A stretch of DNA of 64,000 nt, taken from contig JAUSNO010000004.1 in assembly GCA_030645915.1 (NCBI GenBank), forward strand, positions 5,269 to 69,268, given 5' to 3'. Position numbers and translations under genes: made by a program. Shown piece after piece: positions 1 to 64,000 of this stretch. Source of the stretch: Undibacterium sp. GTDB taxonomy: Bacteria > Pseudomonadota > Gammaproteobacteria > Burkholderiales > Burkholderiaceae_D. The notes under the pieces are model-generated. The model searched no databases. It was not told the origin of the DNA and saw only the letters and a list, made by a program, of their open reading frames with translations. The first letter of the stretch is position 1, and every line of letters starts with the position of its first letter.

Positions 1-84
1 GGCAGGCTCAAGACGCAGTATCCATGGGCCTTAGCGGACATACCTTGCCACCAGGCGCAGCCAGATTGCGTGTTGGCGTGGCAT

Positions 85-123
85 AATCCACAAAATTCAA
101 TCCACAAAATTCAATCCGCAAAG
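85..123. repeat. 14-bp tandem repeat upstream of the DUF808 gene
   Basis: AATCCACAAAATTC occurs at 85-98 and 99-112, followed by a partial unit AATCCGCAAAG at 113-123. The repeat ends 25 bp before the ATG at 148. Confidence 0.6.
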
Positions 124-147
124 ATCACTCTTCAAAAGGAAAATATA

Positions 148-1113
148 ATGGCCGGTGCTAGTCTGCTCACCCTACTCGATGACATCGCCTCCGTCCTGGA
201 CGATGTGGCGGCCATGACCAATATGGCGGCCAAGAAAACGGCCGGTGTGCTGGGAGACGATCTGGCGTTAAATGCGGAGCAGGTCAGCGGCGTTAGCGCG
301 AACCGCGAGTTGCCGGTAGTGTGGGCGGTGGCGGTTGGTTCTTTCAAGAATAAAGTTATCCTGGTGCCACTCGCGCTGGGCTTGAGTGCCGTTGCGCCAT
401 GGGCCATTGCGCCCCTGTTGATGGCGGGTGGCGCGTATCTCTGCTATGAAGGCTTTGAGAAACTGGCGCATAAGTTTTTGCATAGCAAAGCAGAAGATCA
501 GGCTCACCGTGCCGAGATTTTACAGGCGGTCACGCATGTCGAAGTGGATATGGTGGCGTTTGAAAAAGAAAAAATTAAGGGCGCCATCCGTACCGATTTT
601 GTCCTGAGCGGCGAAATCATCATCATCACTTTAGGCGCTGTCGCCAGTGCCGCCTTTTCTTCGCAGGTGGCGGTGTTGTGCGCCATCGCCATCATCATGA
701 CGATAGGCGTGTATGGCTTTGTCGGCCTGATTGTGAAACTCGACGACATCGGTCTCTACCTCAAGCAAAAACAAGGCAGCAAGGCACTGGGCTGGTTGCG
801 CCTGGCGGTCGGCAATGGCTTGCTGGCGTTTGCGCCAAGGCTGATGAAATCGCTGACCGTGATCGGCACCATCGCCATGTTTCTGGTGGGCGGCGGCATC
901 CTGACACACCAGATTTCACCCGCACATCACTTTATCGAAAACACCACGCTGGCCGCCAGCGCGGTCGGCAACATAGGCGGTTTTTTGCAGGCGATCATGC
1001 CCTCGCTGCTCAATGTACTTGCCGGCGTTATCGCCGGTGCGGCGGTGCTGGTGACGGTGACGCTATTGCGACGCGTGTATGCCAAAGTCAAACCGCAAAC
1101 CCGGGCAGGATAA
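148..1113 (+). CDS. DUF808 (YedI-like) inner-membrane protein
   Basis: Track ORF 70..1113. The internal ATG at 148 gives MAGASLLTLLDDIASVLDDVAAM..., the typical DUF808 N-terminus. The C-terminal half is strongly hydrophobic. Confidence 0.75.
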   Translation: MAGASLLTLLDDIASVLDDVAAMTNMAAKKTAGVLGDDLALNAEQVSGVSANRELPVVWAVAVGSFKNKVILVPLALGLSAVAPWAIAPLLMAGGAYLCYEGFEKLAHKFLHSKAEDQAHRAEILQAVTHVEVDMVAFEKEKIKGAIRTDFVLSGEIIIITLGAVASAAFSSQVAVLCAIAIIMTIGVYGFVGLIVKLDDIGLYLKQKQGSKALGWLRLAVGNGLLAFAPRLMKSLTVIGTIAMFLVGGGILTHQISPAHHFIENTTLAASAVGNIGGFLQAIMPSLLNVLAGVIAGAAVLVTVTLLRRVYAKVKPQTRAG

Positions 1114-1196
1114 AGGTATTTTTGTCCTGCCAACATCCTATTCCTGTCAGCTGATTCATTGCGTGCAGAAAGTCGCGTGCTGAACCCATTCTGCGC

Positions 1197-1976
1197 TCAT
1201 CCGGATCTGTTTTTTGCCCATGGCCATGCGATGAGTTTCAGCAAGCTTTGCTCGGATTTCCCCTCCACCCCGATCCGCATTTCAGCCGTTCTTTTCGTCA
1301 GGCTTCGGCTGCCGAAAAGGCGGTCCCACAGCGACAAAAATACCGCGTAATTCGAATCGGTATCGGCTCTCTTGGCATGATGGTGCACCCAATGTATCGA
1401 CGGGGTGACGATGATGTAGGAGAGCAGGCGCTCGAAGTTAGGCGGCAAGCGCAGATTCGCGTGATGAAAAATGGCGGCAGACGCTACCAGCGTTTCAAAC
1501 AAAAGCACATGCGATAACGGTATCGCCAGCAGAACGATGAACGGTGCGCGCACCAGGCTCGATATCAGCACTTCGCCAAAATGAAAGCGCAGGGCGGAAC
1601 TGGCATCGAGTGTTTCATCCAGATGGTGCACTTCGTGAAAACGCCATAGAATCGGCAAGACATGAGCGGCACGGTGCCACCAATATATCCAGCAATCGAG
1701 AACGACCAGGTCAAACATCAGGCCCCTCCATCCTTGCATCCAGTCTGGCCGCCACAGCAAAGACCAATGGCTGGCGAAAGCGATGATGGGGACGATGACG
1801 GACACCGACAGCACGCCGTTCAGGCCAGCCAATGCAAGATTCTTGCCGATCCGGCTTAGTTTTTGCGCTGTCTTGACGAAGGGAATCAGCCATCCGGCCA
1901 ACAGGAAGGTCAGCAAAAACAGCAGGACGATAGCGCCCTTGTAGGTTGCCAGTGCCAGCGACAGGGTCTGATCCAT
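1197..1976 (-). CDS. fatty acid hydroxylase / sterol desaturase family membrane protein
   Basis: Three histidine boxes (WHRAAH, HEVHH, HWVHHH) plus N-terminal transmembrane segments. Confidence 0.75.
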   Translation of the reverse strand: MDQTLSLALATYKGAIVLLFLLTFLLAGWLIPFVKTAQKLSRIGKNLALAGLNGVLSVSVIVPIIAFASHWSLLWRPDWMQGWRGLMFDLVVLDCWIYWWHRAAHVLPILWRFHEVHHLDETLDASSALRFHFGEVLISSLVRAPFIVLLAIPLSHVLLFETLVASAAIFHHANLRLPPNFERLLSYIIVTPSIHWVHHHAKRADTDSNYAVFLSLWDRLFGSRSLTKRTAEMRIGVEGKSEQSLLKLIAWPWAKNRSG

Positions 1977-2009
1977 TTATTCTCCTTATGAGTCCTCAGC
2001 GGAACGCTT

Positions 2010-2363
2010 TCAGAAGACGAATACTTGTTCGGCCCAGCCCGACCAGTCGGCCAGCTCATCGAGCGTGCCGCGCTGCGCGCCGTCCATCAGCTCGTCCGGT
2101 TTCATGCCACGGGCATCCATGCAGGTGCCACACACCCCGACCGCACCGGCCTCGCCGCGCATGGCCTTGGCTAGCATGATCTGCATGTTGTAATAACCTT
2201 CCGGCACTTTTTGGCCCGCTTTGGCGGCGATTACGGCATCGCCCATGAGAAATATCCGGACTTCGTTGCCGTCCCGCCTGGCCAGTGCAGCGGCTAGGCG
2301 CAGGCCGTTATAGCTGCGCTCATCGCCGTAGGGCGCGCCATTTAAAATGAATAGAGCTTTCAT
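2010..2363 (-). CDS. DsrE/DsrF-like sulfur-relay family protein
   Basis: MKALFILNGAPYGDERSYNGLRLA... with a GVCGTCMDARG motif. An AGGAGG sits just upstream of the ATG at 2363; the longer track start at 2411 lacks this. Confidence 0.7.
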   Translation of the reverse strand: MKALFILNGAPYGDERSYNGLRLAAALARRDGNEVRIFLMGDAVIAAKAGQKVPEGYYNMQIMLAKAMRGEAGAVGVCGTCMDARGMKPDELMDGAQRGTLDELADWSGWAEQVFVF

Positions 2364-2382
2364 GATCCCTCCTTTAAATATA

Positions 2383-2406
2383 ACATTCCAATGATTATTA
2401 GAATGT
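2383..2406. promoter_or_regulatory. candidate ArsR-family operator (imperfect 24-bp palindrome) in the divergent promoter region
   Basis: ACATTCCAATGATTATTAGAATGT is self-complementary at 20 of 24 positions with perfect 6-bp outer arms (ACATTC/GAATGT). It lies between the divergent dsrE-like and arsR-rhodanese genes. Confidence 0.35.
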
Positions 2407-2483
2407 ATCACATAAAAGAATGCGCTTTATCTTAAAGAAGGAAAAATTTGACTTCAGCACATGATTGCCGTCACGCTGTCGCC

Positions 2484-3134
2484 ATGAGTACAAATCGAGA
2501 AATCAAAGACGCCCTGTTTGATCAAGTGGCGCGCATGGCCAAGGCCGTTGCCAGTCCAAAACGGCTAGAACTGCTTGACCTCTTGTGTCAGGCGCCCAAA
2601 TCCGTCGAGACGCTATCGCGTGAAACCGGCATCAGCGTCAAACTTGCCAGCGCCCACCTCAAAGAATTGCGCATCGCGCGCTTGGTGGCGACCGAACGGC
2701 AGGGTAAATATATTATTTATCGCATCGCCAGCCCCGAGGTGCCGCGCTTTTGGGTAACGCTGCGCACCCTGGCAGAAAGCCGCTTGTTTGAACTGCAAGA
2801 TGCGCTGCTTCAGCTATCGGCCTCAAGCAGTGAATGGCAGGGCGAAAGTCATGATGCGCTGTTGCGCCGCGCACGTGAGGGCGAGGTGGTGGTGATTGAT
2901 GTCAGGCCGGTCAGCGAATTCGAGCAGCAACATTTGCCATTCGCGCGCTCGATGCCACTGGCAGAATTGCGTGCCAGACTGGCGGAATTGCCTAAGGACA
3001 AACCTATCGTCGCCTATTGCCGGGGGCCGTATTGCCTGATGTCCGCCGATGCGGTGCGCCTCTTGCAGGAACAAGGTTTTACCGCATCGCAATTGCGTGA
3101 CGGCGTCAACGAGTGGGCAAGCATGGCTGGCTGA
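2484..3134 (+). CDS. ArsR/SmtB-family transcriptional regulator fused to a rhodanese domain
   Basis: Winged-helix segment (LELLDLLCQAPKSVETLSRETGISVKLASAHLKELRIARLV) followed by a rhodanese-like C-terminus (VIDVRPVSEFEQQHLP..., Cys loop AYCRGPYC). The start at MSTNREIK (2484) is preferred over the track start at 2448. Confidence 0.8.
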   Translation: MSTNREIKDALFDQVARMAKAVASPKRLELLDLLCQAPKSVETLSRETGISVKLASAHLKELRIARLVATERQGKYIIYRIASPEVPRFWVTLRTLAESRLFELQDALLQLSASSSEWQGESHDALLRRAREGEVVVIDVRPVSEFEQQHLPFARSMPLAELRARLAELPKDKPIVAYCRGPYCLMSADAVRLLQEQGFTASQLRDGVNEWASMAG

Positions 3135-3204
3135 AAGTGATTTGCGCGCCGCTCCAGGCATGGCAATCTGCTCGTGGTGAGCTAAACATTGTCAGCAGGG
3201 CACT

Positions 3205-3273
3205 CCAGCACGCAATCCCCATGCGGCCTGCAGGCCGGAGTGGCTGGAAAGCCGCATGAACAGTGCGTGCTGG
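3205..3273. repeat. REP-like GC-rich palindromic element (family A)
   Basis: CCAGCACGCAATCCCCATGCGGC...GCCGCATGAACAGTGCGTGCTGG long hairpin between the convergent arsR-rhodanese and msrA genes. Confidence 0.7.
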
Positions 3274-3341
3274 CCGGTATCATTTTAATTTTTGGCGTGA
3301 TGACGGGACTGATGCACCACGTCATTGATCTGGCCTGGGGC

Positions 3342-4034
3342 TCAATGCCCGGGCGCGCTTCCCCACAGCTGCTTCACCCTGGCATCACGCCCGCAACTGC
3401 TGCGGTAATACTGGTAACGAATCGGATTTTTCTTGTAGTAATCCTGATGATATTCTTCGGCTGGATAAAAGGTGCCGGCCATCACGATCTCGGTGACGAC
3501 GGCTTCCTTGAACGGCTTGGTTTTTTCCAGCGCGGCGCGCGATGCGGTGGCGATCTTTAGCTGTTCTTCGTTCTGCGCAAAAATGGCGCTACGGTAGGGC
3601 GAACCATGGTCGCAGAACTGCTGATCCTTGACTGTCGGGTCTATGCTGCGCCAAAAATAATCGACCAGCTTTGCGTAGCTGACTTTGGCCGGATCGTAGA
3701 CGATCTGCACCGCTTCGGCGTGGCCCGTGGTGTGCGCCGATACTTGTTCGTAAGTGGGGTTGACGGTCTTGCCGCCGGTATATCCGGAGGTGGTCGAGAT
3801 GACGCCGGGCACCTTGTCGAAATCCGATTCAACGCACCAGAAGCAGCCGCCGGCAAACACCGCCTTGGCGGTGGCACCGCTTGATGTCGCAGGAACAGGC
3901 TGGGCGCTGGCTGCCGCCGCCAGGCTCAGCAAGATGCCGGCAGCGGCGGCATGCAGAACGCGCCTGAGCCAGCTCTGTGTTTGTCTTTGCGTTTGTCTTT
4001 GCTTATGCATTGTGCTATTCATTTTATTGGTCAT
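3342..4034 (-). CDS. msrA: peptide-methionine (S)-S-oxide reductase MsrA, with N-terminal export-like signal
   Basis: GGCFWCVESDF catalytic motif. The N-terminus carries a hydrophobic LLSLAAAASA segment. Confidence 0.9.
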   Translation of the reverse strand: MTNKMNSTMHKQRQTQRQTQSWLRRVLHAAAAGILLSLAAAASAQPVPATSSGATAKAVFAGGCFWCVESDFDKVPGVISTTSGYTGGKTVNPTYEQVSAHTTGHAEAVQIVYDPAKVSYAKLVDYFWRSIDPTVKDQQFCDHGSPYRSAIFAQNEEQLKIATASRAALEKTKPFKEAVVTEIVMAGTFYPAEEYHQDYYKKNPIRYQYYRSSCGRDARVKQLWGSAPGH

Positions 4035-4513
4035 GCTGCACTCACGAATTTAAGCGCAACACCATTGTTGCAAAAACGTTTGCCGGTCGGTGCCGGGCCA
4101 TCGTCAAACACGTGGCCCTGATGCCCTTCGCAGCGGGCGCAATGGTATTCGGTGCGCGGCAAGAACATCTTGAAGTCGGTTTTGGTCTGCACTGCGCCGG
4201 GCAAGGTGCTGAAAAAACTCGGCCAGCCGGTGCCGCTTTCGTACTTCATTTCCGAGCTGAACAAGGGCAGGTCACAGCCGGCGCAATGGTAGATGCCCTT
4301 GCGCTTTTCCAGGTTCAGGGGGCTGGTTTGCGCACGCTCTGTACCCTCCTTGCGCAGCACATCGTATTGCGCGGGCGTCAGACGTTTTTTCCATTCGGCA
4401 TCACTCAGGCGCAGCATTTCAATCCGCACCGGCAGCGCGGTATTGCCGGCGGCAAAAACAGGGCGAGCCAGAGCCAGGCTGCCTAACATGGTCAAGAGTT
4501 GTCGTCGGTTCAT
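4031..4513 (-). CDS. msrB: peptide-methionine (R)-S-oxide reductase MsrB, with twin-arginine-like signal
   Basis: Two CxxC pairs (CAGC, CARC), catalytic RFCNNG, and N-terminal MNRRQLLTMLGSLALARPVFA. Its stop overlaps the msrA start (4031-4034). Confidence 0.9.
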   Translation of the reverse strand: MNRRQLLTMLGSLALARPVFAAGNTALPVRIEMLRLSDAEWKKRLTPAQYDVLRKEGTERAQTSPLNLEKRKGIYHCAGCDLPLFSSEMKYESGTGWPSFFSTLPGAVQTKTDFKMFLPRTEYHCARCEGHQGHVFDDGPAPTGKRFCNNGVALKFVSAA

Positions 4514-4737
4514 GATATGACTTCCAGTAGTGGTTCATGTTGGTTTAGTCGTGCTCGCAGTGAAAACCTTACACATCAAAAAACTAAAGTCGCTGCGTTG
4601 TGGCATGACGATGCTGGCAGTCTAGCGCACATTCTGATTTTTGTTTTTTGGCCGGAATGCGGCAATTTGAAGTGGTGCTTGCGGGCGAAATACCGGCCAG
4701 CGTAGTGCAATGTGCGTTGATTTTTAAACTGCCACGC

Positions 4738-4808
4738 CCACCACGCAATACCGGTGCGGCTTTCCAGCCGATCTGGCCTGCAAGGCGCATGGGACATGCG
4801 TGACGGGC
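4738..4808. repeat. degenerate REP-like element (family A)
   Basis: CCCACCACGCAATACCGGTGCGGCTTTCCAGCC...CTGCAAGGCGCATGGGACATGCGTGACGGG shares the family loop (TTTCCAGCC..CTGGCCTGCA) but has a decayed stem. Confidence 0.45.
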
Positions 4809-4829
4809 TTGCCACTTTTTAGTTTTTCA

Positions 4830-5870
4830 TCAGCAGCAGCTGCCGCTTTGCCCTGCATCCTTACTAAACGGCAGTTCGCCGCCGCAGCCGGCGAACAGGC
4901 CGAAATGCCGGCTGAAGTCGCCGATGAAATCGAAGTGCTGGTGCAGGCGCGTATCGTGCAGCATGTGCCAAGTGTTGCCGCAGACCGGGAACACTCTGCC
5001 GGTCTGCATGTCGTGGTGCTTGTCGAGCACAAAGCTGTGGGCGTGACCGGGTACCGTGCCGCGATAAATCACGGCCTGGCCGAAGTCTTCGCAGTTGGGT
5101 TCCAGCGTATCGAGCTTGAACAGGCGATAGGTGGCCGAATAGAACTCGATGCCTTCGGCGCGCTCGGCCAGATTGGGATCGGTGATGACGATAGGCCGGT
5201 CTTCCACCAGGCGCGGATCGGCAAAGCCGTGGCGCTTGGCCAGATGCAGGAAATCGTTCCAGTACAGCGCGCCGCCCAGACATTCGCCGTACATCAGCGC
5301 GTCATTCCTGACGCGATCCGGCACGCGGCGGTCGGCGTAGATATCGGAAAAATACAGCTCGCCGCCCGGTTTCAGCAAGCGGAAAATCTCGCGCAATACG
5401 GCGTCCTTATCCGGCGACAGGTTCACCACGCAGTTCGACACCACCACGTCAAAACTGGCATCGGCCAGCTTCAGGTCGCTGAGGTTTTCTATGTAGCCGA
5501 GGCGGAACTCGACATTGCTGCTGACGTGGCCGAACTGTTCGCGGTGGTAGTCCTGATGGCGCAGCGCGACATCGAGCTGCTCTTGCGTCATGTCCACGCC
5601 CAGCACCGAGCCTTGCTCCCCCACCAGTTGCGCCAGCGCATACACGTCGCGCCCGCTGCCGCAGCCCAGATCGAGCACACGGCAGCCTTGCAGCAGCGGC
5701 GGGCAGACCAGGCCGCAGCCGTAATAACGTTCGGTCACTTCCGGATGGATCTTGCCCAGCAGGGCTTTCATCCAGGCCGGTATCGATGCAAAATCGCAGC
5801 AGGCGCTGGTCTGCAGATCGCTGCTGCTTTGCAGCTGGCGGCCGTAGTAATCCTTGACTATCTCATGCAT
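4830..5870 (-). CDS. arsM: AS3MT-type arsenite S-adenosylmethionine methyltransferase
   Basis: SAM motif VLDLGCGSGRD. Colinear AS3MT-like blocks: YYGCGLV, VVSNCVVNL, GGELYFSD, YGECLGGALYW, ATYRLFK. Cysteines fall at the positions of the As-binding Cys residues, and the C-terminus is ...SGSCC. Confidence 0.85.
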   Translation of the reverse strand: MHEIVKDYYGRQLQSSSDLQTSACCDFASIPAWMKALLGKIHPEVTERYYGCGLVCPPLLQGCRVLDLGCGSGRDVYALAQLVGEQGSVLGVDMTQEQLDVALRHQDYHREQFGHVSSNVEFRLGYIENLSDLKLADASFDVVVSNCVVNLSPDKDAVLREIFRLLKPGGELYFSDIYADRRVPDRVRNDALMYGECLGGALYWNDFLHLAKRHGFADPRLVEDRPIVITDPNLAERAEGIEFYSATYRLFKLDTLEPNCEDFGQAVIYRGTVPGHAHSFVLDKHHDMQTGRVFPVCGNTWHMLHDTRLHQHFDFIGDFSRHFGLFAGCGGELPFSKDAGQSGSCC

Positions 5871-5910
5871 GTTGGTCTCGATTCAAGAGGGTTTATATTC
5901 GGTACAGATA

Positions 5911-7044
5911 TTATCGGTGTGCGGCCAGGAAGCGCTGGTCGATGCGCTGCTTCCAGCGCCATACCCATTTGCCTTCAAAACCGACGATACCCCAGGAGGC
6001 CACGGCGTTTTCGTCACCGGTGCCGATCAGGGTTAAAAAGCGCCGTTGCGGACGATAGGGCAGCAGTGGTTCGCCGGCAAAGACCGCGCGCAGGTTATGC
6101 GCCAGGACCGGCCCCATTCTTACCGCAAACACGCCGGCCTTGGGCAGCGGGGTATCCCAGCTGGCGCAATCGCCCACGGCAAACACGTTGGGGTGCGAGA
6201 TCGAACGCAGCGTATGGTTGATGCGCACAAAGCCTGCCTTATCGACCAGCAAGGCCGAGGCACGCGGCCAGCGGTGCGCCTCGGCGGCAGTGGCCCAGAA
6301 CACACAATCAGCCTTCAGCGCCCGGCCGTCGTCTGCCAGCACGGCATCGCCTTCACAGCGTAGCGCCGAAAAATTACGCACAACATGAATCCCGCGCTGC
6401 GCCAGCCGCCGCTCCAGCCGGTGCGCAGCGATCGGCGCAATCCCGTTCAGGATTTCACTACCGGCGCCTGCCAGCGTAAAGCGCAATTGCACCTGCGGCG
6501 CCAGCACGCTCAACGCATGCTGCATGGCGAGAATACTTTCGACGCCGGCCGCCCCCGCCCCCACCATCAGCACGGCAAACTTGCTGCCGGGTGCCAGCTG
6601 CCTGACCTGATCCTGCAGATCCTGCCAGGGTTGCTGCAACTGATACAGCGGTCGTAACGGGATCAGCTTCAATCCGGCATGCGCGGGCGGTACCAGCGTG
6701 GGACCGATATTGAGCGAGATAAAATCGTAGTTGAGCACCGCGCCGCTGGCCAGCGTGACCTGACTGGCATCGGGGTCGATGGCGCTGACCGCCTCGAGCA
6801 GAAACTGCGCACCGGCGCGCCGGCAAAGCGAAGGAAAATCGATGCAGATGTCGTCCCAGCGGTAGTGCCCCGCCAGCCAGGCCGGCAACATGCCGGAACT
6901 GGGTACGCCGGGCGAGGGCGAGACCAGGATGATCTCGACTCCCGGCATCGGCATCTCGGCAATGCTGCGCAACACGCCCGCGTGCGCGTGGCCGGCGCCG
7001 ATCAGCAGCAGACGTCTTCTGCGGTGTGTCTGTTGATCCATCAT
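5911..7044 (-). CDS. FAD-dependent pyridine nucleotide-disulfide oxidoreductase (NDH-2-like)
   Basis: N-terminal LLLIGAGHAHAG dinucleotide fold, a second GxGxxG (VLMVGAGAAGVE), and a GDCA motif. Its start overlaps the upstream gene's stop (7041-7044). Confidence 0.75.
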   Translation of the reverse strand: MMDQQTHRRRRLLLIGAGHAHAGVLRSIAEMPMPGVEIILVSPSPGVPSSGMLPAWLAGHYRWDDICIDFPSLCRRAGAQFLLEAVSAIDPDASQVTLASGAVLNYDFISLNIGPTLVPPAHAGLKLIPLRPLYQLQQPWQDLQDQVRQLAPGSKFAVLMVGAGAAGVESILAMQHALSVLAPQVQLRFTLAGAGSEILNGIAPIAAHRLERRLAQRGIHVVRNFSALRCEGDAVLADDGRALKADCVFWATAAEAHRWPRASALLVDKAGFVRINHTLRSISHPNVFAVGDCASWDTPLPKAGVFAVRMGPVLAHNLRAVFAGEPLLPYRPQRRFLTLIGTGDENAVASWGIVGFEGKWVWRWKQRIDQRFLAAHR

Positions 7045-7658
7045 GCTGCCATCCAGTGTGCGGGCACATGCGGCAAATCGTGTGCCTCATCGATGTCAAA
7101 GAGTGGCGGCAATTCAACCACAGTTTCATTGAGTAGCGCCAGTCTTGCGCGGGTGTGCGCCATCACTTGCGGCGTGCTCCAGGGCATATCGTCAAACAGC
7201 GCCGGTAGGGCGCGTGACAAACCCACCAGTACGTAACCGCCGTCGTGCGTCGGCACAAAGCTGGCAGCGTGGGTTTGCAGGGCAGCGGCAGCCTGGTTCA
7301 GCTGCGCCGCCTGCAAGCCCGGCGCATCGGTGCCGATCAGCAACACGCGCCGGTGTTCTTGCAGGCTACGCTGCAGCGCGCGCCACATGCGCTGGCCCAG
7401 ATCGCCTTCGCCTTGCTCGCTGAGCGTCAGGCCGTACTGTTGTTGTTCACGGATGAACTGCGCATGCGTCGCGTCAGGTGCGCAGCATAATTCGACCGGG
7501 CCGATATTGGCGGCAACCGCCTGTGCCAGCGTTTCGCTCAGCATGCGCGCAGCCAGACTGGCCGCCGCGACATCGCCTATCACGCGCGCCAGGCGGGTCT
7601 TGGCAAACCCCGCCACGGGGGCCTTGGCAAACACAATGATCTTGCAGTCGTCTTTCAC
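7041..7658 (-). CDS. DUF2064 / TIGR04282-like (CofC-like) putative glycosyltransferase
   Basis: IIVFAKAPVAGFAKTRLARVIG N-terminus and a LLIGTDAP motif, both typical of DUF2064. Sits in the ArsS/ArsM context. Confidence 0.7.
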   Translation of the reverse strand: MKDDCKIIVFAKAPVAGFAKTRLARVIGDVAAASLAARMLSETLAQAVAANIGPVELCCAPDATHAQFIREQQQYGLTLSEQGEGDLGQRMWRALQRSLQEHRRVLLIGTDAPGLQAAQLNQAAAALQTHAASFVPTHDGGYVLVGLSRALPALFDDMPWSTPQVMAHTRARLALLNETVVELPPLFDIDEAHDLPHVPAHWMAA

Positions 7659-7682
7659 AAATTTTCTTTCACGAATTCTCTT

Positions 7683-8387
7683 TCACTTATATTTTTCCGC
7701 CAGCTTGTCGGCCGGTACACCCAGCCAATACAGCAAACGCAGGTGCCACATCAGGACGATGGTGCGCCAGACGCCTGCAGTGCTCCAGCGCCGGCCAGAA
7801 GTGCGGACTTTTTGCGCCAGGCACAGCGGCGCAGAACGTCGCTTCAGCCGCCGCGAGATTTCTATGTCTTCCATCAGCGCCTGCGCGGGGAAGCCGCCCA
7901 CGGCCACAAAATCCGCCCGCCGCACAAAGATCGCCTGATCGCCGGTCGCCATGCCTGTCAGGCGCGAGCGCCAGTTCATCATGGCGGCGATCAGTTTCAG
8001 CATTTTTTGTTCGCCTTCGATGATGACGTCAAACCGGCCCCAGGCTTTTGCCGATGTGGCCAGCCCCTGCAGGATCGCGTGATGCGCGCCCGGCGGCAAA
8101 CGCGTGTCAGCATGCAAAAACAAGATGGTATCGCCACCTGCCACTGCCGCACCGGCGTTCATCTGGCTGGCGCGGCCGCGCGCGGCCGTGATGACCCGAT
8201 CGACCAGCGGCAACGCCAGTTGCAGCGTCGCGTCGCTACTGCCGCCATCGACCAGGATGACTTCGGCACCCGCTGCGCGCATCGCTTGCAAATCACCCAG
8301 CGTGCCAACGATGGCGCCAGCTTCATTCAGCACCGGCACGATCACCGACAGCGTTGGCAATACATCGAGCGGTAGCCGCTCAGCCAC
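7683..8387 (-). CDS. family-2 glycosyltransferase (TIGR04283-like)
   Basis: LSVIVPVLNEA...ILVDGGSSD GT2 signature. Overlaps the downstream gene by 8 nt. Confidence 0.7.
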   Translation of the reverse strand: MAERLPLDVLPTLSVIVPVLNEAGAIVGTLGDLQAMRAAGAEVILVDGGSSDATLQLALPLVDRVITAARGRASQMNAGAAVAGGDTILFLHADTRLPPGAHHAILQGLATSAKAWGRFDVIIEGEQKMLKLIAAMMNWRSRLTGMATGDQAIFVRRADFVAVGGFPAQALMEDIEISRRLKRRSAPLCLAQKVRTSGRRWSTAGVWRTIVLMWHLRLLYWLGVPADKLAEKYK

Positions 8388-10527
8388 GGCGCCAATCCTG
8401 ATAGCGCGCTACCCAGGCCAGCAGCTTATGCGGCGTATGCGCCTTAGCCCAGACGCCTGCTGCATACTTGTTCGCCTCAGACATGGTCGGATAGGTGTGG
8501 ATGGTGCCAAGAATTTTTTTCAAGCCCAGGCCATGCTTCATCGCCAGCACGTATTCGGCCAGCAGATCGCCGGCATGTTCACCGACGATAGTCACGCCCA
8601 GAATCTTGTCGCTGCCCGCCGCAGTCAGCACCTTGATGAAGCCATGCGCTACATCGTCGGCAATCGCGCGGTCCAGCTCGTCCAGATCAAAACGGCTGAC
8701 CTCGACCGCGATGCCCCGTTCTTTGGCTTCGCTTTCAGACAAGCCCACGCGCGCCACTTCAGGATCGGTAAATGTGGTCCACGGTATCACGCGGTAATCG
8801 ACCTTGAAGCGCTTCAGGTTGCCGAACAGCGCGTTGACCGAGGCGTACCAGGCCTGATGCGCGGCGGTATGGGTGAACTGGAAAGGGCCGGCCACATCAC
8901 CGCAGGCCAGGATGTTGGGGTAATTGGTTTGCAGATACTCGTCCACGGCGATGGTTTTCTTGGGTGACAGCTGCACGCCGAGTTCTTCCAGCCCAAAGCC
9001 TTCGGTACGCGGGGCGCGGCCGACAGCGCACAGCAGGACATCAAACTCTATGGTTTTTTCCTGATCACCATGCTTGACGATCAGGCGCTTGCTGCCGTCC
9101 ACCAGTTCGCAGCGTACCGCCTGGTGCGAGGTCAGCAAGTCTATGCCATCGGCCAGCAAAGAGCGGCTGACCAGCTCGGACACTTCGGGGTCTTCGCGCA
9201 GCATGACGCGCGCCGCCATTTCCACCTGTGTGACCTTAGAGCCCAGGCGGGCAAAACTTTGCGCCAGTTCGCACCCTATCGGGCCACCGCCCAGCACCAC
9301 CAGCCGTGGCGGTAGCTGCGTCAAGCCCCAGATCGTGTCCGAGGTTTCATAGCCGACCAGATCCAGACCGGGGATGGGCGGTACAAAGGGACGCGCACCG
9401 GTAGCGATGACGATGCTGCGCGTACTCAGCACCTGCCGGCCTGCCGGCGTGGTGATTTCTACCGTCCATGGCGAAGTAATTTTTGCCTGCCCCTGCACGA
9501 CATCCACCCCCAACCCCGTATAGCGCTCGACCGAGTCATGCGGTTCTATGGCCGTGATGATTCGGTGCACGCGCTGCATCACCCTGGCAAAATCCACCTC
9601 GACGCTGGCGCCGGCCATGCCGTAGGTCGCGGCCAGGCTGTTTTGCTTGACGAACTTGGCCGAGCGAATCAAGGCCTTCGACGGCACGCAGCCAAAATTA
9701 AGACAGTCGCCACCCATCTTATGGCCTTCAACCAAAGTCACCTTGGCCTTGACGGTGGCGGCGATCAGGGAGGTGACCAGGCCGGCGGCACCGCCGCCGA
9801 TGACGATCAGATTACGGTCGAATTTTTTCGGCCTGTTCCAGCGCGCAACCACGCGCCGCGCCTTGAACCATAAAGTGATCTTGCGCGCGATGATGGGGAA
9901 CACGCCGAGCAAGACAAACGAGCCTATCAGCGGCAGCGACAGGATGCCGCGCAGACTGTCGATCTGGCCGAGCTGGGTGCCGGCATTCACATACACGACG
10001 GTGCCGGCCAGCATGCCGATCTGGCTGACCCAGAAATAAGTCCAGGTGCGGATCGCGGTCAGGCCCATGAGCAGATTGACCAGAAAGAACGGCGCCACCG
10101 GCACGATGCGCAACATGAATAAATAGAAGGCGCCCTCCTGTGCAATGCCGGCGTCAATCGCGCCCAGTCTGGCGCCAAATTTTTGCCTGACCCAGTCGCG
10201 CAACAGGTAGCGCGACGACAAAAATGCCAGCGTCGCCCCGATGGTTGAGGCGAATGAGACCAGCAGCGTGCCTACGGCTAATCCGAACAAGGCACCGCCG
10301 GCCAGCGTGACCACTGCCGCACCAGGAAAAGATAGTGCACACACCGTGACGTAAATGCCGAAATACAGCGCCATCGTCAGCAAGGGGTGCGCCGCATAAT
10401 ACGCGGCAAACGACTGCTGGCTGCTCTTGATAAACGCCAGGCTGGCATACTGCCCGAGATCAAGCCAGAAAAACGCAGCGATACCGGCAGCAAGAAGTGC
10501 CAGCAGCGCCAGCTTGCTACGCGTCAT
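8380..10527 (-). CDS. bifunctional TVP38/TMEM64 (DedA-like) membrane domain / FAD-dependent disulfide oxidoreductase
   Basis: N-terminal multi-TM SNARE-associated-type domain of about 230 aa, then IVIGGGAAG, a redox-active GGDCLNFGCVPSK motif, VVLGGGPIGCE, and a C-terminal dimerisation-type domain. The start at MTRSKLALL (10527) overlaps the arsS stop. Confidence 0.8.
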   Translation of the reverse strand: MTRSKLALLALLAAGIAAFFWLDLGQYASLAFIKSSQQSFAAYYAAHPLLTMALYFGIYVTVCALSFPGAAVVTLAGGALFGLAVGTLLVSFASTIGATLAFLSSRYLLRDWVRQKFGARLGAIDAGIAQEGAFYLFMLRIVPVAPFFLVNLLMGLTAIRTWTYFWVSQIGMLAGTVVYVNAGTQLGQIDSLRGILSLPLIGSFVLLGVFPIIARKITLWFKARRVVARWNRPKKFDRNLIVIGGGAAGLVTSLIAATVKAKVTLVEGHKMGGDCLNFGCVPSKALIRSAKFVKQNSLAATYGMAGASVEVDFARVMQRVHRIITAIEPHDSVERYTGLGVDVVQGQAKITSPWTVEITTPAGRQVLSTRSIVIATGARPFVPPIPGLDLVGYETSDTIWGLTQLPPRLVVLGGGPIGCELAQSFARLGSKVTQVEMAARVMLREDPEVSELVSRSLLADGIDLLTSHQAVRCELVDGSKRLIVKHGDQEKTIEFDVLLCAVGRAPRTEGFGLEELGVQLSPKKTIAVDEYLQTNYPNILACGDVAGPFQFTHTAAHQAWYASVNALFGNLKRFKVDYRVIPWTTFTDPEVARVGLSESEAKERGIAVEVSRFDLDELDRAIADDVAHGFIKVLTAAGSDKILGVTIVGEHAGDLLAEYVLAMKHGLGLKKILGTIHTYPTMSEANKYAAGVWAKAHTPHKLLAWVARYQDWRRG

Positions 10528-11498
10528 GCTGCAGCCTTGGCGCCGGGCGCGAGTGCGCCGCCGCAACTGCTGCCTTGCCCTGCGGTGCAGCCATAACAAT
10601 GATCGGCGATGGCGATGGCGCGGCCGTCAAGATGCTGACCCGGCAGATCGCGCAGATGCGCCCTTGGCGTATTCTCCAGCCGCATCGGCATGCCCAGCAT
10701 CTGGTTGAAATCGCAATCGTAAAGATAACCCTGATGGTCCACGCTGACCATGCTCTTGCACATCAGGCCAGCCATATTCTCTTGCTTGAAATTATCCTTG
10801 AGCAGCGTCATGTAGTCGGCAAACTTGCCCTTGGAAATGAGCGTGCTGCCAAAGCGCTGGATCGGCATGTTTGCCAGCGCAAACAGTTGCGTGAAGCTGA
10901 TACCGAAATGCTTGGCCAGTTCGCGCTTGTAATCGAGTTCCAGTTTTTCCTGATCGGGCGGCAGCGTTGCCCCCAGCGGGTTATACACCAGGTTTAATGG
11001 CTTGCTGGCGCCGTAGCCCAGCGCATTGAGTTTTTGCAGGCCCGCGATGCTTTTGTCGAACACGCCGTCACCACGTTGCTTGTCGACGTTTTCCTGTGAA
11101 TAGCAGGGCATCGATGCCGTCACCTCGACACCCTGCCCGGCCAGAAACTCGGCCAGATCCTCCTGGCCCGGCTCAAACAAAATGGTCAGATTGCAGCGGT
11201 CGATCACGCGTACGCCAAGCTCACGCGCCTCGGTCACCAGCCGTCTGAAATGCTGGTTCAGTTCCGGCGCGCCACCGGTCAGATCGAGCGTGCTCAGGCC
11301 GCATTCGTGCAACACCTTGATCACCAGGTCGACGGTCTCGCCATCCATCATCTCGGTGCGGGTAGGCCCGGCGTTGACGTGGCAATGCTGGCAAGTCTGG
11401 TTGCATTGATAGCCCAGGTTCACCTGCAGGGTGTCGAATTGTATGCGCCTGACGGGCGGAAAATCAGTCTTGCGCAGTAGCGGATAAGTGGCGTGCAT
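10524..11498 (-). CDS. arsS: radical SAM / Cys-rich domain protein, ArsS-like (TIGR04167-type)
   Basis: CNQTCQHC radical-SAM cluster motif near the N-terminus. Cys-rich C-terminal tail DHCYGCTAGQGSSCGG. Co-located with arsM and the two glycosyltransferase-like genes. Confidence 0.8.
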   Translation of the reverse strand: MHATYPLLRKTDFPPVRRIQFDTLQVNLGYQCNQTCQHCHVNAGPTRTEMMDGETVDLVIKVLHECGLSTLDLTGGAPELNQHFRRLVTEARELGVRVIDRCNLTILFEPGQEDLAEFLAGQGVEVTASMPCYSQENVDKQRGDGVFDKSIAGLQKLNALGYGASKPLNLVYNPLGATLPPDQEKLELDYKRELAKHFGISFTQLFALANMPIQRFGSTLISKGKFADYMTLLKDNFKQENMAGLMCKSMVSVDHQGYLYDCDFNQMLGMPMRLENTPRAHLRDLPGQHLDGRAIAIADHCYGCTAGQGSSCGGALAPGAKAAA

Positions 11499-11592
11499 GG
11501 CGTTTTTTGCTTTATATGGATAGATTAATGACGATAATGGCGACGAGTCGGACCATGAGTCGGAGCAAGCCCGGTGTTCCTTACACTATGCG

Positions 11593-12438
11593 TTAACTTT
11601 TCAGTACCGCCAGCCAGTGTTTTTGCCCATCGCTCAGCGCATTTTCATCGCACATCATGGCGTGCGACAAGGCGTTGCGAATCTCGGCCTCTTCGGGCGG
11701 CAAGGCATCACTGAGCATCTGTTGCAGCAATGCGCGCACCTTGTCCAGGCTCTGGCGGTACAGCGTAAAGATGGCATCCACCTGGACGTGCTGGCTAGGG
11801 TCTTCCATCCAGCAGTCATAATCGGTGGCGACACCTATCGTCGCATAGCAGATCTGCGCCTCGCGCGCCAGAAACGCTTCCGGCACATTGGTCATGCCAA
11901 CCAGATCGCAACCGGCCTGACGCAAGAAATGGCTCTCGGCGCGGGTGCCAAGACGCGGCCCTTCGACGCAGCCATACGTGGCGGCACGATGAATCCGCAG
12001 ATTAAGCTTGTTGGCATGCGACATAATCCAGCCGACCAGATTGGCGCTGACCGGGTTCGCGGTGGAGACATGCGCCGCTACGCCGCCACCAAAAAAACTC
12101 GCCTCGCGCCGACCACGGGTCCAGTCAAAATACTGCTCAGGCAAGGCCAGATCACCGGGCGCGATCTGTTCGCGCAGGCTACCGACGGCAGACACCCCGA
12201 TGATCTGCGTCGCGCCCAGTTGCTTGAGTGCATAAATGTTGGCGCGGTAATTGATCTCATGCGGCAACTGCTGATGCCCGGCGCCGTGGCGCGACAAGAA
12301 CAAGACTTCGTGCACGCCCAGTTTGCCCTTGAGTACCGGGCCGGAAGGGATACCAAACGGGGTGCTGCAGGCGATGGTGTCGAGCAGCTCCAGGCCGTCC
12401 ATCTGGTACACGCCGGTTCCACCTATGATTGCTAGCAT
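11593..12438 (-). CDS. MTAP-family purine nucleoside phosphorylase (5'-substituted adenosine phosphorylase)
   Basis: MLAIIGGTGVY N-terminus, LSRHG, and a GMTNVPEA block, typical of S-methyl-5'-thioadenosine phosphorylases. Confidence 0.85.
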   Translation of the reverse strand: MLAIIGGTGVYQMDGLELLDTIACSTPFGIPSGPVLKGKLGVHEVLFLSRHGAGHQQLPHEINYRANIYALKQLGATQIIGVSAVGSLREQIAPGDLALPEQYFDWTRGRREASFFGGGVAAHVSTANPVSANLVGWIMSHANKLNLRIHRAATYGCVEGPRLGTRAESHFLRQAGCDLVGMTNVPEAFLAREAQICYATIGVATDYDCWMEDPSQHVQVDAIFTLYRQSLDKVRALLQQMLSDALPPEEAEIRNALSHAMMCDENALSDGQKHWLAVLKS

Positions 12439-12538
12439 TGTTATTTTTCCTTCCGATATTGACTTGTACAGGCGTGAATATTACGTCAATTATCGTAAAA
12501 AGACTTTCTGCGCGATGTTTGCGCATGGCGGCAGAATT

Positions 12539-13267
12539 TTATGGCGTTGCGGCCTTAAGCGGGGGCAAAAACTCGATATCGCCAAACCATGCGGTGACGC
12601 TCTCTCCCGTGTTGTCGGTATCGCTGGCCAGCGCCACCGCCACGACATCAGGCGCCTCTTCGCCAAAGGCGAGACGGAAATCGGCGGTAAGGTCGCGCGT
12701 CTCTGTCACCCACAGTCCTGATTTTTCGGCCCCGCTTTGCAGCACCATCATACGCGCGCGGTCGGTATAGGTATTGGCTTGCAAGCTGCCAACCGGGTGC
12801 CGGTTATCCCAGACATAATTCAACGCGGCGGTAGGTATCTTCTGCGCATAAAATTTCTCGGCCAGCTGCAACTTGATGCGTGTGCCCAGGGACAATTTAT
12901 CTGCCGGATAGTCAAACATCACATAGATGCGCGCGGCATAATCATCGCCCGATTTTTTCGTCATGTCGGCGCTCTTGACGGGGCCGGCAATCTTCCAGCG
13001 CCAGCGCAACAAGGGCGTCTGCCGCAGATCGACACGCAGCGGGTGAATCAGCCCGGACATGGAATTTTTCGCCTCGGCCATCAGCACTACCTTGCCGTTG
13101 TCAGCGACCAGCCGGTACTGCGTGTCGGCCGCTTTGAGCGCCTGCCATCCAGTCACAGCGCCATCCGGCCGCATCTGCGAAAATGCGGGCACCACAGCCG
13201 TCGCTGCAATGGCGCTGCTCATCACCAAGGGCAACATGGCGATGGCAAATCGGACTGGCGTTTTCAT
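12539..13267 (-). CDS. exported DUF3047 domain protein
   Basis: The ATG at 13267 gives MKTPVRFAIAMLPLVMSSAIAATA (signal-like). LLRWRWKI and DDYAARIYVMFDY blocks are remembered as DUF3047 signatures. The track start at 13294 is a TTG. Confidence 0.6.
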   Translation of the reverse strand: MKTPVRFAIAMLPLVMSSAIAATAVVPAFSQMRPDGAVTGWQALKAADTQYRLVADNGKVVLMAEAKNSMSGLIHPLRVDLRQTPLLRWRWKIAGPVKSADMTKKSGDDYAARIYVMFDYPADKLSLGTRIKLQLAEKFYAQKIPTAALNYVWDNRHPVGSLQANTYTDRARMMVLQSGAEKSGLWVTETRDLTADFRLAFGEEAPDVVAVALASDTDNTGESVTAWFGDIEFLPPLKAATP

Positions 13268-13387
13268 AGGCAGGAAACACGGTTGATTAAACAAGATGAC
13301 ATTAGACCTGAGATTTCGGCCTAGGGCTCGTTAGCGAGTTGGCAGCGCAGAACGATTTTTTTGAAAAAAGGCACCACTGAATACCAA

Positions 13388-13441
13388 GCAAAATCGCCGC
13401 AAGACCAAGGATGTTCGTCCTCAGGCTTGCGGCGATTTTGC
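13388..13441 (-). terminator. perfect 16-bp stem hairpin downstream of proQ-like gene (possible terminator)
   Basis: GCAAAATCGCCGCAAG (13388-13403) pairs perfectly with CTTGCGGCGATTTTGC (13426-13441) around a 22-nt loop. No clean U-tract follows immediately on the minus strand. Confidence 0.4.
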
Positions 13442-13448
13442 TCTACCC

Positions 13449-13484
13449 GGCAGACACGCTTAACGGCAGACACGCTTAACGGCA
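13449..13484. repeat. 16-bp tandem repeat at the 3' end of the proQ-like gene
   Basis: GGCAGACACGCTTAAC at 13449-13464 and 13465-13480, then a partial GGCA. It ends 1 nt before the proQ-like stop codon. Confidence 0.7.
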
Positions 13485-13485
13485 A

Positions 13486-13953
13486 TCAGCCCTTGCGGGA
13501 AAATTTGCTCGCAAGCTGCTGCATTTTTTCTGCGGTCTGGCGTGCGGCCTCTTCTGCCGCTTTTACCGCCAGCGCCGCTTCTTCCAGGGCACGCTGTGCC
13601 TTGCGCTGATCGGCTACTTTCTTGGCGCGTTCGCGCAATACCGTGGTGGCGTGCGCGCGATGCAGATCAGTGACTTCTTCTGCCGCATTGCCCTCTAAAT
13701 CCACACGGTTCTTGGCTTTCTCCATGATCTTCAGGTAGCGCAGGGAATTGGTGTGTATGCCCAGAGCCACGCGCAAGGTCTTGCGGCTGACTTCGGGATA
13801 CAGGGCAAAGAGTTGCTTGTCGATACCGATCGTCAGTGGCATGTATTCACGGAAAGCGACGAACTTTTCTTGCAGATCTTTAAGCAAAGCGCGTGCTGGC
13901 TGACTTGGGCTGGGCGCGACGCTTGGGCTTGGACTAGTACTAGGCGTATTCAT
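13486..13953 (-). CDS. ProQ/FinO-domain RNA-binding protein
   Basis: LQEKFVAFREYMPLTIGIDKQLFALYPEVSRKTLRVALGIHTNSLRYLK matches the ProQ/FinO N-terminal domain pattern. The tail is Lys/Ala-rich. Confidence 0.7.
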   Translation of the reverse strand: MNTPSTSPSPSVAPSPSQPARALLKDLQEKFVAFREYMPLTIGIDKQLFALYPEVSRKTLRVALGIHTNSLRYLKIMEKAKNRVDLEGNAAEEVTDLHRAHATTVLRERAKKVADQRKAQRALEEAALAVKAAEEAARQTAEKMQQLASKFSRKG

Positions 13954-14120
13954 TGACGATAAATGGTTATTTTGTGTATCAGGTGGGGGAGAATATCACG
14001 GAGTCCTGTCACTGATACGTTTTTGCGCTGATTTAGCTTTCTGGAACGTGGCTTTTCTCACGCAAACTGCATATTTTTTATAGCCGTTTCAGCCACCATG
14101 CCACCTACCTGATCCAAGGG

Positions 14121-14207
14121 CCGCCCAGGGCATGCCCTGTCACGCAACTCCCATGCGGCTTTCCAGCCTGCCTGGCCTGCAGGGCGCATGGGGGTTGCGT
14201 GCTGGCG
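14121..14207. repeat. REP-like element (family A)
   Basis: ...GTCACGCAACTCCCATGCGGCTTTCCAGCCTGCCTGGCCTGCAGGGCGCATGGGGGTTGCGTGCTGG... Confidence 0.7.
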
Positions 14208-14288
14208 GCATCGTTTTTTGATTCTATGGCAGACATGAGCCGGGAAAGCACTGATGCCATCCTTACACCGGCTGTGATACGCTAAACC

Positions 14289-15815
14289 ATGATGAAGCTT
14301 TCCACCCCTGCACGTTCAACTGGCCAATCGGCCAGACAATGGCTATTGCTGGCCGTGCTGCTAGGCACAGCGACCGTTCTCGCCTATTGGCTTGACCCTT
14401 ATGTGTCGCTCACCAGTCAGGCCATGTTGTATGTGCTGGCCGTGGTGATCGCCTCATATACCTTGGGTTGGATCAAATCGGTGTTCTGTGCACTCGGTGC
14501 AGTGATGGCATTGAATTTCTTTTTTGTGCCGCCGCGCTTTACTTTTCAGGTGGAACGTTCGGAGCATTTTATTGCGCTGTTGACGATGCTGGTGGTGGCG
14601 CTGGTGATCAACCGGCTGGCGACCGGTTTGCGCCGCGAGACCGAGGCCGCACATCTGAACGAACGCCGCGCGCGCCAGTTGCAGGATCTGGCCATCGCGC
14701 TGGCCAATGCGCATACGGCGCAAGAAGTGCTGGCGCTGGCGCAGCGCGCGCTGGATGCGGAATTTACCGGCCCCTGCCTGGTGGCCCTGAATACCTCTGG
14801 CGATGAACTTGATCTCAAGACGGATCTGCCCACCGCTGTCAAAGATGGCCTGCGCTGCTGCATGAAAGAGGCGCGTGTGCTGGGGCCGGGTACCGAGCGC
14901 TGGCCGGGGCTGGATGCCTGGTATCTGCCGCTGGGCGAACAAGGCCAGATCTGTGGCGCGGTGTATATCCCTGCCGTTGCGGCAGATGACGAGAATGGCC
15001 GCGAACATGCGCGCGCATTGTGTACGATACTGGCGCAAGCCTTGTGGCGCTTGCGCCTGACCTCGTCGATGCTGGAGGCACAGGGCGAGGCGCAACGCCA
15101 GCAATTGCAAGCCATATTTTTAGCCGCGATCTCGCATGATTTGCGCACGCCGCTGGCGGTGGTGGTCGGTGCCGCGTCTGCCCTGCAAACCCAGCGCGCC
15201 AAGCTCGATCTGACCGAGCAGGATCGCCTGCTTGCCAGCATCGTCAGCGAGGCCAATTACCTCACCACGGTGACAGAAAATACCCTGCAACTGGTGCGCC
15301 TCTCTAACTCATCACAATTAATTCAACATGACTGGGAGTCGATAGAGGAAATCGTCGGCGCAGTGCTGGCAAGAGTGCGCCAGCGTGATCCTGGCCGGCG
15401 CATTATTTCCCAAGTCCCCAGCGACTTGCCGCTGGTCAAAGTTGACCCGGTATTGATCGCGCAATTGCTCGCCAATCTGCTCGATAACGCGCTGAAGTAC
15501 AGCGATGACAAGATTGACCTGACGGTCGATAGCGTGACGAACGGTTCTGAGCGGCAATTGCAAGTGTCCATCAAAGACAGAGGCCCCGGCATACCGAAGG
15601 CCGAACAACTGAGCATTTTTGCCGCGTATTCCAGACTGGATCACAACGACCAGTCCAGCCAGCGCGGTGCAGGTCTGGGCCTGGCGGTTTGCCGCGCCAT
15701 CGCCCTGGCGCATGGCGGCAGCCTGGTCTTGCAGCAGCGCGCTGGCGGTGGCAGCAGCTTTACGCTGAGCTTGCCGGTCGATCCAAAGCAGCCGCAAGCC
15801 CTGGGAGCAGCTTGA
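14289..15815 (+). CDS. KdpD-like sensor histidine kinase lacking the N-terminal KdpD/Usp module (DUF4118-GAF-like-HisKA-HATPase)
   Basis: The membrane block ...FFFVPPRFTF... is paralogous to kdpD (FFFVPPRFSF at 23955..26738). H-box AISHDLRTPL, and a G-box GAGLGLAVCRAIALAHGG. Confidence 0.85.
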   Translation: MMKLSTPARSTGQSARQWLLLAVLLGTATVLAYWLDPYVSLTSQAMLYVLAVVIASYTLGWIKSVFCALGAVMALNFFFVPPRFTFQVERSEHFIALLTMLVVALVINRLATGLRRETEAAHLNERRARQLQDLAIALANAHTAQEVLALAQRALDAEFTGPCLVALNTSGDELDLKTDLPTAVKDGLRCCMKEARVLGPGTERWPGLDAWYLPLGEQGQICGAVYIPAVAADDENGREHARALCTILAQALWRLRLTSSMLEAQGEAQRQQLQAIFLAAISHDLRTPLAVVVGAASALQTQRAKLDLTEQDRLLASIVSEANYLTTVTENTLQLVRLSNSSQLIQHDWESIEEIVGAVLARVRQRDPGRRIISQVPSDLPLVKVDPVLIAQLLANLLDNALKYSDDKIDLTVDSVTNGSERQLQVSIKDRGPGIPKAEQLSIFAAYSRLDHNDQSSQRGAGLGLAVCRAIALAHGGSLVLQQRAGGGSSFTLSLPVDPKQPQALGAA

Positions 15816-16498
15816 TGAACATGCGCGTTCTGGTGGTGGAAGATGACAAGGAGATCCGTGCCTTCATCCGCTCATCCTTGTCGATAGAGGGTTATGAAGT
15901 GCAGACGGCAGTCTCCATCAGCGAAGCCAGGGCGATGTTGCAGCAGGCGTTACCCGACGTGATGGTGCTGGATCTGGGTTTGCCCGATGGCGACGGCATA
16001 GAGCTGGTGCGCGAAGTGCGCAAGCAGCATAACCTGCCGATCCTGATCGTCTCGGCCAGGCATCAGGAGGCGCAAAAAATCCTCCTGCTCGATGCCGGTG
16101 CCGATGATTTCCTGAGCAAGCCCTTTAGCGTAGGCGAGTTGCTGGCGCGCATACGCGTCGCCTTGCGGCACCGTGGCACTAGCTTGGCGGCAGCAGTCAC
16201 CGAATATGTGCTGGACGATTTGCGCATCGATCTGGCCTCGCACGTAGTGCAATGCCGCGGCGAAGTGCTGCACCTGACGCCGACCGAATTCAAGCTGCTG
16301 GCCAGGCTGGTACGCAGCGCCGGGCGCGTAGTCACGCACAGGCAATTGCTGAGCGATGTCTGGGGCAATGAGTTCATCGACCACACCCATTATCTGCGTC
16401 TTTACATGGCGCAATTGCGCGCCAAGATAGAAGAGAATCCGGCCGAGCCGCGCTATCTGCTGACCGAGACCGGGGTCGGTTATCGGCTGGCTATTTGA
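15815..16498 (+). CDS. OmpR-family response regulator, KdpE paralogue
   Basis: MNMRVLVVEDD..., VLDLGLPDGDG receiver, and a C-terminal HLTPTEFKLL...YLLTETGVGYRL, near-identical in pattern to kdpE. The ATG overlaps the kinase stop (TGATG at 15813-15817). Confidence 0.9.
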   Translation: MNMRVLVVEDDKEIRAFIRSSLSIEGYEVQTAVSISEARAMLQQALPDVMVLDLGLPDGDGIELVREVRKQHNLPILIVSARHQEAQKILLLDAGADDFLSKPFSVGELLARIRVALRHRGTSLAAAVTEYVLDDLRIDLASHVVQCRGEVLHLTPTEFKLLARLVRSAGRVVTHRQLLSDVWGNEFIDHTHYLRLYMAQLRAKIEENPAEPRYLLTETGVGYRLAI

Positions 16499-16532
16499 TT
16501 TGTTTTGCGCTCTTTTTTTGAATCAAAAAACT

Positions 16533-16620
16533 GTCCACGAAAAACACGAAAGACACGAAAAAAACCAAGAATAAACGAATGGTTTTGACTTCTTTCGTGC
16601 CTTTCGTGTTTTTCGTGGAC
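16533..16620. repeat. CACGAAA fold-back element (family B)
   Basis: GTCCACGAAAAACACGAAAGACACGAAA (16533-16560) is inverted against TTTCGTGCCTTTCGTGTTTTTCGTGGAC (16593-16620). Lies between the response regulator and kup. Confidence 0.8.
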
Positions 16621-16740
16621 AAAAGCATTGAATGTTTGAGCAACAAAACCCACCATCATTAGTACAAATAAATTTATCCATATGCGTTCCTAATACCGTT
16701 AGCGGGATAGTGGCATCCTGTTCATTAAGATTAGGTTGAT

Positions 16741-18618
16741 ATGAGTAAAATTTCTCAGCGCGAAAGCGTCGCGGCACTCACTCTGGGTGCCCTGGGCGTG
16801 GTGTATGGCGACATCGGCACCAGCCCCCTGTACACCATGAAAGAAGTGTTTGGCCATGCCACCGGCATACCCTTGGATGCCAGCCATTTGATCGGCGCGG
16901 TGTCGGTGATTTTTTGGGGACTGATGATGGTCGTCACCCTGAAATATGTGGTGCTGATCTTGCGTGCCGATAACCGCGGCGAAGGCGGCATCATGGCTTT
17001 GACCGCACTGGCCGCCAAGGCCGCCGGCAAAACCCCGCACAGCCGCGTGCTGTTGCTGCTGACCGGCGTATTCGGCGCGGCGCTTTTTTACGGTGACAGC
17101 GTGATCACTCCCGCCATCTCGGTACTCAGCGCGGTGGAAGGCCTGGAGGTCGCTTCGCTTACCTTCAAGCCCTATGTATTGCCGATTTCTATCGCTGTGT
17201 TGATTGGCCTGTTTGCCTTTCAGCGTTTTGGTACCGGTCTGGTGGGCAAATTGTTCGGGCCCGTTATCGTGCTGTGGTTTGCGGTGCTGGCTGTCACAGG
17301 CATGCTTGAAATCATCCAGCAGCCTGCCATTTTGGCGGCGCTCAACCCGCTCAATGCCATCCGTTTTCTGACCTCGCAAGGCTGGCACGTGTTTGTCGTA
17401 GTCGGCGCGATTGTGCTGGCGTTTACCGGTGCCGAGGCTTTGTATGCCGACATGGGCCACTTCGGCAAGCGCCCGATACAGCTAGCCTGGGCCGGGCTGG
17501 TATTGCCGTCGCTCGCCATCCACTATATGGGGCAAGGTGCGCTGTTGATGCGTGATCCGTCGGCCATCGAGAATCCGTTTTACCACATGTTCCCGACCAG
17601 CTTGCTGATCCCTGCGGTGATGCTGGCCACGCTCGCGACCGTGATCGCCTCACAGGCAGTGATCTCCGGCGCATATTCGATGACCAAGCAAGCCATGCAA
17701 CTGGGCTTGTTGCCGCGCATGCAGGTACATTTCACTTCCGCCAAAGAGATGGGCCAGATCTACATGCCCGGAGTCAACTGGGTGCTGCTCGCCGGCGTGT
17801 TATTGGCGGTGCTGGGGTTTGGCAGCTCTTCCGCGATGGCTGCGGCCTATGGTATTGCCGTGACGGTGACCATGCTGATCACCACCATACTCACCTTCTT
17901 CGTCATCCGCAGCGCATGGAAATACCCTCTATGGCTGGCGCTCGCCGCCACCGGAGTATTTTTGCTGCTGGACTTGCTGCTGGTGGTGTCGTGTTCGATC
18001 AAATTCTTTCAGGGCGGCTGGTTTCCGCTGGCGCTGGGCGGCCTGATCTTCATCGTGATGGCAACCTGGCGCCGTGGCCGCGAGCTGTTGATCAATAACA
18101 TCCGCCAGGATGACCCTGAGCTGCTGCCTTTCATCGCCGCTTTATCAAGCGATGACATGCACCGCGCCTCACGCACCGCGATCTACGCAGTGGCAAACCC
18201 GGATACCGTGCCGCAAGCCCTGATGCACAACCTCAAGCACAATCAGGTACTGCATGAGCGCAATATCATCCTCACCGTGGTGTTTCACGATGTGCCATGG
18301 GTGCCATTTGCAGAGCGCCTGCAAGTCGAATCGCTGGTGCCGGGTTTCTGGAAAGTGAAGATCAATTACGGCTTCAAAAACACGCCGGATATCCCCAAGG
18401 CGCTGGAGCTATGCGAGGCGCAAGGCTTGCCGATCAACCTGTTCGAGACTTCGTATTTCCTCAGCCGGGAAATCGTGGTGCCGACCAAAGGCACCGGCAT
18501 GGCGCACTGGAGAGAAGTCATGTTCGCCCTCATGTCGCGCAACTCGGGCAGCGTGGCAAACTTCTTCAAGCTGCCGAATAACTGCGTGATTGAACTGGGT
18601 ACGCGGGTACAGATTTAA
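16741..18618 (+). CDS. kup: KUP/HAK/KT potassium uptake transporter
   Basis: [21 protein letters not shown]-terminal signature, about 12 TM segments, and a cytoplasmic C-terminal domain. Confidence 0.95.
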
Positions 18619-18640
18619 GCTTCCAGATTTCAAAAAGCAC

Positions 18641-18717
18641 AAGCCCGGCACGCCCTATCCATGCGCCTTTGCAGCCAGCCTGGCCTGCAGAGCGCATGGG
18701 TGTTGCGTGCCGGGCTT
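18641..18717. repeat. REP-like element (family A)
   Basis: AAGCCCGGCACGCCCTATCCATGCGCCTTTGCAGCCAGCCTGGCCTGCAGAGCGCATGGGTGTTGCGTGCCGGGCTT, directly after the kup stop. Confidence 0.8.
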
Positions 18718-18959
18718 GGTCGTTTTTAAAACAACGTAAGCAAGGGCAAGTCCTATGCCGCGGCAGTTGCTGTACAGCCAGAACGCGGGTGCATTAATGC
18801 AGAAAGGCACGCAATTAAATCCCGGCACAAGCATTTTTTTCCGAAGAAATTTTTGAGCAAACGCAAGCCAGCGTAGCTTGTTCAGTGCAACGCTTGCCTC
18901 CGGCAATCGACCTTTTTTGTACCAAGCGCTGTCGAGAATCGGGCAGTTACCATCAAATT

Positions 18960-19008
18960 TTTACAATTTGTTTACACGATCTTCAACAGTCTTTACAAAG
19001 TTTTTACA
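18960..19008 (+). promoter_or_regulatory. candidate KdpE boxes: two pairs of TTTACA direct repeats with 11-bp phasing
   Basis: TTTACA at 18960, 18971, 18992 and 19003. Within each pair the spacing is exactly 11 bp. A -10-like TATTAT lies at 19019-19024, upstream of the kdp operon. Confidence 0.5.
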
Positions 19009-19053
19009 GGCTTTTGCCTATTATTCTCAGTGTAAAAAACCAATGGGGAAATC

Positions 19054-19158
19054 ATGGATATGTTGATGGATATTTTGTATGTGGGCGGGATAGCAGGGTT
19101 TTTCCTGCTGGTCTGGGCACTGGCGCAAGCGTGCGACAAACTGGGAGCCAAATCATGA
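19054..19158 (+). CDS. candidate second KdpF-like small membrane peptide (34 aa; alternative starts at 19060/19066)
   Basis: [34 protein letters not shown] has a single hydrophobic helix. GGGGAA at 19045-19050. Its stop (TGA 19156-19158) overlaps the kdpF ATG (19155). It falls below the ORF-track size cut-off. Confidence 0.35.
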   Translation: MDMLMDILYVGGIAGFFLLVWALAQACDKLGAKS

Positions 19159-19244
19159 ACACGTTTTATGTCATTGGTGCCGTGGTAGCGGCTGGCCTGT
19201 TGGTGTATCTGGTGGTGGCATTGTTGAAAGCTGAGGATCTGTGA
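19155..19244 (+). CDS. kdpF: K+-transporting ATPase subunit F
   Basis: 29-aa [29 protein letters not shown] directly precedes and overlaps the kdpA start. Confidence 0.8.
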
Positions 19245-21055
19245 TGACTACGCAAGCAATTATTCTCTTGGTGACATTTCTGGCAGTGCTGCTGATCTTG
19301 TCTTATCCGCTGGGTATCCTGATAGCCAAAATCGCCGATGACAAGGCCGCCGTGCCCGGCTTCGGCTGGCTGGCCTGGCTAGAAAAAGGTTTATATAAAG
19401 TCGCCGGCGTCAAGACTGACGAAGGCATGGGCTGGAAAGGCTATGCCATCGCCTTGCTGGTGTTCAACGCTCTCGGCACCCTGGCTGTGTATGTCGTGCA
19501 GCGCCTGCAATTCTGGTTGCCGTTGAACCCACAGGCAATGGCGAATGTCAGTAGCGATTCATCCTTTAATACCGCGGTGAGTTTTGTCAGCAATACCAAC
19601 TGGCAGGGCTATGTGGGTGAAGCGACCATGAGCTACCTGACCCAAATGCTGGTCTTGGCTGGCCAGAATTTTTTCTCGGCGGCCACCGGTATCGCCGTCG
19701 TGTTTGCCCTGATACGCGGATTCTCGCGTCATTCCTCCGCATCCATCGGCAACTTCTGGGCCGATATCACACGCTCTACGCTGTATCTGCTATTGCCCTT
19801 GTCGATTATCTTCGCGACTTTGTTGATTAGTCAGGGCGTGATCCAGAATTTTTCGGCCTACAAGGACGTGCAATTGATGGATACCGTTGCCTATAGCGTG
19901 CCTAAACTCGGTGCGGATGGCCAGGCTTTGAAAGATGACAAAGGTGCACCTGTCATGGAAGATAAGACGACCACTACCCAGACCTTGGCGATGGGGCCGG
20001 TAGCGTCGCAAGAAGCGATCAAGATGCTCGGTACCAATGGCGGCGGATTCTTTAACGTCAACTCTGCGCATCCTTATGAAAACCCCACAGCGCTGGCGAA
20101 TTTCTTCCAGATGATTGCGATTTTCCTGATCCCGGCTGGCCTGTGTTTTGCCTTTGGCCACATGGTCGGTGATCAGCGTCAGGGCTGGGCGGTACTGACC
20201 ACCATGACACTATTATTCGTCGCCATGACAGTGACCGTGATGGTTGCAGAGCAGCAGGCGCATCCGGCCCTGGCCGCGATGAATGTCGATCAGGCCAGCA
20301 GCGCGCTGCAGGCGGGCGGCAATATGGAAGGCAAGGAAACCCGTTTCGGTATCAGCGCCTCTTCCCTGTTTGTGGCGGTCACTACCGCAGCCTCTTGCGG
20401 TGCGGTGAATGCCATGCATGATTCACTGATGCCCCTTGGCGGTCTGGTGCCACTCGTGCTGATGCAGTTCGGTGAAGTGGTGTTCGGCGGTGTCGGTTCC
20501 GGTCTTTACGGCATGCTGATATTTGCGATTCTGGCGGTGTTTATCGCCGGTTTGATGATAGGCCGTACGCCGGAATATCTGGGCAAGAAAATCCAGTCAT
20601 ATGAAATGAAAATGACCTCGATTGCGATCCTGGTGACGCCGATTCTGGTCTTGGCCGGTACCGCGATTGCCGTGATGACGGACGCCGGCCGTGCCGGTAT
20701 CCTCAATCCAGGCGCGCATGGTTTCTCTGAAGTCTTGTACGCCTTCACTTCCGCCGCCAACAATAACGGCAGTGCTTTTGCCGGTGTCAGTGCCAACACG
20801 CCGTTTTACAACATCATGCTGGCCATTGCGATGTGGTTTGGCCGCTTTGCGATGATAGTGCCTGTGTTGGCGATTGCCGGTTCACTGGCTGCCAAGAAAC
20901 GTCTGGAGGTTAATGCAGGCACCATGCCTACGCACGGACCGATGTTCATCGCCCTGCTGGCCGGTACCGTGGTCTTGATCAGCGTGCTGAACTATGTGCC
21001 GGCGCTGGCCCTGGGCCCGGTCGTTGAACATCTGCAACTCATTGCTACACACTAA
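19244..21055 (+). CDS. kdpA: K+-transporting ATPase subunit A
   Basis: Polytopic 603-aa protein with KdpA-type blocks ([30 protein letters not shown]). A GTG at 19241 is an alternative start. Confidence 0.95.
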
Positions 21056-21070
21056 GTTTAAGGAAATGAT

Positions 21071-23239
<2,169 letters not shown>

Positions 23240-23261
23240 TGTAAAAATTGAGGAATCCAAA

Positions 23262-23840
23262 ATGAGTTCAATTAGCAAAACCCTACGCCCGGCTGTCGTG
23301 CTGTTCGCCGGCCTCACCATCCTGGTTGGCGTGATCTACCCTTATGCCATGACCGGCATAGGCAAAGTCGCTTTTGCCGACAAGGCTGAAGGTAGCCTGG
23401 TGCTGCGGGACGGCAAAGTCGTCGGTTCATCCCTGATAGGACAGGCGTTCAGTTCGCCCCAGTATTTCTGGGGCAGACCTTCCGCCACCGGCCCTATGCC
23501 TAACAACGCACTTGTGTCCAGCGGTGCCAATCTGGGGCCGACCAATCCGGCGCAAATTGATGCAGTCAAAAGCCGTATCGACGCGTTGAAAGCGGCTGAT
23601 CCAACCAATACCGTAAAGATCCCGGTTGACCTGGTCACCGCTTCTGGCAGCGGCCTCGATCCAGAGATCAGTCTGGCGGCCGCGTATTATCAGATGCCAA
23701 GGATAGCGCGTGAGCGCAAAATGCGCGAGGATCAGGTACGTGCCATGATCGAACAACTGGCGCAGCACCCTGTCATGGGTGTGTTTGGCGAAGCCAGGGT
23801 GAACGTGCTGGCATTAAATCTGATGCTGGATAAGAAATAA
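23262..23840 (+). CDS. kdpC: K+-transporting ATPase subunit C
   Basis: A single N-terminal TM plus the KdpC blocks (GSSLIGQ, SSGANLGPTNP, ASGSGLDPEIS). Confidence 0.95.
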   Translation: MSSISKTLRPAVVLFAGLTILVGVIYPYAMTGIGKVAFADKAEGSLVLRDGKVVGSSLIGQAFSSPQYFWGRPSATGPMPNNALVSSGANLGPTNPAQIDAVKSRIDALKAADPTNTVKIPVDLVTASGSGLDPEISLAAAYYQMPRIARERKMREDQVRAMIEQLAQHPVMGVFGEARVNVLALNLMLDKK

Positions 23841-23852
23841 ATCCCATGCAAC

Positions 23853-23928
23853 AGGCCCAGCACGCACTATCCATGCGGGTTTCCAGGCACATGCCCTGGA
23901 GATGCCCGTGGATAGGGCGTGCTGGCCT
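23853..23928. repeat. REP-like element (family A variant)
   Basis: AGGCCCAGCACGCACTATCCATGCGGGTTTCCAGGCACATGCCCTGGAGATGCCCGTGGATAGGGCGTGCTGGCCT, between kdpC and kdpD. Confidence 0.7.
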
Positions 23929-23954
23929 GGTCACTTTTAAAAAATACAAAGACT

Positions 23955-26738
23955 ATGGCCATCAATAGCGATCAACGCCCCGACCCCGATGTCTTGCTGG
24001 CCCACGTGCAGGCGCAGGAACGTCGAGCCACACGCGGCAAGCTGCGCATCTATTTCGGCGCGTCTGCCGGCGTCGGCAAGACCTACGCCATGCTGACCGC
24101 CGCACGCAAGTTGATTGCCGATGGCCAGCAGGTTTTGGTCGGCGTGATCGAGACGCATGGCCGCGATGAAACGGCGGCGCTGGTCGATGGCCTGGATGTC
24201 CTGCCACCCAAGCAGATTGCCTATCGCGATAAGACAATCTCCGAATTTGATATTGACGCCGCGCTGGAGCTGAAACCTGCCTTGATCTTGATGGATGAGC
24301 TGGCGCACTCGAACGCGCCAGGCTCGCGCCACCCCAAGCGCTGGCAAGATGTGGAGGAATTGCTCGACGCCGGTATCGACGTCTACACCACCGTCAATGT
24401 GCAGCATCTGGAAAGCCTGAACGATGTGGTTGGCGGCATCACCGGCATCCGCGTGGCAGAAACCCTGCCCGACACCGTGTTTGATGAAGCCGATGAAGTC
24501 GTGCTGGTGGATATACCTGCCGATGAATTATTGGCGCGGCTTAAATCCGGCCGCGTCTACCAAGTGCAGCAGGCTGAGCGCGCTGCCAAGAATTTTTTTC
24601 GCAAAGGCAACCTGATCGCCCTGCGTGAGCTGGCCTTGCGTCGTACTGCTGACAGGGTAGAGGATGATGTCCGCGCCTATCGCATAGAGAAATCGATCAG
24701 TGCAGTCTGGAAGACCGATGCAGCGCTGCTCGCTTGCGTCGGCCCACACCCCGGCGCCGATCATCTGATACGCAGCGCGGCCAGATTAGCCAGCCAGATG
24801 AACGCGGTCTGGCATGCGATTTACATAGAAACGCCGGCGCTGCAAAAACTGCCGGCAGCGCAACGCGAACGCATCCTGAAGAGCCTGAAGCTGGCGCAGG
24901 ATCTCGGCGCCAATACCGCCGTATTGTTCAGCAACGATATCGCACTCGCCATCGTCGAGTATGCCAGCGGGCAGAATTTTTCGCGCATCGTGATGGGTCG
25001 CAAGTCACTCAACTTGCCATGGCGCACCTCGCATAGGCAACGTGTCACGGCCCTGGCGCCGCATGTTGACCTGATCGAAATCGGGCGCGCCGCGTCGCAG
25101 GATGATGAGGGCCAGCAGGGCCTGAGCGCCAGCGAGACGACCAAGGCGACAGGCATACAGGAGAAGCGTGTTTCATCGCGCACGCCACATCGGCTGATGG
25201 GCTACGTGTTTGCCGCCCTGGCCAGTATTGCTACCGCACTCATCGCGACACCGTTGCTGGAGGTTTTTAATCTGGTGAATATCGCGATGCTGTTCTTGTT
25301 GACTGTGGTGCTGGTGGCGGTACGTTTTGGCCGTGGGCCTTCGGTCGTGGCGACGATGGTAGGCGTGTTGGCATTTGATTTCTTTTTTGTCCCGCCACGG
25401 TTTTCGTTTGCCGTCAGCGATTTGCAATACATCATGACCTTTGCCGTGATGCTAGCGGTCGGCTTGATTACCGGACATTTGACGGCAGGTTTGCGTTATC
25501 AGGCTAAAGTAGCGTCGAATCGGGAATCGCGCTCGCGCGCCTTGTACGAATTTGCCCGCGATCTCTCCGGTGTCTTGCAAGGTGAACAGATTTCTGAAAC
25601 CACGCAGGCCATCATCCAGCGCGCCTTTCGCGCCAAGGCCACGCTGTTGCTGCCGGATGATGAGGGCCGTTTGCAGGCGCCAGAGCCTGCGGTGCCCGGC
25701 TTGGATATGGGCATCGCGCAATGGGCTTTCGATAAAGTCGAAACCGCTGGCATAGGTACCGACACACTACCGGCCAGCAGCTTCTTTTACCTGCCGCTGG
25801 TAGCACCGATGCGCACCCGGGGTTTGCTGGCGATACAGCCCGATAACCGGCGCTGGATCTTGATCCCTGAGCAAAGACAGCAACTCGATACCTTTGCGGC
25901 ACTGGCGGCGATTGCCTTAGAGCGCGTGCACTATATCGAGGTGGCGCAAGATGCGCTGGTCCATATGGAATCGGAACGTCTGCGCAACTCATTACTGGCG
26001 GCGCTGTCACACGATTTACGTACCCCCTTAACCTCACTAGTGGGCATCTCTGAGTCGCTGACCATGTCCACGCCCGCCTTAAGCAGCGCGCAGCTACAAA
26101 TGGCGCATGCGCTGCACGACGAGACCTTGCGCATGAGCGCACTGGTATCGAATTTGCTCGATATGGCAAAGATACAAAGCGGCGAAGTGAAACTCAATTT
26201 GCAATGGCAACCGCTGGAAGAGGTGGTCGGCAGTGCCTTGCGTATCAGCGCCATGCAACTCAAGGAACATCTGGTAAAAACCAGCTTGGCGCGTGATCTG
26301 CCTTTGATCCATTTTGATGCCATCCTGATAGAAAGAGTCTTGTGCAATCTGCTGGAAAATGCCGCCAAATATACACCGCAAGGATCGCACATCACGCTCA
26401 GTGCAGAAATTAACGGCAGCATGATCAATGTCATGGTGTATGACAATGGACCTGGGCTGCCGGCCGGAAGAGAAGAAGTCATTTTTGAAAAATTTACCCG
26501 TGGCGAGCGTGAATCGGCCAAACCGGGAGTCGGCCTCGGGCTGGCAATTTGCCGCGCGATTATAGAAGCGCATAAAGGCACGATAGGTGCCGGCGTGTCG
26601 CCCGATGGCGGTGCCTGCATCGTCTTTTCGCTGCCACTTGGCACGCCGCCCGCCATGCCCGATATGGATCTGATGAACGCACTGCACCAGGAGGATGAAT
26701 CGTCCTTAAGCACCACCCAAAATGAGTCCACCATATGA
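23955..26738 (+). CDS. kdpD: full-length sensor histidine kinase KdpD
   Basis: N-terminal KdpD domain with P-loop GASAGVGKT, a Usp-like region, DUF4118 membrane block, GAF-like region, H-box LSHDLRTPL, and HATPase. The ATG at 23955 (MAINSDQRPDPD) is preferred. Confidence 0.95.
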   Translation: MAINSDQRPDPDVLLAHVQAQERRATRGKLRIYFGASAGVGKTYAMLTAARKLIADGQQVLVGVIETHGRDETAALVDGLDVLPPKQIAYRDKTISEFDIDAALELKPALILMDELAHSNAPGSRHPKRWQDVEELLDAGIDVYTTVNVQHLESLNDVVGGITGIRVAETLPDTVFDEADEVVLVDIPADELLARLKSGRVYQVQQAERAAKNFFRKGNLIALRELALRRTADRVEDDVRAYRIEKSISAVWKTDAALLACVGPHPGADHLIRSAARLASQMNAVWHAIYIETPALQKLPAAQRERILKSLKLAQDLGANTAVLFSNDIALAIVEYASGQNFSRIVMGRKSLNLPWRTSHRQRVTALAPHVDLIEIGRAASQDDEGQQGLSASETTKATGIQEKRVSSRTPHRLMGYVFAALASIATALIATPLLEVFNLVNIAMLFLLTVVLVAVRFGRGPSVVATMVGVLAFDFFFVPPRFSFAVSDLQYIMTFAVMLAVGLITGHLTAGLRYQAKVASNRESRSRALYEFARDLSGVLQGEQISETTQAIIQRAFRAKATLLLPDDEGRLQAPEPAVPGLDMGIAQWAFDKVETAGIGTDTLPASSFFYLPLVAPMRTRGLLAIQPDNRRWILIPEQRQQLDTFAALAAIALERVHYIEVAQDALVHMESERLRNSLLAALSHDLRTPLTSLVGISESLTMSTPALSSAQLQMAHALHDETLRMSALVSNLLDMAKIQSGEVKLNLQWQPLEEVVGSALRISAMQLKEHLVKTSLARDLPLIHFDAILIERVLCNLLENAAKYTPQGSHITLSAEINGSMINVMVYDNGPGLPAGREEVIFEKFTRGERESAKPGVGLGLAICRAIIEAHKGTIGAGVSPDGGACIVFSLPLGTPPAMPDMDLMNALHQEDESSLSTTQNESTI

Positions 26739-27472
26739 TGACAAAATCACTCGCGACTAAGGTTCCTGACGCAGCTGCACCGACTGCACCGACCGCTTTG
26801 CTGGTTGAAGACGAACCGCAAATCCGGCGCTTCGTGCGTAGCGCGCTGGAACAGGAAGGCTGGCAGATCTTTGAGTCAGGCACGTTGCAACGTGGCTTGA
26901 TCGATGCCGGTACGCGCCAGCCTGACCTGATCGTGCTTGATTTGGGTCTGCCTGACGGCGACGGCATAGATTTCATCAAGGATGTGCGACGCTGGTCCAG
27001 TGTGCCGATTATTGTGCTCTCAGCCAGAGTCAGCGAACAAGACAAGATCAAGGCGCTAGATGCCGGTGCCGATGACTACCTGAGCAAGCCATTTGGTGTC
27101 GGTGAATTACAGGCCAGGGTCAGGGCGACCTTAAGACGCCAGCGCCAGCCCGGTATCGACCTTGATGGCATCGTGCAATTTGGCGATGTCAAGGTAGATA
27201 TGAAAGCCCGCATGGTGACCAAGGCGGGGCAGATGGTGCACCTGACGCCGACCGAATTTCGCTTGCTGATGGTGCTGGTCGCGAATGTCGGAAGGGTGGT
27301 CACCAACCCGCAATTATTGCGTGAAGTATGGGGTCCTTCACATTCTGAAAGCGGGCATTATTTGCGTATCTATATGGGACATCTGCGGCAGAAACTGGAA
27401 GACGATCCAACCCAGCCGCGTTATCTCTTGACTGAAACGGCAATAGGCTACCGATTGCTATTGCCTAGCTGA
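26735..27472 (+). CDS. kdpE: response regulator KdpE
   Basis: OmpR-family receiver plus winged helix. The start overlaps the kdpD stop (ATGATG at 26735-26740). Confidence 0.95.
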   Translation: MMTKSLATKVPDAAAPTAPTALLVEDEPQIRRFVRSALEQEGWQIFESGTLQRGLIDAGTRQPDLIVLDLGLPDGDGIDFIKDVRRWSSVPIIVLSARVSEQDKIKALDAGADDYLSKPFGVGELQARVRATLRRQRQPGIDLDGIVQFGDVKVDMKARMVTKAGQMVHLTPTEFRLLMVLVANVGRVVTNPQLLREVWGPSHSESGHYLRIYMGHLRQKLEDDPTQPRYLLTETAIGYRLLLPS

Positions 27473-27553
27473 ATTTGTATTTGTGTTGTAAACCGACGGC
27501 AGGAATGCCAGGTCGGAGGGGGCTTTGCACGCCCGGAATTTTGAAATTTTTAT

Positions 27554-27599
27554 GTGCTCGTTGTTACTTGCGTTCACCAACGCAAGTAACAACGAGCAC
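27554..27599 (+). terminator. perfect 21-bp stem / 4-nt loop hairpin downstream of kdpE
   Basis: GTGCTCGTTGTTACTTGCGTT-CACC-AACGCAAGTAACAACGAGCAC. No U-tract follows, so a role as an intrinsic terminator is uncertain. Confidence 0.4.
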
Positions 27600-27639
27600 C
27601 AACCAGAACGACTTTGTCGTTATCTTGAAAGGAAGTAGC

Positions 27640-28386
27640 ATGAAAAAATTGATCCTGGCAGCAGCCATCACGGCCGCATTTTCAGCCGGCTTTGTCCACG
27701 CAGAAGAAACCAAAGTGGAAGCAAAGCCAGACAATGAAGTCAGCTTTAATGCCGCACTGACCTCCGATTACCGCTATCGCGGCATTTCGCAAACACGCCT
27801 GCAAGCTGCGCTGCAAGGCGGCGCAGATTACATCAACAACCCTAGTGGCTTCTATGCAGGTGCCTGGCTCTCAAGCATCAAGTGGATCAAAGACGCCGGC
27901 GGCAAAGGCAATGTTGAAGTCGATCTGTATGCAGGCAAGCGTGGCGAGATCGCCAAGGATGTCAGCTATGACATCGGTGTGCTGACCTACGTTTATCCAT
28001 CCAACGCCCTGGCCACCAGCGCCGATACCACCGAAGTTTATGGCCAGCTTGGTTATGGCCCTGCGTATGTCAAGTATTCGCATTCGGTGACAAATCTGTT
28101 CGGTTTTGCCGACAGCAAAAATAGCGGCTATCTTGATCTGGGTGCCAACTTTGAAGTCGCTACCGGCCTGACCCTGAATCTGCATGCCGGCCGCCAGCAA
28201 GTAAAAAACAATGGCGTCTACAGCTACACTGACTGGAAAATAGGCGTCACCAAAGACTTCGGCGTAGTCACCGGCGCATTGGCCGTCATCGGCACTAATG
28301 CCGGGGAAGTAGCCTATGCGTCACCGGCGAATGGCAAGTTCCTCGGCAAGACAGGTCTGGTTGCAACCCTGAGTAAAACGTTTTGA
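27640..28386 (+). CDS. TorF-family (TIGR02001/Gcw_chp-type) putative outer-membrane porin
   Basis: Signal peptide MKKLILAAAITAAFSAGFVHA, then LTSDYRYRGISQT, GFYAGAWLSS and EVDLYAGK blocks, ending in an aromatic residue (TF). Confidence 0.75.
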   Translation: MKKLILAAAITAAFSAGFVHAEETKVEAKPDNEVSFNAALTSDYRYRGISQTRLQAALQGGADYINNPSGFYAGAWLSSIKWIKDAGGKGNVEVDLYAGKRGEIAKDVSYDIGVLTYVYPSNALATSADTTEVYGQLGYGPAYVKYSHSVTNLFGFADSKNSGYLDLGANFEVATGLTLNLHAGRQQVKNNGVYSYTDWKIGVTKDFGVVTGALAVIGTNAGEVAYASPANGKFLGKTGLVATLSKTF

Positions 28387-28440
28387 GGCGATTCTATTTT
28401 AGGTAGAAATATTTCTATCATTTGAAAATCAAAAGACACA

Positions 28441-28515
28441 AGCCCAGCACGCAACACCCATGCGCCTTTGCAGCCAGCCTGGCCTGCAGGGCGCATGGGT
28501 GTTGCGTGCTGGGCT
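28441..28515. repeat. REP-like element (family A, best-preserved copy)
   Basis: AGCCCAGCACGCAACACCCATGCGCC-TTTGCAGCCAGCCTGGCCTGCAG-GGCGCATGGGTGTTGCGTGCTGGGCT. The 26-bp stem is perfect. Confidence 0.85.
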
Positions 28516-28537
28516 AGGTCGTTTTTGATTTTTATTA

Positions 28538-28719
28538 TTTAACCGAGAATTTCCATTAGGATTTGAGAAGATGACGGATGCATTTTTCGAGGCAGTTTTG
28601 GCGTGAATGAGGCGCTCATGGCTAGCCATGAGCAACGAAGAACGGCAAAAATGACCGAAAATGCGCCGTCAGCGCTCAAATAGCACCTTTGGTGCGCCTA
28701 ATGGAAAATCTCGGTTTAA
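28538..28719. mobile_element. 182-bp MITE-like fold-back element (family C)
   Basis: Terminal inverted repeats TTTAACCGAGAATTTCCATTAGG (left) and CCTAATGGAAAATCTCGGTTTAA (right). Internally colinear with the inverted copy at 55651-55832. No coding capacity. Confidence 0.7.
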
Positions 28720-28800
28720 TGCTCTGCTATGATGCTCGCACATGCAAATCTTTGATGCATCGCGATGATTTCCTTCCCTCATTACTAATCGAGCACACAC

Positions 28801-29454
28801 ATGATCCAACTTTATTACTCACCAGGCACGGCCTGTCTTGCACCGCATTTCTTGATGGAAGAATTAGGCTTGCCGTATGAGCTGGTGCTGGTCGATACCA
28901 GTAAAAAGGAACACCAGCAGCCTGCGTATTTACAGTTGAATCCTAACGGCAAAATCCCGCTGCTGATCGACGGTGATTTGCAGCTGACCGAGAGCGCCGC
29001 CATCTGCATGTACCTGGCCGATCAATATCCGGATTCAAGCAAAACGAATAATTTTTCTCCAGCACTTGGTACACCGGCTCGCGCCCAGCTGTATCAATGG
29101 ATGATGTACCTCACGAACACCTTGCAGGCAGAATTGCTGACTTACTTTTATCCCGACCGTCTTAGCGAAGACGAAGCGTGCACGGCACAAGTCAAAGCCA
29201 AGGCCGAACAGCGCGTGGCGCAAATGCTGGAGTATGTTGATGCAAATCTGGCGAAATCAAAAGGCGCGTATCTATTGGGTACGCAATTGAGCCTAGCCGA
29301 CCTGTTTTTGTTCATGCTATGCCGCTGGACGCGAGGGATGCAAAAACCCGCCCGCGCGTATCCGCACATCGGCCCCTATCTGAATGTATTGCTTGAGCGG
29401 CCTTCGATCGCCAAGGCGTTCAAGATGGAAGGGGTTGAGGCGCCGTTTTATTGA
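28801..29454 (+). CDS. glutathione S-transferase family protein
   Basis: MIQLYYSPGTACLAPHFLMEELGLPYELVLVD thioredoxin-like N-domain, IPLLIDGDLQLTESAAI, and a helical C-domain. Confidence 0.85.
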   Translation: MIQLYYSPGTACLAPHFLMEELGLPYELVLVDTSKKEHQQPAYLQLNPNGKIPLLIDGDLQLTESAAICMYLADQYPDSSKTNNFSPALGTPARAQLYQWMMYLTNTLQAELLTYFYPDRLSEDEACTAQVKAKAEQRVAQMLEYVDANLAKSKGAYLLGTQLSLADLFLFMLCRWTRGMQKPARAYPHIGPYLNVLLERPSIAKAFKMEGVEAPFY

Positions 29455-29658
29455 TTCATTCACCACTTTTCCCTAATGGTGAATATCCTAATGTGAGAGA
29501 AACTGATATTCGGGAACGCGGCGTGGCGTTAAATCTAGTCCGCCGCGCCGCCGCTAATGCCGGTCCCTGGCATTTCAATGCAATGCGGAGCATTCTAATT
29601 CACATGTCGATTTAATTCAAAATAAGTGTCCTTGGCTATTGGGCGCACGACTAAGAAA

Positions 29659-31638
29659 TCAACCTTTTTTACCAATATGCTTATCGAGGAATTTTTCCAA
29701 ATTTTCGTAAAATTCTTTGCGTCGCTGAGCATCATAAAAACCATGGCCTTCGTCTGGTTCCATTGTCCATTCGGGTGATCGCCCAGCCTTGATCAGGGCT
29801 TCGCGCATACGTTTAGCGTGTTCTACGGGAGCAATTTCGTCCTTGCCGCCATGTACCAACCAAACCGGCACCTTGATCTTGTCCGCTTGTTTAGACGGTG
29901 ACTGGCGCGCCAATTCGTCTTCATTCTCGCCCAAAGTCCGCTTAAAGTAAGCGGTCAAATTTTTGCTAGAAGCTATGCGATTTTCTTTAAAAATATAAGC
30001 CAAATCATATACGCCGGCATAGCCAATAGCACACTTGAACATATCAGGTTCACGTACTGGCAACATCAAAGCGGAATAGCCGCCAAAGCTAATACCAAAA
30101 GTACAGATGCGTTTGACATCAATGCCGCCTTGGATGATGGCAGCTTTCACGCCATCAATCAAATCGTCTTGGATCAAATTACCCCATTGTTTATAGCCAG
30201 ACTGTTCAAAACTTTTCCCGCGTCCACCAGAGCCACGGAAATTGATTTGTAATACCGCATAACCACGGCTGGCCAAAAATTGTGCATCTTGATCAAAATA
30301 CCAGTCATCAGCTGGGCCAAATGGCCCGCCGTGTGGCATCAATACCATGGGCAACTTTTGTTTGCTTGTGTCGACGTTTTTCGGCACAGTCAGATAACCA
30401 TACAGATCTAGCCCATCGCGCGCCTTGAAAGAGAATGGTCGGCGTTCTGCCATCTGTTCCGGATCAATTTCTTCTGCCGTCGAAAATAATAGATCGGCCG
30501 TGCCACTTTTTTTGTCATATAAAAAATAAGAACCCGGATCACGATCACTGGCGACGCCAAATAACAGCTTACCGCCATCATCGGTAAAGTTAATAAAATT
30601 AACAATACTGCCGGGGAATTGCTGACTCAGATCTTTGTGCAACTTCACATTGGTAGAATTGGTATCCAAGTAATGCACACTAGGTATGCCGATATTACTA
30701 ATGGTAGCAAACGGACTAGCGTGCAATTCATTCCATTGAAGTGAATATTCGCCTCGTGAATCTTGTGCAAGTATGGTGCGTAGTCCGGTTTTGACAGACT
30801 CGCGGACAAAAGCCGCTGGTTCGCCTTTGGCACTCACATAGGCATAAAACTCGCTATTGTCCAGACTGAAACCCATCGGAGAAAAACGGTTACCAACCAC
30901 ATCATCACCCAACTTTTTCCATTCTCCGCTGGTATCGTCATGCCGGTAGACAATCTGCCATGCATTATCATCGACACCAGTGGCGAAGCGAGGTATGCCG
31001 TCCCTTTGTGTATAAAAGTCTAAATGTTTCACGCCAATTTCAGCCACTAACTTACGTGCGGCTGTTACGGTATTCATATCATATAAAAAACTACGTTCAC
31101 CTCTCCAAAGATAAGTACCAATCAGCACGTGTTCATCGCGTTTCGGGACGCTTTCAATTGAACCGTAGCCATAGTCATCTCCATACCGATCGCCTTTAGT
31201 GGATGATCGAAAATTATCATAACCATACAAATATTGAAAGCGTTTGCCGTCCAGATCAACAGCAACTACCTCACCCGTTGCCTGTGGAGCTTCGCGCAAA
31301 CCCACTTCTATGCCCTTGGTTACAATTAGACGGGTATTAGTGGCCCAACCGAAGCTTAAAGGAATATCAAATTTTTCCATCGCCATTGCGCCAACCAGCT
31401 TCAGATCTGGGAGCGAATACACGGACAAGGTCGGCACCATGCGGCCATTACGTAGCATACGGACCTTGATGGCGATATGCTTACCATCGGGCGACAAGCG
31501 TGGACTGCTAAACTGATCTTGCTTAACAAAGGTCTCAATCGGAATCAAGCTCTGTTGTGCCGACGCAGTGCCAACGCCCACAAAAAATAAAGAGAGACAA
31601 ATCGAAAGTATCGTTTTTATATACATGAAAGGTTTCAT
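29659..31638 (-). CDS. S9-family serine peptidase (prolyl oligopeptidase / acylaminoacyl-peptidase type), secreted
   Basis: GISFGGYSAL nucleophile elbow, HGGKDEIAP and EGHGF triad elements, an N-terminal beta-propeller-length region, and signal-like MKPFMYIKTILSICLSLFFVGVGTASA. The gene is visibly AT-richer than its neighbours. The exact start is ambiguous (31701/31638/31626). Confidence 0.85.
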   Translation of the reverse strand: MKPFMYIKTILSICLSLFFVGVGTASAQQSLIPIETFVKQDQFSSPRLSPDGKHIAIKVRMLRNGRMVPTLSVYSLPDLKLVGAMAMEKFDIPLSFGWATNTRLIVTKGIEVGLREAPQATGEVVAVDLDGKRFQYLYGYDNFRSSTKGDRYGDDYGYGSIESVPKRDEHVLIGTYLWRGERSFLYDMNTVTAARKLVAEIGVKHLDFYTQRDGIPRFATGVDDNAWQIVYRHDDTSGEWKKLGDDVVGNRFSPMGFSLDNSEFYAYVSAKGEPAAFVRESVKTGLRTILAQDSRGEYSLQWNELHASPFATISNIGIPSVHYLDTNSTNVKLHKDLSQQFPGSIVNFINFTDDGGKLLFGVASDRDPGSYFLYDKKSGTADLLFSTAEEIDPEQMAERRPFSFKARDGLDLYGYLTVPKNVDTSKQKLPMVLMPHGGPFGPADDWYFDQDAQFLASRGYAVLQINFRGSGGRGKSFEQSGYKQWGNLIQDDLIDGVKAAIIQGGIDVKRICTFGISFGGYSALMLPVREPDMFKCAIGYAGVYDLAYIFKENRIASSKNLTAYFKRTLGENEDELARQSPSKQADKIKVPVWLVHGGKDEIAPVEHAKRMREALIKAGRSPEWTMEPDEGHGFYDAQRRKEFYENLEKFLDKHIGKKG

Positions 31639-31841
31639 TGGAAATTGATGAGTAGCGCTAGCAGTTGATCTGGCACCGCCTGACAGATTTGTCAGCATCA
31701 ATGCATTGGCAAAAACATATGGTATCGCAATTGCAATAGTGACATAGTTAAAAATGCCACATATCGTCAGTTTTAAATCACAATAATTGTCGTCATGTTT
31801 GGGAGTGCTTTTAATACTTAGTTATTTAATCTGAATTAACG

Positions 31842-33089
31842 TCAGTATCCCACCACTTTTGCCCTATCCAGCATCGCATGCAGCAGCACATTGCAGCCCG
31901 CTTCCAGATGATCGGCTCGTGCGTCTTCGATCTCGTTGTGGCTGATGCCGTCCTTGCAGGGGACGAAGATCATGCCTGCCGGTGCCAGCCTGGCGGCGTA
32001 GATCGCGTCGTGGCCTGCGCCTGAGACGACGTCCATATTGCTGTAGCCGAGTTTGGCGGTGGCGCTTCTCACAGCATCCACGCATTCTGGATGGAAGGGG
32101 CAGGGCGGGTAATACGAGACTCTTTCCGTGTGGATTTTCAGGCCGGTTTCTTTGCTAACTTTGTCGGCGAAGGCGAGAATTTCTTCGTGCATCTGGTTGA
32201 GCAATTCGTCGTTGATATTGCGCAGGTCGATGCTGAATTTGACTTCGCCCGGGATCACGTTGCGGCTGTTGGGGAAGACCTGCACCATGCCTACCGTGCC
32301 GCGCCCATACGGCGGATAGCGGTTGCCGATATTGACTACCTCTTGCATGATTTTGGTGGCCACTTGCAGTGCGTCCTTGCGCAGGTGCATCGGTGTCGGG
32401 CCGGCGTGCGCTTCCATGCCGGTGACTACGCAGTCGTACCAGGACAGGCCCATCACGGCTGGCACGACGCCGATGACCTTGTCGGCGTCTTCCAGCACCG
32501 GGCCTTGTTCTATGTGCGCTTCAAAATACGCGCCTATCGGATGGTCGCCCGGCTCTTGCTCGCCCAAATAACCGATGCGCGTGAGCTCATCTTTGACGCT
32601 CTTGCCTTCGGTATCGGTAGCGGCATACGCGGTCTCCAAGGTGAAGGCGCCGCAGAAGACGCCTGAGCCCATCATCACCGGCACGAAGCGCGAACCTTCT
32701 TCGTTGGTCCAGAAAGTCACCTCAATCGGCGCTTCGGTCTGGATGTTGTGATCGTTAAGCGTGCGCACCACTTCCAGCGCAGCCAGCACGCCATAATTGC
32801 CGTCGAACTTGCCGCCGGTAGGCTGGGTGTCGATGTGGCTGCCGGAGACTATTGGCGGCAGCGCTGGATTAGTCCCTTCCCTGCGCATGAAGACATTGCC
32901 TATCTTATCTACCGTGACAGTCAACCCCGCCTGTTTGGCCCAGCCGACGACCAGGTCGCGCCCTTGTTTGTCGAGGTCAGTCAAGGCCAGGCGTTTGACG
33001 CCGCCTTTTGCGGTGGCGCCGATTTGCGCCAGTTCCATGATGGCGTTCCAGAGACGCGTTCCGTTGATTCTTAGTGTGTCGGTTTGCAT
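31842..33089 (-). CDS. M20-family Zn-dependent amidohydrolase (N-carbamoyl-beta-alanine / N-carbamoyl-amino-acid amidohydrolase type)
   Basis: GSHIDTQPTGGKFDGNYGVLAALEV and WTNEEGSRF blocks typical of AmaB/HyuC/allantoate amidohydrolase relatives. Sits in a pyrimidine-catabolic context. Confidence 0.8.
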   Translation of the reverse strand: MQTDTLRINGTRLWNAIMELAQIGATAKGGVKRLALTDLDKQGRDLVVGWAKQAGLTVTVDKIGNVFMRREGTNPALPPIVSGSHIDTQPTGGKFDGNYGVLAALEVVRTLNDHNIQTEAPIEVTFWTNEEGSRFVPVMMGSGVFCGAFTLETAYAATDTEGKSVKDELTRIGYLGEQEPGDHPIGAYFEAHIEQGPVLEDADKVIGVVPAVMGLSWYDCVVTGMEAHAGPTPMHLRKDALQVATKIMQEVVNIGNRYPPYGRGTVGMVQVFPNSRNVIPGEVKFSIDLRNINDELLNQMHEEILAFADKVSKETGLKIHTERVSYYPPCPFHPECVDAVRSATAKLGYSNMDVVSGAGHDAIYAARLAPAGMIFVPCKDGISHNEIEDARADHLEAGCNVLLHAMLDRAKVVGY

Positions 33090-33130
33090 GATGATTCTTT
33101 CTTTGAATTCGTTTTACTTAAATCAAATCT

Positions 33131-33247
33131 GTCCACGAAAAACACGAAAGGCACGAAAAAAAAGCAAATGCAAAAAAGAAGAAATTCAAAGAACAAATTG
33201 TTTTTAGCTCTTTTGCTTCTTTCGTGTTTTTCGTGCCTTTCGTGGAC
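33131..33247. repeat. CACGAAA fold-back element (family B)
   Basis: GTCCACGAAAAACACGAAAGGCACGAAAAA ... TTCGTGTTTTTCGTGCCTTTCGTGGAC with an A-rich centre. Intercistronic between the dihydropyrimidinase and the amidohydrolase. Confidence 0.8.
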
Positions 33248-33261
33248 CATGTTTTTGACCT

Positions 33262-34704
<1,443 letters not shown>

Positions 34705-34735
34705 CTATTTCTCCTCATGTTCGGTAAAAACACCG

Positions 34736-36238
34736 TCACAGACTGGCGTGTTCGGCGCTTGTGGTGCTTGTGGTGGCAGTCGTTTCAGGCTGTAGCTTCA
34801 TCATCAACAGATACACGACGCTGGCCAGCAGCAGACCGACGAACCAGGCGTAGGTGTAGATGGCCTTGAAGGCTGCTGAAGTATCGGGGAAAGAGGCAGG
34901 AAATGCCGCATTCAGAAAGCCCGGAATATTCGGTGCGACGCCGATCACAAAGGCAATAATCGCCGCGCTATTCCAGCCGCTACCGTAGCTGTATTTTCCA
35001 TCGGCGACATACAGCTGGGCGACATCGAGCTCGGTTTTGCGGATCAGGTAATAGTCAACGATCAGAATGCCGGCGATCGGCCCCAGCAGGGCGGAATAGC
35101 CGATCAGCCAGGTGAAGATATAGCCCTGGGTCGACTCGAGTATCTTCCAGGGCATGATGGCAATCGCGATGAAGGCGGTGATATAACCGCCGGTTTTGTA
35201 GGAGATCAGCTTGGGGCTAAGCGCAGAAAAATCGTAGGCCGGGCCGACCAGATTCGCCGCCAGATTCACGCTGACGGTATCGATCAGCAAGATCAGCAAG
35301 GCGATCAGGACTGCAATGCCGGTCATGCGGCTGGCCAGGTCGACCGGGTCCCAGATCGCTTTGCCATACAACACCACGGTGGCGGAAGTGACGATGACCG
35401 CCAGCATGGAGAGCAAGGCCATCGGTACCGGCAAACCTATACTTTGCCCCAGCACCTGATCGCGCTGGGTTTTGGCGAAGCGCGTGAAGTCAGGAATGTT
35501 GAGTGCCAGCGTGGCCCAGAAGCCGACCATGGCGGTCAGTGAAGGCCAGAAGGCAGACCAGAATTGCCCGGCCTTTTTGCCGCCCTCGATAAACTGCGAA
35601 GGTTGATCGAGGATAGGGCCGAAGCCGCCCGCCTTGTTATAGACCCATCCCAACAGGACAAAGCAAATCAGGATCTTCAATGGCGCGGTATAGGTTTCCA
35701 GCTTGCGGATGGAATCCATGCCGTGAAAAATGTACCAGAACTGTATCGCCCAAAAAGCCAGGAAACAGATCAGCTGCGCGGCGTTGATACCGAGGCCGGC
35801 AATATTCTCGCCGCCAAGCGAGCGGCCCAGCATCACGCCGGCCAGCGTATAAATCATCTGCCCGCCAAACCAGGTTTGTATGCCGTACCAGCCGCAAGCC
35901 ACAATCGCGCGCATCAAGGCGGGTAGGCGTGCGCCAGTGGTGCCAAACGAGGCGCGCGCCAGCACTGCGTAAGGGATGCCGTATTTGGTGCCGGCATGCC
36001 CGATCAGCAACATCGGCACCAGCACGATGGCATTGGCCAAAAACACCGTCAGCACCGCCTGCATGGCAGACATGCCACCCTCGATCAGGCTGGCAGCCAG
36101 CGTGTAAGCGGGAATGCACATCACCATCCCTACCCACAGGGCAGCGAAATGATACCAGCGCCAGGTGCGCTGGCTAGCCGTGGTGGGGGCCAGATCTTCG
36201 TTCCAGAGTGCTTCGTTGGCTGCTGGGTTTTGGTTCAT
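34736..36238 (-). CDS. NCS1-family nucleobase:cation symporter
   Basis: 12-TM protein with an N-terminal NEDLAPT...RTW motif characteristic of NCS1 permeases. Confidence 0.85.
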   Translation of the reverse strand: MNQNPAANEALWNEDLAPTTASQRTWRWYHFAALWVGMVMCIPAYTLAASLIEGGMSAMQAVLTVFLANAIVLVPMLLIGHAGTKYGIPYAVLARASFGTTGARLPALMRAIVACGWYGIQTWFGGQMIYTLAGVMLGRSLGGENIAGLGINAAQLICFLAFWAIQFWYIFHGMDSIRKLETYTAPLKILICFVLLGWVYNKAGGFGPILDQPSQFIEGGKKAGQFWSAFWPSLTAMVGFWATLALNIPDFTRFAKTQRDQVLGQSIGLPVPMALLSMLAVIVTSATVVLYGKAIWDPVDLASRMTGIAVLIALLILLIDTVSVNLAANLVGPAYDFSALSPKLISYKTGGYITAFIAIAIMPWKILESTQGYIFTWLIGYSALLGPIAGILIVDYYLIRKTELDVAQLYVADGKYSYGSGWNSAAIIAFVIGVAPNIPGFLNAAFPASFPDTSAAFKAIYTYAWFVGLLLASVVYLLMMKLQPETTATTSTTSAEHASL

Positions 36239-36336
36239 TGTCTCTTCCTGCGATGGTTGAACGATGCTGCGAACACTTGAAATATTAACTTAGCGCTGGA
36301 GCAAGCCACACGGTTTTTTTATCGACGCTTTAATTT

Positions 36337-36440
36337 GTCCACGAAAAACACGAAAGGCACGAAAAAAATCAAGAATAAGAAAACGATATTACTTCTTTTT
36401 GTCTTTTGCCTTGTTCGTGCTTTTCGTGCCTTTCGTGGAC
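36337..36440. repeat. CACGAAA fold-back element (family B)
   Basis: GTCCACGAAAAACACGAAAGGCACGAAAAA ... TTCGTGCTTTTCGTGCCTTTCGTGGAC. Intercistronic between preA and the NCS1 gene. Confidence 0.8.
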
Positions 36441-36449
36441 AGAGTTTTT

Positions 36450-37724
36450 TTATGCGATCACCCTGCGCGGATTGCGCGGGTCTTGGGTCCAGTTCATGTA
36501 AGGCTTGCCGGATACCTGTTCTACCATCGTAATGCAGCCATCCACAGGGCAGGTGATTTCGCACAGATTGCAGCCCACGCATTCTTCCTTGTTGACCTCG
36601 TACTTGCGTGCGCCGCCATCGAGTATCAGCTGGTGAATGGATTGGTGCGAGGTGTCTTCGCAGGCGATAAAACATTTGCCGCAACCTATGCATTTATCCT
36701 GGTCGATCTCGGCGATGACCTGATAGTTCATGTCCAGGTATTTCCAGTCGGTGGTATTGGCTACCGCCTTGCCGGCGAAATCGGCGATGGTGGCGTAGCC
36801 CTTTTCATCCATCCAGCGCGACAGGCCGTCTTTCATTTCCTCCACGATTCTAAAGCCGTGCAGCATCGCCGCCGTGCAGACCTGCACGGAACCAGCGCCC
36901 AGCGCAATGAATTCCGCCGCATCGCGCCAGCTGGAGATGCCGCCTATGCCTGAGATGGGCAAGCCCTGCGTGGCGGGGTCGCGTGCGATTTCGGCCACCA
37001 TGTTCAGCGCAATCGGCTTGACTGCCGAGCCGCAATAGCCGCCGTGTGTGCTGCGCCCGCCAACGATGGGTCTGGCCACCATATTGTCCAGGTCTATCGA
37101 GGTAATTGAGTTGATGGTATTGATCAGCGAGACCGCATCGGCACCGCCGTTTTTTGCTGCACGTGCCGGTTGGCGTATGTCGGTAATATTCGGCGTGAGC
37201 TTGACGATCACCGGCAGCTTGGAATATTGCTTGCACCAGCGTGTGACTCGTTCCACGTATTCCGGCACCTGCCCCACCGCCGCGCCCATGCCGCGCTCTG
37301 GCATGCCGTGCGGGCAGCCGAAGTTAAGTTCTATACCATCAGCGCCGGTCGCATCTATCAATGGCAAGACCGTGCGCCAGGCCTCTTCTTCACACGGGAA
37401 CATCAGCGAAACGATCATCGCGCGGTCTGGCCAATCCTTTTTGACTTGAGTGATTTCACGCAGATTAATTTCTAGCGTTCTATCGGTAATCAGCTCGATA
37501 TTATTGAAGCCCAGCACCTCGCGGTTCTTGCCATAGTGCGCAGAATAACGCGAGGAGACATTCACTGCCGCCGGGTCTTCGCCCAGGGTTTTCCAGACCA
37601 CGCCACCCCAGCCCGCTTCAAAAGCGCGGATGACGTTGTAGGCCTTGTCGGTAGGCGGCGCGGACGCTAGCCAGAATGGGTTCGGTGCCTTGATGCCGGC
37701 AAAATTGATGCTTAGATCAGCCAT
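36450..37724 (-). CDS. preA: NAD-dependent dihydropyrimidine dehydrogenase subunit PreA
   Basis: Dihydroorotate-dehydrogenase-like barrel (NFGCPHGM) plus two C-terminal ferredoxin motifs (CIGCGKCFIACE, CVGCNLCEITCP). Confidence 0.9.
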   Translation of the reverse strand: MADLSINFAGIKAPNPFWLASAPPTDKAYNVIRAFEAGWGGVVWKTLGEDPAAVNVSSRYSAHYGKNREVLGFNNIELITDRTLEINLREITQVKKDWPDRAMIVSLMFPCEEEAWRTVLPLIDATGADGIELNFGCPHGMPERGMGAAVGQVPEYVERVTRWCKQYSKLPVIVKLTPNITDIRQPARAAKNGGADAVSLINTINSITSIDLDNMVARPIVGGRSTHGGYCGSAVKPIALNMVAEIARDPATQGLPISGIGGISSWRDAAEFIALGAGSVQVCTAAMLHGFRIVEEMKDGLSRWMDEKGYATIADFAGKAVANTTDWKYLDMNYQVIAEIDQDKCIGCGKCFIACEDTSHQSIHQLILDGGARKYEVNKEECVGCNLCEITCPVDGCITMVEQVSGKPYMNWTQDPRNPRRVIA

Positions 37725-39081
37725 GACTGGCCTCCGCTTTTAAAGTTAAATCTGAATGGATTGCGGCGGCGGCAAGCTTGCCATGCTGTACCGCCTGCAC
37801 GGTGAGATCCTGATCCGGTGCGACGCAATCGCCGCCGGCATATACTCCGAGTAAGCTGGTTCTGAACTGCGCATCGACATGAATCTTGTCGGCCTGTTTT
37901 TGTAATTGGGCTGCAACCGGGTTGCTAAGATCCAAGGACTGGCCGATGGCTTTGAAGATCGCGTCGGCAGGCAACTCAAAAGTCTCGCCGGTTGCCACTA
38001 ATTTTCCGCTATCGAGTCTGGTTTTTTCAAAGCGCATGCCGCGCACTTTGCCGGCATCGTCTAACAAGACCGAGTGCGGCTGCGCCCAGGTCTTGATCCT
38101 GACCTGATTGGCTTTGGCGATGTCTTGCTCATGCCCTGTGGCCGACATCGCTTCAGTGCCGCGCCGGTACACGATAGTGACGTCCTCCGCGCCTAGCCTT
38201 GCAATCTGCACCGCCATATCGATCGCGGTATTGCCGGCACCGATGACCAGCGCACGCCTTGGCACCGGCAAGTCGCTCAAGTCTTGTGCCTGTCTTAGCT
38301 CGGCGATGTAGTCCACCGCTGGCAGCAAACCCGGCGCATCTTCACCCGTCAGACCGAGGGCGCGACTGGCGCCCAGACCTATGCCCAGGAACACCGCAGC
38401 ATATTTATTCTGCAAATCCTGCAGTTGAAGATTCTCACCCAGAATCTGGCCGTAGTTGATCTGGATGCCACCGATCTCTAGCAAGAATTCGACTTCGCGC
38501 TGCGCGTATGCATCAGTGAGTTTGTATTTGGCAATGCCGTATTCATTCAGCCCGCCCGGCTTGGCCTGCGATTCAAATATTTCGACGTTGTTGCCCAGCA
38601 TAGCCAGCCGGTGCGCGCAGGCCAGGCCGGCAGGACCGGCGCCGACGATGGCGATAGTGCGCCCGGTTGCGGCGGCGCGTGGAAACGGATGTGTAACGAA
38701 ATGCATGTGGTCTATCGCATGGCGTTGCAGCAAGCCGATCTTGACCGGCTGTGCCTCGGCATCATGATTGCGCACGCAAGCCTGCTCGCACAGGATCTCG
38801 GTCGGACAAACGCGCGAGCAGCTGCCGCCCAGAATATTCGATTGCAATATGACTTTAGCTGCGCCATTGATATTGTCATGCGCGATATTGCGGATGAAGC
38901 TGGCAACGTCGATCTCGGACGGACAGATGCGCGTGCAGGGGGCGTCGTAGCAATACAGGCAGCGTTCGCTTTCGATTACCGCCTGGCGCGCCGTTAGCGG
39001 CGGCGCCAGATCGGTAAAACGTGCCGCCAGCGTGTCGTTGCTAACGCCTGCCGGTTGCAGATGTTTGAGAGATTCAATCAT
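37717..39081 (-). CDS. preT: NAD-dependent dihydropyrimidine dehydrogenase subunit PreT
   Basis: N-terminal Fe-S motifs (CLYCYDAPCTRICP, CSRVCP), IAIVGAGPAGLA and VIGAGNTAID dinucleotide folds. Overlaps preA by 8 nt. Confidence 0.9.
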   Translation of the reverse strand: MIESLKHLQPAGVSNDTLAARFTDLAPPLTARQAVIESERCLYCYDAPCTRICPSEIDVASFIRNIAHDNINGAAKVILQSNILGGSCSRVCPTEILCEQACVRNHDAEAQPVKIGLLQRHAIDHMHFVTHPFPRAAATGRTIAIVGAGPAGLACAHRLAMLGNNVEIFESQAKPGGLNEYGIAKYKLTDAYAQREVEFLLEIGGIQINYGQILGENLQLQDLQNKYAAVFLGIGLGASRALGLTGEDAPGLLPAVDYIAELRQAQDLSDLPVPRRALVIGAGNTAIDMAVQIARLGAEDVTIVYRRGTEAMSATGHEQDIAKANQVRIKTWAQPHSVLLDDAGKVRGMRFEKTRLDSGKLVATGETFELPADAIFKAIGQSLDLSNPVAAQLQKQADKIHVDAQFRTSLLGVYAGGDCVAPDQDLTVQAVQHGKLAAAAIHSDLTLKAEASHG

Positions 39082-39144
39082 GGTCCATCCCTAAAAAGGT
39101 TTGTGTTGCTGATCATGCCAAATGCAAAAAAATTATTTACAAAA

Positions 39145-39160
39145 TTTACCAAGTGGTAAA
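39145..39160. promoter_or_regulatory. candidate RutR-type operator
   Basis: TTTACCAAGTGGTAAA has perfect 7-bp inverted arms with a 2-bp spacer, the same architecture as the E. coli RutR box TTGACCAnnTGGTCAA. Lies in the divergent preT / rutR-like intergenic region. Confidence 0.5.
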
Positions 39161-39304
39161 ACTATGATGCCATAATATTGAGCAGATTTACCATATCGAT
39201 AAGTGCTTTGAATAAAAATAATTAAATCGATCAGGTGATAAAAATGGCGCAGTTCTATACGATGTCAGCAATGCGGAACCATCAAGAGTGAACGGACTAT
39301 AAAA

Positions 39305-40024
39305 ATGCTAGAAAAGCGCCAGAAAGCCCCAGAAAAACTCGTTGCAAAAAAACCACTCGCCAACAAGTTAACCGCATCTGCAGCGCAAACCAAGCCACGC
39401 AGCAACACCCAACGCGAACTCAATCGCGACAAACTGGAAGCCGATATCCTGCAGCACGCCGTCAAGATGTTTGCCGAATGCGGCTATGAAGGCACATCGA
39501 TCGCCAGCATTGCGGAGCAAGTCGGCGTATCGAAACAAAACCTGCTGTATTACTTTGCCAGCAAGCAAATCCTGTATCAGCGTGTGCTCGATGACGTGCT
39601 AGACGCGTGGCTCGATCGCATGAACAGCCTGGCCGACGAGAGCCGCGATCCGCAGGATTTATTGCGCAGCTACATACAAGCCAAACTGCGCTTCTCACGC
39701 GAGCAACCCTGGGGTTCACGCGTGTATGCGATGGAGGTGATAGGCGGGGCCAAGATTTACGGACAGGAGATACGCAAGAAAGTCATCCCGCTGCTGCGCA
39801 AGGATATCGCGACATTTGAAAAGTGGATCAGCCAGGGCAAGATTGCGGCGGTCAATCCCACCCATTTGCTGTTCAGTATTTGGGCGATGACACAGTCGTA
39901 TGCGGATTTTTCCACGCAAATGACGCTGGTGCTGAATCAGAAAAAATTGAGTACCAAGGATTTTGCCGAGGCGGAAAAATTAATCGTGGAGATGGTGCTG
40001 GCAGCGATATCCATCAAGGCGTAA
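39305..40024 (+). CDS. TetR-family regulator, RutR-like
   Basis: TetR HTH (FAECGYEGTSIASIAEQVGVSKQNLLYYF). Divergent from the pyrimidine-catabolic operon. Confidence 0.75.
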   Translation: MLEKRQKAPEKLVAKKPLANKLTASAAQTKPRSNTQRELNRDKLEADILQHAVKMFAECGYEGTSIASIAEQVGVSKQNLLYYFASKQILYQRVLDDVLDAWLDRMNSLADESRDPQDLLRSYIQAKLRFSREQPWGSRVYAMEVIGGAKIYGQEIRKKVIPLLRKDIATFEKWISQGKIAAVNPTHLLFSIWAMTQSYADFSTQMTLVLNQKKLSTKDFAEAEKLIVEMVLAAISIKA

Positions 40025-40101
40025 ATTGCCTTGGACTTACAGTTAAGCATGGAGCGCTTGGAATGCTTTATAAATGATGACTCGACGATTAAGGCATCGA
40101 T

Positions 40102-40124
40102 AAAAAAGCGACCGAAGTCGCTTT
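40102..40124 (-). terminator. rho-independent terminator of the PEP-CTERM gene
   Basis: The minus strand reads AAGCGAC-TTCG-GTCGCTT followed by TTTTTAT, 28 nt after the stop at 40152. Confidence 0.65.
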
Positions 40125-40151
40125 GATGTCGAGTTCAGATACGGAAACTGA

Positions 40152-40793
40152 CTACTCGGGTTTGCGGCGACGCGTTGCAAGCAAGCCTGCAATCCCTAGC
40201 CCCAACAGAGCCAAAGATGCTGGTTCCGGGACATCATTACGTGCAAACCGATCAGACAGACGTGCATAGTCAAAACCATAAAAATCTACCGAATTCGCCC
40301 TATCTATCGTGATGACTAATTGTTGTGTACTGTTGATCAGATCGAGAACGTTCTGGTCGAGATCGAAGAAACGAACTTTGGTCGTCGGAAAGCCGTCATT
40401 AAATGCCCAGTTCTGAATAATACCGTTGAACGTCACGGTAACAGCACCAAAAGTGGACGCTTGAAAATCGGCCATATCAAACCACATTGAACCTTGAGTC
40501 CAGGCATTGCCGAGACCTGAGAAAGTAAACGTCGCTACAGTTCCAGGCTGTGGGCCATATCCGGGATGGGTAGTGCTGTAGGTATCTGTGTACTGCGCAC
40601 CATTAGTGGCAGCAACTTCGGCAGCACTACGACCATCGTAATTTGCGGTAAAACCATTAAAAGTATGGTTGGCGTTGTCGGGAATCCCCATACCGTACCC
40701 ATCATTGTCTCCGATCCACCATTCCGTTGCGGAAGCGGAGCCCATAGTCAAAGCCAATGTGCTGATGGCCAGTATTGTGCGTATCTTCATCAT
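40152..40793 (-). CDS. PEP-CTERM sorting-domain secreted protein
   Basis: C-terminal VPEPASLALLGLGIAGLLATRRRK (PEP motif + TM + Arg cluster). Signal peptide MMKIRTILAISTLALTMGSASA. An AGGAGAA Shine-Dalgarno lies before the ATG at 40793. AT-rich relative to its flanks. Confidence 0.8.
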   Translation of the reverse strand: MMKIRTILAISTLALTMGSASATEWWIGDNDGYGMGIPDNANHTFNGFTANYDGRSAAEVAATNGAQYTDTYSTTHPGYGPQPGTVATFTFSGLGNAWTQGSMWFDMADFQASTFGAVTVTFNGIIQNWAFNDGFPTTKVRFFDLDQNVLDLINSTQQLVITIDRANSVDFYGFDYARLSDRFARNDVPEPASLALLGLGIAGLLATRRRKPE

Positions 40794-41052
40794 GTTTCTC
40801 CTGAAAAAAGTCGTTTGGTCGCTGTATGTAGGACTTTGCGGTTCTTCCATAACAGACCATCGGAGAAAGCATTTTTTGTGCCAAATAGTACTTAATTGAC
40901 AATAATCATTGCTGGGCAAGGGTTTGCTGGCAATGTGGAGATTGCAAATTCCGATTCCAGATGGCAATTGGTAAGAAAAACCGACGGATAAATACATGCT
41001 CCTCACTTTTGCAACATGCAACTATTGTAAAAGTGAGAAGCGACTTACTCGC

Positions 41053-41718
41053 TCACGTTTGAGTTGCCAGATTCAGCACCGCCGTACGCAACGCCGCGTG
41101 TACCGCATCCACCTCAGCGCGCGCTGTACTCTTATGCAGGCGAAACAGCATCAAACCCTCGACCTGCGCGACGATGAGTATCGCGCGCAGCTTGGCTTGC
41201 TCGTCTGAAATATCGGGCGACATGCCCTGTATCAATTTGAAGATGGATTTTCTTTCGCGCGCCAGCATTTTATCCATCAGGGCCGAAGCGAAATCATTGC
41301 GCCCGGCGAGCGCCCAGATTTCAAAAAACACCCCATGCGTAACCGGATCGTTGAGCTCGTCGAGAAACATGTCGATAGTCGAATTAAGCTGAGCTATGCG
41401 CGATGCGGCATTCATCGTTTTGGCGATATTGTCGATCTTGCTCTGGAAGGTATTCATGGTGAATAACAGCATGGCCTCGATCAGCAGGTCTTTGCTTTGG
41501 TAGTAATGCTGCACATTGCTTAAGCTCATGCCTACTTCAGCCGCCAATCGACGCATGGACAAGCCCGCGTAGCCTTCGGCGGCAAAGATCAGCCGCGCCG
41601 CCTGCAAGATTTGCTGGGCGCGCTCTATGCCTTTTTCAGTGGTGACTGAAGATTTACTTTTGAGGGAACTGGGTACGGTTGTCGGCATCGGTGATAAAAA
41701 ATGAGAAAAGCGGAGCAT
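41053..41718 (-). CDS. TetR-family transcriptional regulator
   Basis: HTH AAEGYAGLSMRRLAAEVGMSLSNVQHYY. The start is ambiguous (41718 or 41688). Confidence 0.85.
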   Translation of the reverse strand: MLRFSHFLSPMPTTVPSSLKSKSSVTTEKGIERAQQILQAARLIFAAEGYAGLSMRRLAAEVGMSLSNVQHYYQSKDLLIEAMLLFTMNTFQSKIDNIAKTMNAASRIAQLNSTIDMFLDELNDPVTHGVFFEIWALAGRNDFASALMDKMLARERKSIFKLIQGMSPDISDEQAKLRAILIVAQVEGLMLFRLHKSTARAEVDAVHAALRTAVLNLATQT

Positions 41719-41747
41719 GATCAGATGTTGAAATTATCCCACAGCTA

Positions 41748-41801
41748 TTGACAAATAGGTCAGTCGACCTATAATTTATGTTCTTTAGGTCGACTGACCT
41801 A
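41748..41801 (+). promoter_or_regulatory. near-consensus sigma70-type promoter overlapped by two inverted copies of a 16-bp operator
   Basis: TTGACA (41748-41753), a 16-nt spacer, TATAAT (41770-41775). TAGGTCAGTCGACCTA at 41756-41771 has its exact reverse complement, TAGGTCGACTGACCTA, at 41786-41801. Lies upstream of the thiolase gene and divergent from the TetR gene. Confidence 0.55.
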
Positions 41802-41824
41802 TTTTTGATGGCAATCAGGAGTCC

Positions 41825-43012
41825 GTGATGAGTTCTAAAGTAGTTGTATCTGGCGTGGGCATGATCCCTTTCACCAAAGCGGGCACCGGCGCGCCGTATG
41901 ACCAGATGGGCGCTGAAGCTGGCCGCATGGCATTGGCGGACGCCGGCATCAGTTACGACGATATCGAGCAAGCTTATGCAGGCTATGTGTATGGCGACTC
42001 GACCAGCGGTCAAAAGGCCTTATATCAAATCGGCATGACCGGCATCCCTGTGATCAATGTCAACAATAACTGCTCCACCGGCTCTACCGCCCTGTTTCTG
42101 GCACGCCAGGCGATTGCCAGCGGCGCCGTGGATTGCGTGCTGGTGCTGGGTTTTGAGCAGATGAACCCGGGTGCCTTGGGTTCGATATTTCAGGATCGTC
42201 CAAGTCCGTTTGACGCCTTTGATGCCGTCACCGACAAGCTGGTCGGTATGCCGCAGATACCGCTGGCGCTGCGCTACTTTGGCGGTGCGGGTCTGGCACA
42301 TATGGAAAAATACGGCACACCGCTGGAGGCTTTCGCCAAGATCCGCGCCAAGGCCAGCCGCCACGCCGCGAATAATCCGCTGGCCTTGTTCAAGCAGGTT
42401 GTGACTGCCGAGGATGTGATGAATTCCACCATGATCTGGCCAGGCGTGATGACCAAGCTGATGGCGTGCCCGCCCACTTGCGGCGCGGCCGCGGCGGTGC
42501 TGGTCTCCGAGAGTTTTGCCAAGGCCAGGGGCTTGAATACCTCGGTGTATATCGCGGCACAGGCCATGACTACCGACCGGCCTGGCACCTTCGATTCCGG
42601 CGACATGATGCAGCTGGTTGGCTACGACATGAGCAAGCAGGCGGCGGCCAAGGTGTATCAGGAAAGCGGTTTGGGCCCGGACGATCTCGATGTGGTCGAA
42701 CTGCACGATTGTTTTGCCCAGAACGAATTGATCACTTATGAAGCTTTGGGTCTATGCCCTGAAGGCGGCGCCGACAAGTTCATCAACGATGGCGATAACA
42801 CTTACGGCGGCAAAGTCGTGACGAATCCTTCGGGCGGCTTGCTCTCAAAAGGACATCCGCTGGGCGCAACCGGCCTGGCGCAATGCTTCGAGCTGACCCA
42901 CCAGTTGCGCGGCACGGCGGGCGCCCGTCAGGTAGCCGGTGCGCAAGTTGGCCTGCAACATAATCTGGGCCTGGGCGGCGCTTGCGTGGTCACGATGTAC
43001 CGCGCGGCATAA
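41825..43012 (+). CDS. SCPx-type thiolase / lipid-transfer protein (3-ketoacyl-CoA thiolase family)
   Basis: VNNNCSTGSTALFLARQAIASGAVDCVLVLGFEQM closely mirrors the SCPx thiolase active-site block. C-terminal GHPLGATG and NLGLGGA. An ATG at 41828 is an alternative to the GTG at 41825. Confidence 0.85.
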   Translation: MMSSKVVVSGVGMIPFTKAGTGAPYDQMGAEAGRMALADAGISYDDIEQAYAGYVYGDSTSGQKALYQIGMTGIPVINVNNNCSTGSTALFLARQAIASGAVDCVLVLGFEQMNPGALGSIFQDRPSPFDAFDAVTDKLVGMPQIPLALRYFGGAGLAHMEKYGTPLEAFAKIRAKASRHAANNPLALFKQVVTAEDVMNSTMIWPGVMTKLMACPPTCGAAAAVLVSESFAKARGLNTSVYIAAQAMTTDRPGTFDSGDMMQLVGYDMSKQAAAKVYQESGLGPDDLDVVELHDCFAQNELITYEALGLCPEGGADKFINDGDNTYGGKVVTNPSGGLLSKGHPLGATGLAQCFELTHQLRGTAGARQVAGAQVGLQHNLGLGGACVVTMYRAA

Positions 43013-43030
43013 TCGGATAAAGGAAAAAAT

Positions 43031-44173
43031 ATGCAATATCAATCAGCCTGGATTACACCGGAACTAGAGAGTTTCCGCGATACCGTGCGGCGCTTCATCG
43101 CCGCAGAAATTGTGCCGCATCAGGAAGCATGGAAACAGCAACAACATGTAGACCGCGCCGTATGGAACAAGGCCGGCGAGCTGGGTATTTTGCTGGCCGA
43201 TATCTCCGACGAGTACGGCGGATCAGGCGGCACGTTTGCGCATCAGTGTGTGGTGTTTGAAGAATTGGCTTACGCGGGCGACTCCTGCTTTGGCCTGCAT
43301 GTGCACGCCATCGTCGCGCATTATTTGCAGAATCAGGGCACGGCGGCACAGAAGGAAAAATATCTGCCGCTATTGGCCAGCGGCGCAATGGTGGCGGCGA
43401 TCGCCATGTCCGAGCCGGGTGCAGGATCTGACCTGAAAGGCATACGCAGCACCGCTGTTCGCGATGGCGACGCATATGTCCTGAATGGCTCCAAGACCTT
43501 CATCTCGAATGGCTATCTGGCCGACCTGATCGTGGTAGTCTGCAAGACTGACGCCGATGCCGGTGCGAAAGGCGTCTCTTTATTGCTGCTGGAAACCAAG
43601 GATTGCGCGGGCTACCGCATCGGCCGCATCCTGGAAAAAATCGGCCAGAAGGGTCAGGACACTTGCGAGCTGTTCTTCGATAATGTGCGCGTGCCTGTAG
43701 AGAATATTCTGGGCGGCGCCCCCGGCAAGGGCTTTTCGCAACTGATGACAGAATTACCGTATGAACGCACCATACTAGGCGTAGGCGGAGTCGCCGTGAT
43801 TGAGCGCGCCCTGCGCCTGACGGTAGAACATACCAAGGAAAGAAAAGCCTTCGGCCAGGCCTTGATAGAGATGCAGAACACGCGTTTTGTGCTGGCAGAA
43901 ATCAAGACCGAAGCCACCATCGCCCGCACCTTCATCGACCGCTGCATCGTCGATATGATGGAAGGCCGGATGGACGCAGAGCTGGCCTCAATGGCCAAGT
44001 ACTGGGTCTCGGATTTGCAATGCAAGGTCATCGACCAATGCCTGCAGTTATTTGGCGGTTACGGCTATATGCTGGAATACCCGATCGCGCAAATGTATGT
44101 CGATGCACGGGTACAAAAAATTTACGGCGGCGCGAATGAAATCATGAAAGAAATCATCGCCAGGTCTTTGTAA
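43031..44173 (+). CDS. acyl-CoA dehydrogenase
   Basis: AMSEPGAGSD, the FISNG region, and C-terminal IYGGANEIMKEIIARSL. Confidence 0.9.
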   Translation: MQYQSAWITPELESFRDTVRRFIAAEIVPHQEAWKQQQHVDRAVWNKAGELGILLADISDEYGGSGGTFAHQCVVFEELAYAGDSCFGLHVHAIVAHYLQNQGTAAQKEKYLPLLASGAMVAAIAMSEPGAGSDLKGIRSTAVRDGDAYVLNGSKTFISNGYLADLIVVVCKTDADAGAKGVSLLLLETKDCAGYRIGRILEKIGQKGQDTCELFFDNVRVPVENILGGAPGKGFSQLMTELPYERTILGVGGVAVIERALRLTVEHTKERKAFGQALIEMQNTRFVLAEIKTEATIARTFIDRCIVDMMEGRMDAELASMAKYWVSDLQCKVIDQCLQLFGGYGYMLEYPIAQMYVDARVQKIYGGANEIMKEIIARSL

Positions 44174-44180
44174 AAACCTT

Positions 44181-44246
44181 GTCCACGAAAAAAATCAATC
44201 GCACAGCAGAGGTTTTTCTTTCGTTTCTTTAGTGCTTTTCGTGGAC
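44181..44246. repeat. degenerate CACGAAA fold-back element (family B)
   Basis: GTCCACGAAAAAAATCAATCG...CTTTAGTGCTTTTCGTGGAC. Intercistronic between the acyl-CoA dehydrogenase and the racemase genes. Confidence 0.55.
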
Positions 44247-44284
44247 AGAATTGCTTTGCTCATTACTAAAGTAGGGAAAAATTT

Positions 44285-45436
44285 ATGGCCGGACCCTTAG
44301 CAGGAATTCGCGTAATAGAGATGGTCGGCCTGGGTCCTTGCCCTTTCGCTGCCATGATGTTGGCTGACATGGGTGCGGAAGTGATACGCATCGACAGAAA
44401 AGCGCTGGCCGGTGCAGTCAATCCCTTCCCCATGCTGGGCACCAAATTTGATGTCATGGCGCGTGGCCGCCGTTCGCTCGCGCTCGATCTGAAGCAAGAC
44501 CAGGCGCGCGAGGTCTTACTGCAATTGGTAGAGCAGGCCGACGTGCTGCTGGAAGGATTTCGCCCGGGAGTGATGGAACGGCTCGGCCTGGGGCCAGAGG
44601 TTTGTCAGGCGCGCAATGCCAGGCTGGTATTTGGCCGTATCACCGGCTGGGGCCAGACTGGCCCGCTGGCGCAAGCTGCCGGTCACGATATCAATTACAT
44701 CGCCCTCTCCGGCATGCTGCAGGCGATGGGGCGCGCCGATTCGCCACCGGCTCCGCCGCTCAATCTGGTCGGCGATTTTGGTGGCGGCGCGATGATGCTG
44801 GCTTTCGGTGTCTTGTGCGCTGTGCTGGAGGCAAAAAATTCCGGCAAAGGCCAGGTGGTCGATGCCGCTATGGTCGAGGGTTCCGCCTTGTTGGGGGCGA
44901 TGATTTACGGCTTTAAGGCGTTCGGTTCCTGGAGCGATCAGCGTGAAGCCAACCTGCTCGATGGCGGTGCGTATTTTTATGATACCTATGCCTGCGCCGA
45001 TGGCAAGTTCATTTCCATCGGCCCGATAGAGCCACAGTTTTATGCATTGTTATTGCGCCAGTGCGAGATCACCGATCCCGAGTTTGACGATCAGATGAAC
45101 ATGGAAAAGTGGCCAGCCTTAGGTGCAAAAATGGCGGCGATTTTCAAGACAAAATCGCAACAGGAATGGTGTGCCCTGATGGAAGGCACGGATGTCTGCT
45201 TTGCACCGGTACTGGATATGAGCGAAGCGCCGCAGCATCCGCACAATCAGGCGCGCAAGACATTTATTGAAATCGATGGCGTGACACAACCGGCACCGGC
45301 GCCGCGCTTTAGCCGCAGCACGCCAGAAGTCAGCGCGCCGCCAGCGCGGCCGGGGCAACATAGCGAGGCGATCCTGAAAGACTGGAACATCCCGGAACAA
45401 CTGATAGTAAGTCTTTTGGAAAAGAAGATTATTTAG
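44285..45436 (+). CDS. CaiB/BaiF family III CoA-transferase fold, alpha-methylacyl-CoA racemase-like
   Basis: [38 protein letters not shown] parallels the AMACR N-terminus. Also [11 protein letters not shown] and [11 protein letters not shown]. Confidence 0.85.
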
Positions 45437-45478
45437 GTAAATAGGGCTACTGTTTTTTTTTGAATGATAATCAAAATT

Positions 45479-45516
45479 AAAGGCTTGCCGATTGTTGATG
45501 GCAAGCCTTTTTCTTC
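45479..45516. terminator. bidirectional rho-independent terminator between convergent genes
   Basis: AAAGGCTTGCC-GATTGTTGAT-GGCAAGCCTTT followed by TTCTTC on the plus strand. An AATTTTGATT run follows on the minus strand. Confidence 0.7.
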
Positions 45517-45555
45517 ATTGTTCTACGCAGAAAAAAACTCCGACGAATGACATTC

Positions 45556-46431
45556 CTACCACTTCATCTCGCCTTTATTCACCTTGGCGCCGATATCTAA
45601 GGCCAGACCCGGAGGAGCATCCGGGTAAGCCTTCTTCATGCTAGCGATGAGTTCCGCACTATTTTTTGAGGTGCCAGCGTTTTTTTCAAATGTCTGCAGA
45701 TACCTCTTTGTATATTGAATGGCGCTGATGTCTATCTTTGTTCCCGATTGCATGTGGCCCGGTATGACGACGCTGGGATTAAGCGCAGCCATTTCATCAA
45801 GCTGTGCCAGCCATGCTGCGCGCTCGGTAAGCGATTGGGTATCTGCAGTCCAGACATGTAGATTGCCAAATACGCCGATATTGCCAACGATCGCTTTCAG
45901 GGAAGGGATCCAGAGATAAGGGCGGTGCGCCAATATCCCTTGCTGGCCGTGAACTTCAATTTTTTCACCGTCTATGGTCAGCGTATTGCCTGTCATGACC
46001 TTTGGCAGCAGCGGAACTTTTGGCGCATTCGCCCCCATTTTCGGTGCCCAGAAGGCCATTTTCCCGGCGACTTTTGCGCTCAGTTTATCTAATACCGCCG
46101 CTGTGGCCAGCACTTCCGCCTGTGGAAAAATTTCTTTCAGGGTTTCTACGCCGAAGTAATAATCCGGGTCTGCCTGGCTGACAAAAATGATCTTGAGTTG
46201 CTTGCCGCTGTCGAGCACATTGGCGGCAATTCGCAAGGCATCGGCGCGGGTGAAGCCGGCATCAATCACCATCGCTTCTTTTTCACCATAGACCAGACTA
46301 GAGTTGACGTTAAAGCTGTTGCCATCGGCGTTATACACTTTTAATTGCAAAGGCTGGGCGGCTTGTGCGGTGGAAAAAGTGACAGCCAAAGTAGCGGCAA
46401 GGACAGTAGTACGAATCATGACGGGCTCCAA
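45556..46431 (-). CDS. exported MBL-fold-like protein (atypical metal motif)
   Basis: Signal-like N-terminus. Overall order (AMVIDAGF..., ...FVSQADPDYYFG..., ...VIPGHMQSG) resembles the metallo-beta-lactamase fold, but the HxHxDH position reads SQADPDYY. Confidence 0.5.
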   Translation of the reverse strand: MEPVMIRTTVLAATLAVTFSTAQAAQPLQLKVYNADGNSFNVNSSLVYGEKEAMVIDAGFTRADALRIAANVLDSGKQLKIIFVSQADPDYYFGVETLKEIFPQAEVLATAAVLDKLSAKVAGKMAFWAPKMGANAPKVPLLPKVMTGNTLTIDGEKIEVHGQQGILAHRPYLWIPSLKAIVGNIGVFGNLHVWTADTQSLTERAAWLAQLDEMAALNPSVVIPGHMQSGTKIDISAIQYTKRYLQTFEKNAGTSKNSAELIASMKKAYPDAPPGLALDIGAKVNKGEMKW

Positions 46432-46531
46432 TTTAATAGGTTGTTGAACAGAGAGAGCTCAGTGTAGTTGCATGTTCCGAGCAGATAAAGCGGATAAAAT
46501 GCCCATAACTATTTCAAATATCGAGCAAATC

Positions 46532-47422
46532 ATGGATAGATTGACTGCAATGCGGGTTTTTGCCGAGGTCGCCGCCAGTGGCAGCTTTAGTGCTACCGCT
46601 GACAAACTGGAGATGTCGCGCCCCATGGTGACGCGCTATATCGATACGCTGGAGCAGTGGCTGAAGGTGCGCCTGCTGCAGCGGACGACCCGTAGCGTGA
46701 CGCTCACCGATGCCGGCGAGCAATGCCTGCGGCGCAGCCGGCAGATGCTGACCCTGATGGAAAACGTAGAAGAAGAAACCGCCAGCCACGATGGCGAATT
46801 GCGCGGGCAGCTAAGGTTGACCTGCAGCATGTCGTTTGCTTATGCGCATCTGGTCGCTGCAGTGACGGACTTTCTGGCGCTACACCCGCAACTTAAGATT
46901 GACCTCAATGTCAGCGAAGGCAGTCTGAACCTGGTGGAGGCGCGCATTGATCTGGCGATACGGATCAGCAGCGAGCCAGATCCCATGCTGATCGCGCGCC
47001 CTTTGGCACGCTGCGATTCGGTGCTGGTAGCCTCGCCGGCCTACCTCAACGCACATGGCCAGCCGCACATGCCGGACGAGCTGACCGCGCACCGCTGCCT
47101 GAGTCATGTCAATTTTGGCAAAAGCATCTGGCGCTTTACGCGCAATGATGAATCAATGCAGGTGAGTGTCGCCAGTCATTTCAGCGCCAACGATACGATC
47201 ACCCTGCAGCAGGCGGTGCTGGCCGGAGGTGGGATTGCCCTGTTGCCGACTTACCTCGTCAACACCGACATCGCCCAGGGCGCCATGCAAGTCATCTTGC
47301 CAGAATGGGGCGTGCCGACGATGACGATTTATGCGCTGTTTCCTTCGCGCCGGCATCTTTCACCGGCGGTGCGGAGCCTGCTGGATTTTCTGGTTCAGCG
47401 ATTTTCGATTATTCCCTGGTAA
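46532..47422 (+). CDS. LysR-family transcriptional regulator
   Basis: MDRLTAMRVFAEVAASGSFSATADKLEMSRPMVTRYIDTLEQWL HTH plus a LysR substrate-binding domain. The start at 46532 is preferred over 46472. Confidence 0.9.
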   Translation: MDRLTAMRVFAEVAASGSFSATADKLEMSRPMVTRYIDTLEQWLKVRLLQRTTRSVTLTDAGEQCLRRSRQMLTLMENVEEETASHDGELRGQLRLTCSMSFAYAHLVAAVTDFLALHPQLKIDLNVSEGSLNLVEARIDLAIRISSEPDPMLIARPLARCDSVLVASPAYLNAHGQPHMPDELTAHRCLSHVNFGKSIWRFTRNDESMQVSVASHFSANDTITLQQAVLAGGGIALLPTYLVNTDIAQGAMQVILPEWGVPTMTIYALFPSRRHLSPAVRSLLDFLVQRFSIIPW

Positions 47423-47423
47423 A

Positions 47424-48413
47424 TCATGCTTCAGCTGCATTAATTTCCGCCGTGATTTGATACGAACGCAAACGTGCCGCATGATCAAAAATCTGTGAAG
47501 TGATCATCAGTTCATCGGCACCGGTACGTGCAATAAAATCCTGCAACTGGCGCTTCACTGTCGCGGCAGAACCGATGGCGGAACAGGGCAAGACCTGATC
47601 CAGCAAGGCATGCTCCTGCGGCCCTATCTTGCTCAGATAATCCGCCACCGGCGGCGGCAGACGCGCCGGACGGCCGCTGCGCAGATTGACAAAGGCTTGC
47701 TGCATCGACGTGGCGTTCAGCTTCGCTTCTTCATCGGTATCGGCCGCAAACACATTAAAGCCCAGCATCACATACGGCTTGGCCAGGCGTTTTGACGGCT
47801 GGAATGTGGCGCGATACAGGGCGATTGCCTGCATCATCTGCGCCGGAGCGAAATGCGAGGCGAAGGCGTACGACACACCCAGCGCCGCCGCCAGTTGTGC
47901 GCCAAACAGGCTCGATCCCAGGATCCAGATCGGTACGTTCAGGCCTGCGCCGGGGACGGCACGCACGGCGCGTTTTTGCTCGACTGAAAAGTAATCCATC
48001 AGCTCAAGCACATCTTGCGGGAACTGGTCCGCGTCCGATGCCAGATTACGCCGCAAGGCGCGTGCGGTGGTTTGGTCCGAACCGGGCGCACGCCCCAGAC
48101 CCAGATCAATACGCCCGGGAAACAGGGATTCCAGCGTACCAAATTGCTCGGCAATCACCAGCGGTGAATGGTTGGGTAGCATGATGCCGCCCGCACCCAC
48201 CCGGATTGTCGATGTGCCGGCCGCCACATGGCCGATCAGCACGGCGGTAGCGGCACTGGCGATGCCGGGCATGCCGTGGTGTTCCGCCAGCCAAAAGCGC
48301 TGGTAACCCCAGCGCTCGCCATGGCGGGCAAGGTCTAGCGTATTGCGAAATGACTGGGCGGCGTCGCTGCCTTCAAGGATGGGGGAGAGGTCGAGTATGG
48401 AGAAAGGTATCAT
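47424..48413 (-). CDS. LLM-class (luciferase-like) flavin-dependent oxidoreductase
   Basis: [12 protein letters not shown]...[20 protein letters not shown], typical of the YhbW/MsnO8-type LLM family. Confidence 0.85.
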
Positions 48414-48477
48414 TGGTGCGTCATCGGTAGTTCAGGTCTGTTCATCATAGACCGACTTGACGATGCGCGCTGACGAT

Positions 48478-50796
48478 CTAGGCAGAATCGGCCTGCAATG
48501 CTTCGGCGTCGTTCAGGAGAGATTGTACGGCGCGATCAAATGCAGGGGCAGATTCGACAGTCCTGATTGATCCCTCGCGCAAACTCTTGATCAAAGATTG
48601 GTCTGAGTACACCACGGGTTTCGTGCTGTTTTCCAGCATGAAAATATACAGAATTTTTTTCTTGCTGATCCAGTTCAGTCTGGCGGATCTGAATTCTCCA
48701 TCAGACCAGCGTTCAACACAGATGCCCAATATCATCTGATCCAGCCAGTCTGCGTCGGTGTCAAATTCGGGCATGCCTTCCGTACCCAGATCCAGGCTGG
48801 CAGTCACTCCTCGGTCGGCCAAGGCCGCAGTAATGGTTGCCGCTTCCACTTTGATCGATGCCGAGGCAAGTTGTTCATCATGGGTAATATCAGTGGCATC
48901 GCCTGACTTGGTGTCCGGGGTGACATGAAGCGGTGAGAAATGCTGACGCAATGCCTCCAGCGACAGGAGGTTTTGCGATTTATTCGATGTCTGGCCGCGC
49001 AAGACATCCATGTGCATGACGACAAATTGGTCCAGCGCCTGCCTCGATTCTGCCGCCGGTATCTGCACCGAGTTCAAGCCTGCCTTGAGCCAGGTCACCA
49101 GGTCTGGCAACTGGCGCATTAACGCGCTTCGTTCGGAAGATTTTTTCCCTTGTATGCTCCATACCAGTTCAGGCAACAGTTTTTTGAAGCGCGCGTGTAC
49201 CCTCAAATTGTGATCTGCCGCTTCCCTGTTGATCACGCGCATCCATGTATGCGTGAAGAAGTCATGCGCGCGCTGATCCAGCATCAGGGGATCCAACAAC
49301 TGCTGCAGCGGAATGCCGGGTTTGCTTTTCGATGCGCTGCCTTGTTCTGCCGCTTCCAGCGCATCGACGCTCAGGGCAAACCTGGCATCGGTATTGCGCA
49401 GGTTTTCTGACAGGAACAGTTCCAGCTCGGCGAGACAAACCGCAAAAAGGCTGACATCATTATCAAATTCGAGCAGAATTTTTTTGACGATACCTGTCAT
49501 TTGTTCCGACAATTTAAGACCAAGCGGCGTCGCCAGATCCAAGCCAATAGTGGATGAGCTCATGCGGTTAAGCAGCACGCGCGCCGGGTGTTCGGCACTA
49601 TGCAGCATTTCTGGTGCCAGCATCGCCGCTTTTAAAAAGGGAATCTGCAGCCTTGCCAATTGCCCACGCACTACTGCGGGAATCTGTTCGTCTTCCAGGA
49701 TGAACTCAAACAGCATCGACACGATGTCTATGGTCGTGCGTTCCCTGGTCGTTGTCTCCCTGCTGTCGATTTGCTCACCGACAGAAAAAAGCTGGTTTTG
49801 TGCAGGCAGGTCTGTTGCATGAAATACATGCGCTTCGGCGGCGATTCTTTGCAGCTGATTTAATTGTGAGAATAACTCCCTCGATCTGGCGACCACCATC
49901 TCACGGGACAGCATCTCGTCAGATGTACCGGCATCGAAATTCGGATCGGCCTGCAACGAAAGGCCAGAAGCAGAATCAAATAGTCCTCTGACAAAATTCT
50001 GCAAGTCATCGGGTTGCTGCGCCCTACCGGATGGCGCTTGCTGCATGTAACCCTGCATGCGCTGCAGGCCAGATAAGACGCGCGGCCTGGACTGCTCGTT
50101 CGTTGCAACATCGGCTTCGGCGTCATCGCCAAAGCGCAATTGCCTGAAAGCGCGCGACGGTCGCGCCGACAATCTGGCGTGCACGCCATTGGCCTCAAAC
50201 ACATCCCGGATGGCTGAATAATATTCCGCCAGGTGCTGTGCCAGTGCAAACGAGAGAAATTCCAGCAGGACGGCAGAAACCGCGCGATCCTCGACCATTT
50301 CATGCAATACCTCATACAGCGTGCGTGCAATCAGGAAAGGTCGAAATGGATTGTCGCTCTCTTTGACATCCTCTTTATTCTGCAATTGCGCGATGATGAT
50401 ATTGATCTTGGTAATGTTCTCATCGTCAGCCTTGCGCACCCGCTGCAACAGGCGATCCACCTCAATTTGCTCATGCACGATTTTTTCATCGATCAAGGTC
50501 AATTCCTGACCCGAGAATTGATTGATGCTCAAACGATCACCGTGACACATCGTGAGCATCGCCGCCTCTAGCGATACAGCAAAGACTTGTTCAAAACGGT
50601 TCAGAAACAGCGCCGCATCCTGCCGTAAAAATAAGCGTGCGGCAGTCAGGTTTTTATCATCCTCATCCGAATGGCTTGCATCCAGGGCGTTGTTAACATT
50701 GTTGATTGCATCCTTGAGCATCGGATGTGCAAGCGCTGTAAAGCGGAAGAGCGCCCGTTCTTTGGCCAGCTGGATAACAGGTTTGATTGTGTGCAT
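48478..50796 (-). CDS. DUF1631 family protein
   Basis: 772-aa soluble protein. The block IDIVSMLFEFILEDEQIPAVVRGQLARLQIPFLKAAMLAPEMLHSAEHPARVLLNRM matches my recollection of the DUF1631 core (RLQIPxLK...HPAR.LLN). Confidence 0.6.
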   Translation of the reverse strand: MHTIKPVIQLAKERALFRFTALAHPMLKDAINNVNNALDASHSDEDDKNLTAARLFLRQDAALFLNRFEQVFAVSLEAAMLTMCHGDRLSINQFSGQELTLIDEKIVHEQIEVDRLLQRVRKADDENITKINIIIAQLQNKEDVKESDNPFRPFLIARTLYEVLHEMVEDRAVSAVLLEFLSFALAQHLAEYYSAIRDVFEANGVHARLSARPSRAFRQLRFGDDAEADVATNEQSRPRVLSGLQRMQGYMQQAPSGRAQQPDDLQNFVRGLFDSASGLSLQADPNFDAGTSDEMLSREMVVARSRELFSQLNQLQRIAAEAHVFHATDLPAQNQLFSVGEQIDSRETTTRERTTIDIVSMLFEFILEDEQIPAVVRGQLARLQIPFLKAAMLAPEMLHSAEHPARVLLNRMSSSTIGLDLATPLGLKLSEQMTGIVKKILLEFDNDVSLFAVCLAELELFLSENLRNTDARFALSVDALEAAEQGSASKSKPGIPLQQLLDPLMLDQRAHDFFTHTWMRVINREAADHNLRVHARFKKLLPELVWSIQGKKSSERSALMRQLPDLVTWLKAGLNSVQIPAAESRQALDQFVVMHMDVLRGQTSNKSQNLLSLEALRQHFSPLHVTPDTKSGDATDITHDEQLASASIKVEAATITAALADRGVTASLDLGTEGMPEFDTDADWLDQMILGICVERWSDGEFRSARLNWISKKKILYIFMLENSTKPVVYSDQSLIKSLREGSIRTVESAPAFDRAVQSLLNDAEALQADSA

Positions 50797-51055
50797 CAGA
50801 AGAGTAGCGGGCGTAGAAGGGGGAACGGATAGGCAATCATAGCGTAATGACCATGATTACGAAAGCGCGATGTGCGCCAAATTTAGCGGGCATCAAGAGC
50901 CACACCTGCTCACGACAAGTCTGGAGTAAAAATACACTACCGCATGCAACGGGTCACGGACCCGGCCTATCGCTCTAAAAATTTCAACGCCGCCGGGCCC
51001 GAGATGCAATTGTCGGTGCACCATCAGCTCATCGGGCGGCGTCAATGTTTGGCAC

Positions 51056-51481
51056 TCATGCCTCCAAACTTGCCTCCATCGTGATTTTCGCCTTTAACAA
51101 TTTTGACACCGGGCAACCTGCTTTTGCCTCGTTCGCGATTTGCTGAAACTTCAGGTTATCGGCTCCCGGTATTTTTGCGCTCACGGTCAGGTGACTAGAG
51201 GTAATTTCGAAGCTATCATCAATTTTTTCCAGAGTCACTTCGGCATGCGTCTCGATTCTCTCCGGGATCAAGCCTGCGTCGCCGAGCATCAGCGAAAGTG
51301 CCATTGAAAAGCAACCGGCGTGCGCGGCGCCAATCAATTCCTCGGGATTCGTACCCTTGCCGTTTTCAAAACGCGCCTTGAATCCATACGGCGCATCCTT
51401 TAGGACACCCGTTTCGGTAGAGATAGTGCCGCCACCGTCCTTGATACCGCCGCTCCATACTGCCCATGCTTTCTTGATCAT
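51056..51481 (-). CDS. osmC: OsmC-family peroxiredoxin
   Basis: MIKKAWAVWSGGIKDGGG..., with HAGCFSMAL and AGCPVS cysteine motifs. AAGGAA lies before the ATG at 51481. Confidence 0.85.
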   Translation of the reverse strand: MIKKAWAVWSGGIKDGGGTISTETGVLKDAPYGFKARFENGKGTNPEELIGAAHAGCFSMALSLMLGDAGLIPERIETHAEVTLEKIDDSFEITSSHLTVSAKIPGADNLKFQQIANEAKAGCPVSKLLKAKITMEASLEA

Positions 51482-51782
51482 AATCGTTCCTTTAATGTTG
51501 TACTGTGGGGAAATTACCGCGATTGTCAAAGTACGGCCTCAAAGAATCAGTCTGACGATGACCTCCATGCGCAGTCGGTCGTCATCGTCAGCTTGGTGCC
51601 CACTGCCGCTTCATAAATATGTGCTGCCGTACCCACAGAACTACCGTATTGGAACTCGCCATCAAAAGACGAGATCCATATCTTACGGTCTGGACATCCG
51701 TGCCTTGAATGTAGACTTGGTGACGTAATATATCTGTACGCTGCCGTACAGATTATGTGGAGAATTTTTTCTATCGAAAGAT

Positions 51783-51980
51783 GGCGAGGAAGCGCAGCAT
51801 CCATGCGCCTTCTGGCATCAAAACAGCCTAGAAGGCGCATGAATGCTGCGTGTTATAAACACGCACCGAATAAATGCCACTATAAGAATTTACTCTGCGT
51901 CATTATCCGTATCGCCTTGATCAACGATTTTACTGCGCTCGGTATCGACGTCGGCCTTGAGTGCATTGGCAGCAGACATG
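51783..51980. repeat. 198-bp direct repeat, copy A (REP-like hairpin + displaced 3' end of the FHA gene)
   Basis: Aligns base-for-base, without gaps, to 53138-53335. Contains a hairpin, CGCAGCATCCATGCGCCTTCT...AGAAGGCGCATGAATGCTGCG. Confidence 0.85.
51890..51979 (-). pseudogene. orphan 3'-terminal fragment (last 29 codons + stop) of the FHA-domain membrane protein gene
   Basis: The minus strand reads MSAANALKADVDTERSKIVDQGDTDNDAE*, versus ...MSAANALKADVDSERSKIVDQGDTDNDAE* at the end of CDS 53245..54225. No upstream coding continuation. Confidence 0.8.
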
Positions 51981-52077
51981 CTTATTTCATGCGCCTCGGC
52001 GAGCAAAAGCAGGCTGTGAGGCGCATCGAATAAGCGTGATTGGAAGGACACCATCTACATTCTGGATTTAACCGACA

Positions 52078-53013
52078 ATGGTGCGCGTTCCCTTCGCACA
52101 ATTTCTGAAATCGGCACAAATGGAGCTAGAATTCTTATTTGTGCTGAAGCGAGTGATCAGGGAGCTGGAAAATAGTGAGGATGAAGAATTGTTATTTCAA
52201 ACACTTATCAAGTCTCTGAAGAGTTTATGGTTTTCCACTCCTCCGCCCAAGGAGGGGAAACATATATCAACCAAGCTGGTTCGAAAACGCTTGGTTGATT
52301 CAATGACGCCAATTCTGAAGGCGGCAGGCTTCGAAGCTTTTGTTCATGGCCGGGCGTATCGCTACCATGAAAAATGGGTGGATGTCGTTGAAATCCAATT
52401 TATAAGAACCTATACAACCACATCGCATTCCCCATCGTTACATATCGGGCGCTATTTTACCTTTGTACCTGAAGATGCAATATCCGGACCTGTGAAGAAA
52501 AAACACAATCGGATTGTGCCTAGTGAATCTGAATGTCATTTTCGGAAAATGGTATACAAGACACTAAAACAAAGAGAGACAAAAATTCCCAATATTTGGT
52601 TCATTGGCACTGACGGAAAATACTTAGAGGAATGTATCAATGAGGTCACCCATATTACGGAGACGCAAATTATTCCTTGGTTCAATTGGCTTGATGATTT
52701 AGATGTGGTGATGCAGCTTCTGCGCTTCGGTGAAGCAGATATGGAAGGAAAAGACAAAAATCCAATTAAGCGAGGCACATGGAACTTTACGAATTACTTT
52801 AGTGGGCATGTTATTGCCGGACTTCTTGCTTGTGAATTAAAACAATGGGATTTGGCGATTGAATTGCTCACTCCAGTTCTGGAATCTGGTGGACTTATGT
52901 CAAGACCTAATGGCCCATTTATTCTGAAATTGCCAGAGGTGTCGATGACTCAACTCCAAACCGTATACGACAATGCAAAACGAGATTCGATAAACCCGAC
53001 TAGATCCGATTAG
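52078..53013 (+). CDS. hypothetical protein on a low-GC insertion
   Basis: A 311-codon ORF is the only long ORF in a visibly AT-rich segment. No recognisable motif and no Shine-Dalgarno. The start is uncertain (52078 or 52120). Confidence 0.5.
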   Translation: MVRVPFAQFLKSAQMELEFLFVLKRVIRELENSEDEELLFQTLIKSLKSLWFSTPPPKEGKHISTKLVRKRLVDSMTPILKAAGFEAFVHGRAYRYHEKWVDVVEIQFIRTYTTTSHSPSLHIGRYFTFVPEDAISGPVKKKHNRIVPSESECHFRKMVYKTLKQRETKIPNIWFIGTDGKYLEECINEVTHITETQIIPWFNWLDDLDVVMQLLRFGEADMEGKDKNPIKRGTWNFTNYFSGHVIAGLLACELKQWDLAIELLTPVLESGGLMSRPNGPFILKLPEVSMTQLQTVYDNAKRDSINPTRSD

Positions 53014-53137
53014 CGTAGCGCAATCAAATGCATGCTTCTGGCTCAGGAATCAAAGAGGCATCATAAAAATGAACACGCTTTTTCCTTGCAGCTCACAGCC
53101 TGTTTTGCTTGCTTAGGATCATGGAATAAGCGTGATT

Positions 53138-53335
53138 GGCGAGAGAGCACAGCATCCATGCGCCTTCTGGCAGCAAAACAGCCCAGAAGGCGCATGGATG
53201 CTGCGTGTCGCAAACAGAATCTGAATAAATGCCGCTATATGGCTTTACTCTGCGTCATTATCCGTATCGCCTTGATCAACGATTTTACTGCGCTCGCTAT
53301 CGACGTCGGCCTTGAGTGCGTTGGCAGCCGACATG
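53138..53335. repeat. 198-bp direct repeat, copy B (REP-like hairpin + authentic 3' end of the FHA gene)
   Basis: Partner of 51783-51980. Preceded by the 16-bp GAATAAGCGTGATTGG (53124-53139), which also occurs at 52028-52043. Confidence 0.85.
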
Positions 53336-54225
53336 AAGTCATCAACACTATGATTTTTACTCAATCTCAGTGAAGGTGAAAATAGATCGGTCATGTAAAA
53401 CTCGTCGGCCAGCTTGCCGCTTCGCTGGTAGTTGGTCATTAGCATCAGACCCGATCCAAGTAGTGACAATATCACCGTCGTTACCACCAGGCCGCGTCCG
53501 TGGCGTGGCTTGATGGTGGCGAGATGAAAATACAGTCCGGCGGCACCGATCATGACGAGGATATGGCTGCCATAGCGGCTCAAGAACTCCCATGAAAAAG
53601 CAAAGCCCAGAATGCTGCTGAGATAGCTCCAGAGTTGCGCGATGAGCATGCCGCTTGCCGCGATGAATACATGCCGGCCAAATCGCGTGTGCCCGCCAAA
53701 CAGGCGGTTGGCAAAGGCCCAGATGCCGCACCAGATTAAGACGGCGGCGAGAACCGGCGCCAACCCCATCAGGTAGCGCACCGCTGCGAATTTTTCGGTA
53801 TCGGTGAGCCAGGTGCCCGACAGGCTGATCAAACACAGCAAGATAAATCCGGCCAGTGCCGGCGGCCATCCTTCCCAGCCATAATTACTGGTATCGAAGG
53901 CTTCTTCGTCAACGACAAAATCGGCACTGCGAATGCGCAAGCTGGTCTGTCCCATGCGTATGACGCTATGCCCGTCTATCGTCACCTCGGTCTGGCGTTT
54001 GCCCTGATGCACCAGACCGTTTTTGCTGCCGAGATCAAGTATCACCAGCTTGCCATCGGCGTTCGCGTCGACCATGGCGTGATGGGCTGCGGTGTGCACA
54101 TCGTCGAGGATGAAATCATTGTCGTAAGCGCGCCCGATCCGGATTGGCAAATCCGTCACCTGATGACGATGCTGCACTTCGCCAGCGCGCGATAAAATTT
54201 CAATAAAATAACCGGATTTCATCAC
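53245..54225 (-). CDS. FHA-domain protein with C-terminal polytopic membrane domain
   Basis: FHA signature (IRIGRAYDNDFILDD...HHAMV...LDLGSKNGLVHQG), followed by about 6 hydrophobic segments and an acidic tail. Confidence 0.8.
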   Translation of the reverse strand: MMKSGYFIEILSRAGEVQHRHQVTDLPIRIGRAYDNDFILDDVHTAAHHAMVDANADGKLVILDLGSKNGLVHQGKRQTEVTIDGHSVIRMGQTSLRIRSADFVVDEEAFDTSNYGWEGWPPALAGFILLCLISLSGTWLTDTEKFAAVRYLMGLAPVLAAVLIWCGIWAFANRLFGGHTRFGRHVFIAASGMLIAQLWSYLSSILGFAFSWEFLSRYGSHILVMIGAAGLYFHLATIKPRHGRGLVVTTVILSLLGSGLMLMTNYQRSGKLADEFYMTDLFSPSLRLSKNHSVDDFMSAANALKADVDSERSKIVDQGDTDNDAE

Positions 54226-55580
54226 TTGCTCCCTTTGGCGATCGAGGCCAGAAACAGGCGCGAGACCCGCATGCCATTTTCATAGGACACGCCTCTGGTA
54301 TCGAGCCGGCTTTGCAGGCTCTTCAGGGCATGATCGGTCGTGGCTGTGAACAGGGCAAAGTCGTAGAGCCCGGCAAATTTACGGTAGGCGCGGACGCATA
54401 TCACGGCACGCATGGACAGACTCTGATTGGCGACAAATTCTTCGGTACATGCCGGGCCGGTCAGGCGCTGGTCTTTGTTACCGCCACGAATTTGATTTTT
54501 AAAATTATTGCTGATCATGTGAGAAAAGCGTAAGGAGTCGAGTTCCTTGCTCTGCGTAAAACGATGTTGAATGGCGACATTACCCGTTTGCAGCTGGCCC
54601 GATACGAAGATTGCCGACTCCATCTGACAATTGATCTGATCTACCGTGTAAGGGCTCTCAGGCTTGGCGTTGGAACGCCCCCAGCAACGCACCTGTTCCG
54701 ATTCTCTTACCGGTACCTGATAGGGTCCCAGCGCCTTTTGCGCCAGCGGGCTCTCCAGCAACTTGTCGATCATGACATTCTGGTGCGCGATCAGTTGTTG
54801 CCCGACCTCGGCATTAAAATCCTTACTGGTTTTCTTTTGCTGGGCCAGCTTCGCGTTGACCTTGTTGAGCAACTCCACAACGAAGCGGGCTGGCACCAGA
54901 AAGCTGACCAGCTCGCCGTCAGTGCGCTTGGCAACATTGACACCGGCAATTTTGCCGTCCACCGTCACATTGGGGCCGCCACTCATGCCGGAATTGATCG
55001 GCCCGGTGAACATGAACTGGTCGTAAAATGCGCGCCCGATAATGCCATTGTAGGCGCCTTCCGAAATCGCAAAACCCAAGTCGAGCGGATTGCCCAGCGA
55101 GTATAGATATTGGCCCTGATTAAGTGGCGCCAGCTGTGCCACCTGTGCCGGCACTTGAAAAAATCCCGTGCCCTTGCGGCTGACGCGCACCACGGCAAGA
55201 TCATGCAGCACATCGACCGCCAGCAATTCGACACTGCCACGCTGGCCATTGGTGTCGACGAACTCGCCGACGTAAATATCGGGTTCAAGCGCGATTTGCG
55301 ACATCACATGGTAATTCGTGACAACCAGATCGCTGCTACCGATCAAAAAACCCGATCCTACCGACGACTGAGTGCGTCCGTTCTTGAGCAGCACCCGCAC
55401 TTGCAGCAGATCATTCTTGGCAGAAGCGTACAGTTTTTGCGCCGCCGATGAAGGTAGCGCCAATGGCAGCGATTCTGCCGGTATCTCCGGCGCGACGGCA
55501 GCGGCAAGGGGCGTGGCAGGATGCGCGATGGCCAAATTACTGGCGCACAGCAACAGTAAGGCGAAGCATTTCAATTTCAT
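54222..55580 (-). CDS. secreted trypsin-like (S1) serine protease with an uncharacterised Cys-containing C-terminal domain
   Basis: Signal peptide MKLKCFALLLLCASNLAIA. Triad contexts VVTNYHVM, HDLAVVRV and INSGMSGGPNV. About 200 aa of C-terminal extension. Its stop overlaps the FHA gene start (54222-54225). Confidence 0.85.
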   Translation of the reverse strand: MKLKCFALLLLCASNLAIAHPATPLAAAVAPEIPAESLPLALPSSAAQKLYASAKNDLLQVRVLLKNGRTQSSVGSGFLIGSSDLVVTNYHVMSQIALEPDIYVGEFVDTNGQRGSVELLAVDVLHDLAVVRVSRKGTGFFQVPAQVAQLAPLNQGQYLYSLGNPLDLGFAISEGAYNGIIGRAFYDQFMFTGPINSGMSGGPNVTVDGKIAGVNVAKRTDGELVSFLVPARFVVELLNKVNAKLAQQKKTSKDFNAEVGQQLIAHQNVMIDKLLESPLAQKALGPYQVPVRESEQVRCWGRSNAKPESPYTVDQINCQMESAIFVSGQLQTGNVAIQHRFTQSKELDSLRFSHMISNNFKNQIRGGNKDQRLTGPACTEEFVANQSLSMRAVICVRAYRKFAGLYDFALFTATTDHALKSLQSRLDTRGVSYENGMRVSRLFLASIAKGSK

Positions 55581-55650
55581 TCAATTCTCTCAAAAACAAG
55601 GCACGAAGCTGCACGCTTTTGTCAGTCATGGTGCTAAAGACCGGCAAGGC

Positions 55651-55832
55651 TTAAACCCAGGTTTTCCATTAGGCGCACCTGCGGTGCTATTGGCGTGCTG
55701 ACGGCGCATTTTCGGCTACTTTTGCTGCTCTTCGTTGCCAATAGCTCGCTATTGGCGCCTCATTCGCATCAAAACTATCTCGAAAAGTGCATCCGTCATC
55801 AGCGCAAATCCTAATGGAAAATCTGGCTTAAA
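55651..55832. mobile_element. 182-bp MITE-like fold-back element (family C, inverted relative to 28538-28719)
   Basis: TTAAACCCAGGTTTTCCATTAGG ... CCTAATGGAAAATCTGGCTTAA. Central GCCAATAGCTCGCTATTGGC hairpin. Confidence 0.7.
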
Positions 55833-56009
55833 GCATAAACGATATTCACAAAATCTTGTATATTTACAATATGTTGCTTCTTAGTCATTTCAAAAAAGAA
55901 ATTATTTGCCAATAATAACTTGCCATAATTATATGGGCATGGACATGGAAGCAAATGCTGCGCTTCCTCTTTTCCGCTCTTCCCTTTGATGTACTGTTAA
56001 GGATACAAG

Positions 56010-58517
56010 ATGACGATACGCAAGACGGTGTTACCCGCAGTTAAATGCAGCAAATTTGCCTTGCTGGCGTTGATGCTGCCATTTTTTTCCCATGCGCAAA
56101 GTACGGGCGACAACCTGGTCGGGGAGAGCTTTAGCCCGAACAGGAATTATCGCGCAGAGATCCGCCGCACCAACATGGGTGTGCCGCATATCAAGGCCGA
56201 TAACTGGGGTGATCTGGGCTATGGCTATGGTTACGCGCAGGCGGAAGATAATCTCTGCACCATGGCCGACGCCTTCATCACCTACCGCGGAGAGCGCTCG
56301 CGTTATCTCGGTGCCGACGCAGGACCGGTAGCCGGATCTACGCTGGAGCTGGCGGCCAATATCGACTCCGATTTCTTTCATCGTCATGTCATCACGCCGC
56401 AGGGCGTATCGGCCATGATCAGCCAGCAACCGCAAGACCTGCGTGAACTGGTCACAGGGTTTGCCGCTGGTTACAACCGCTATGTACGCCAGATCAAGGG
56501 CGGCAACAATACCGCGCACAGCGCCTGCCGCTATGCCGCCTGGGTACGCCCGATACGCAGCGACGACATTTACCGCCGGCTGATGGCCGCCAACCTGGCG
56601 GGCGGCTATAGCAACTTCGTCAACGTGATCGCCAGCGCGCAGCCGCCGACCACGGCCACCGCCGCTACGCGGCAAAGCAAAGCGGCAGCAAGCAAACTGC
56701 TCCCAAGCCAGATCAAAGCGCCTAAATTGCAGGTCGGTGGCAAGCACGGTGTTGGCAGCAATATGATCGCTTATGGCAGCAACGCCAGCGATACCGGCAG
56801 CGCACTGTTATTCGGCAACCCGCATTGGTACTGGCGCGGCGCCGATCGTTTCTATCAGGCGCAGCTGACTATCCCTGGCAAGATCAACGTCAGCGGCGCC
56901 TCCTTCCTCGGCGTGCCGATGATACTGATCGGTCACAACGACAACGTGGCGTGGAGCCATACAGTCTCAGAAGCGCGGCGCTTCGGTTTCTTTGAACTGA
57001 CGCTGGCCAGCGATGACGCCACCAGCTATCTGCGCGACGGCAAAAAAATCAAGATGACGGCGGTGCCGATTACCATCGATGTCAAACAGGCCGATGGCCG
57101 CATTGGCCAGGTGCAGCGCACCTTGTACCGCTCCGAACATGGTCCCATCGCCAATCTAGGCCTGCTCAACCCTGGCCTGGCCTGGAATGCAGGTATGGCG
57201 TTTGCGATCAGGGATATCAATGCCGGCAATTACCGCAGCTTCCGCAATTGGTTAAGCTGGAACAAGGCGACTTCTCTGGACGAATTCATCCGCATCCAGA
57301 AAGACGAGAGCGCCATCCCCTGGGTCAATACTGCGGCGATCGGGCGCCATAGCAGCAAGGCCTGGTATGCCGACATAGGCGCAGTACCGAACGTCTCGCC
57401 ACAACAGCAAGAGCTGTGCACCACACCTATCGGCACCATGCTCAGTGCAGCCTTGCCGCGCGTGCCGTTCTTTGATGGCGCACAAAGCGCCTGCGACTGG
57501 AAGACCGATGCTGATTCCAAGCAACGCGGCGCCATCGGGCCATCGCGTCTGCCCAGCCTGCTGCGCTTTGACTATGTGGCCAACATGAACGACAGCTACT
57601 GGAGCAGCAATCCCAAGGCACTGCTGACCGGCTATCCCGACATCATGGGCGACACCGGCACCCATTCCCTGTCGATGCGCACCCGTCTTGGCCACACGTT
57701 GGCGCAAGGGCGGCTGGACGGCAATGACGGCTATCCCGGCAACAAGGCCAGCGTCGATACCGTCAAGCAAATGGTGCTCAACAGCCGCGCGCTGACGGCC
57801 GAACTGTTCAAGGCGCAAGCGCTGCCGCTGGTGTGCGCCACGCCGTCCATCAGCATCAACGGCGACCCGGAAACCGGCGACAGCTTCCCCGCGTTGGCAG
57901 TCGATGTGCGCTCTGCCTGTGCCGCCCTGCGTGGCTGGGACAATACCGGCAACACAAATGCCCGTGGCGCCCATGTCTGGGACGAGTTCTGGCGGCGTGC
58001 CGCCCTTTTGCCGGAGGCCGATTTGTACAGCGTGCAATTCAACCCCGCAGATCCCATCCACACCCCGCGTGATCTGAAAAACACCGCTGGCCCGGCCTTG
58101 CAGCAAGCCTTTGGCGCGGCCGTATTAAGGGTGCAGCGCAGCGGCTTTGGCATGAGCGCTGCACGTGGCGAGACCCTGTTTGTCACGCGTAACATGCGCA
58201 AGATAGGTCTGTACGGCGGCTGCGAAGAGTCAGGCTATTTCACCATCGCCTGTTCGGAGAATCGCCTGGATCAGGGCGGCTACAGCATGGATGGCAATCC
58301 AAACGGCAACAGCTACATGCAGATCGTCACCTTTGGCAACAGCGGGGTAGAAGCGCACACCTTCCTGACGTTCTCATTGTCAGACGATCCGGCATCGCCA
58401 CGCTACAGCAATTACACCGACCGATACGCCGGCAAGAACTGGCTCAGGTTGCCGTTTTCTGAAACGGATATCCGTCATGATGCGGCATACAGAAGCGTAA
58501 CTGTCAGTGAGTGGTAA
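56010..58517 (+). CDS. penicillin-acylase-family Ntn hydrolase (acyl-homoserine-lactone acylase-like)
   Basis: Signal peptide. Alpha-subunit blocks (GVPHIKADNWGDLGYGYGYAQAEDNLC). Predicted autoprocessing site G-SNMIAYG followed by LLFGNPHWYW. Confidence 0.85.
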   Translation: MTIRKTVLPAVKCSKFALLALMLPFFSHAQSTGDNLVGESFSPNRNYRAEIRRTNMGVPHIKADNWGDLGYGYGYAQAEDNLCTMADAFITYRGERSRYLGADAGPVAGSTLELAANIDSDFFHRHVITPQGVSAMISQQPQDLRELVTGFAAGYNRYVRQIKGGNNTAHSACRYAAWVRPIRSDDIYRRLMAANLAGGYSNFVNVIASAQPPTTATAATRQSKAAASKLLPSQIKAPKLQVGGKHGVGSNMIAYGSNASDTGSALLFGNPHWYWRGADRFYQAQLTIPGKINVSGASFLGVPMILIGHNDNVAWSHTVSEARRFGFFELTLASDDATSYLRDGKKIKMTAVPITIDVKQADGRIGQVQRTLYRSEHGPIANLGLLNPGLAWNAGMAFAIRDINAGNYRSFRNWLSWNKATSLDEFIRIQKDESAIPWVNTAAIGRHSSKAWYADIGAVPNVSPQQQELCTTPIGTMLSAALPRVPFFDGAQSACDWKTDADSKQRGAIGPSRLPSLLRFDYVANMNDSYWSSNPKALLTGYPDIMGDTGTHSLSMRTRLGHTLAQGRLDGNDGYPGNKASVDTVKQMVLNSRALTAELFKAQALPLVCATPSISINGDPETGDSFPALAVDVRSACAALRGWDNTGNTNARGAHVWDEFWRRAALLPEADLYSVQFNPADPIHTPRDLKNTAGPALQQAFGAAVLRVQRSGFGMSAARGETLFVTRNMRKIGLYGGCEESGYFTIACSENRLDQGGYSMDGNPNGNSYMQIVTFGNSGVEAHTFLTFSLSDDPASPRYSNYTDRYAGKNWLRLPFSETDIRHDAAYRSVTVSEW

Positions 58518-58544
58518 TCAGGAAATTTTGTAGAGAAAATAGAC

Positions 58545-58578
58545 ATGCCGGATGCTAAACACATCCGGCATTTTCTTA
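58545..58578 (+). terminator. rho-independent terminator of the acylase gene
   Basis: ATGCCGGATG-CTAAACA-CATCCGGCAT followed by TTTTCTT. Confidence 0.7.
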
Positions 58579-58693
58579 TCCAATTCTTCCTGAGCTTGTA
58601 CTTCACCGTACGATAAAAACGCCCTCGCACGTGGGAGATGGGCTCAACATAGCGACCCGAACAGTGACGCAGATAAAAATTTAAAATGGCATG

Positions 58694-58780
58694 CTCCAGC
58701 ACGCAACACCCATGCGCCCTGCAGGCCAGGCAGGCTGCAAACCCGCATGGACAGTGCGCCCCGCCTAGTGCGTGCTGGCG
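58694..58780. repeat. REP-like element (family A, opposite orientation)
   Basis: CTCCAGCACGCAACACCCATGCGCCCTGCAGGCCAGGCAGGCTGCAAACCCGCATGG...GTGCGTGCTGGCGG. The loop is the reverse complement of the loop at 28441-28515. Confidence 0.7.
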
Positions 58781-58898
58781 GCATGGGTTTTGAAAATTCC
58801 CCACAATTTTGCCGCAACAGCGCTTAAATCCGGCTCGCGTGGCCTCAATGCGGGGTGCCGTATGCTAAGGTAAGGGCTCTCCCCCTTTGCTCAAGATT

Positions 58899-59675
58899 AT
58901 GTGCCAGCTACTCGGAATGAACTGCAATACCCCCACCGATATCGTGTTTAGTTTCACCGGTTTTGCCATGCGCGGCGGCACTACCGATGAGCACAAGGAT
59001 GGCTGGGGCATCGCCTTCTTTGAAGGCAATGGCGTGCGCCATTTTGTCGATCATCAGGCGGCGATAGATTCGCCGATTGCCGAGCTGATCAAGCGCTATC
59101 CGATCAAGTCCAGGAACGTGATTGCGCATATCCGCAAGGCTACGCAAGGCGTGGTCAGTCTGGAAAACTGCCACCCGTTTGTACGCGAGTGCTGGGGCCG
59201 CTATTGGGTGTTTGCCCATAACGGCGACCTGAAGGATTTTGCCCCTGTGCTCGATGGCGCTTACCATCCGGTCGGCAGTACCGACAGTGAACTGGCGTTC
59301 TGTTATGTGATGCAGGAGATGCGCCGGCAATTTGGTGATAGCTTGCCGGGGGTAACGGAGATGGCGGCTTTCTTGCGCAGGATAGGCGCGCAGATTGCCG
59401 CGCATGGCACCTTCAACATGATGCTGTCCAACGGTGAGGCGCTGTTTGTCCATTGCTCGACCACACTACATTACATCGTGCGGCAATATCCGTTTACTAC
59501 CGCTACCTTGTCGGATGAAGATGTGGCGATCGATTTTTCTGAGGTGACGACGCCGCGCGACAAGGTGGCGGTGATTGTGACCGAACCGCTGACGACCAAT
59601 GAGAACTGGACCGCCTTCTTGCCGGGTGAGCTGAAGGTGTTTGTCGACGGTGATGTATGGCGCGAATTGGCTTAA
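58899..59675 (+). CDS. class II (Ntn-type, YafJ-like) glutamine amidotransferase
   Basis: MCQLLGMNCNTPTDI with Cys2 as the nucleophile, DGWGIAFFEG, and HIRKATQG. The track start at 58887 is a TTG. Confidence 0.85.
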   Translation: MCQLLGMNCNTPTDIVFSFTGFAMRGGTTDEHKDGWGIAFFEGNGVRHFVDHQAAIDSPIAELIKRYPIKSRNVIAHIRKATQGVVSLENCHPFVRECWGRYWVFAHNGDLKDFAPVLDGAYHPVGSTDSELAFCYVMQEMRRQFGDSLPGVTEMAAFLRRIGAQIAAHGTFNMMLSNGEALFVHCSTTLHYIVRQYPFTTATLSDEDVAIDFSEVTTPRDKVAVIVTEPLTTNENWTAFLPGELKVFVDGDVWRELA

Positions 59676-59791
59676 TCGTGGATTAATCGTGGCTTTAGCT
59701 GAGCCTGATCATTTCCCATTCAGGTTTTCTGTAATAAGCTGACGCAGCATATCCGCCTATTTCCATTTCACTACAGGTAAAAAGACCAGCC

Positions 59792-61972
59792 ATGAAGCTA
59801 GACGTCCGTACCATCATGTTCGTTATCATCATTGGTAGCTTGCTCATGAGTGCCGGCCTGTTTTCTGTCGCGCGCGGTTATATGGGGCAAGTGCATGGGG
59901 TGTCTCGCTGGGCCCGAGCCACCTTGATCCAGACGTTGGGCTGGATCATTGTGGGTGTCTTGCGCGGCGTTATTCCGGATGTCATCTCTATCGTGCTGGG
60001 CAACGGCCTGATCCAGCTTTCCCTGGCGATGTACCTGATTATCCTGGCGCAATTCAACGACAGGCCGATACGTTCCTCTGCGGTGTATGGTGTCGTGATT
60101 GCCGTCAGTGCAGTGCTGTTTTATTTTTCCGCCATCGACGCCAATTTGCAGGCGCGTAATATCGTGGTTTCTGTGTCCGGTGCTTTTTTTACCTTGAAAA
60201 GCATGCACATATTGTTGTCCAGGCGTGAATCTCCTCCCCCTAGCCATACATTTACCGCCAGCCTGTTCGTGCTGTGTGGCGGCTTCATGGTGTTTCGTAG
60301 CTTTTATTTTTTGATCATGAATCCGGATCAACATCTGCCGGCGTTTGCGTTTAGCCCGATTAATGAAGTGTCGTATCTGATTTTTTATGTTTTTGCCGTG
60401 ATGCTCACTTTCGGGTTTGTCTTGATGTGCAATGACCGCTACGTCACGCAACAAAAACAGGCCGAGGAAGCCTTGCAGAAGAGCCACCACTTGCTGACCA
60501 AACTGTCGGCGCAGGTACCGGGCGCAATTTACCAGTTTCAGTTGTTTCCTGACGGCCGCATGTGTTTTCCGTATGCCAGCCAGGGGATACAACAAATTTA
60601 TGAAGTGACGCCGGAGCAGGTGCGAGATAACGCCGCGCCCGTGTTCTTACGGATACACCCCGATGACACCGCCATAATGATGGAATCGGTCCAATTGTCG
60701 GCGCGCACGATGCAGGCCTGGGTGATGGAATATCGCGTGATTTTACCCGTGCAAGGCTTGCGCTGGCGCCTGGGTCAGGCGCAACCTGAGCGTTTGCCCG
60801 ACGGTAGCATTTTGTGGCATGGCTTCATTACCGACATCACCGACAGGGCGCTGGCACAGGCCAAGCAGAAACAACTGGAAGACGATGTGCGTACCGGCTA
60901 CGAGGCGCTCAAGGCAAGTGAGCAGCGCCTGCGCCGCTTGATGAATTCAAGCCTGATCGGGATCGTGCAGGGCGATGCATCGGGCCACCTGACGGAAGCC
61001 AATGACGTGTTGCTGCAGATGGCAGGCTACTCGCGACAGGCATTCACCGAAGGCCCCGTCAACTGGTTCGACATGACGCCACCTGCCGCGCTGGCACAGC
61101 ACATGCAGGCGCTCAGGGATCTGGCCCAGCATGAAGTCATTACCCCGTTCGAAAGCCAGATGCAGGCGCAAGATGGCAGTGCCATACCGGTCATGCTGGG
61201 GTTAGCGCAGCTGGAAGGCAGCGACAACGAATGGGTCGGTTTTGTGCTGGATTTGCGGGAACAAAAGCGCATCGACAAGCTTAAATCCGAATTCATTTCT
61301 GTCGTCAGCCATGAGCTAAGGACGCCGCTGACGTCGATCAAGGGTTCGCTCGGCTTATTGGAGGGCGGTATCGCCGGCGAGCTGCCGCCCAAGGCCATGC
61401 AACTGATTCACATTGCGCACAAGAACAGCCTGCGGTTGGCCAATCTGGTCAACGATATTCTCGACATGGAAAAACTCGCTTCCGGCAAGATGCGCATGCA
61501 GTTGCAAGCGGTGAATCTGGTCAGCCTGGCAAAACAGGCGACGGAAGCCAATGCCAGCTATGCCGAAAAATTCAAGGTGCGCTATCACCTCGGCGCGCAT
61601 CCCGACTACGCCAATGTGTTGGCTGATGCCGACAGATTGATGCAGGTGTTTGCCAATTTATTATCCAACGCCGCCAAATTTTCTCCTGCCGGAGACCTGG
61701 TTGAATTACGCATCCTTGTGCAAGGCCATCAATTTCGGGTAGAAATAGAAGATCATGGCAGCGGCATACCTGCGGCTTTTCGCGAACGTATTTTTGGCAA
61801 GTTTGCCCAGGCCGACGGCACCGCCACCCGGCAGCTGGAGGGTGCAGGTTTAGGCTTGAATATCACCAAAACACTGATAGAAAAAATGGGGGGAGAGATC
61901 GGCTTCACTTCTGAAGAGCACATTTCAACGGTGTTCTGGTTCTCGCTGCCTTCCGCTCAGGAACATACTTAA
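59792..61972 (+). CDS. membrane-bound PAS-domain sensor histidine kinase (no receiver, no adjacent regulator)
   Basis: About 6-7 N-terminal TM segments, two PAS-like regions, H-box VVSHELRTPLTSIKG, N/G boxes LLSNAAKFS and GAGLGLNITK. Confidence 0.85.
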   Translation: MKLDVRTIMFVIIIGSLLMSAGLFSVARGYMGQVHGVSRWARATLIQTLGWIIVGVLRGVIPDVISIVLGNGLIQLSLAMYLIILAQFNDRPIRSSAVYGVVIAVSAVLFYFSAIDANLQARNIVVSVSGAFFTLKSMHILLSRRESPPPSHTFTASLFVLCGGFMVFRSFYFLIMNPDQHLPAFAFSPINEVSYLIFYVFAVMLTFGFVLMCNDRYVTQQKQAEEALQKSHHLLTKLSAQVPGAIYQFQLFPDGRMCFPYASQGIQQIYEVTPEQVRDNAAPVFLRIHPDDTAIMMESVQLSARTMQAWVMEYRVILPVQGLRWRLGQAQPERLPDGSILWHGFITDITDRALAQAKQKQLEDDVRTGYEALKASEQRLRRLMNSSLIGIVQGDASGHLTEANDVLLQMAGYSRQAFTEGPVNWFDMTPPAALAQHMQALRDLAQHEVITPFESQMQAQDGSAIPVMLGLAQLEGSDNEWVGFVLDLREQKRIDKLKSEFISVVSHELRTPLTSIKGSLGLLEGGIAGELPPKAMQLIHIAHKNSLRLANLVNDILDMEKLASGKMRMQLQAVNLVSLAKQATEANASYAEKFKVRYHLGAHPDYANVLADADRLMQVFANLLSNAAKFSPAGDLVELRILVQGHQFRVEIEDHGSGIPAAFRERIFGKFAQADGTATRQLEGAGLGLNITKTLIEKMGGEIGFTSEEHISTVFWFSLPSAQEHT

Positions 61973-62129
61973 GGAACCGTTCAAAAATTAATGTCACATT
62001 TGGAGCGGCTCTGGCCGGCGCGCTGCGGCGTTGCTCGTCGTCGCCATAGCTCGCTATGACTCCTCCTCGCGCCTTGCATCGCATCCCGCCAGAACCACCC
62101 AAACGTAACACTTATTTTTTCACGGCTCC
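61973..62129. mobile_element. 157-bp fold-back element related to family C
   Basis: Imperfect termini GGAACCGTTCAAAAATTAATGTCAC / GTAACACTTATTTTTTCACGGCTCC. The central hairpin CATAGCTCGCTATG shares the ATAGCTCGCTAT core with the family C elements. Confidence 0.55.
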
Positions 62130-62175
62130 TAAATTCGGCAAACTCTGATGTAAACTTTGACGGACTCGCCGGAAC

Positions 62176-64000
62176 ATGAAGTTCACTCCGGTTTTTTCAA
62201 CCATCGACACGCAGAGACGCCTCTTGTTCAAAAAAACACTATTCCCACTGGCCGCCGCTGTAGCTGCGGCAACTGCGCTAGCGACCTTCAGCCTGCAGGT
62301 ACAGGCAGATGAAGGTCAATGGCAGCCACATCAGCTGCCTCAGCTCAAGAGTGAGCTAAAACGCATCGGCATCACCATCCCCGCCGAGAAGCTGGCAGAT
62401 CTGGGCAAGCACCCGATGAGCGCCATGGCTTCGCTGGGCGGCTGTTCTGCCTCGTTCGTCTCCAATGCCGGCCTGGCGGTCACCAACCATCACTGTGCCT
62501 ATGGCGCGGTACAGCGCAATTCCAGCGCGGCGCGTAACCTGATCGCCGATGGCTTTCTGGCCAAGACCCTGGCAGAAGAATTGCCGGCCGGGCCTAGCGA
62601 ACGTATTTATGTGACCGATAAGGTCGAGACCGTCACCGCGCGCGTGACCGGTGGTCTTGCTGCCGGCTTGTCCGGACGTGAGCGCCACGAGCAGATTCAA
62701 CGCCGCATCAAGGCCCTGATCCTTGAATGCGAACAGGACAAGGCCTACCGCTGTTCGGTACCGAGCTTTCATCGCGGCATGGAGTATTACCGCATTCGGC
62801 AGCTGATGATACGTGACGTGCGTCTGGTGTATGCACCGTCCGACAAGATCGGCAACTTCGGCGGCGATGTCGATAATTTCGAGTGGCCGCGCCATACCGG
62901 CGATTTCGCCTTCCTGCGCGCTTATGTCGGCAAGGATGGCCGCCCGGCGGACCCATCCCCCGGCAATGTGCCTTACCGATCCAAAGACTTCCTGCAGATT
63001 TCTGCCGAAGGCCTGAAGGCCGGTGATCCTATTCTGCTGGCGGGTTATCCGGGGCGTACCAGCCGCTATAAATTGCCGGTTGAAATCCGTCATGCGCGCG
63101 ATATCGGCTATCCACGGCTGGTGACCGAAGCGCAAGCCGACCTGAACGAAATCGCCAGGGCAACGCAAGACAACCCGGAATCCGTCGTGCGCTATGCCAG
63201 CGTGGCAAAGAGCATCAATAACCGGATGAAGAAATCACAAGGCCTGATCGATGGTTTTGCGCGCAAGGATATCGCCGCGATCAAGGATGTGCAGAATACA
63301 GAGTTTCGATTGTGGTTTGCCCGGCACGGCAAGGATGCGGGGTTGCTCAGCGAGCTGGAGCAGGTGATTGCCGCCGATATCGCCTTGAGCGAACAGGAAT
63401 TTGCCTGGACCGTGGCGACCCACAGCGAGATGCTGCGCAGTGCGCGCACTCTGTATCGCCTGGCGCTGGAGCGCAACAAGCCCGATGCCGAGCGCGAATC
63501 GGGTTATCAGGAACGCGACCTCGCCTTCATCAAGGCCCGCCTGACACGGCTGGAACAATCTTTCGTCAGCAGCGTCGATCAGGCGCGCTGGCAGGCGGCG
63601 TTGCAGCGCTATGCCGCGCTGCCGGCCAACGCGCATCCGGCAGGTGTCGATGCGCTCTTGCCTGCGGCGTCTTCCATCGCTGCGCTATACACACAAACGC
63701 GACTGAGCAACACCGCTCAGCGCCTGGGGTGGATGGATAAAAATGCCGACGACATGGCGCAATCGGATGAGCCTTTCCTGCAACTGGCCGCCAAGCTGTA
63801 TCAGGCGGGCGATCAGCTGGAAAAAAATCGCAAGGAGGTAGATGGCAATCTGGAACGCATCATCCCGCGTTACATGCAGGCCGTCATCGCGTGGAAAAAA
63901 TCGCAAGGCAAGCCGGTCTATGCTGACGCCAATTCGACCTTGCGCGTGACCTTCGGCACCGTGGCACCCTATTCGCAACGCGACGGCATCAGCAAGGGGC
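62176..64000 (+). CDS. S46-family dipeptidyl-peptidase (DPP7/DPP11-like), 5' partial (continues beyond the window)
   Basis: Not in the ORF track because there is no stop inside the window. The frame is open from the ATG at 62176 to 64000. Signal peptide, then ADEGQWQPHQLP, GGCSASFVSNAGLAVTNHHC (catalytic His), and FGGDVDNFEWPRHTGDFAFLR (catalytic Asp). ANSTLRVTFGTV lies near the window end. Confidence 0.88.
   Translation, partial: MKFTPVFSTIDTQRRLLFKKTLFPLAAAVAAATALATFSLQVQADEGQWQPHQLPQLKSELKRIGITIPAEKLADLGKHPMSAMASLGGCSASFVSNAGLAVTNHHCAYGAVQRNSSAARNLIADGFLAKTLAEELPAGPSERIYVTDKVETVTARVTGGLAAGLSGRERHEQIQRRIKALILECEQDKAYRCSVPSFHRGMEYYRIRQLMIRDVRLVYAPSDKIGNFGGDVDNFEWPRHTGDFAFLRAYVGKDGRPADPSPGNVPYRSKDFLQISAEGLKAGDPILLAGYPGRTSRYKLPVEIRHARDIGYPRLVTEAQADLNEIARATQDNPESVVRYASVAKSINNRMKKSQGLIDGFARKDIAAIKDVQNTEFRLWFARHGKDAGLLSELEQVIAADIALSEQEFAWTVATHSEMLRSARTLYRLALERNKPDAERESGYQERDLAFIKARLTRLEQSFVSSVDQARWQAALQRYAALPANAHPAGVDALLPAASSIAALYTQTRLSNTAQRLGWMDKNADDMAQSDEPFLQLAAKLYQAGDQLEKNRKEVDGNLERIIPRYMQAVIAWKKSQGKPVYADANSTLRVTFGTVAPYSQRDGISKG

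Follow-up and report, generated by a model that had tools for sequence, protein, structure and literature searches.

A candidate operon for arsenosugar-type biosynthesis around ArsS and an ArsM-type methyltransferase in Undibacterium

It is reasonably likely that an operon centred on the radical SAM enzyme ArsS and an ArsM-type methyltransferase, at 4830-13267 of the window (the whole stretch of 64,000 nucleotides that was analysed), serves the biosynthesis of an arsenosugar-type dimethylarsinoyl-riboside that is probably destined for the membrane or envelope. As the original prediction had it, the operon holds eight tightly packed genes, all genuine open reading frames on the minus strand and each with a strong family match, and the three start/stop overlaps it had claimed were read directly from the sequence: ATGA at 10527-10524 (ArsS and the VTT-reductase fusion), GTGGCTGA at 8387-8380 (the fusion and the GT2 glycosyltransferase) and ATGA at 7044-7041 (DUF2064 and the TIGR03169 flavoprotein). 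These overlaps suggest that translational coupling links the operon genes, which favours a joint role. A strong hairpin on the minus strand (13386-13443) lies directly 3' of the upstream ProQ-like gene and supports the 5' boundary of the operon, with a folding energy of -44.5 kcal/mol (z = -6.5; 0 of 200 shuffles folded as well). The host is Undibacterium (Oxalobacteraceae), a heterotrophic freshwater betaproteobacterium, in line with the origin proposed earlier, and the GT2 protein is 100% identical to a protein of an NCBI Undibacterium MAG.

Only the first two steps of the proposed pathway rest on experiments, made in other organisms. The methyltransferase (4830-5870, minus strand) would convert As(III) to dimethylarsenite, as has been found for its homologues. 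By sequence it is a clear homologue of the AS3MT/ArsM-type As(III) SAM methyltransferases, with 353 bits against Chlamydomonas ArsM (5EVJ), 306 against CmArsM, 267 against human AS3MT and an E value of 2e-104 against a solved ArsM structure, and all four catalytic cysteines (C24, C52, C147 and C197) are present and invariant; C260, C297, GC329G and the terminal C345-C346 are also invariant and specific to this lineage. This holds despite scores below the cut-off of every NCBIfam ArsM model (best 177 vs 263), a point against the arsenosugar reading and the part of the expected family matches that did not come out, while TIGR04167, TIGR04282 and TIGR04283 all scored above their cut-offs. ArsS (10524-11498, minus strand) lies far above the cut-off of TIGR04167, an equivalog model (452.7 vs 300), and has the CNQTCQHC motif (C32-x3-C36-x2-C39) and a C-terminal Cys-rich DUF3641 domain with HCYGCTAGQGSSCGGAL, conserved in 77 homologues. 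Its predicted role is the transfer of the 5'-deoxyadenosyl group of SAM to dimethylarsenite, giving 5'-deoxy-5'-dimethylarsinoyl-adenosine (DDMAA), and this activity of ArsS on DMAs(III) has been reported from experiments in the literature. Of 38 long metagenome loci retrieved with the methyltransferase as the query, 23 have ArsS upstream of the window-type enzyme, and linkage to ArsS is shared by two separate ArsM lineages; both observations favour the arsenosugar reading, as does a PiT/PHO4 phosphate transporter gene, which 16 of 80 metagenome loci and Massilia have 3' of ArsM. Uptake of arsenate by PiT carriers is known.

The known counterpart is the cyanobacterial arsenosugar pathway of ArsM and ArsS, reported from Synechocystis (Xue et al. 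2019; Cheng et al. 2021). The window resembles it in its ArsS equivalog, with the same radical SAM motif and DUF3641 domain, and in an AS3MT-type ArsM within the ArsS transcription unit. In contrast, the window host is a heterotroph, its ArsM belongs to another lineage (96.6 vs 400 with the AsSugarArsM model) and is encoded five genes away from ArsS, and six to eight further candidate genes are encoded together with the pair. The literature searched agrees with the earlier statement that only ArsM and ArsS have experimental roles: it holds no experiment on steps past dimethylarsinoyl-adenosine and no heterotrophic proteobacterium demonstrated as an arsenosugar producer, which counts against our reading.

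For the next step the candidate is the MTAP-like purine nucleoside phosphorylase (PNP_UDP_1; 11593-12438, minus strand). DDMAA is a structural analogue of methylthioadenosine and could be a substrate for an MTAP-type enzyme, which would remove adenine and leave 5-deoxy-5-dimethylarsinoyl-alpha-ribose-1-phosphate. The protein keeps the fold, the catalytic residues and the phosphate-, ribose- and adenine-binding residues of the methionine-salvage enzyme (185-225 bits against solved MTAPs; NF006599 228.4 vs 223). Unlike salvage MTAP, it falls just below TIGR01694 (272.5 vs 274.85), has Phe177 changed to Leu and Ser178 to Gly in the window lineage (human numbering; near the 5'-substituent and the base pocket), and is encoded directly upstream of ArsS and not with salvage genes. 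An MTAP-like gene is near ArsS in 11 of the 77 ArsS loci surveyed, on the same strand in 7 of the 11 (the window and 6 of the first 80 loci), and directly upstream in six (the window, L001, L009, L014, L016 and L058); it is directly upstream in Massilia putida (L082) too, and several metagenome loci have it on the ArsS strand as well. The shared strand, the intact active site and the two substitutions favour the arsenosugar reading, whereas the presence of the gene in about one in seven loci counts against it, since the other loci would need a housekeeping enzyme for this step.

The arsenoribose-1-phosphate may then be activated to an NDP-sugar by the DUF2064/TIGR04282 protein (7041-7658, minus strand; 193.8 vs a cut-off of 134). 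The original prediction had counted this gene among the glycosyltransferase-like ones, and the family name says 'glycosyltransferase' too, but its conserved motifs (P-x-x-G-x-x-KTRL, GTD-x-P and DGGY) and its sub-threshold likeness to CofC (50.5 bits, cut-off 105) and NTP_transf_3 (25.2 bits) indicate that it is probably a CofC/MobA-like nucleotidyltransferase, which fits the proposed step. It also matches PDB 3CGX. Only 24 nt away lies the gene of the GT2 glycosyltransferase (TIGR04283; 7683-8387, minus strand; 270.9 vs 182), an inverting enzyme that would place the sugar moiety on a glycerol-type acceptor, perhaps phosphatidylglycerol or a different membrane-surface lipid; inverting transfer would give a beta-riboside linkage, as in arsenosugars. 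Its AF2 model (pLDDT 94.3) has a GT-A fold with the catalytic set complete (invariant D47/D52, H92-A93-D94 and E173-D174), and the C-terminal helices (199-233) are amphipathic and rich in W, R and L, again in favour of our reading. Among solved structures it comes closest to WrtF, PcManGT, ArnC and TarP; the resemblance to lipid-phosphate transferases such as ArnC and PcManGT also favours the arsenosugar reading, whereas it counts against it that these fold matches point to neither donor nor acceptor. A GT-A-clan nucleotidyltransferase-like gene beside a transferase gene recalls the 'activate then transfer' pairs of CofC/FbiD with CofD and of sugar-1-phosphate nucleotidyltransferases with GT2 enzymes; unlike the CofC/FbiD pairs, the DUF2064 protein stays below the cut-off of the CofC model.

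The two flavoproteins had been described together as reductases, and one of them is a disulfide reductase. This fusion protein (8380-10527, minus strand; VTT_dom, Pyr_redox_2 and Pyr_redox_dim) joins a VTT/DedA membrane domain with a class I flavoprotein disulfide reductase, conserves GGDCLNFGCVPSK and the H-x-YPT-x-x-E motif and scores below the MerA, LpdA and GR cut-offs (394 bits vs 454 with TIGR02053, the MerA model). It shares with MerA the class I flavoprotein with a CxxxxC redox centre; unlike MerA, it carries a VTT membrane domain at the N-terminus in place of NmerA, and the C-terminal Cys pair sought in its sequence is absent. The same domain architecture has been described as the commonest fusion of COG0398 DedA/TVP38 proteins, with a pyridine nucleotide-disulfide oxidoreductase and with no function or genomic context given (PMC10127716); to this our survey adds a tie to ArsS clusters, with the fusion (median 725 aa) in 43 of 77 loci. 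The TIGR03169 ('N-terminal to SelD') flavoprotein (5911-7044, minus strand; 376.7 vs 310) has NDH-2 (YjlD), SQR and FSP1 as its best solved relatives and no conserved cysteine among 17 cluster-linked homologues, and therefore is not a disulfide reductase. Speculatively, the VTT/DedA domain may carry a lipid-linked product across the membrane, and the fused reductase and the NDH-2-like flavoprotein may hold arsenic or thiols in the needed redox state.

The exported DUF3047 protein (12539-13267, minus strand, alternative TTG start at 13294; PF11249, 249 bits) has an N-terminal signal peptide read from the sequence, and its AF2 model (pLDDT 86.7, low at residues 1-21) is a beta-sandwich jelly roll with weak likeness to CBM, lectin and GH12 folds (TM 0.45-0.5). 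Of the 77 loci, 16 have DUF3047 close to ArsS, but it is also present elsewhere in genomes, outside the clusters; this and the weak fold match count against our reading. At the other end, msrB (4031-4513; Tat-type signal; TIGR00357 157 vs 113) and msrA (3342-4034; TIGR00401 198 vs 108), both encoding exported proteins, overlap by 4 nt on the minus strand, 316 nt downstream of the methyltransferase gene, and the search for a terminator-like site between the methyltransferase stop (4830) and msrB (4513) gave none. The msrB-msrA pair (3342-4513) may extend the operon as accessory genes and is probably part of the same functional neighbourhood, as two further lineages (L011 and L110) have it directly upstream of ArsS. 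DUF3047, with its lectin/glycanase-like fold, and MsrB/MsrA might work in the periplasm, either on the product or on the envelope.

With ArsS as the anchor, the conserved core of the 77 loci is ArsS, GT2 (51 loci), DUF2064 (51 loci) and the VTT-reductase only, and DUF3047, the MTAP-like protein, the TIGR03169 flavoprotein (17 loci) and ArsM recur as accessories that vary between loci. The core, with or without the VTT-reductase, recurs across beta- and gammaproteobacteria in dozens of genomes, in favour of a shared pathway, whereas the full eight-gene unit is found only in the window lineage (the window and L081), so that the expected synteny is seen for the core and not for the whole set. Neighbours that differ from locus to locus would suit a mixed neighbourhood in which ArsM and ArsS detoxify arsenic beside unrelated housekeeping genes, as would the DUF3047 genes elsewhere and the canonical active site of the MTAP-like enzyme. 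We consider this highly improbable, as the genes are coupled by start/stop overlaps, their co-localisation recurs with changing gene orders across bacterial orders, and it is by this very context that curated family models are defined.

An ArsM gene within 10 kb is lacking at about 60 of the 77 ArsS loci, and ars resistance genes or an arsenic-responsive regulator were found near ArsS neither in the window nor in the surveyed loci; both points count against the arsenosugar reading. For the window, the earlier claim that ArsB, Acr3, ArsC and ArsH are missing was borne out by Pfam searches of ORFs of at least 100 aa at 21-64 kb and, at 0.5-21.5 kb, by the genes called in locus L081, which is near-identical. 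The same observations would fit identical chemistry on selenium or another soft metalloid, with a Se-riboside or similar product and arsenic as an in vitro or side substrate, and so would the family names (TIGR03169 'N-terminal to SelD', an ArsS '(seleno)protein', partners labelled 'rSAM/selenodomain-associated' by JGI). This is unlikely, however, given a methyltransferase close to solved As(III) methyltransferases with its As-binding cysteines kept, the independent recruitment of two ArsM lineages, window-type ArsM genes mostly inside ArsS clusters, the activity of ArsS on DMAs(III), and a window in which ORFs against Pfam and the L081 called genes gave no selD, selA or selB. Alternatively, the core could be an ECF-controlled module for envelope redox stress or lipid modification with arsenic methylation as an occasional add-on, and its product either metalloid-free or a redox-cycling As(III)/As(V)=O compound regenerated by the reductases. 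In 12 loci an ECF sigma factor is encoded upstream of ArsS, accompanied in Massilia by a zf-HC2 anti-sigma factor; exported MsrB/MsrA are adjacent in three lineages, two flavoprotein reductases are encoded, and exported DUF3047 and DUF547 partners recur around ArsS. We still regard such a module as rather unlikely, because ArsS is an equivalog-level match to the enzyme shown to adenosylate DMAs(III), the ArsM-ArsS linkage is strong with the methyltransferase as anchor, and no data suggest an alternative substrate.

Returning to the arsenosugar reading, the neighbourhood itself is already catalogued in databases, and the window operon adds a member to a known kind. TIGR04167, TIGR04282 and TIGR04283 are adjacent and above their cut-offs, as in the 'rSAM/selenodomain-associated' neighbourhood of NCBIfam/TIGRFAMs, and together with the AS3MT homology they bear out the predicted ArsS/ArsM-centred operon; beyond it, the window adds the MTAP-like protein, DUF3047, TIGR03169, ArsM and probably exported MsrBA in one operon. 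The partner genes of ArsM and ArsS are good candidates for the missing steps that would turn the arsenic-adenosine intermediate into an arsenic sugar or lipid.

The operon noticed in the original prediction is real, and the analysis supports how it was interpreted; among the members of a gene neighbourhood already present in curated models it stands out as unusually complete, and it is no new kind of system. Its eight minus-strand ORFs were found at the predicted positions, 4830-13267, and all are real genes according to their family matches. In transcription order they encode a DUF3047 protein (12539-13267), an MTAP-like phosphorylase (11593-12438), the radical SAM enzyme ArsS (10524-11498), a VTT/DedA membrane domain fused to a class I flavoprotein disulfide reductase (8380-10527; VTT_dom, Pyr_redox_2 and Pyr_redox_dim), a GT2 protein (7683-8387), a DUF2064 protein (7041-7658), a flavoprotein (5911-7044) and an AS3MT-type methyltransferase (4830-5870). 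The three start/stop overlaps can be read in the sequence as ATGA at 10527-10524, GTGGCTGA at 8387-8380 and ATGA at 7044-7041. The 5' boundary of the cluster is set by a strong hairpin (-44.5 kcal/mol, z = -6.5) behind the upstream ProQ-like gene. At the other end, msrB comes next in the same orientation, 316 nt behind the methyltransferase stop, and no terminator-like site was found in this gap. The msrB and msrA genes (3342-4513, minus strand), both with signal peptides, lie 3' of the methyltransferase, and ArsS is also immediately preceded by an msrB-msrA pair in a Hydrogenophilales MAG (L011 1176-2278) and in a metagenome contig (L110 3-760). Because of this same-strand position, the lack of a terminator-like site in the gap and the recurrence of the pair at ArsS elsewhere, the operon may extend to ten genes, with periplasmic Msr as a possible functional partner. 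An Rfam scan of 4400-14300 with E up to 1 gave no riboswitch or other RNA family, and a sigma-70 promoter scan gave fewer sites than chance would predict, namely one, in the wrong orientation.

The two enzymes around which the cluster is built are recognizable to different degrees. ArsS scored 452.7 bits against the TIGR04167 cut-off of 300, so that by its sequence it matches the arsenosugar radical SAM family at equivalog level, as had been predicted. It has the CX3CX2C radical SAM motif (C32NQTC36QHC39, within CNQTCQHC) and the Cys-rich C-terminal DUF3641 domain (PF12345, 186 bits), and both the motif and the C-terminal HCYGCTAGQGSSCGGAL segment are kept across 77 homologues. From work on the Synechocystis enzyme, ArsS is described as adenosylating dimethylarsenite, DMAs(III), to 5'-deoxy-5'-dimethylarsinoyl-adenosine (DDMAA). 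The expectation that ArsM/AS3MT models would recognize the methyltransferase failed, since it fell under every curated NCBIfam ArsM cut-off (NF008823, 176.9 vs 263; NF040538, 141 vs 500; NF038099, 96.6 vs 400). Its homology to solved ArsM/AS3MT structures is extensive: 353 bits to 5EVJ (E 2e-104), 306 bits to CmArsM and 267 bits to human AS3MT, with residues 4-335 aligning to 5EVJ and the three-domain architecture, including the C-terminal domain, present. The catalytic cysteines C24, C52, C147 and C197 align with those of CmArsM and CrArsM and are invariant in the lineage, and the SAM-binding motif VLDLGCGSG is present. The cluster-type lineage has additional invariant cysteines between residues 260 and 346 (C260, C297 and GC329G) and always ends in Cys-Cys; this Cys-rich tail may serve as a metalloid hand-off arm. 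A second ArsM lineage adjoining ArsS is likewise Cys-Cys-terminated.

Three further proteins resemble enzymes of nucleoside and sugar chemistry. The MTAP-like protein lies marginally below the TIGR01694 cut-off (272.5 vs 274.85) and above that of the MTIP phosphorylase model NF006599 (228.4 vs 223). In human numbering, T18, R60, H61, T93/A94, M196, T197, D220 and D222 are all kept; compared to human MTAP the enzyme of the window lineage carries F177L and S178G in an otherwise canonical active site, a pocket change that is no more than suggestive. The predicted families of the GT2 and DUF2064 proteins held well above their cut-offs (TIGR04283, 270.9 vs 182, and TIGR04282, 193.8 vs 134, respectively). 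Both families are named "arsenosugar biosynthesis glycosyltransferase" by NCBI and "rSAM/selenodomain-associated transferase" by JGI. Against this database name, the DUF2064 protein is probably a nucleotidyltransferase, as pointed to by its motifs (P-x-x-G-x-x-KTRL, GTD-x-P and DGGY), sub-threshold hits to CofC and to MobA-like NTP_transf_3, and a match to PDB 3CGX. The GT2 protein has the invariant catalytic motifs D47, H92-A93-D94 and E173-D174, and its C-terminal helices contain many W, R and L residues. As PDB sequence searches with the GT2 and DUF3047 proteins gave no matches, their structures were predicted instead. The GT2 model is a confident GT-A fold (pLDDT 94.3), and the solved structures nearest to it, among them those of the lipid-phosphate transferases ArnC and PcManGT, are of generic GT2 enzymes; from these generic GT-A matches neither donor nor acceptor could be assigned.

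The fusion reductase has a CxxxxC redox centre, GGDCLNFGCVPSK, and a His-Glu pair in H-x-YPT-x-x-E, kept in 45 homologues, and it scores below the MerA, LpdA and GR cut-offs. Identity with MerA was rejected because the score was under the TIGR02053 cut-off (394.3 vs 454.45) and the C-terminal Cys pair is missing. Fusions of this VTT-reductase type are reported as the commonest among the COG0398 DedA proteins, a putative phospholipid-scramblase subfamily, and have no known function (PMC10127716). The two parts form one ORF in the window and in 43 other loci; in L081, a near-identical relative, the stretch 10972-13120 is called as two genes (VTT domain, 238 aa; reductase, 445 aa) separated by 95 nt, which could be a frameshift, an assembly error or a real split. 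The other flavoprotein belongs to TIGR03169 (376.7 vs 310) and resembles NDH-2, SQR and FSP1; a role as disulfide reductase was rejected for it because no cysteine is conserved. The DUF3047 protein (PF11249, 249 bits) has a signal peptide and is modelled as a beta-sandwich jelly roll (pLDDT 86.7). Its fold matches are all weak (TM 0.45-0.5), to jelly rolls of the CBM, lectin, GH12 and FAP20 types, which suggest carbohydrate binding for the predicted structure and identify nothing. DUF3047 is present outside ArsS clusters too.

The host was correctly read as a betaproteobacterium: the GT2 protein is 100% identical to a protein of an NCBI Undibacterium sp. MAG, and Undibacterium belongs to the Oxalobacteraceae, Burkholderiales. 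The same eight genes with the same flanks are found in L081, a 333-kb ENA contig whose ArsS (P0001) is 97% identical to that of the window and was used in its place, the exact sequence being without a database record. In both, one flank holds a kdp-type sensor kinase and response regulator, kup and the ProQ-like gene, and the other msrB, msrA, an ArsR/SmtB-rhodanese regulator, DsrE and a fatty-acid hydroxylase. The ArsR/SmtB-family regulator with its rhodanese domain (2448-3134, plus strand), adjoined downstream by the DsrE-like gene, is the sole ArsR-family member near the cluster, and looks like a sulfur/persulfide sensor rather than an arsenic sensor. No ArsB, Acr3, ArsC or ArsH was found among the window ORFs of at least 100 aa, and within this scope the predicted absence of arsenic resistance genes therefore holds. 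Elsewhere, the window carries kdpC/D/E, fatty-acid and CoA enzymes, peptidases and, at 31842-40024, a reductive pyrimidine catabolism cluster with a PreT/PreA-like dihydropyrimidine dehydrogenase pair, a hydantoinase-type amidohydrolase, an M20 amidohydrolase, a cytosine/uracil-family permease and a divergent RutR/YcdC-type TetR regulator. At 14289-27472, kup and kdpFABC are flanked by two sensor kinase/response regulator pairs, upstream a 508-aa DUF4118-type kinase with its regulator and downstream a full-length KdpD/KdpE pair, and this doubling of potassium-related signalling genes is unusual.

Gene neighbourhoods were compared in 80 loci from species-representative genomes of beta- and gammaproteobacteria (ArsS identity 60-74%), examined by tblastn and de novo ORF clustering. 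ArsS, GT2 and DUF2064 occur together beyond the window, as the original prediction implied: among 77 ArsS loci including the window, many of them incomplete, GT2 and DUF2064 were each found in 51, DUF2064 usually directly after GT2, followed by the VTT-reductase fusion (43), the TIGR03169 flavoprotein (17), ArsM-like proteins of two different lineages (17), DUF3047 (16) and the MTAP-like gene (11, on the same strand in seven and directly upstream in six of these). No ars resistance genes were recurrent among the ArsS loci. All eight genes are contiguous only in the window and L081, and Massilia putida (L082; CP019038.1, cluster at about 392-400 kb) has seven of them together with an ECF sigma/anti-sigma factor and a PiT/PHO4 transporter. 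Recurrent partners missing from the window are a 342-aa protein (15 loci), an exported DUF547 protein (15), an ECF sigma factor (12) and an SSS-like transporter (7). The 342-aa protein (c7; L033 10956-11984 and 14 other loci) comes right after ArsS and has no Pfam or NCBIfam match; motifs such as GDFHW, GNVE and VHGD point to a metallophosphoesterase. No locus combines it with a same-strand MTAP-like gene (about 8 loci), but as the rough chance estimate for this is ~0.18 and thus not statistically significant, we do not claim c7 as a functional substitute. The DUF547 gene (L034 15559-16398 and others) is also found in 14 metagenome loci. The ECF sigma factor gene lies just upstream of ArsS or of the MTAP-like gene, and in Massilia (3795-4594) it is accompanied by a zf-HC2 anti-sigma factor; no ECF sigma factor gene lies near the cluster in the window.

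A second set of 80 metagenome loci was anchored on the methyltransferase, and 38 of these had at least 6 kb upstream. ArsS, GT2 and DUF2064 were present in 23 of the 38, the fusion in 21, DUF3047 in 11, PHO4 in nine, the TIGR03169 flavoprotein in seven and the MTAP-like gene in five. Since 23 of the 38 carry ArsS, the window-type ArsM lineage is mostly dedicated to ArsS clusters, and arsenic methylation is therefore tied to the whole gene set. A PiT/PHO4-family phosphate transporter, absent from the window, lies directly 3' of window-type ArsM in Massilia (11863-12933), L009 (8622-9716), L012 and 16 metagenome loci, and such ArsM-PHO4 pairs are seen without ArsS too. Arsenate is taken up by PiT carriers.

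As the most likely mechanism, the predicted activities can be arranged into a route. ArsM would produce DMAs(III) and ArsS would convert it to DDMAA, steps that have been shown for homologues. As DDMAA is a 5'-substituted adenosine like methylthioadenosine, we propose that the MTAP-like enzyme, whose gene immediately precedes that of ArsS, could release adenine from it to give an alpha-ribose-1-phosphate derivative; in clusters without this gene a housekeeping enzyme would have to stand in. DUF2064 would then turn the arsenoribose-1-phosphate derivative into an NDP-sugar, from which an inverting GT2 could move the arsenosugar moiety to a glycerol-type acceptor, yielding a beta-riboside. Natural arsenosugars are beta-ribosides with known aglycones, and inverting transfer from an alpha donor fits; arsenosugar phospholipids are in effect arsenoribosylated phosphatidylglycerol. 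More speculatively, the product may be destined for the envelope, with the DedA domain redistributing a lipid product, the two flavoproteins might keep the redox state of arsenic or thiols, and DUF3047, DUF547 and MsrBA might act in the periplasm.

Selenium or another metalloid as the substrate would agree with family names that refer to selenium and with the many ArsS loci that have no ArsM close by, but the ArsM evidence speaks against this. Less probably than the arsenosugar route, the cluster could be an envelope redox-stress module, a reading suggested by the ECF sigma factors, the export of the Msr proteins and the presence of two reductases. That the genes are simply unrelated neighbours is contradicted by the translational coupling and by a synteny that recurs in shuffled orders. 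The arsenosugar route can also be extended into a joint reading, which we consider unlikely: heterotrophic freshwater and soil Proteobacteria would deliberately make an envelope arsenosugar lipid or redox-cycling arsenical, the operon combining a full route from DDMAA to the beta-riboside (MTAP-like enzyme, DUF2064 and inverting GT2) with a DedA flippase-reductase and periplasmic partners (DUF3047 and MsrBA), tied in relatives to a PiT-type arsenate/phosphate carrier and an ECF sigma factor. If this were true, the coupling to the carrier and sigma factor would mean phosphate-sparing or stress-protective use of arsenic, not detoxification.

To our knowledge, only ArsM and ArsS have been characterized in the arsenosugar route, and in cyanobacteria only, and the enzymes leading from DDMAA to arsenosugars and to arsenosugar phospholipids have not been identified in the time since the 1980s, when the pathway was proposed. 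In line with the original prediction, our literature searches gave experiments on ArsS and ArsM alone, and nothing on the steps after DDMAA. Heterotrophic bacteria starved of phosphate have been reported to contain arsenic in their lipids, by an unknown route (PMC7533571). In the Undibacterium operon and in related ones from bacteria that can be cultured, Massilia putida among them, a plausible full enzyme set is brought together (phosphorylase, nucleotidyltransferase and inverting glycosyltransferase), and with these side by side the missing post-ArsS steps become directly testable. The neighbourhood also supplies a genomic context for the commonest COG0398 DedA fusion, and the distribution of these genes suggests that arsenosugar-type chemistry is widespread in non-photosynthetic Proteobacteria.
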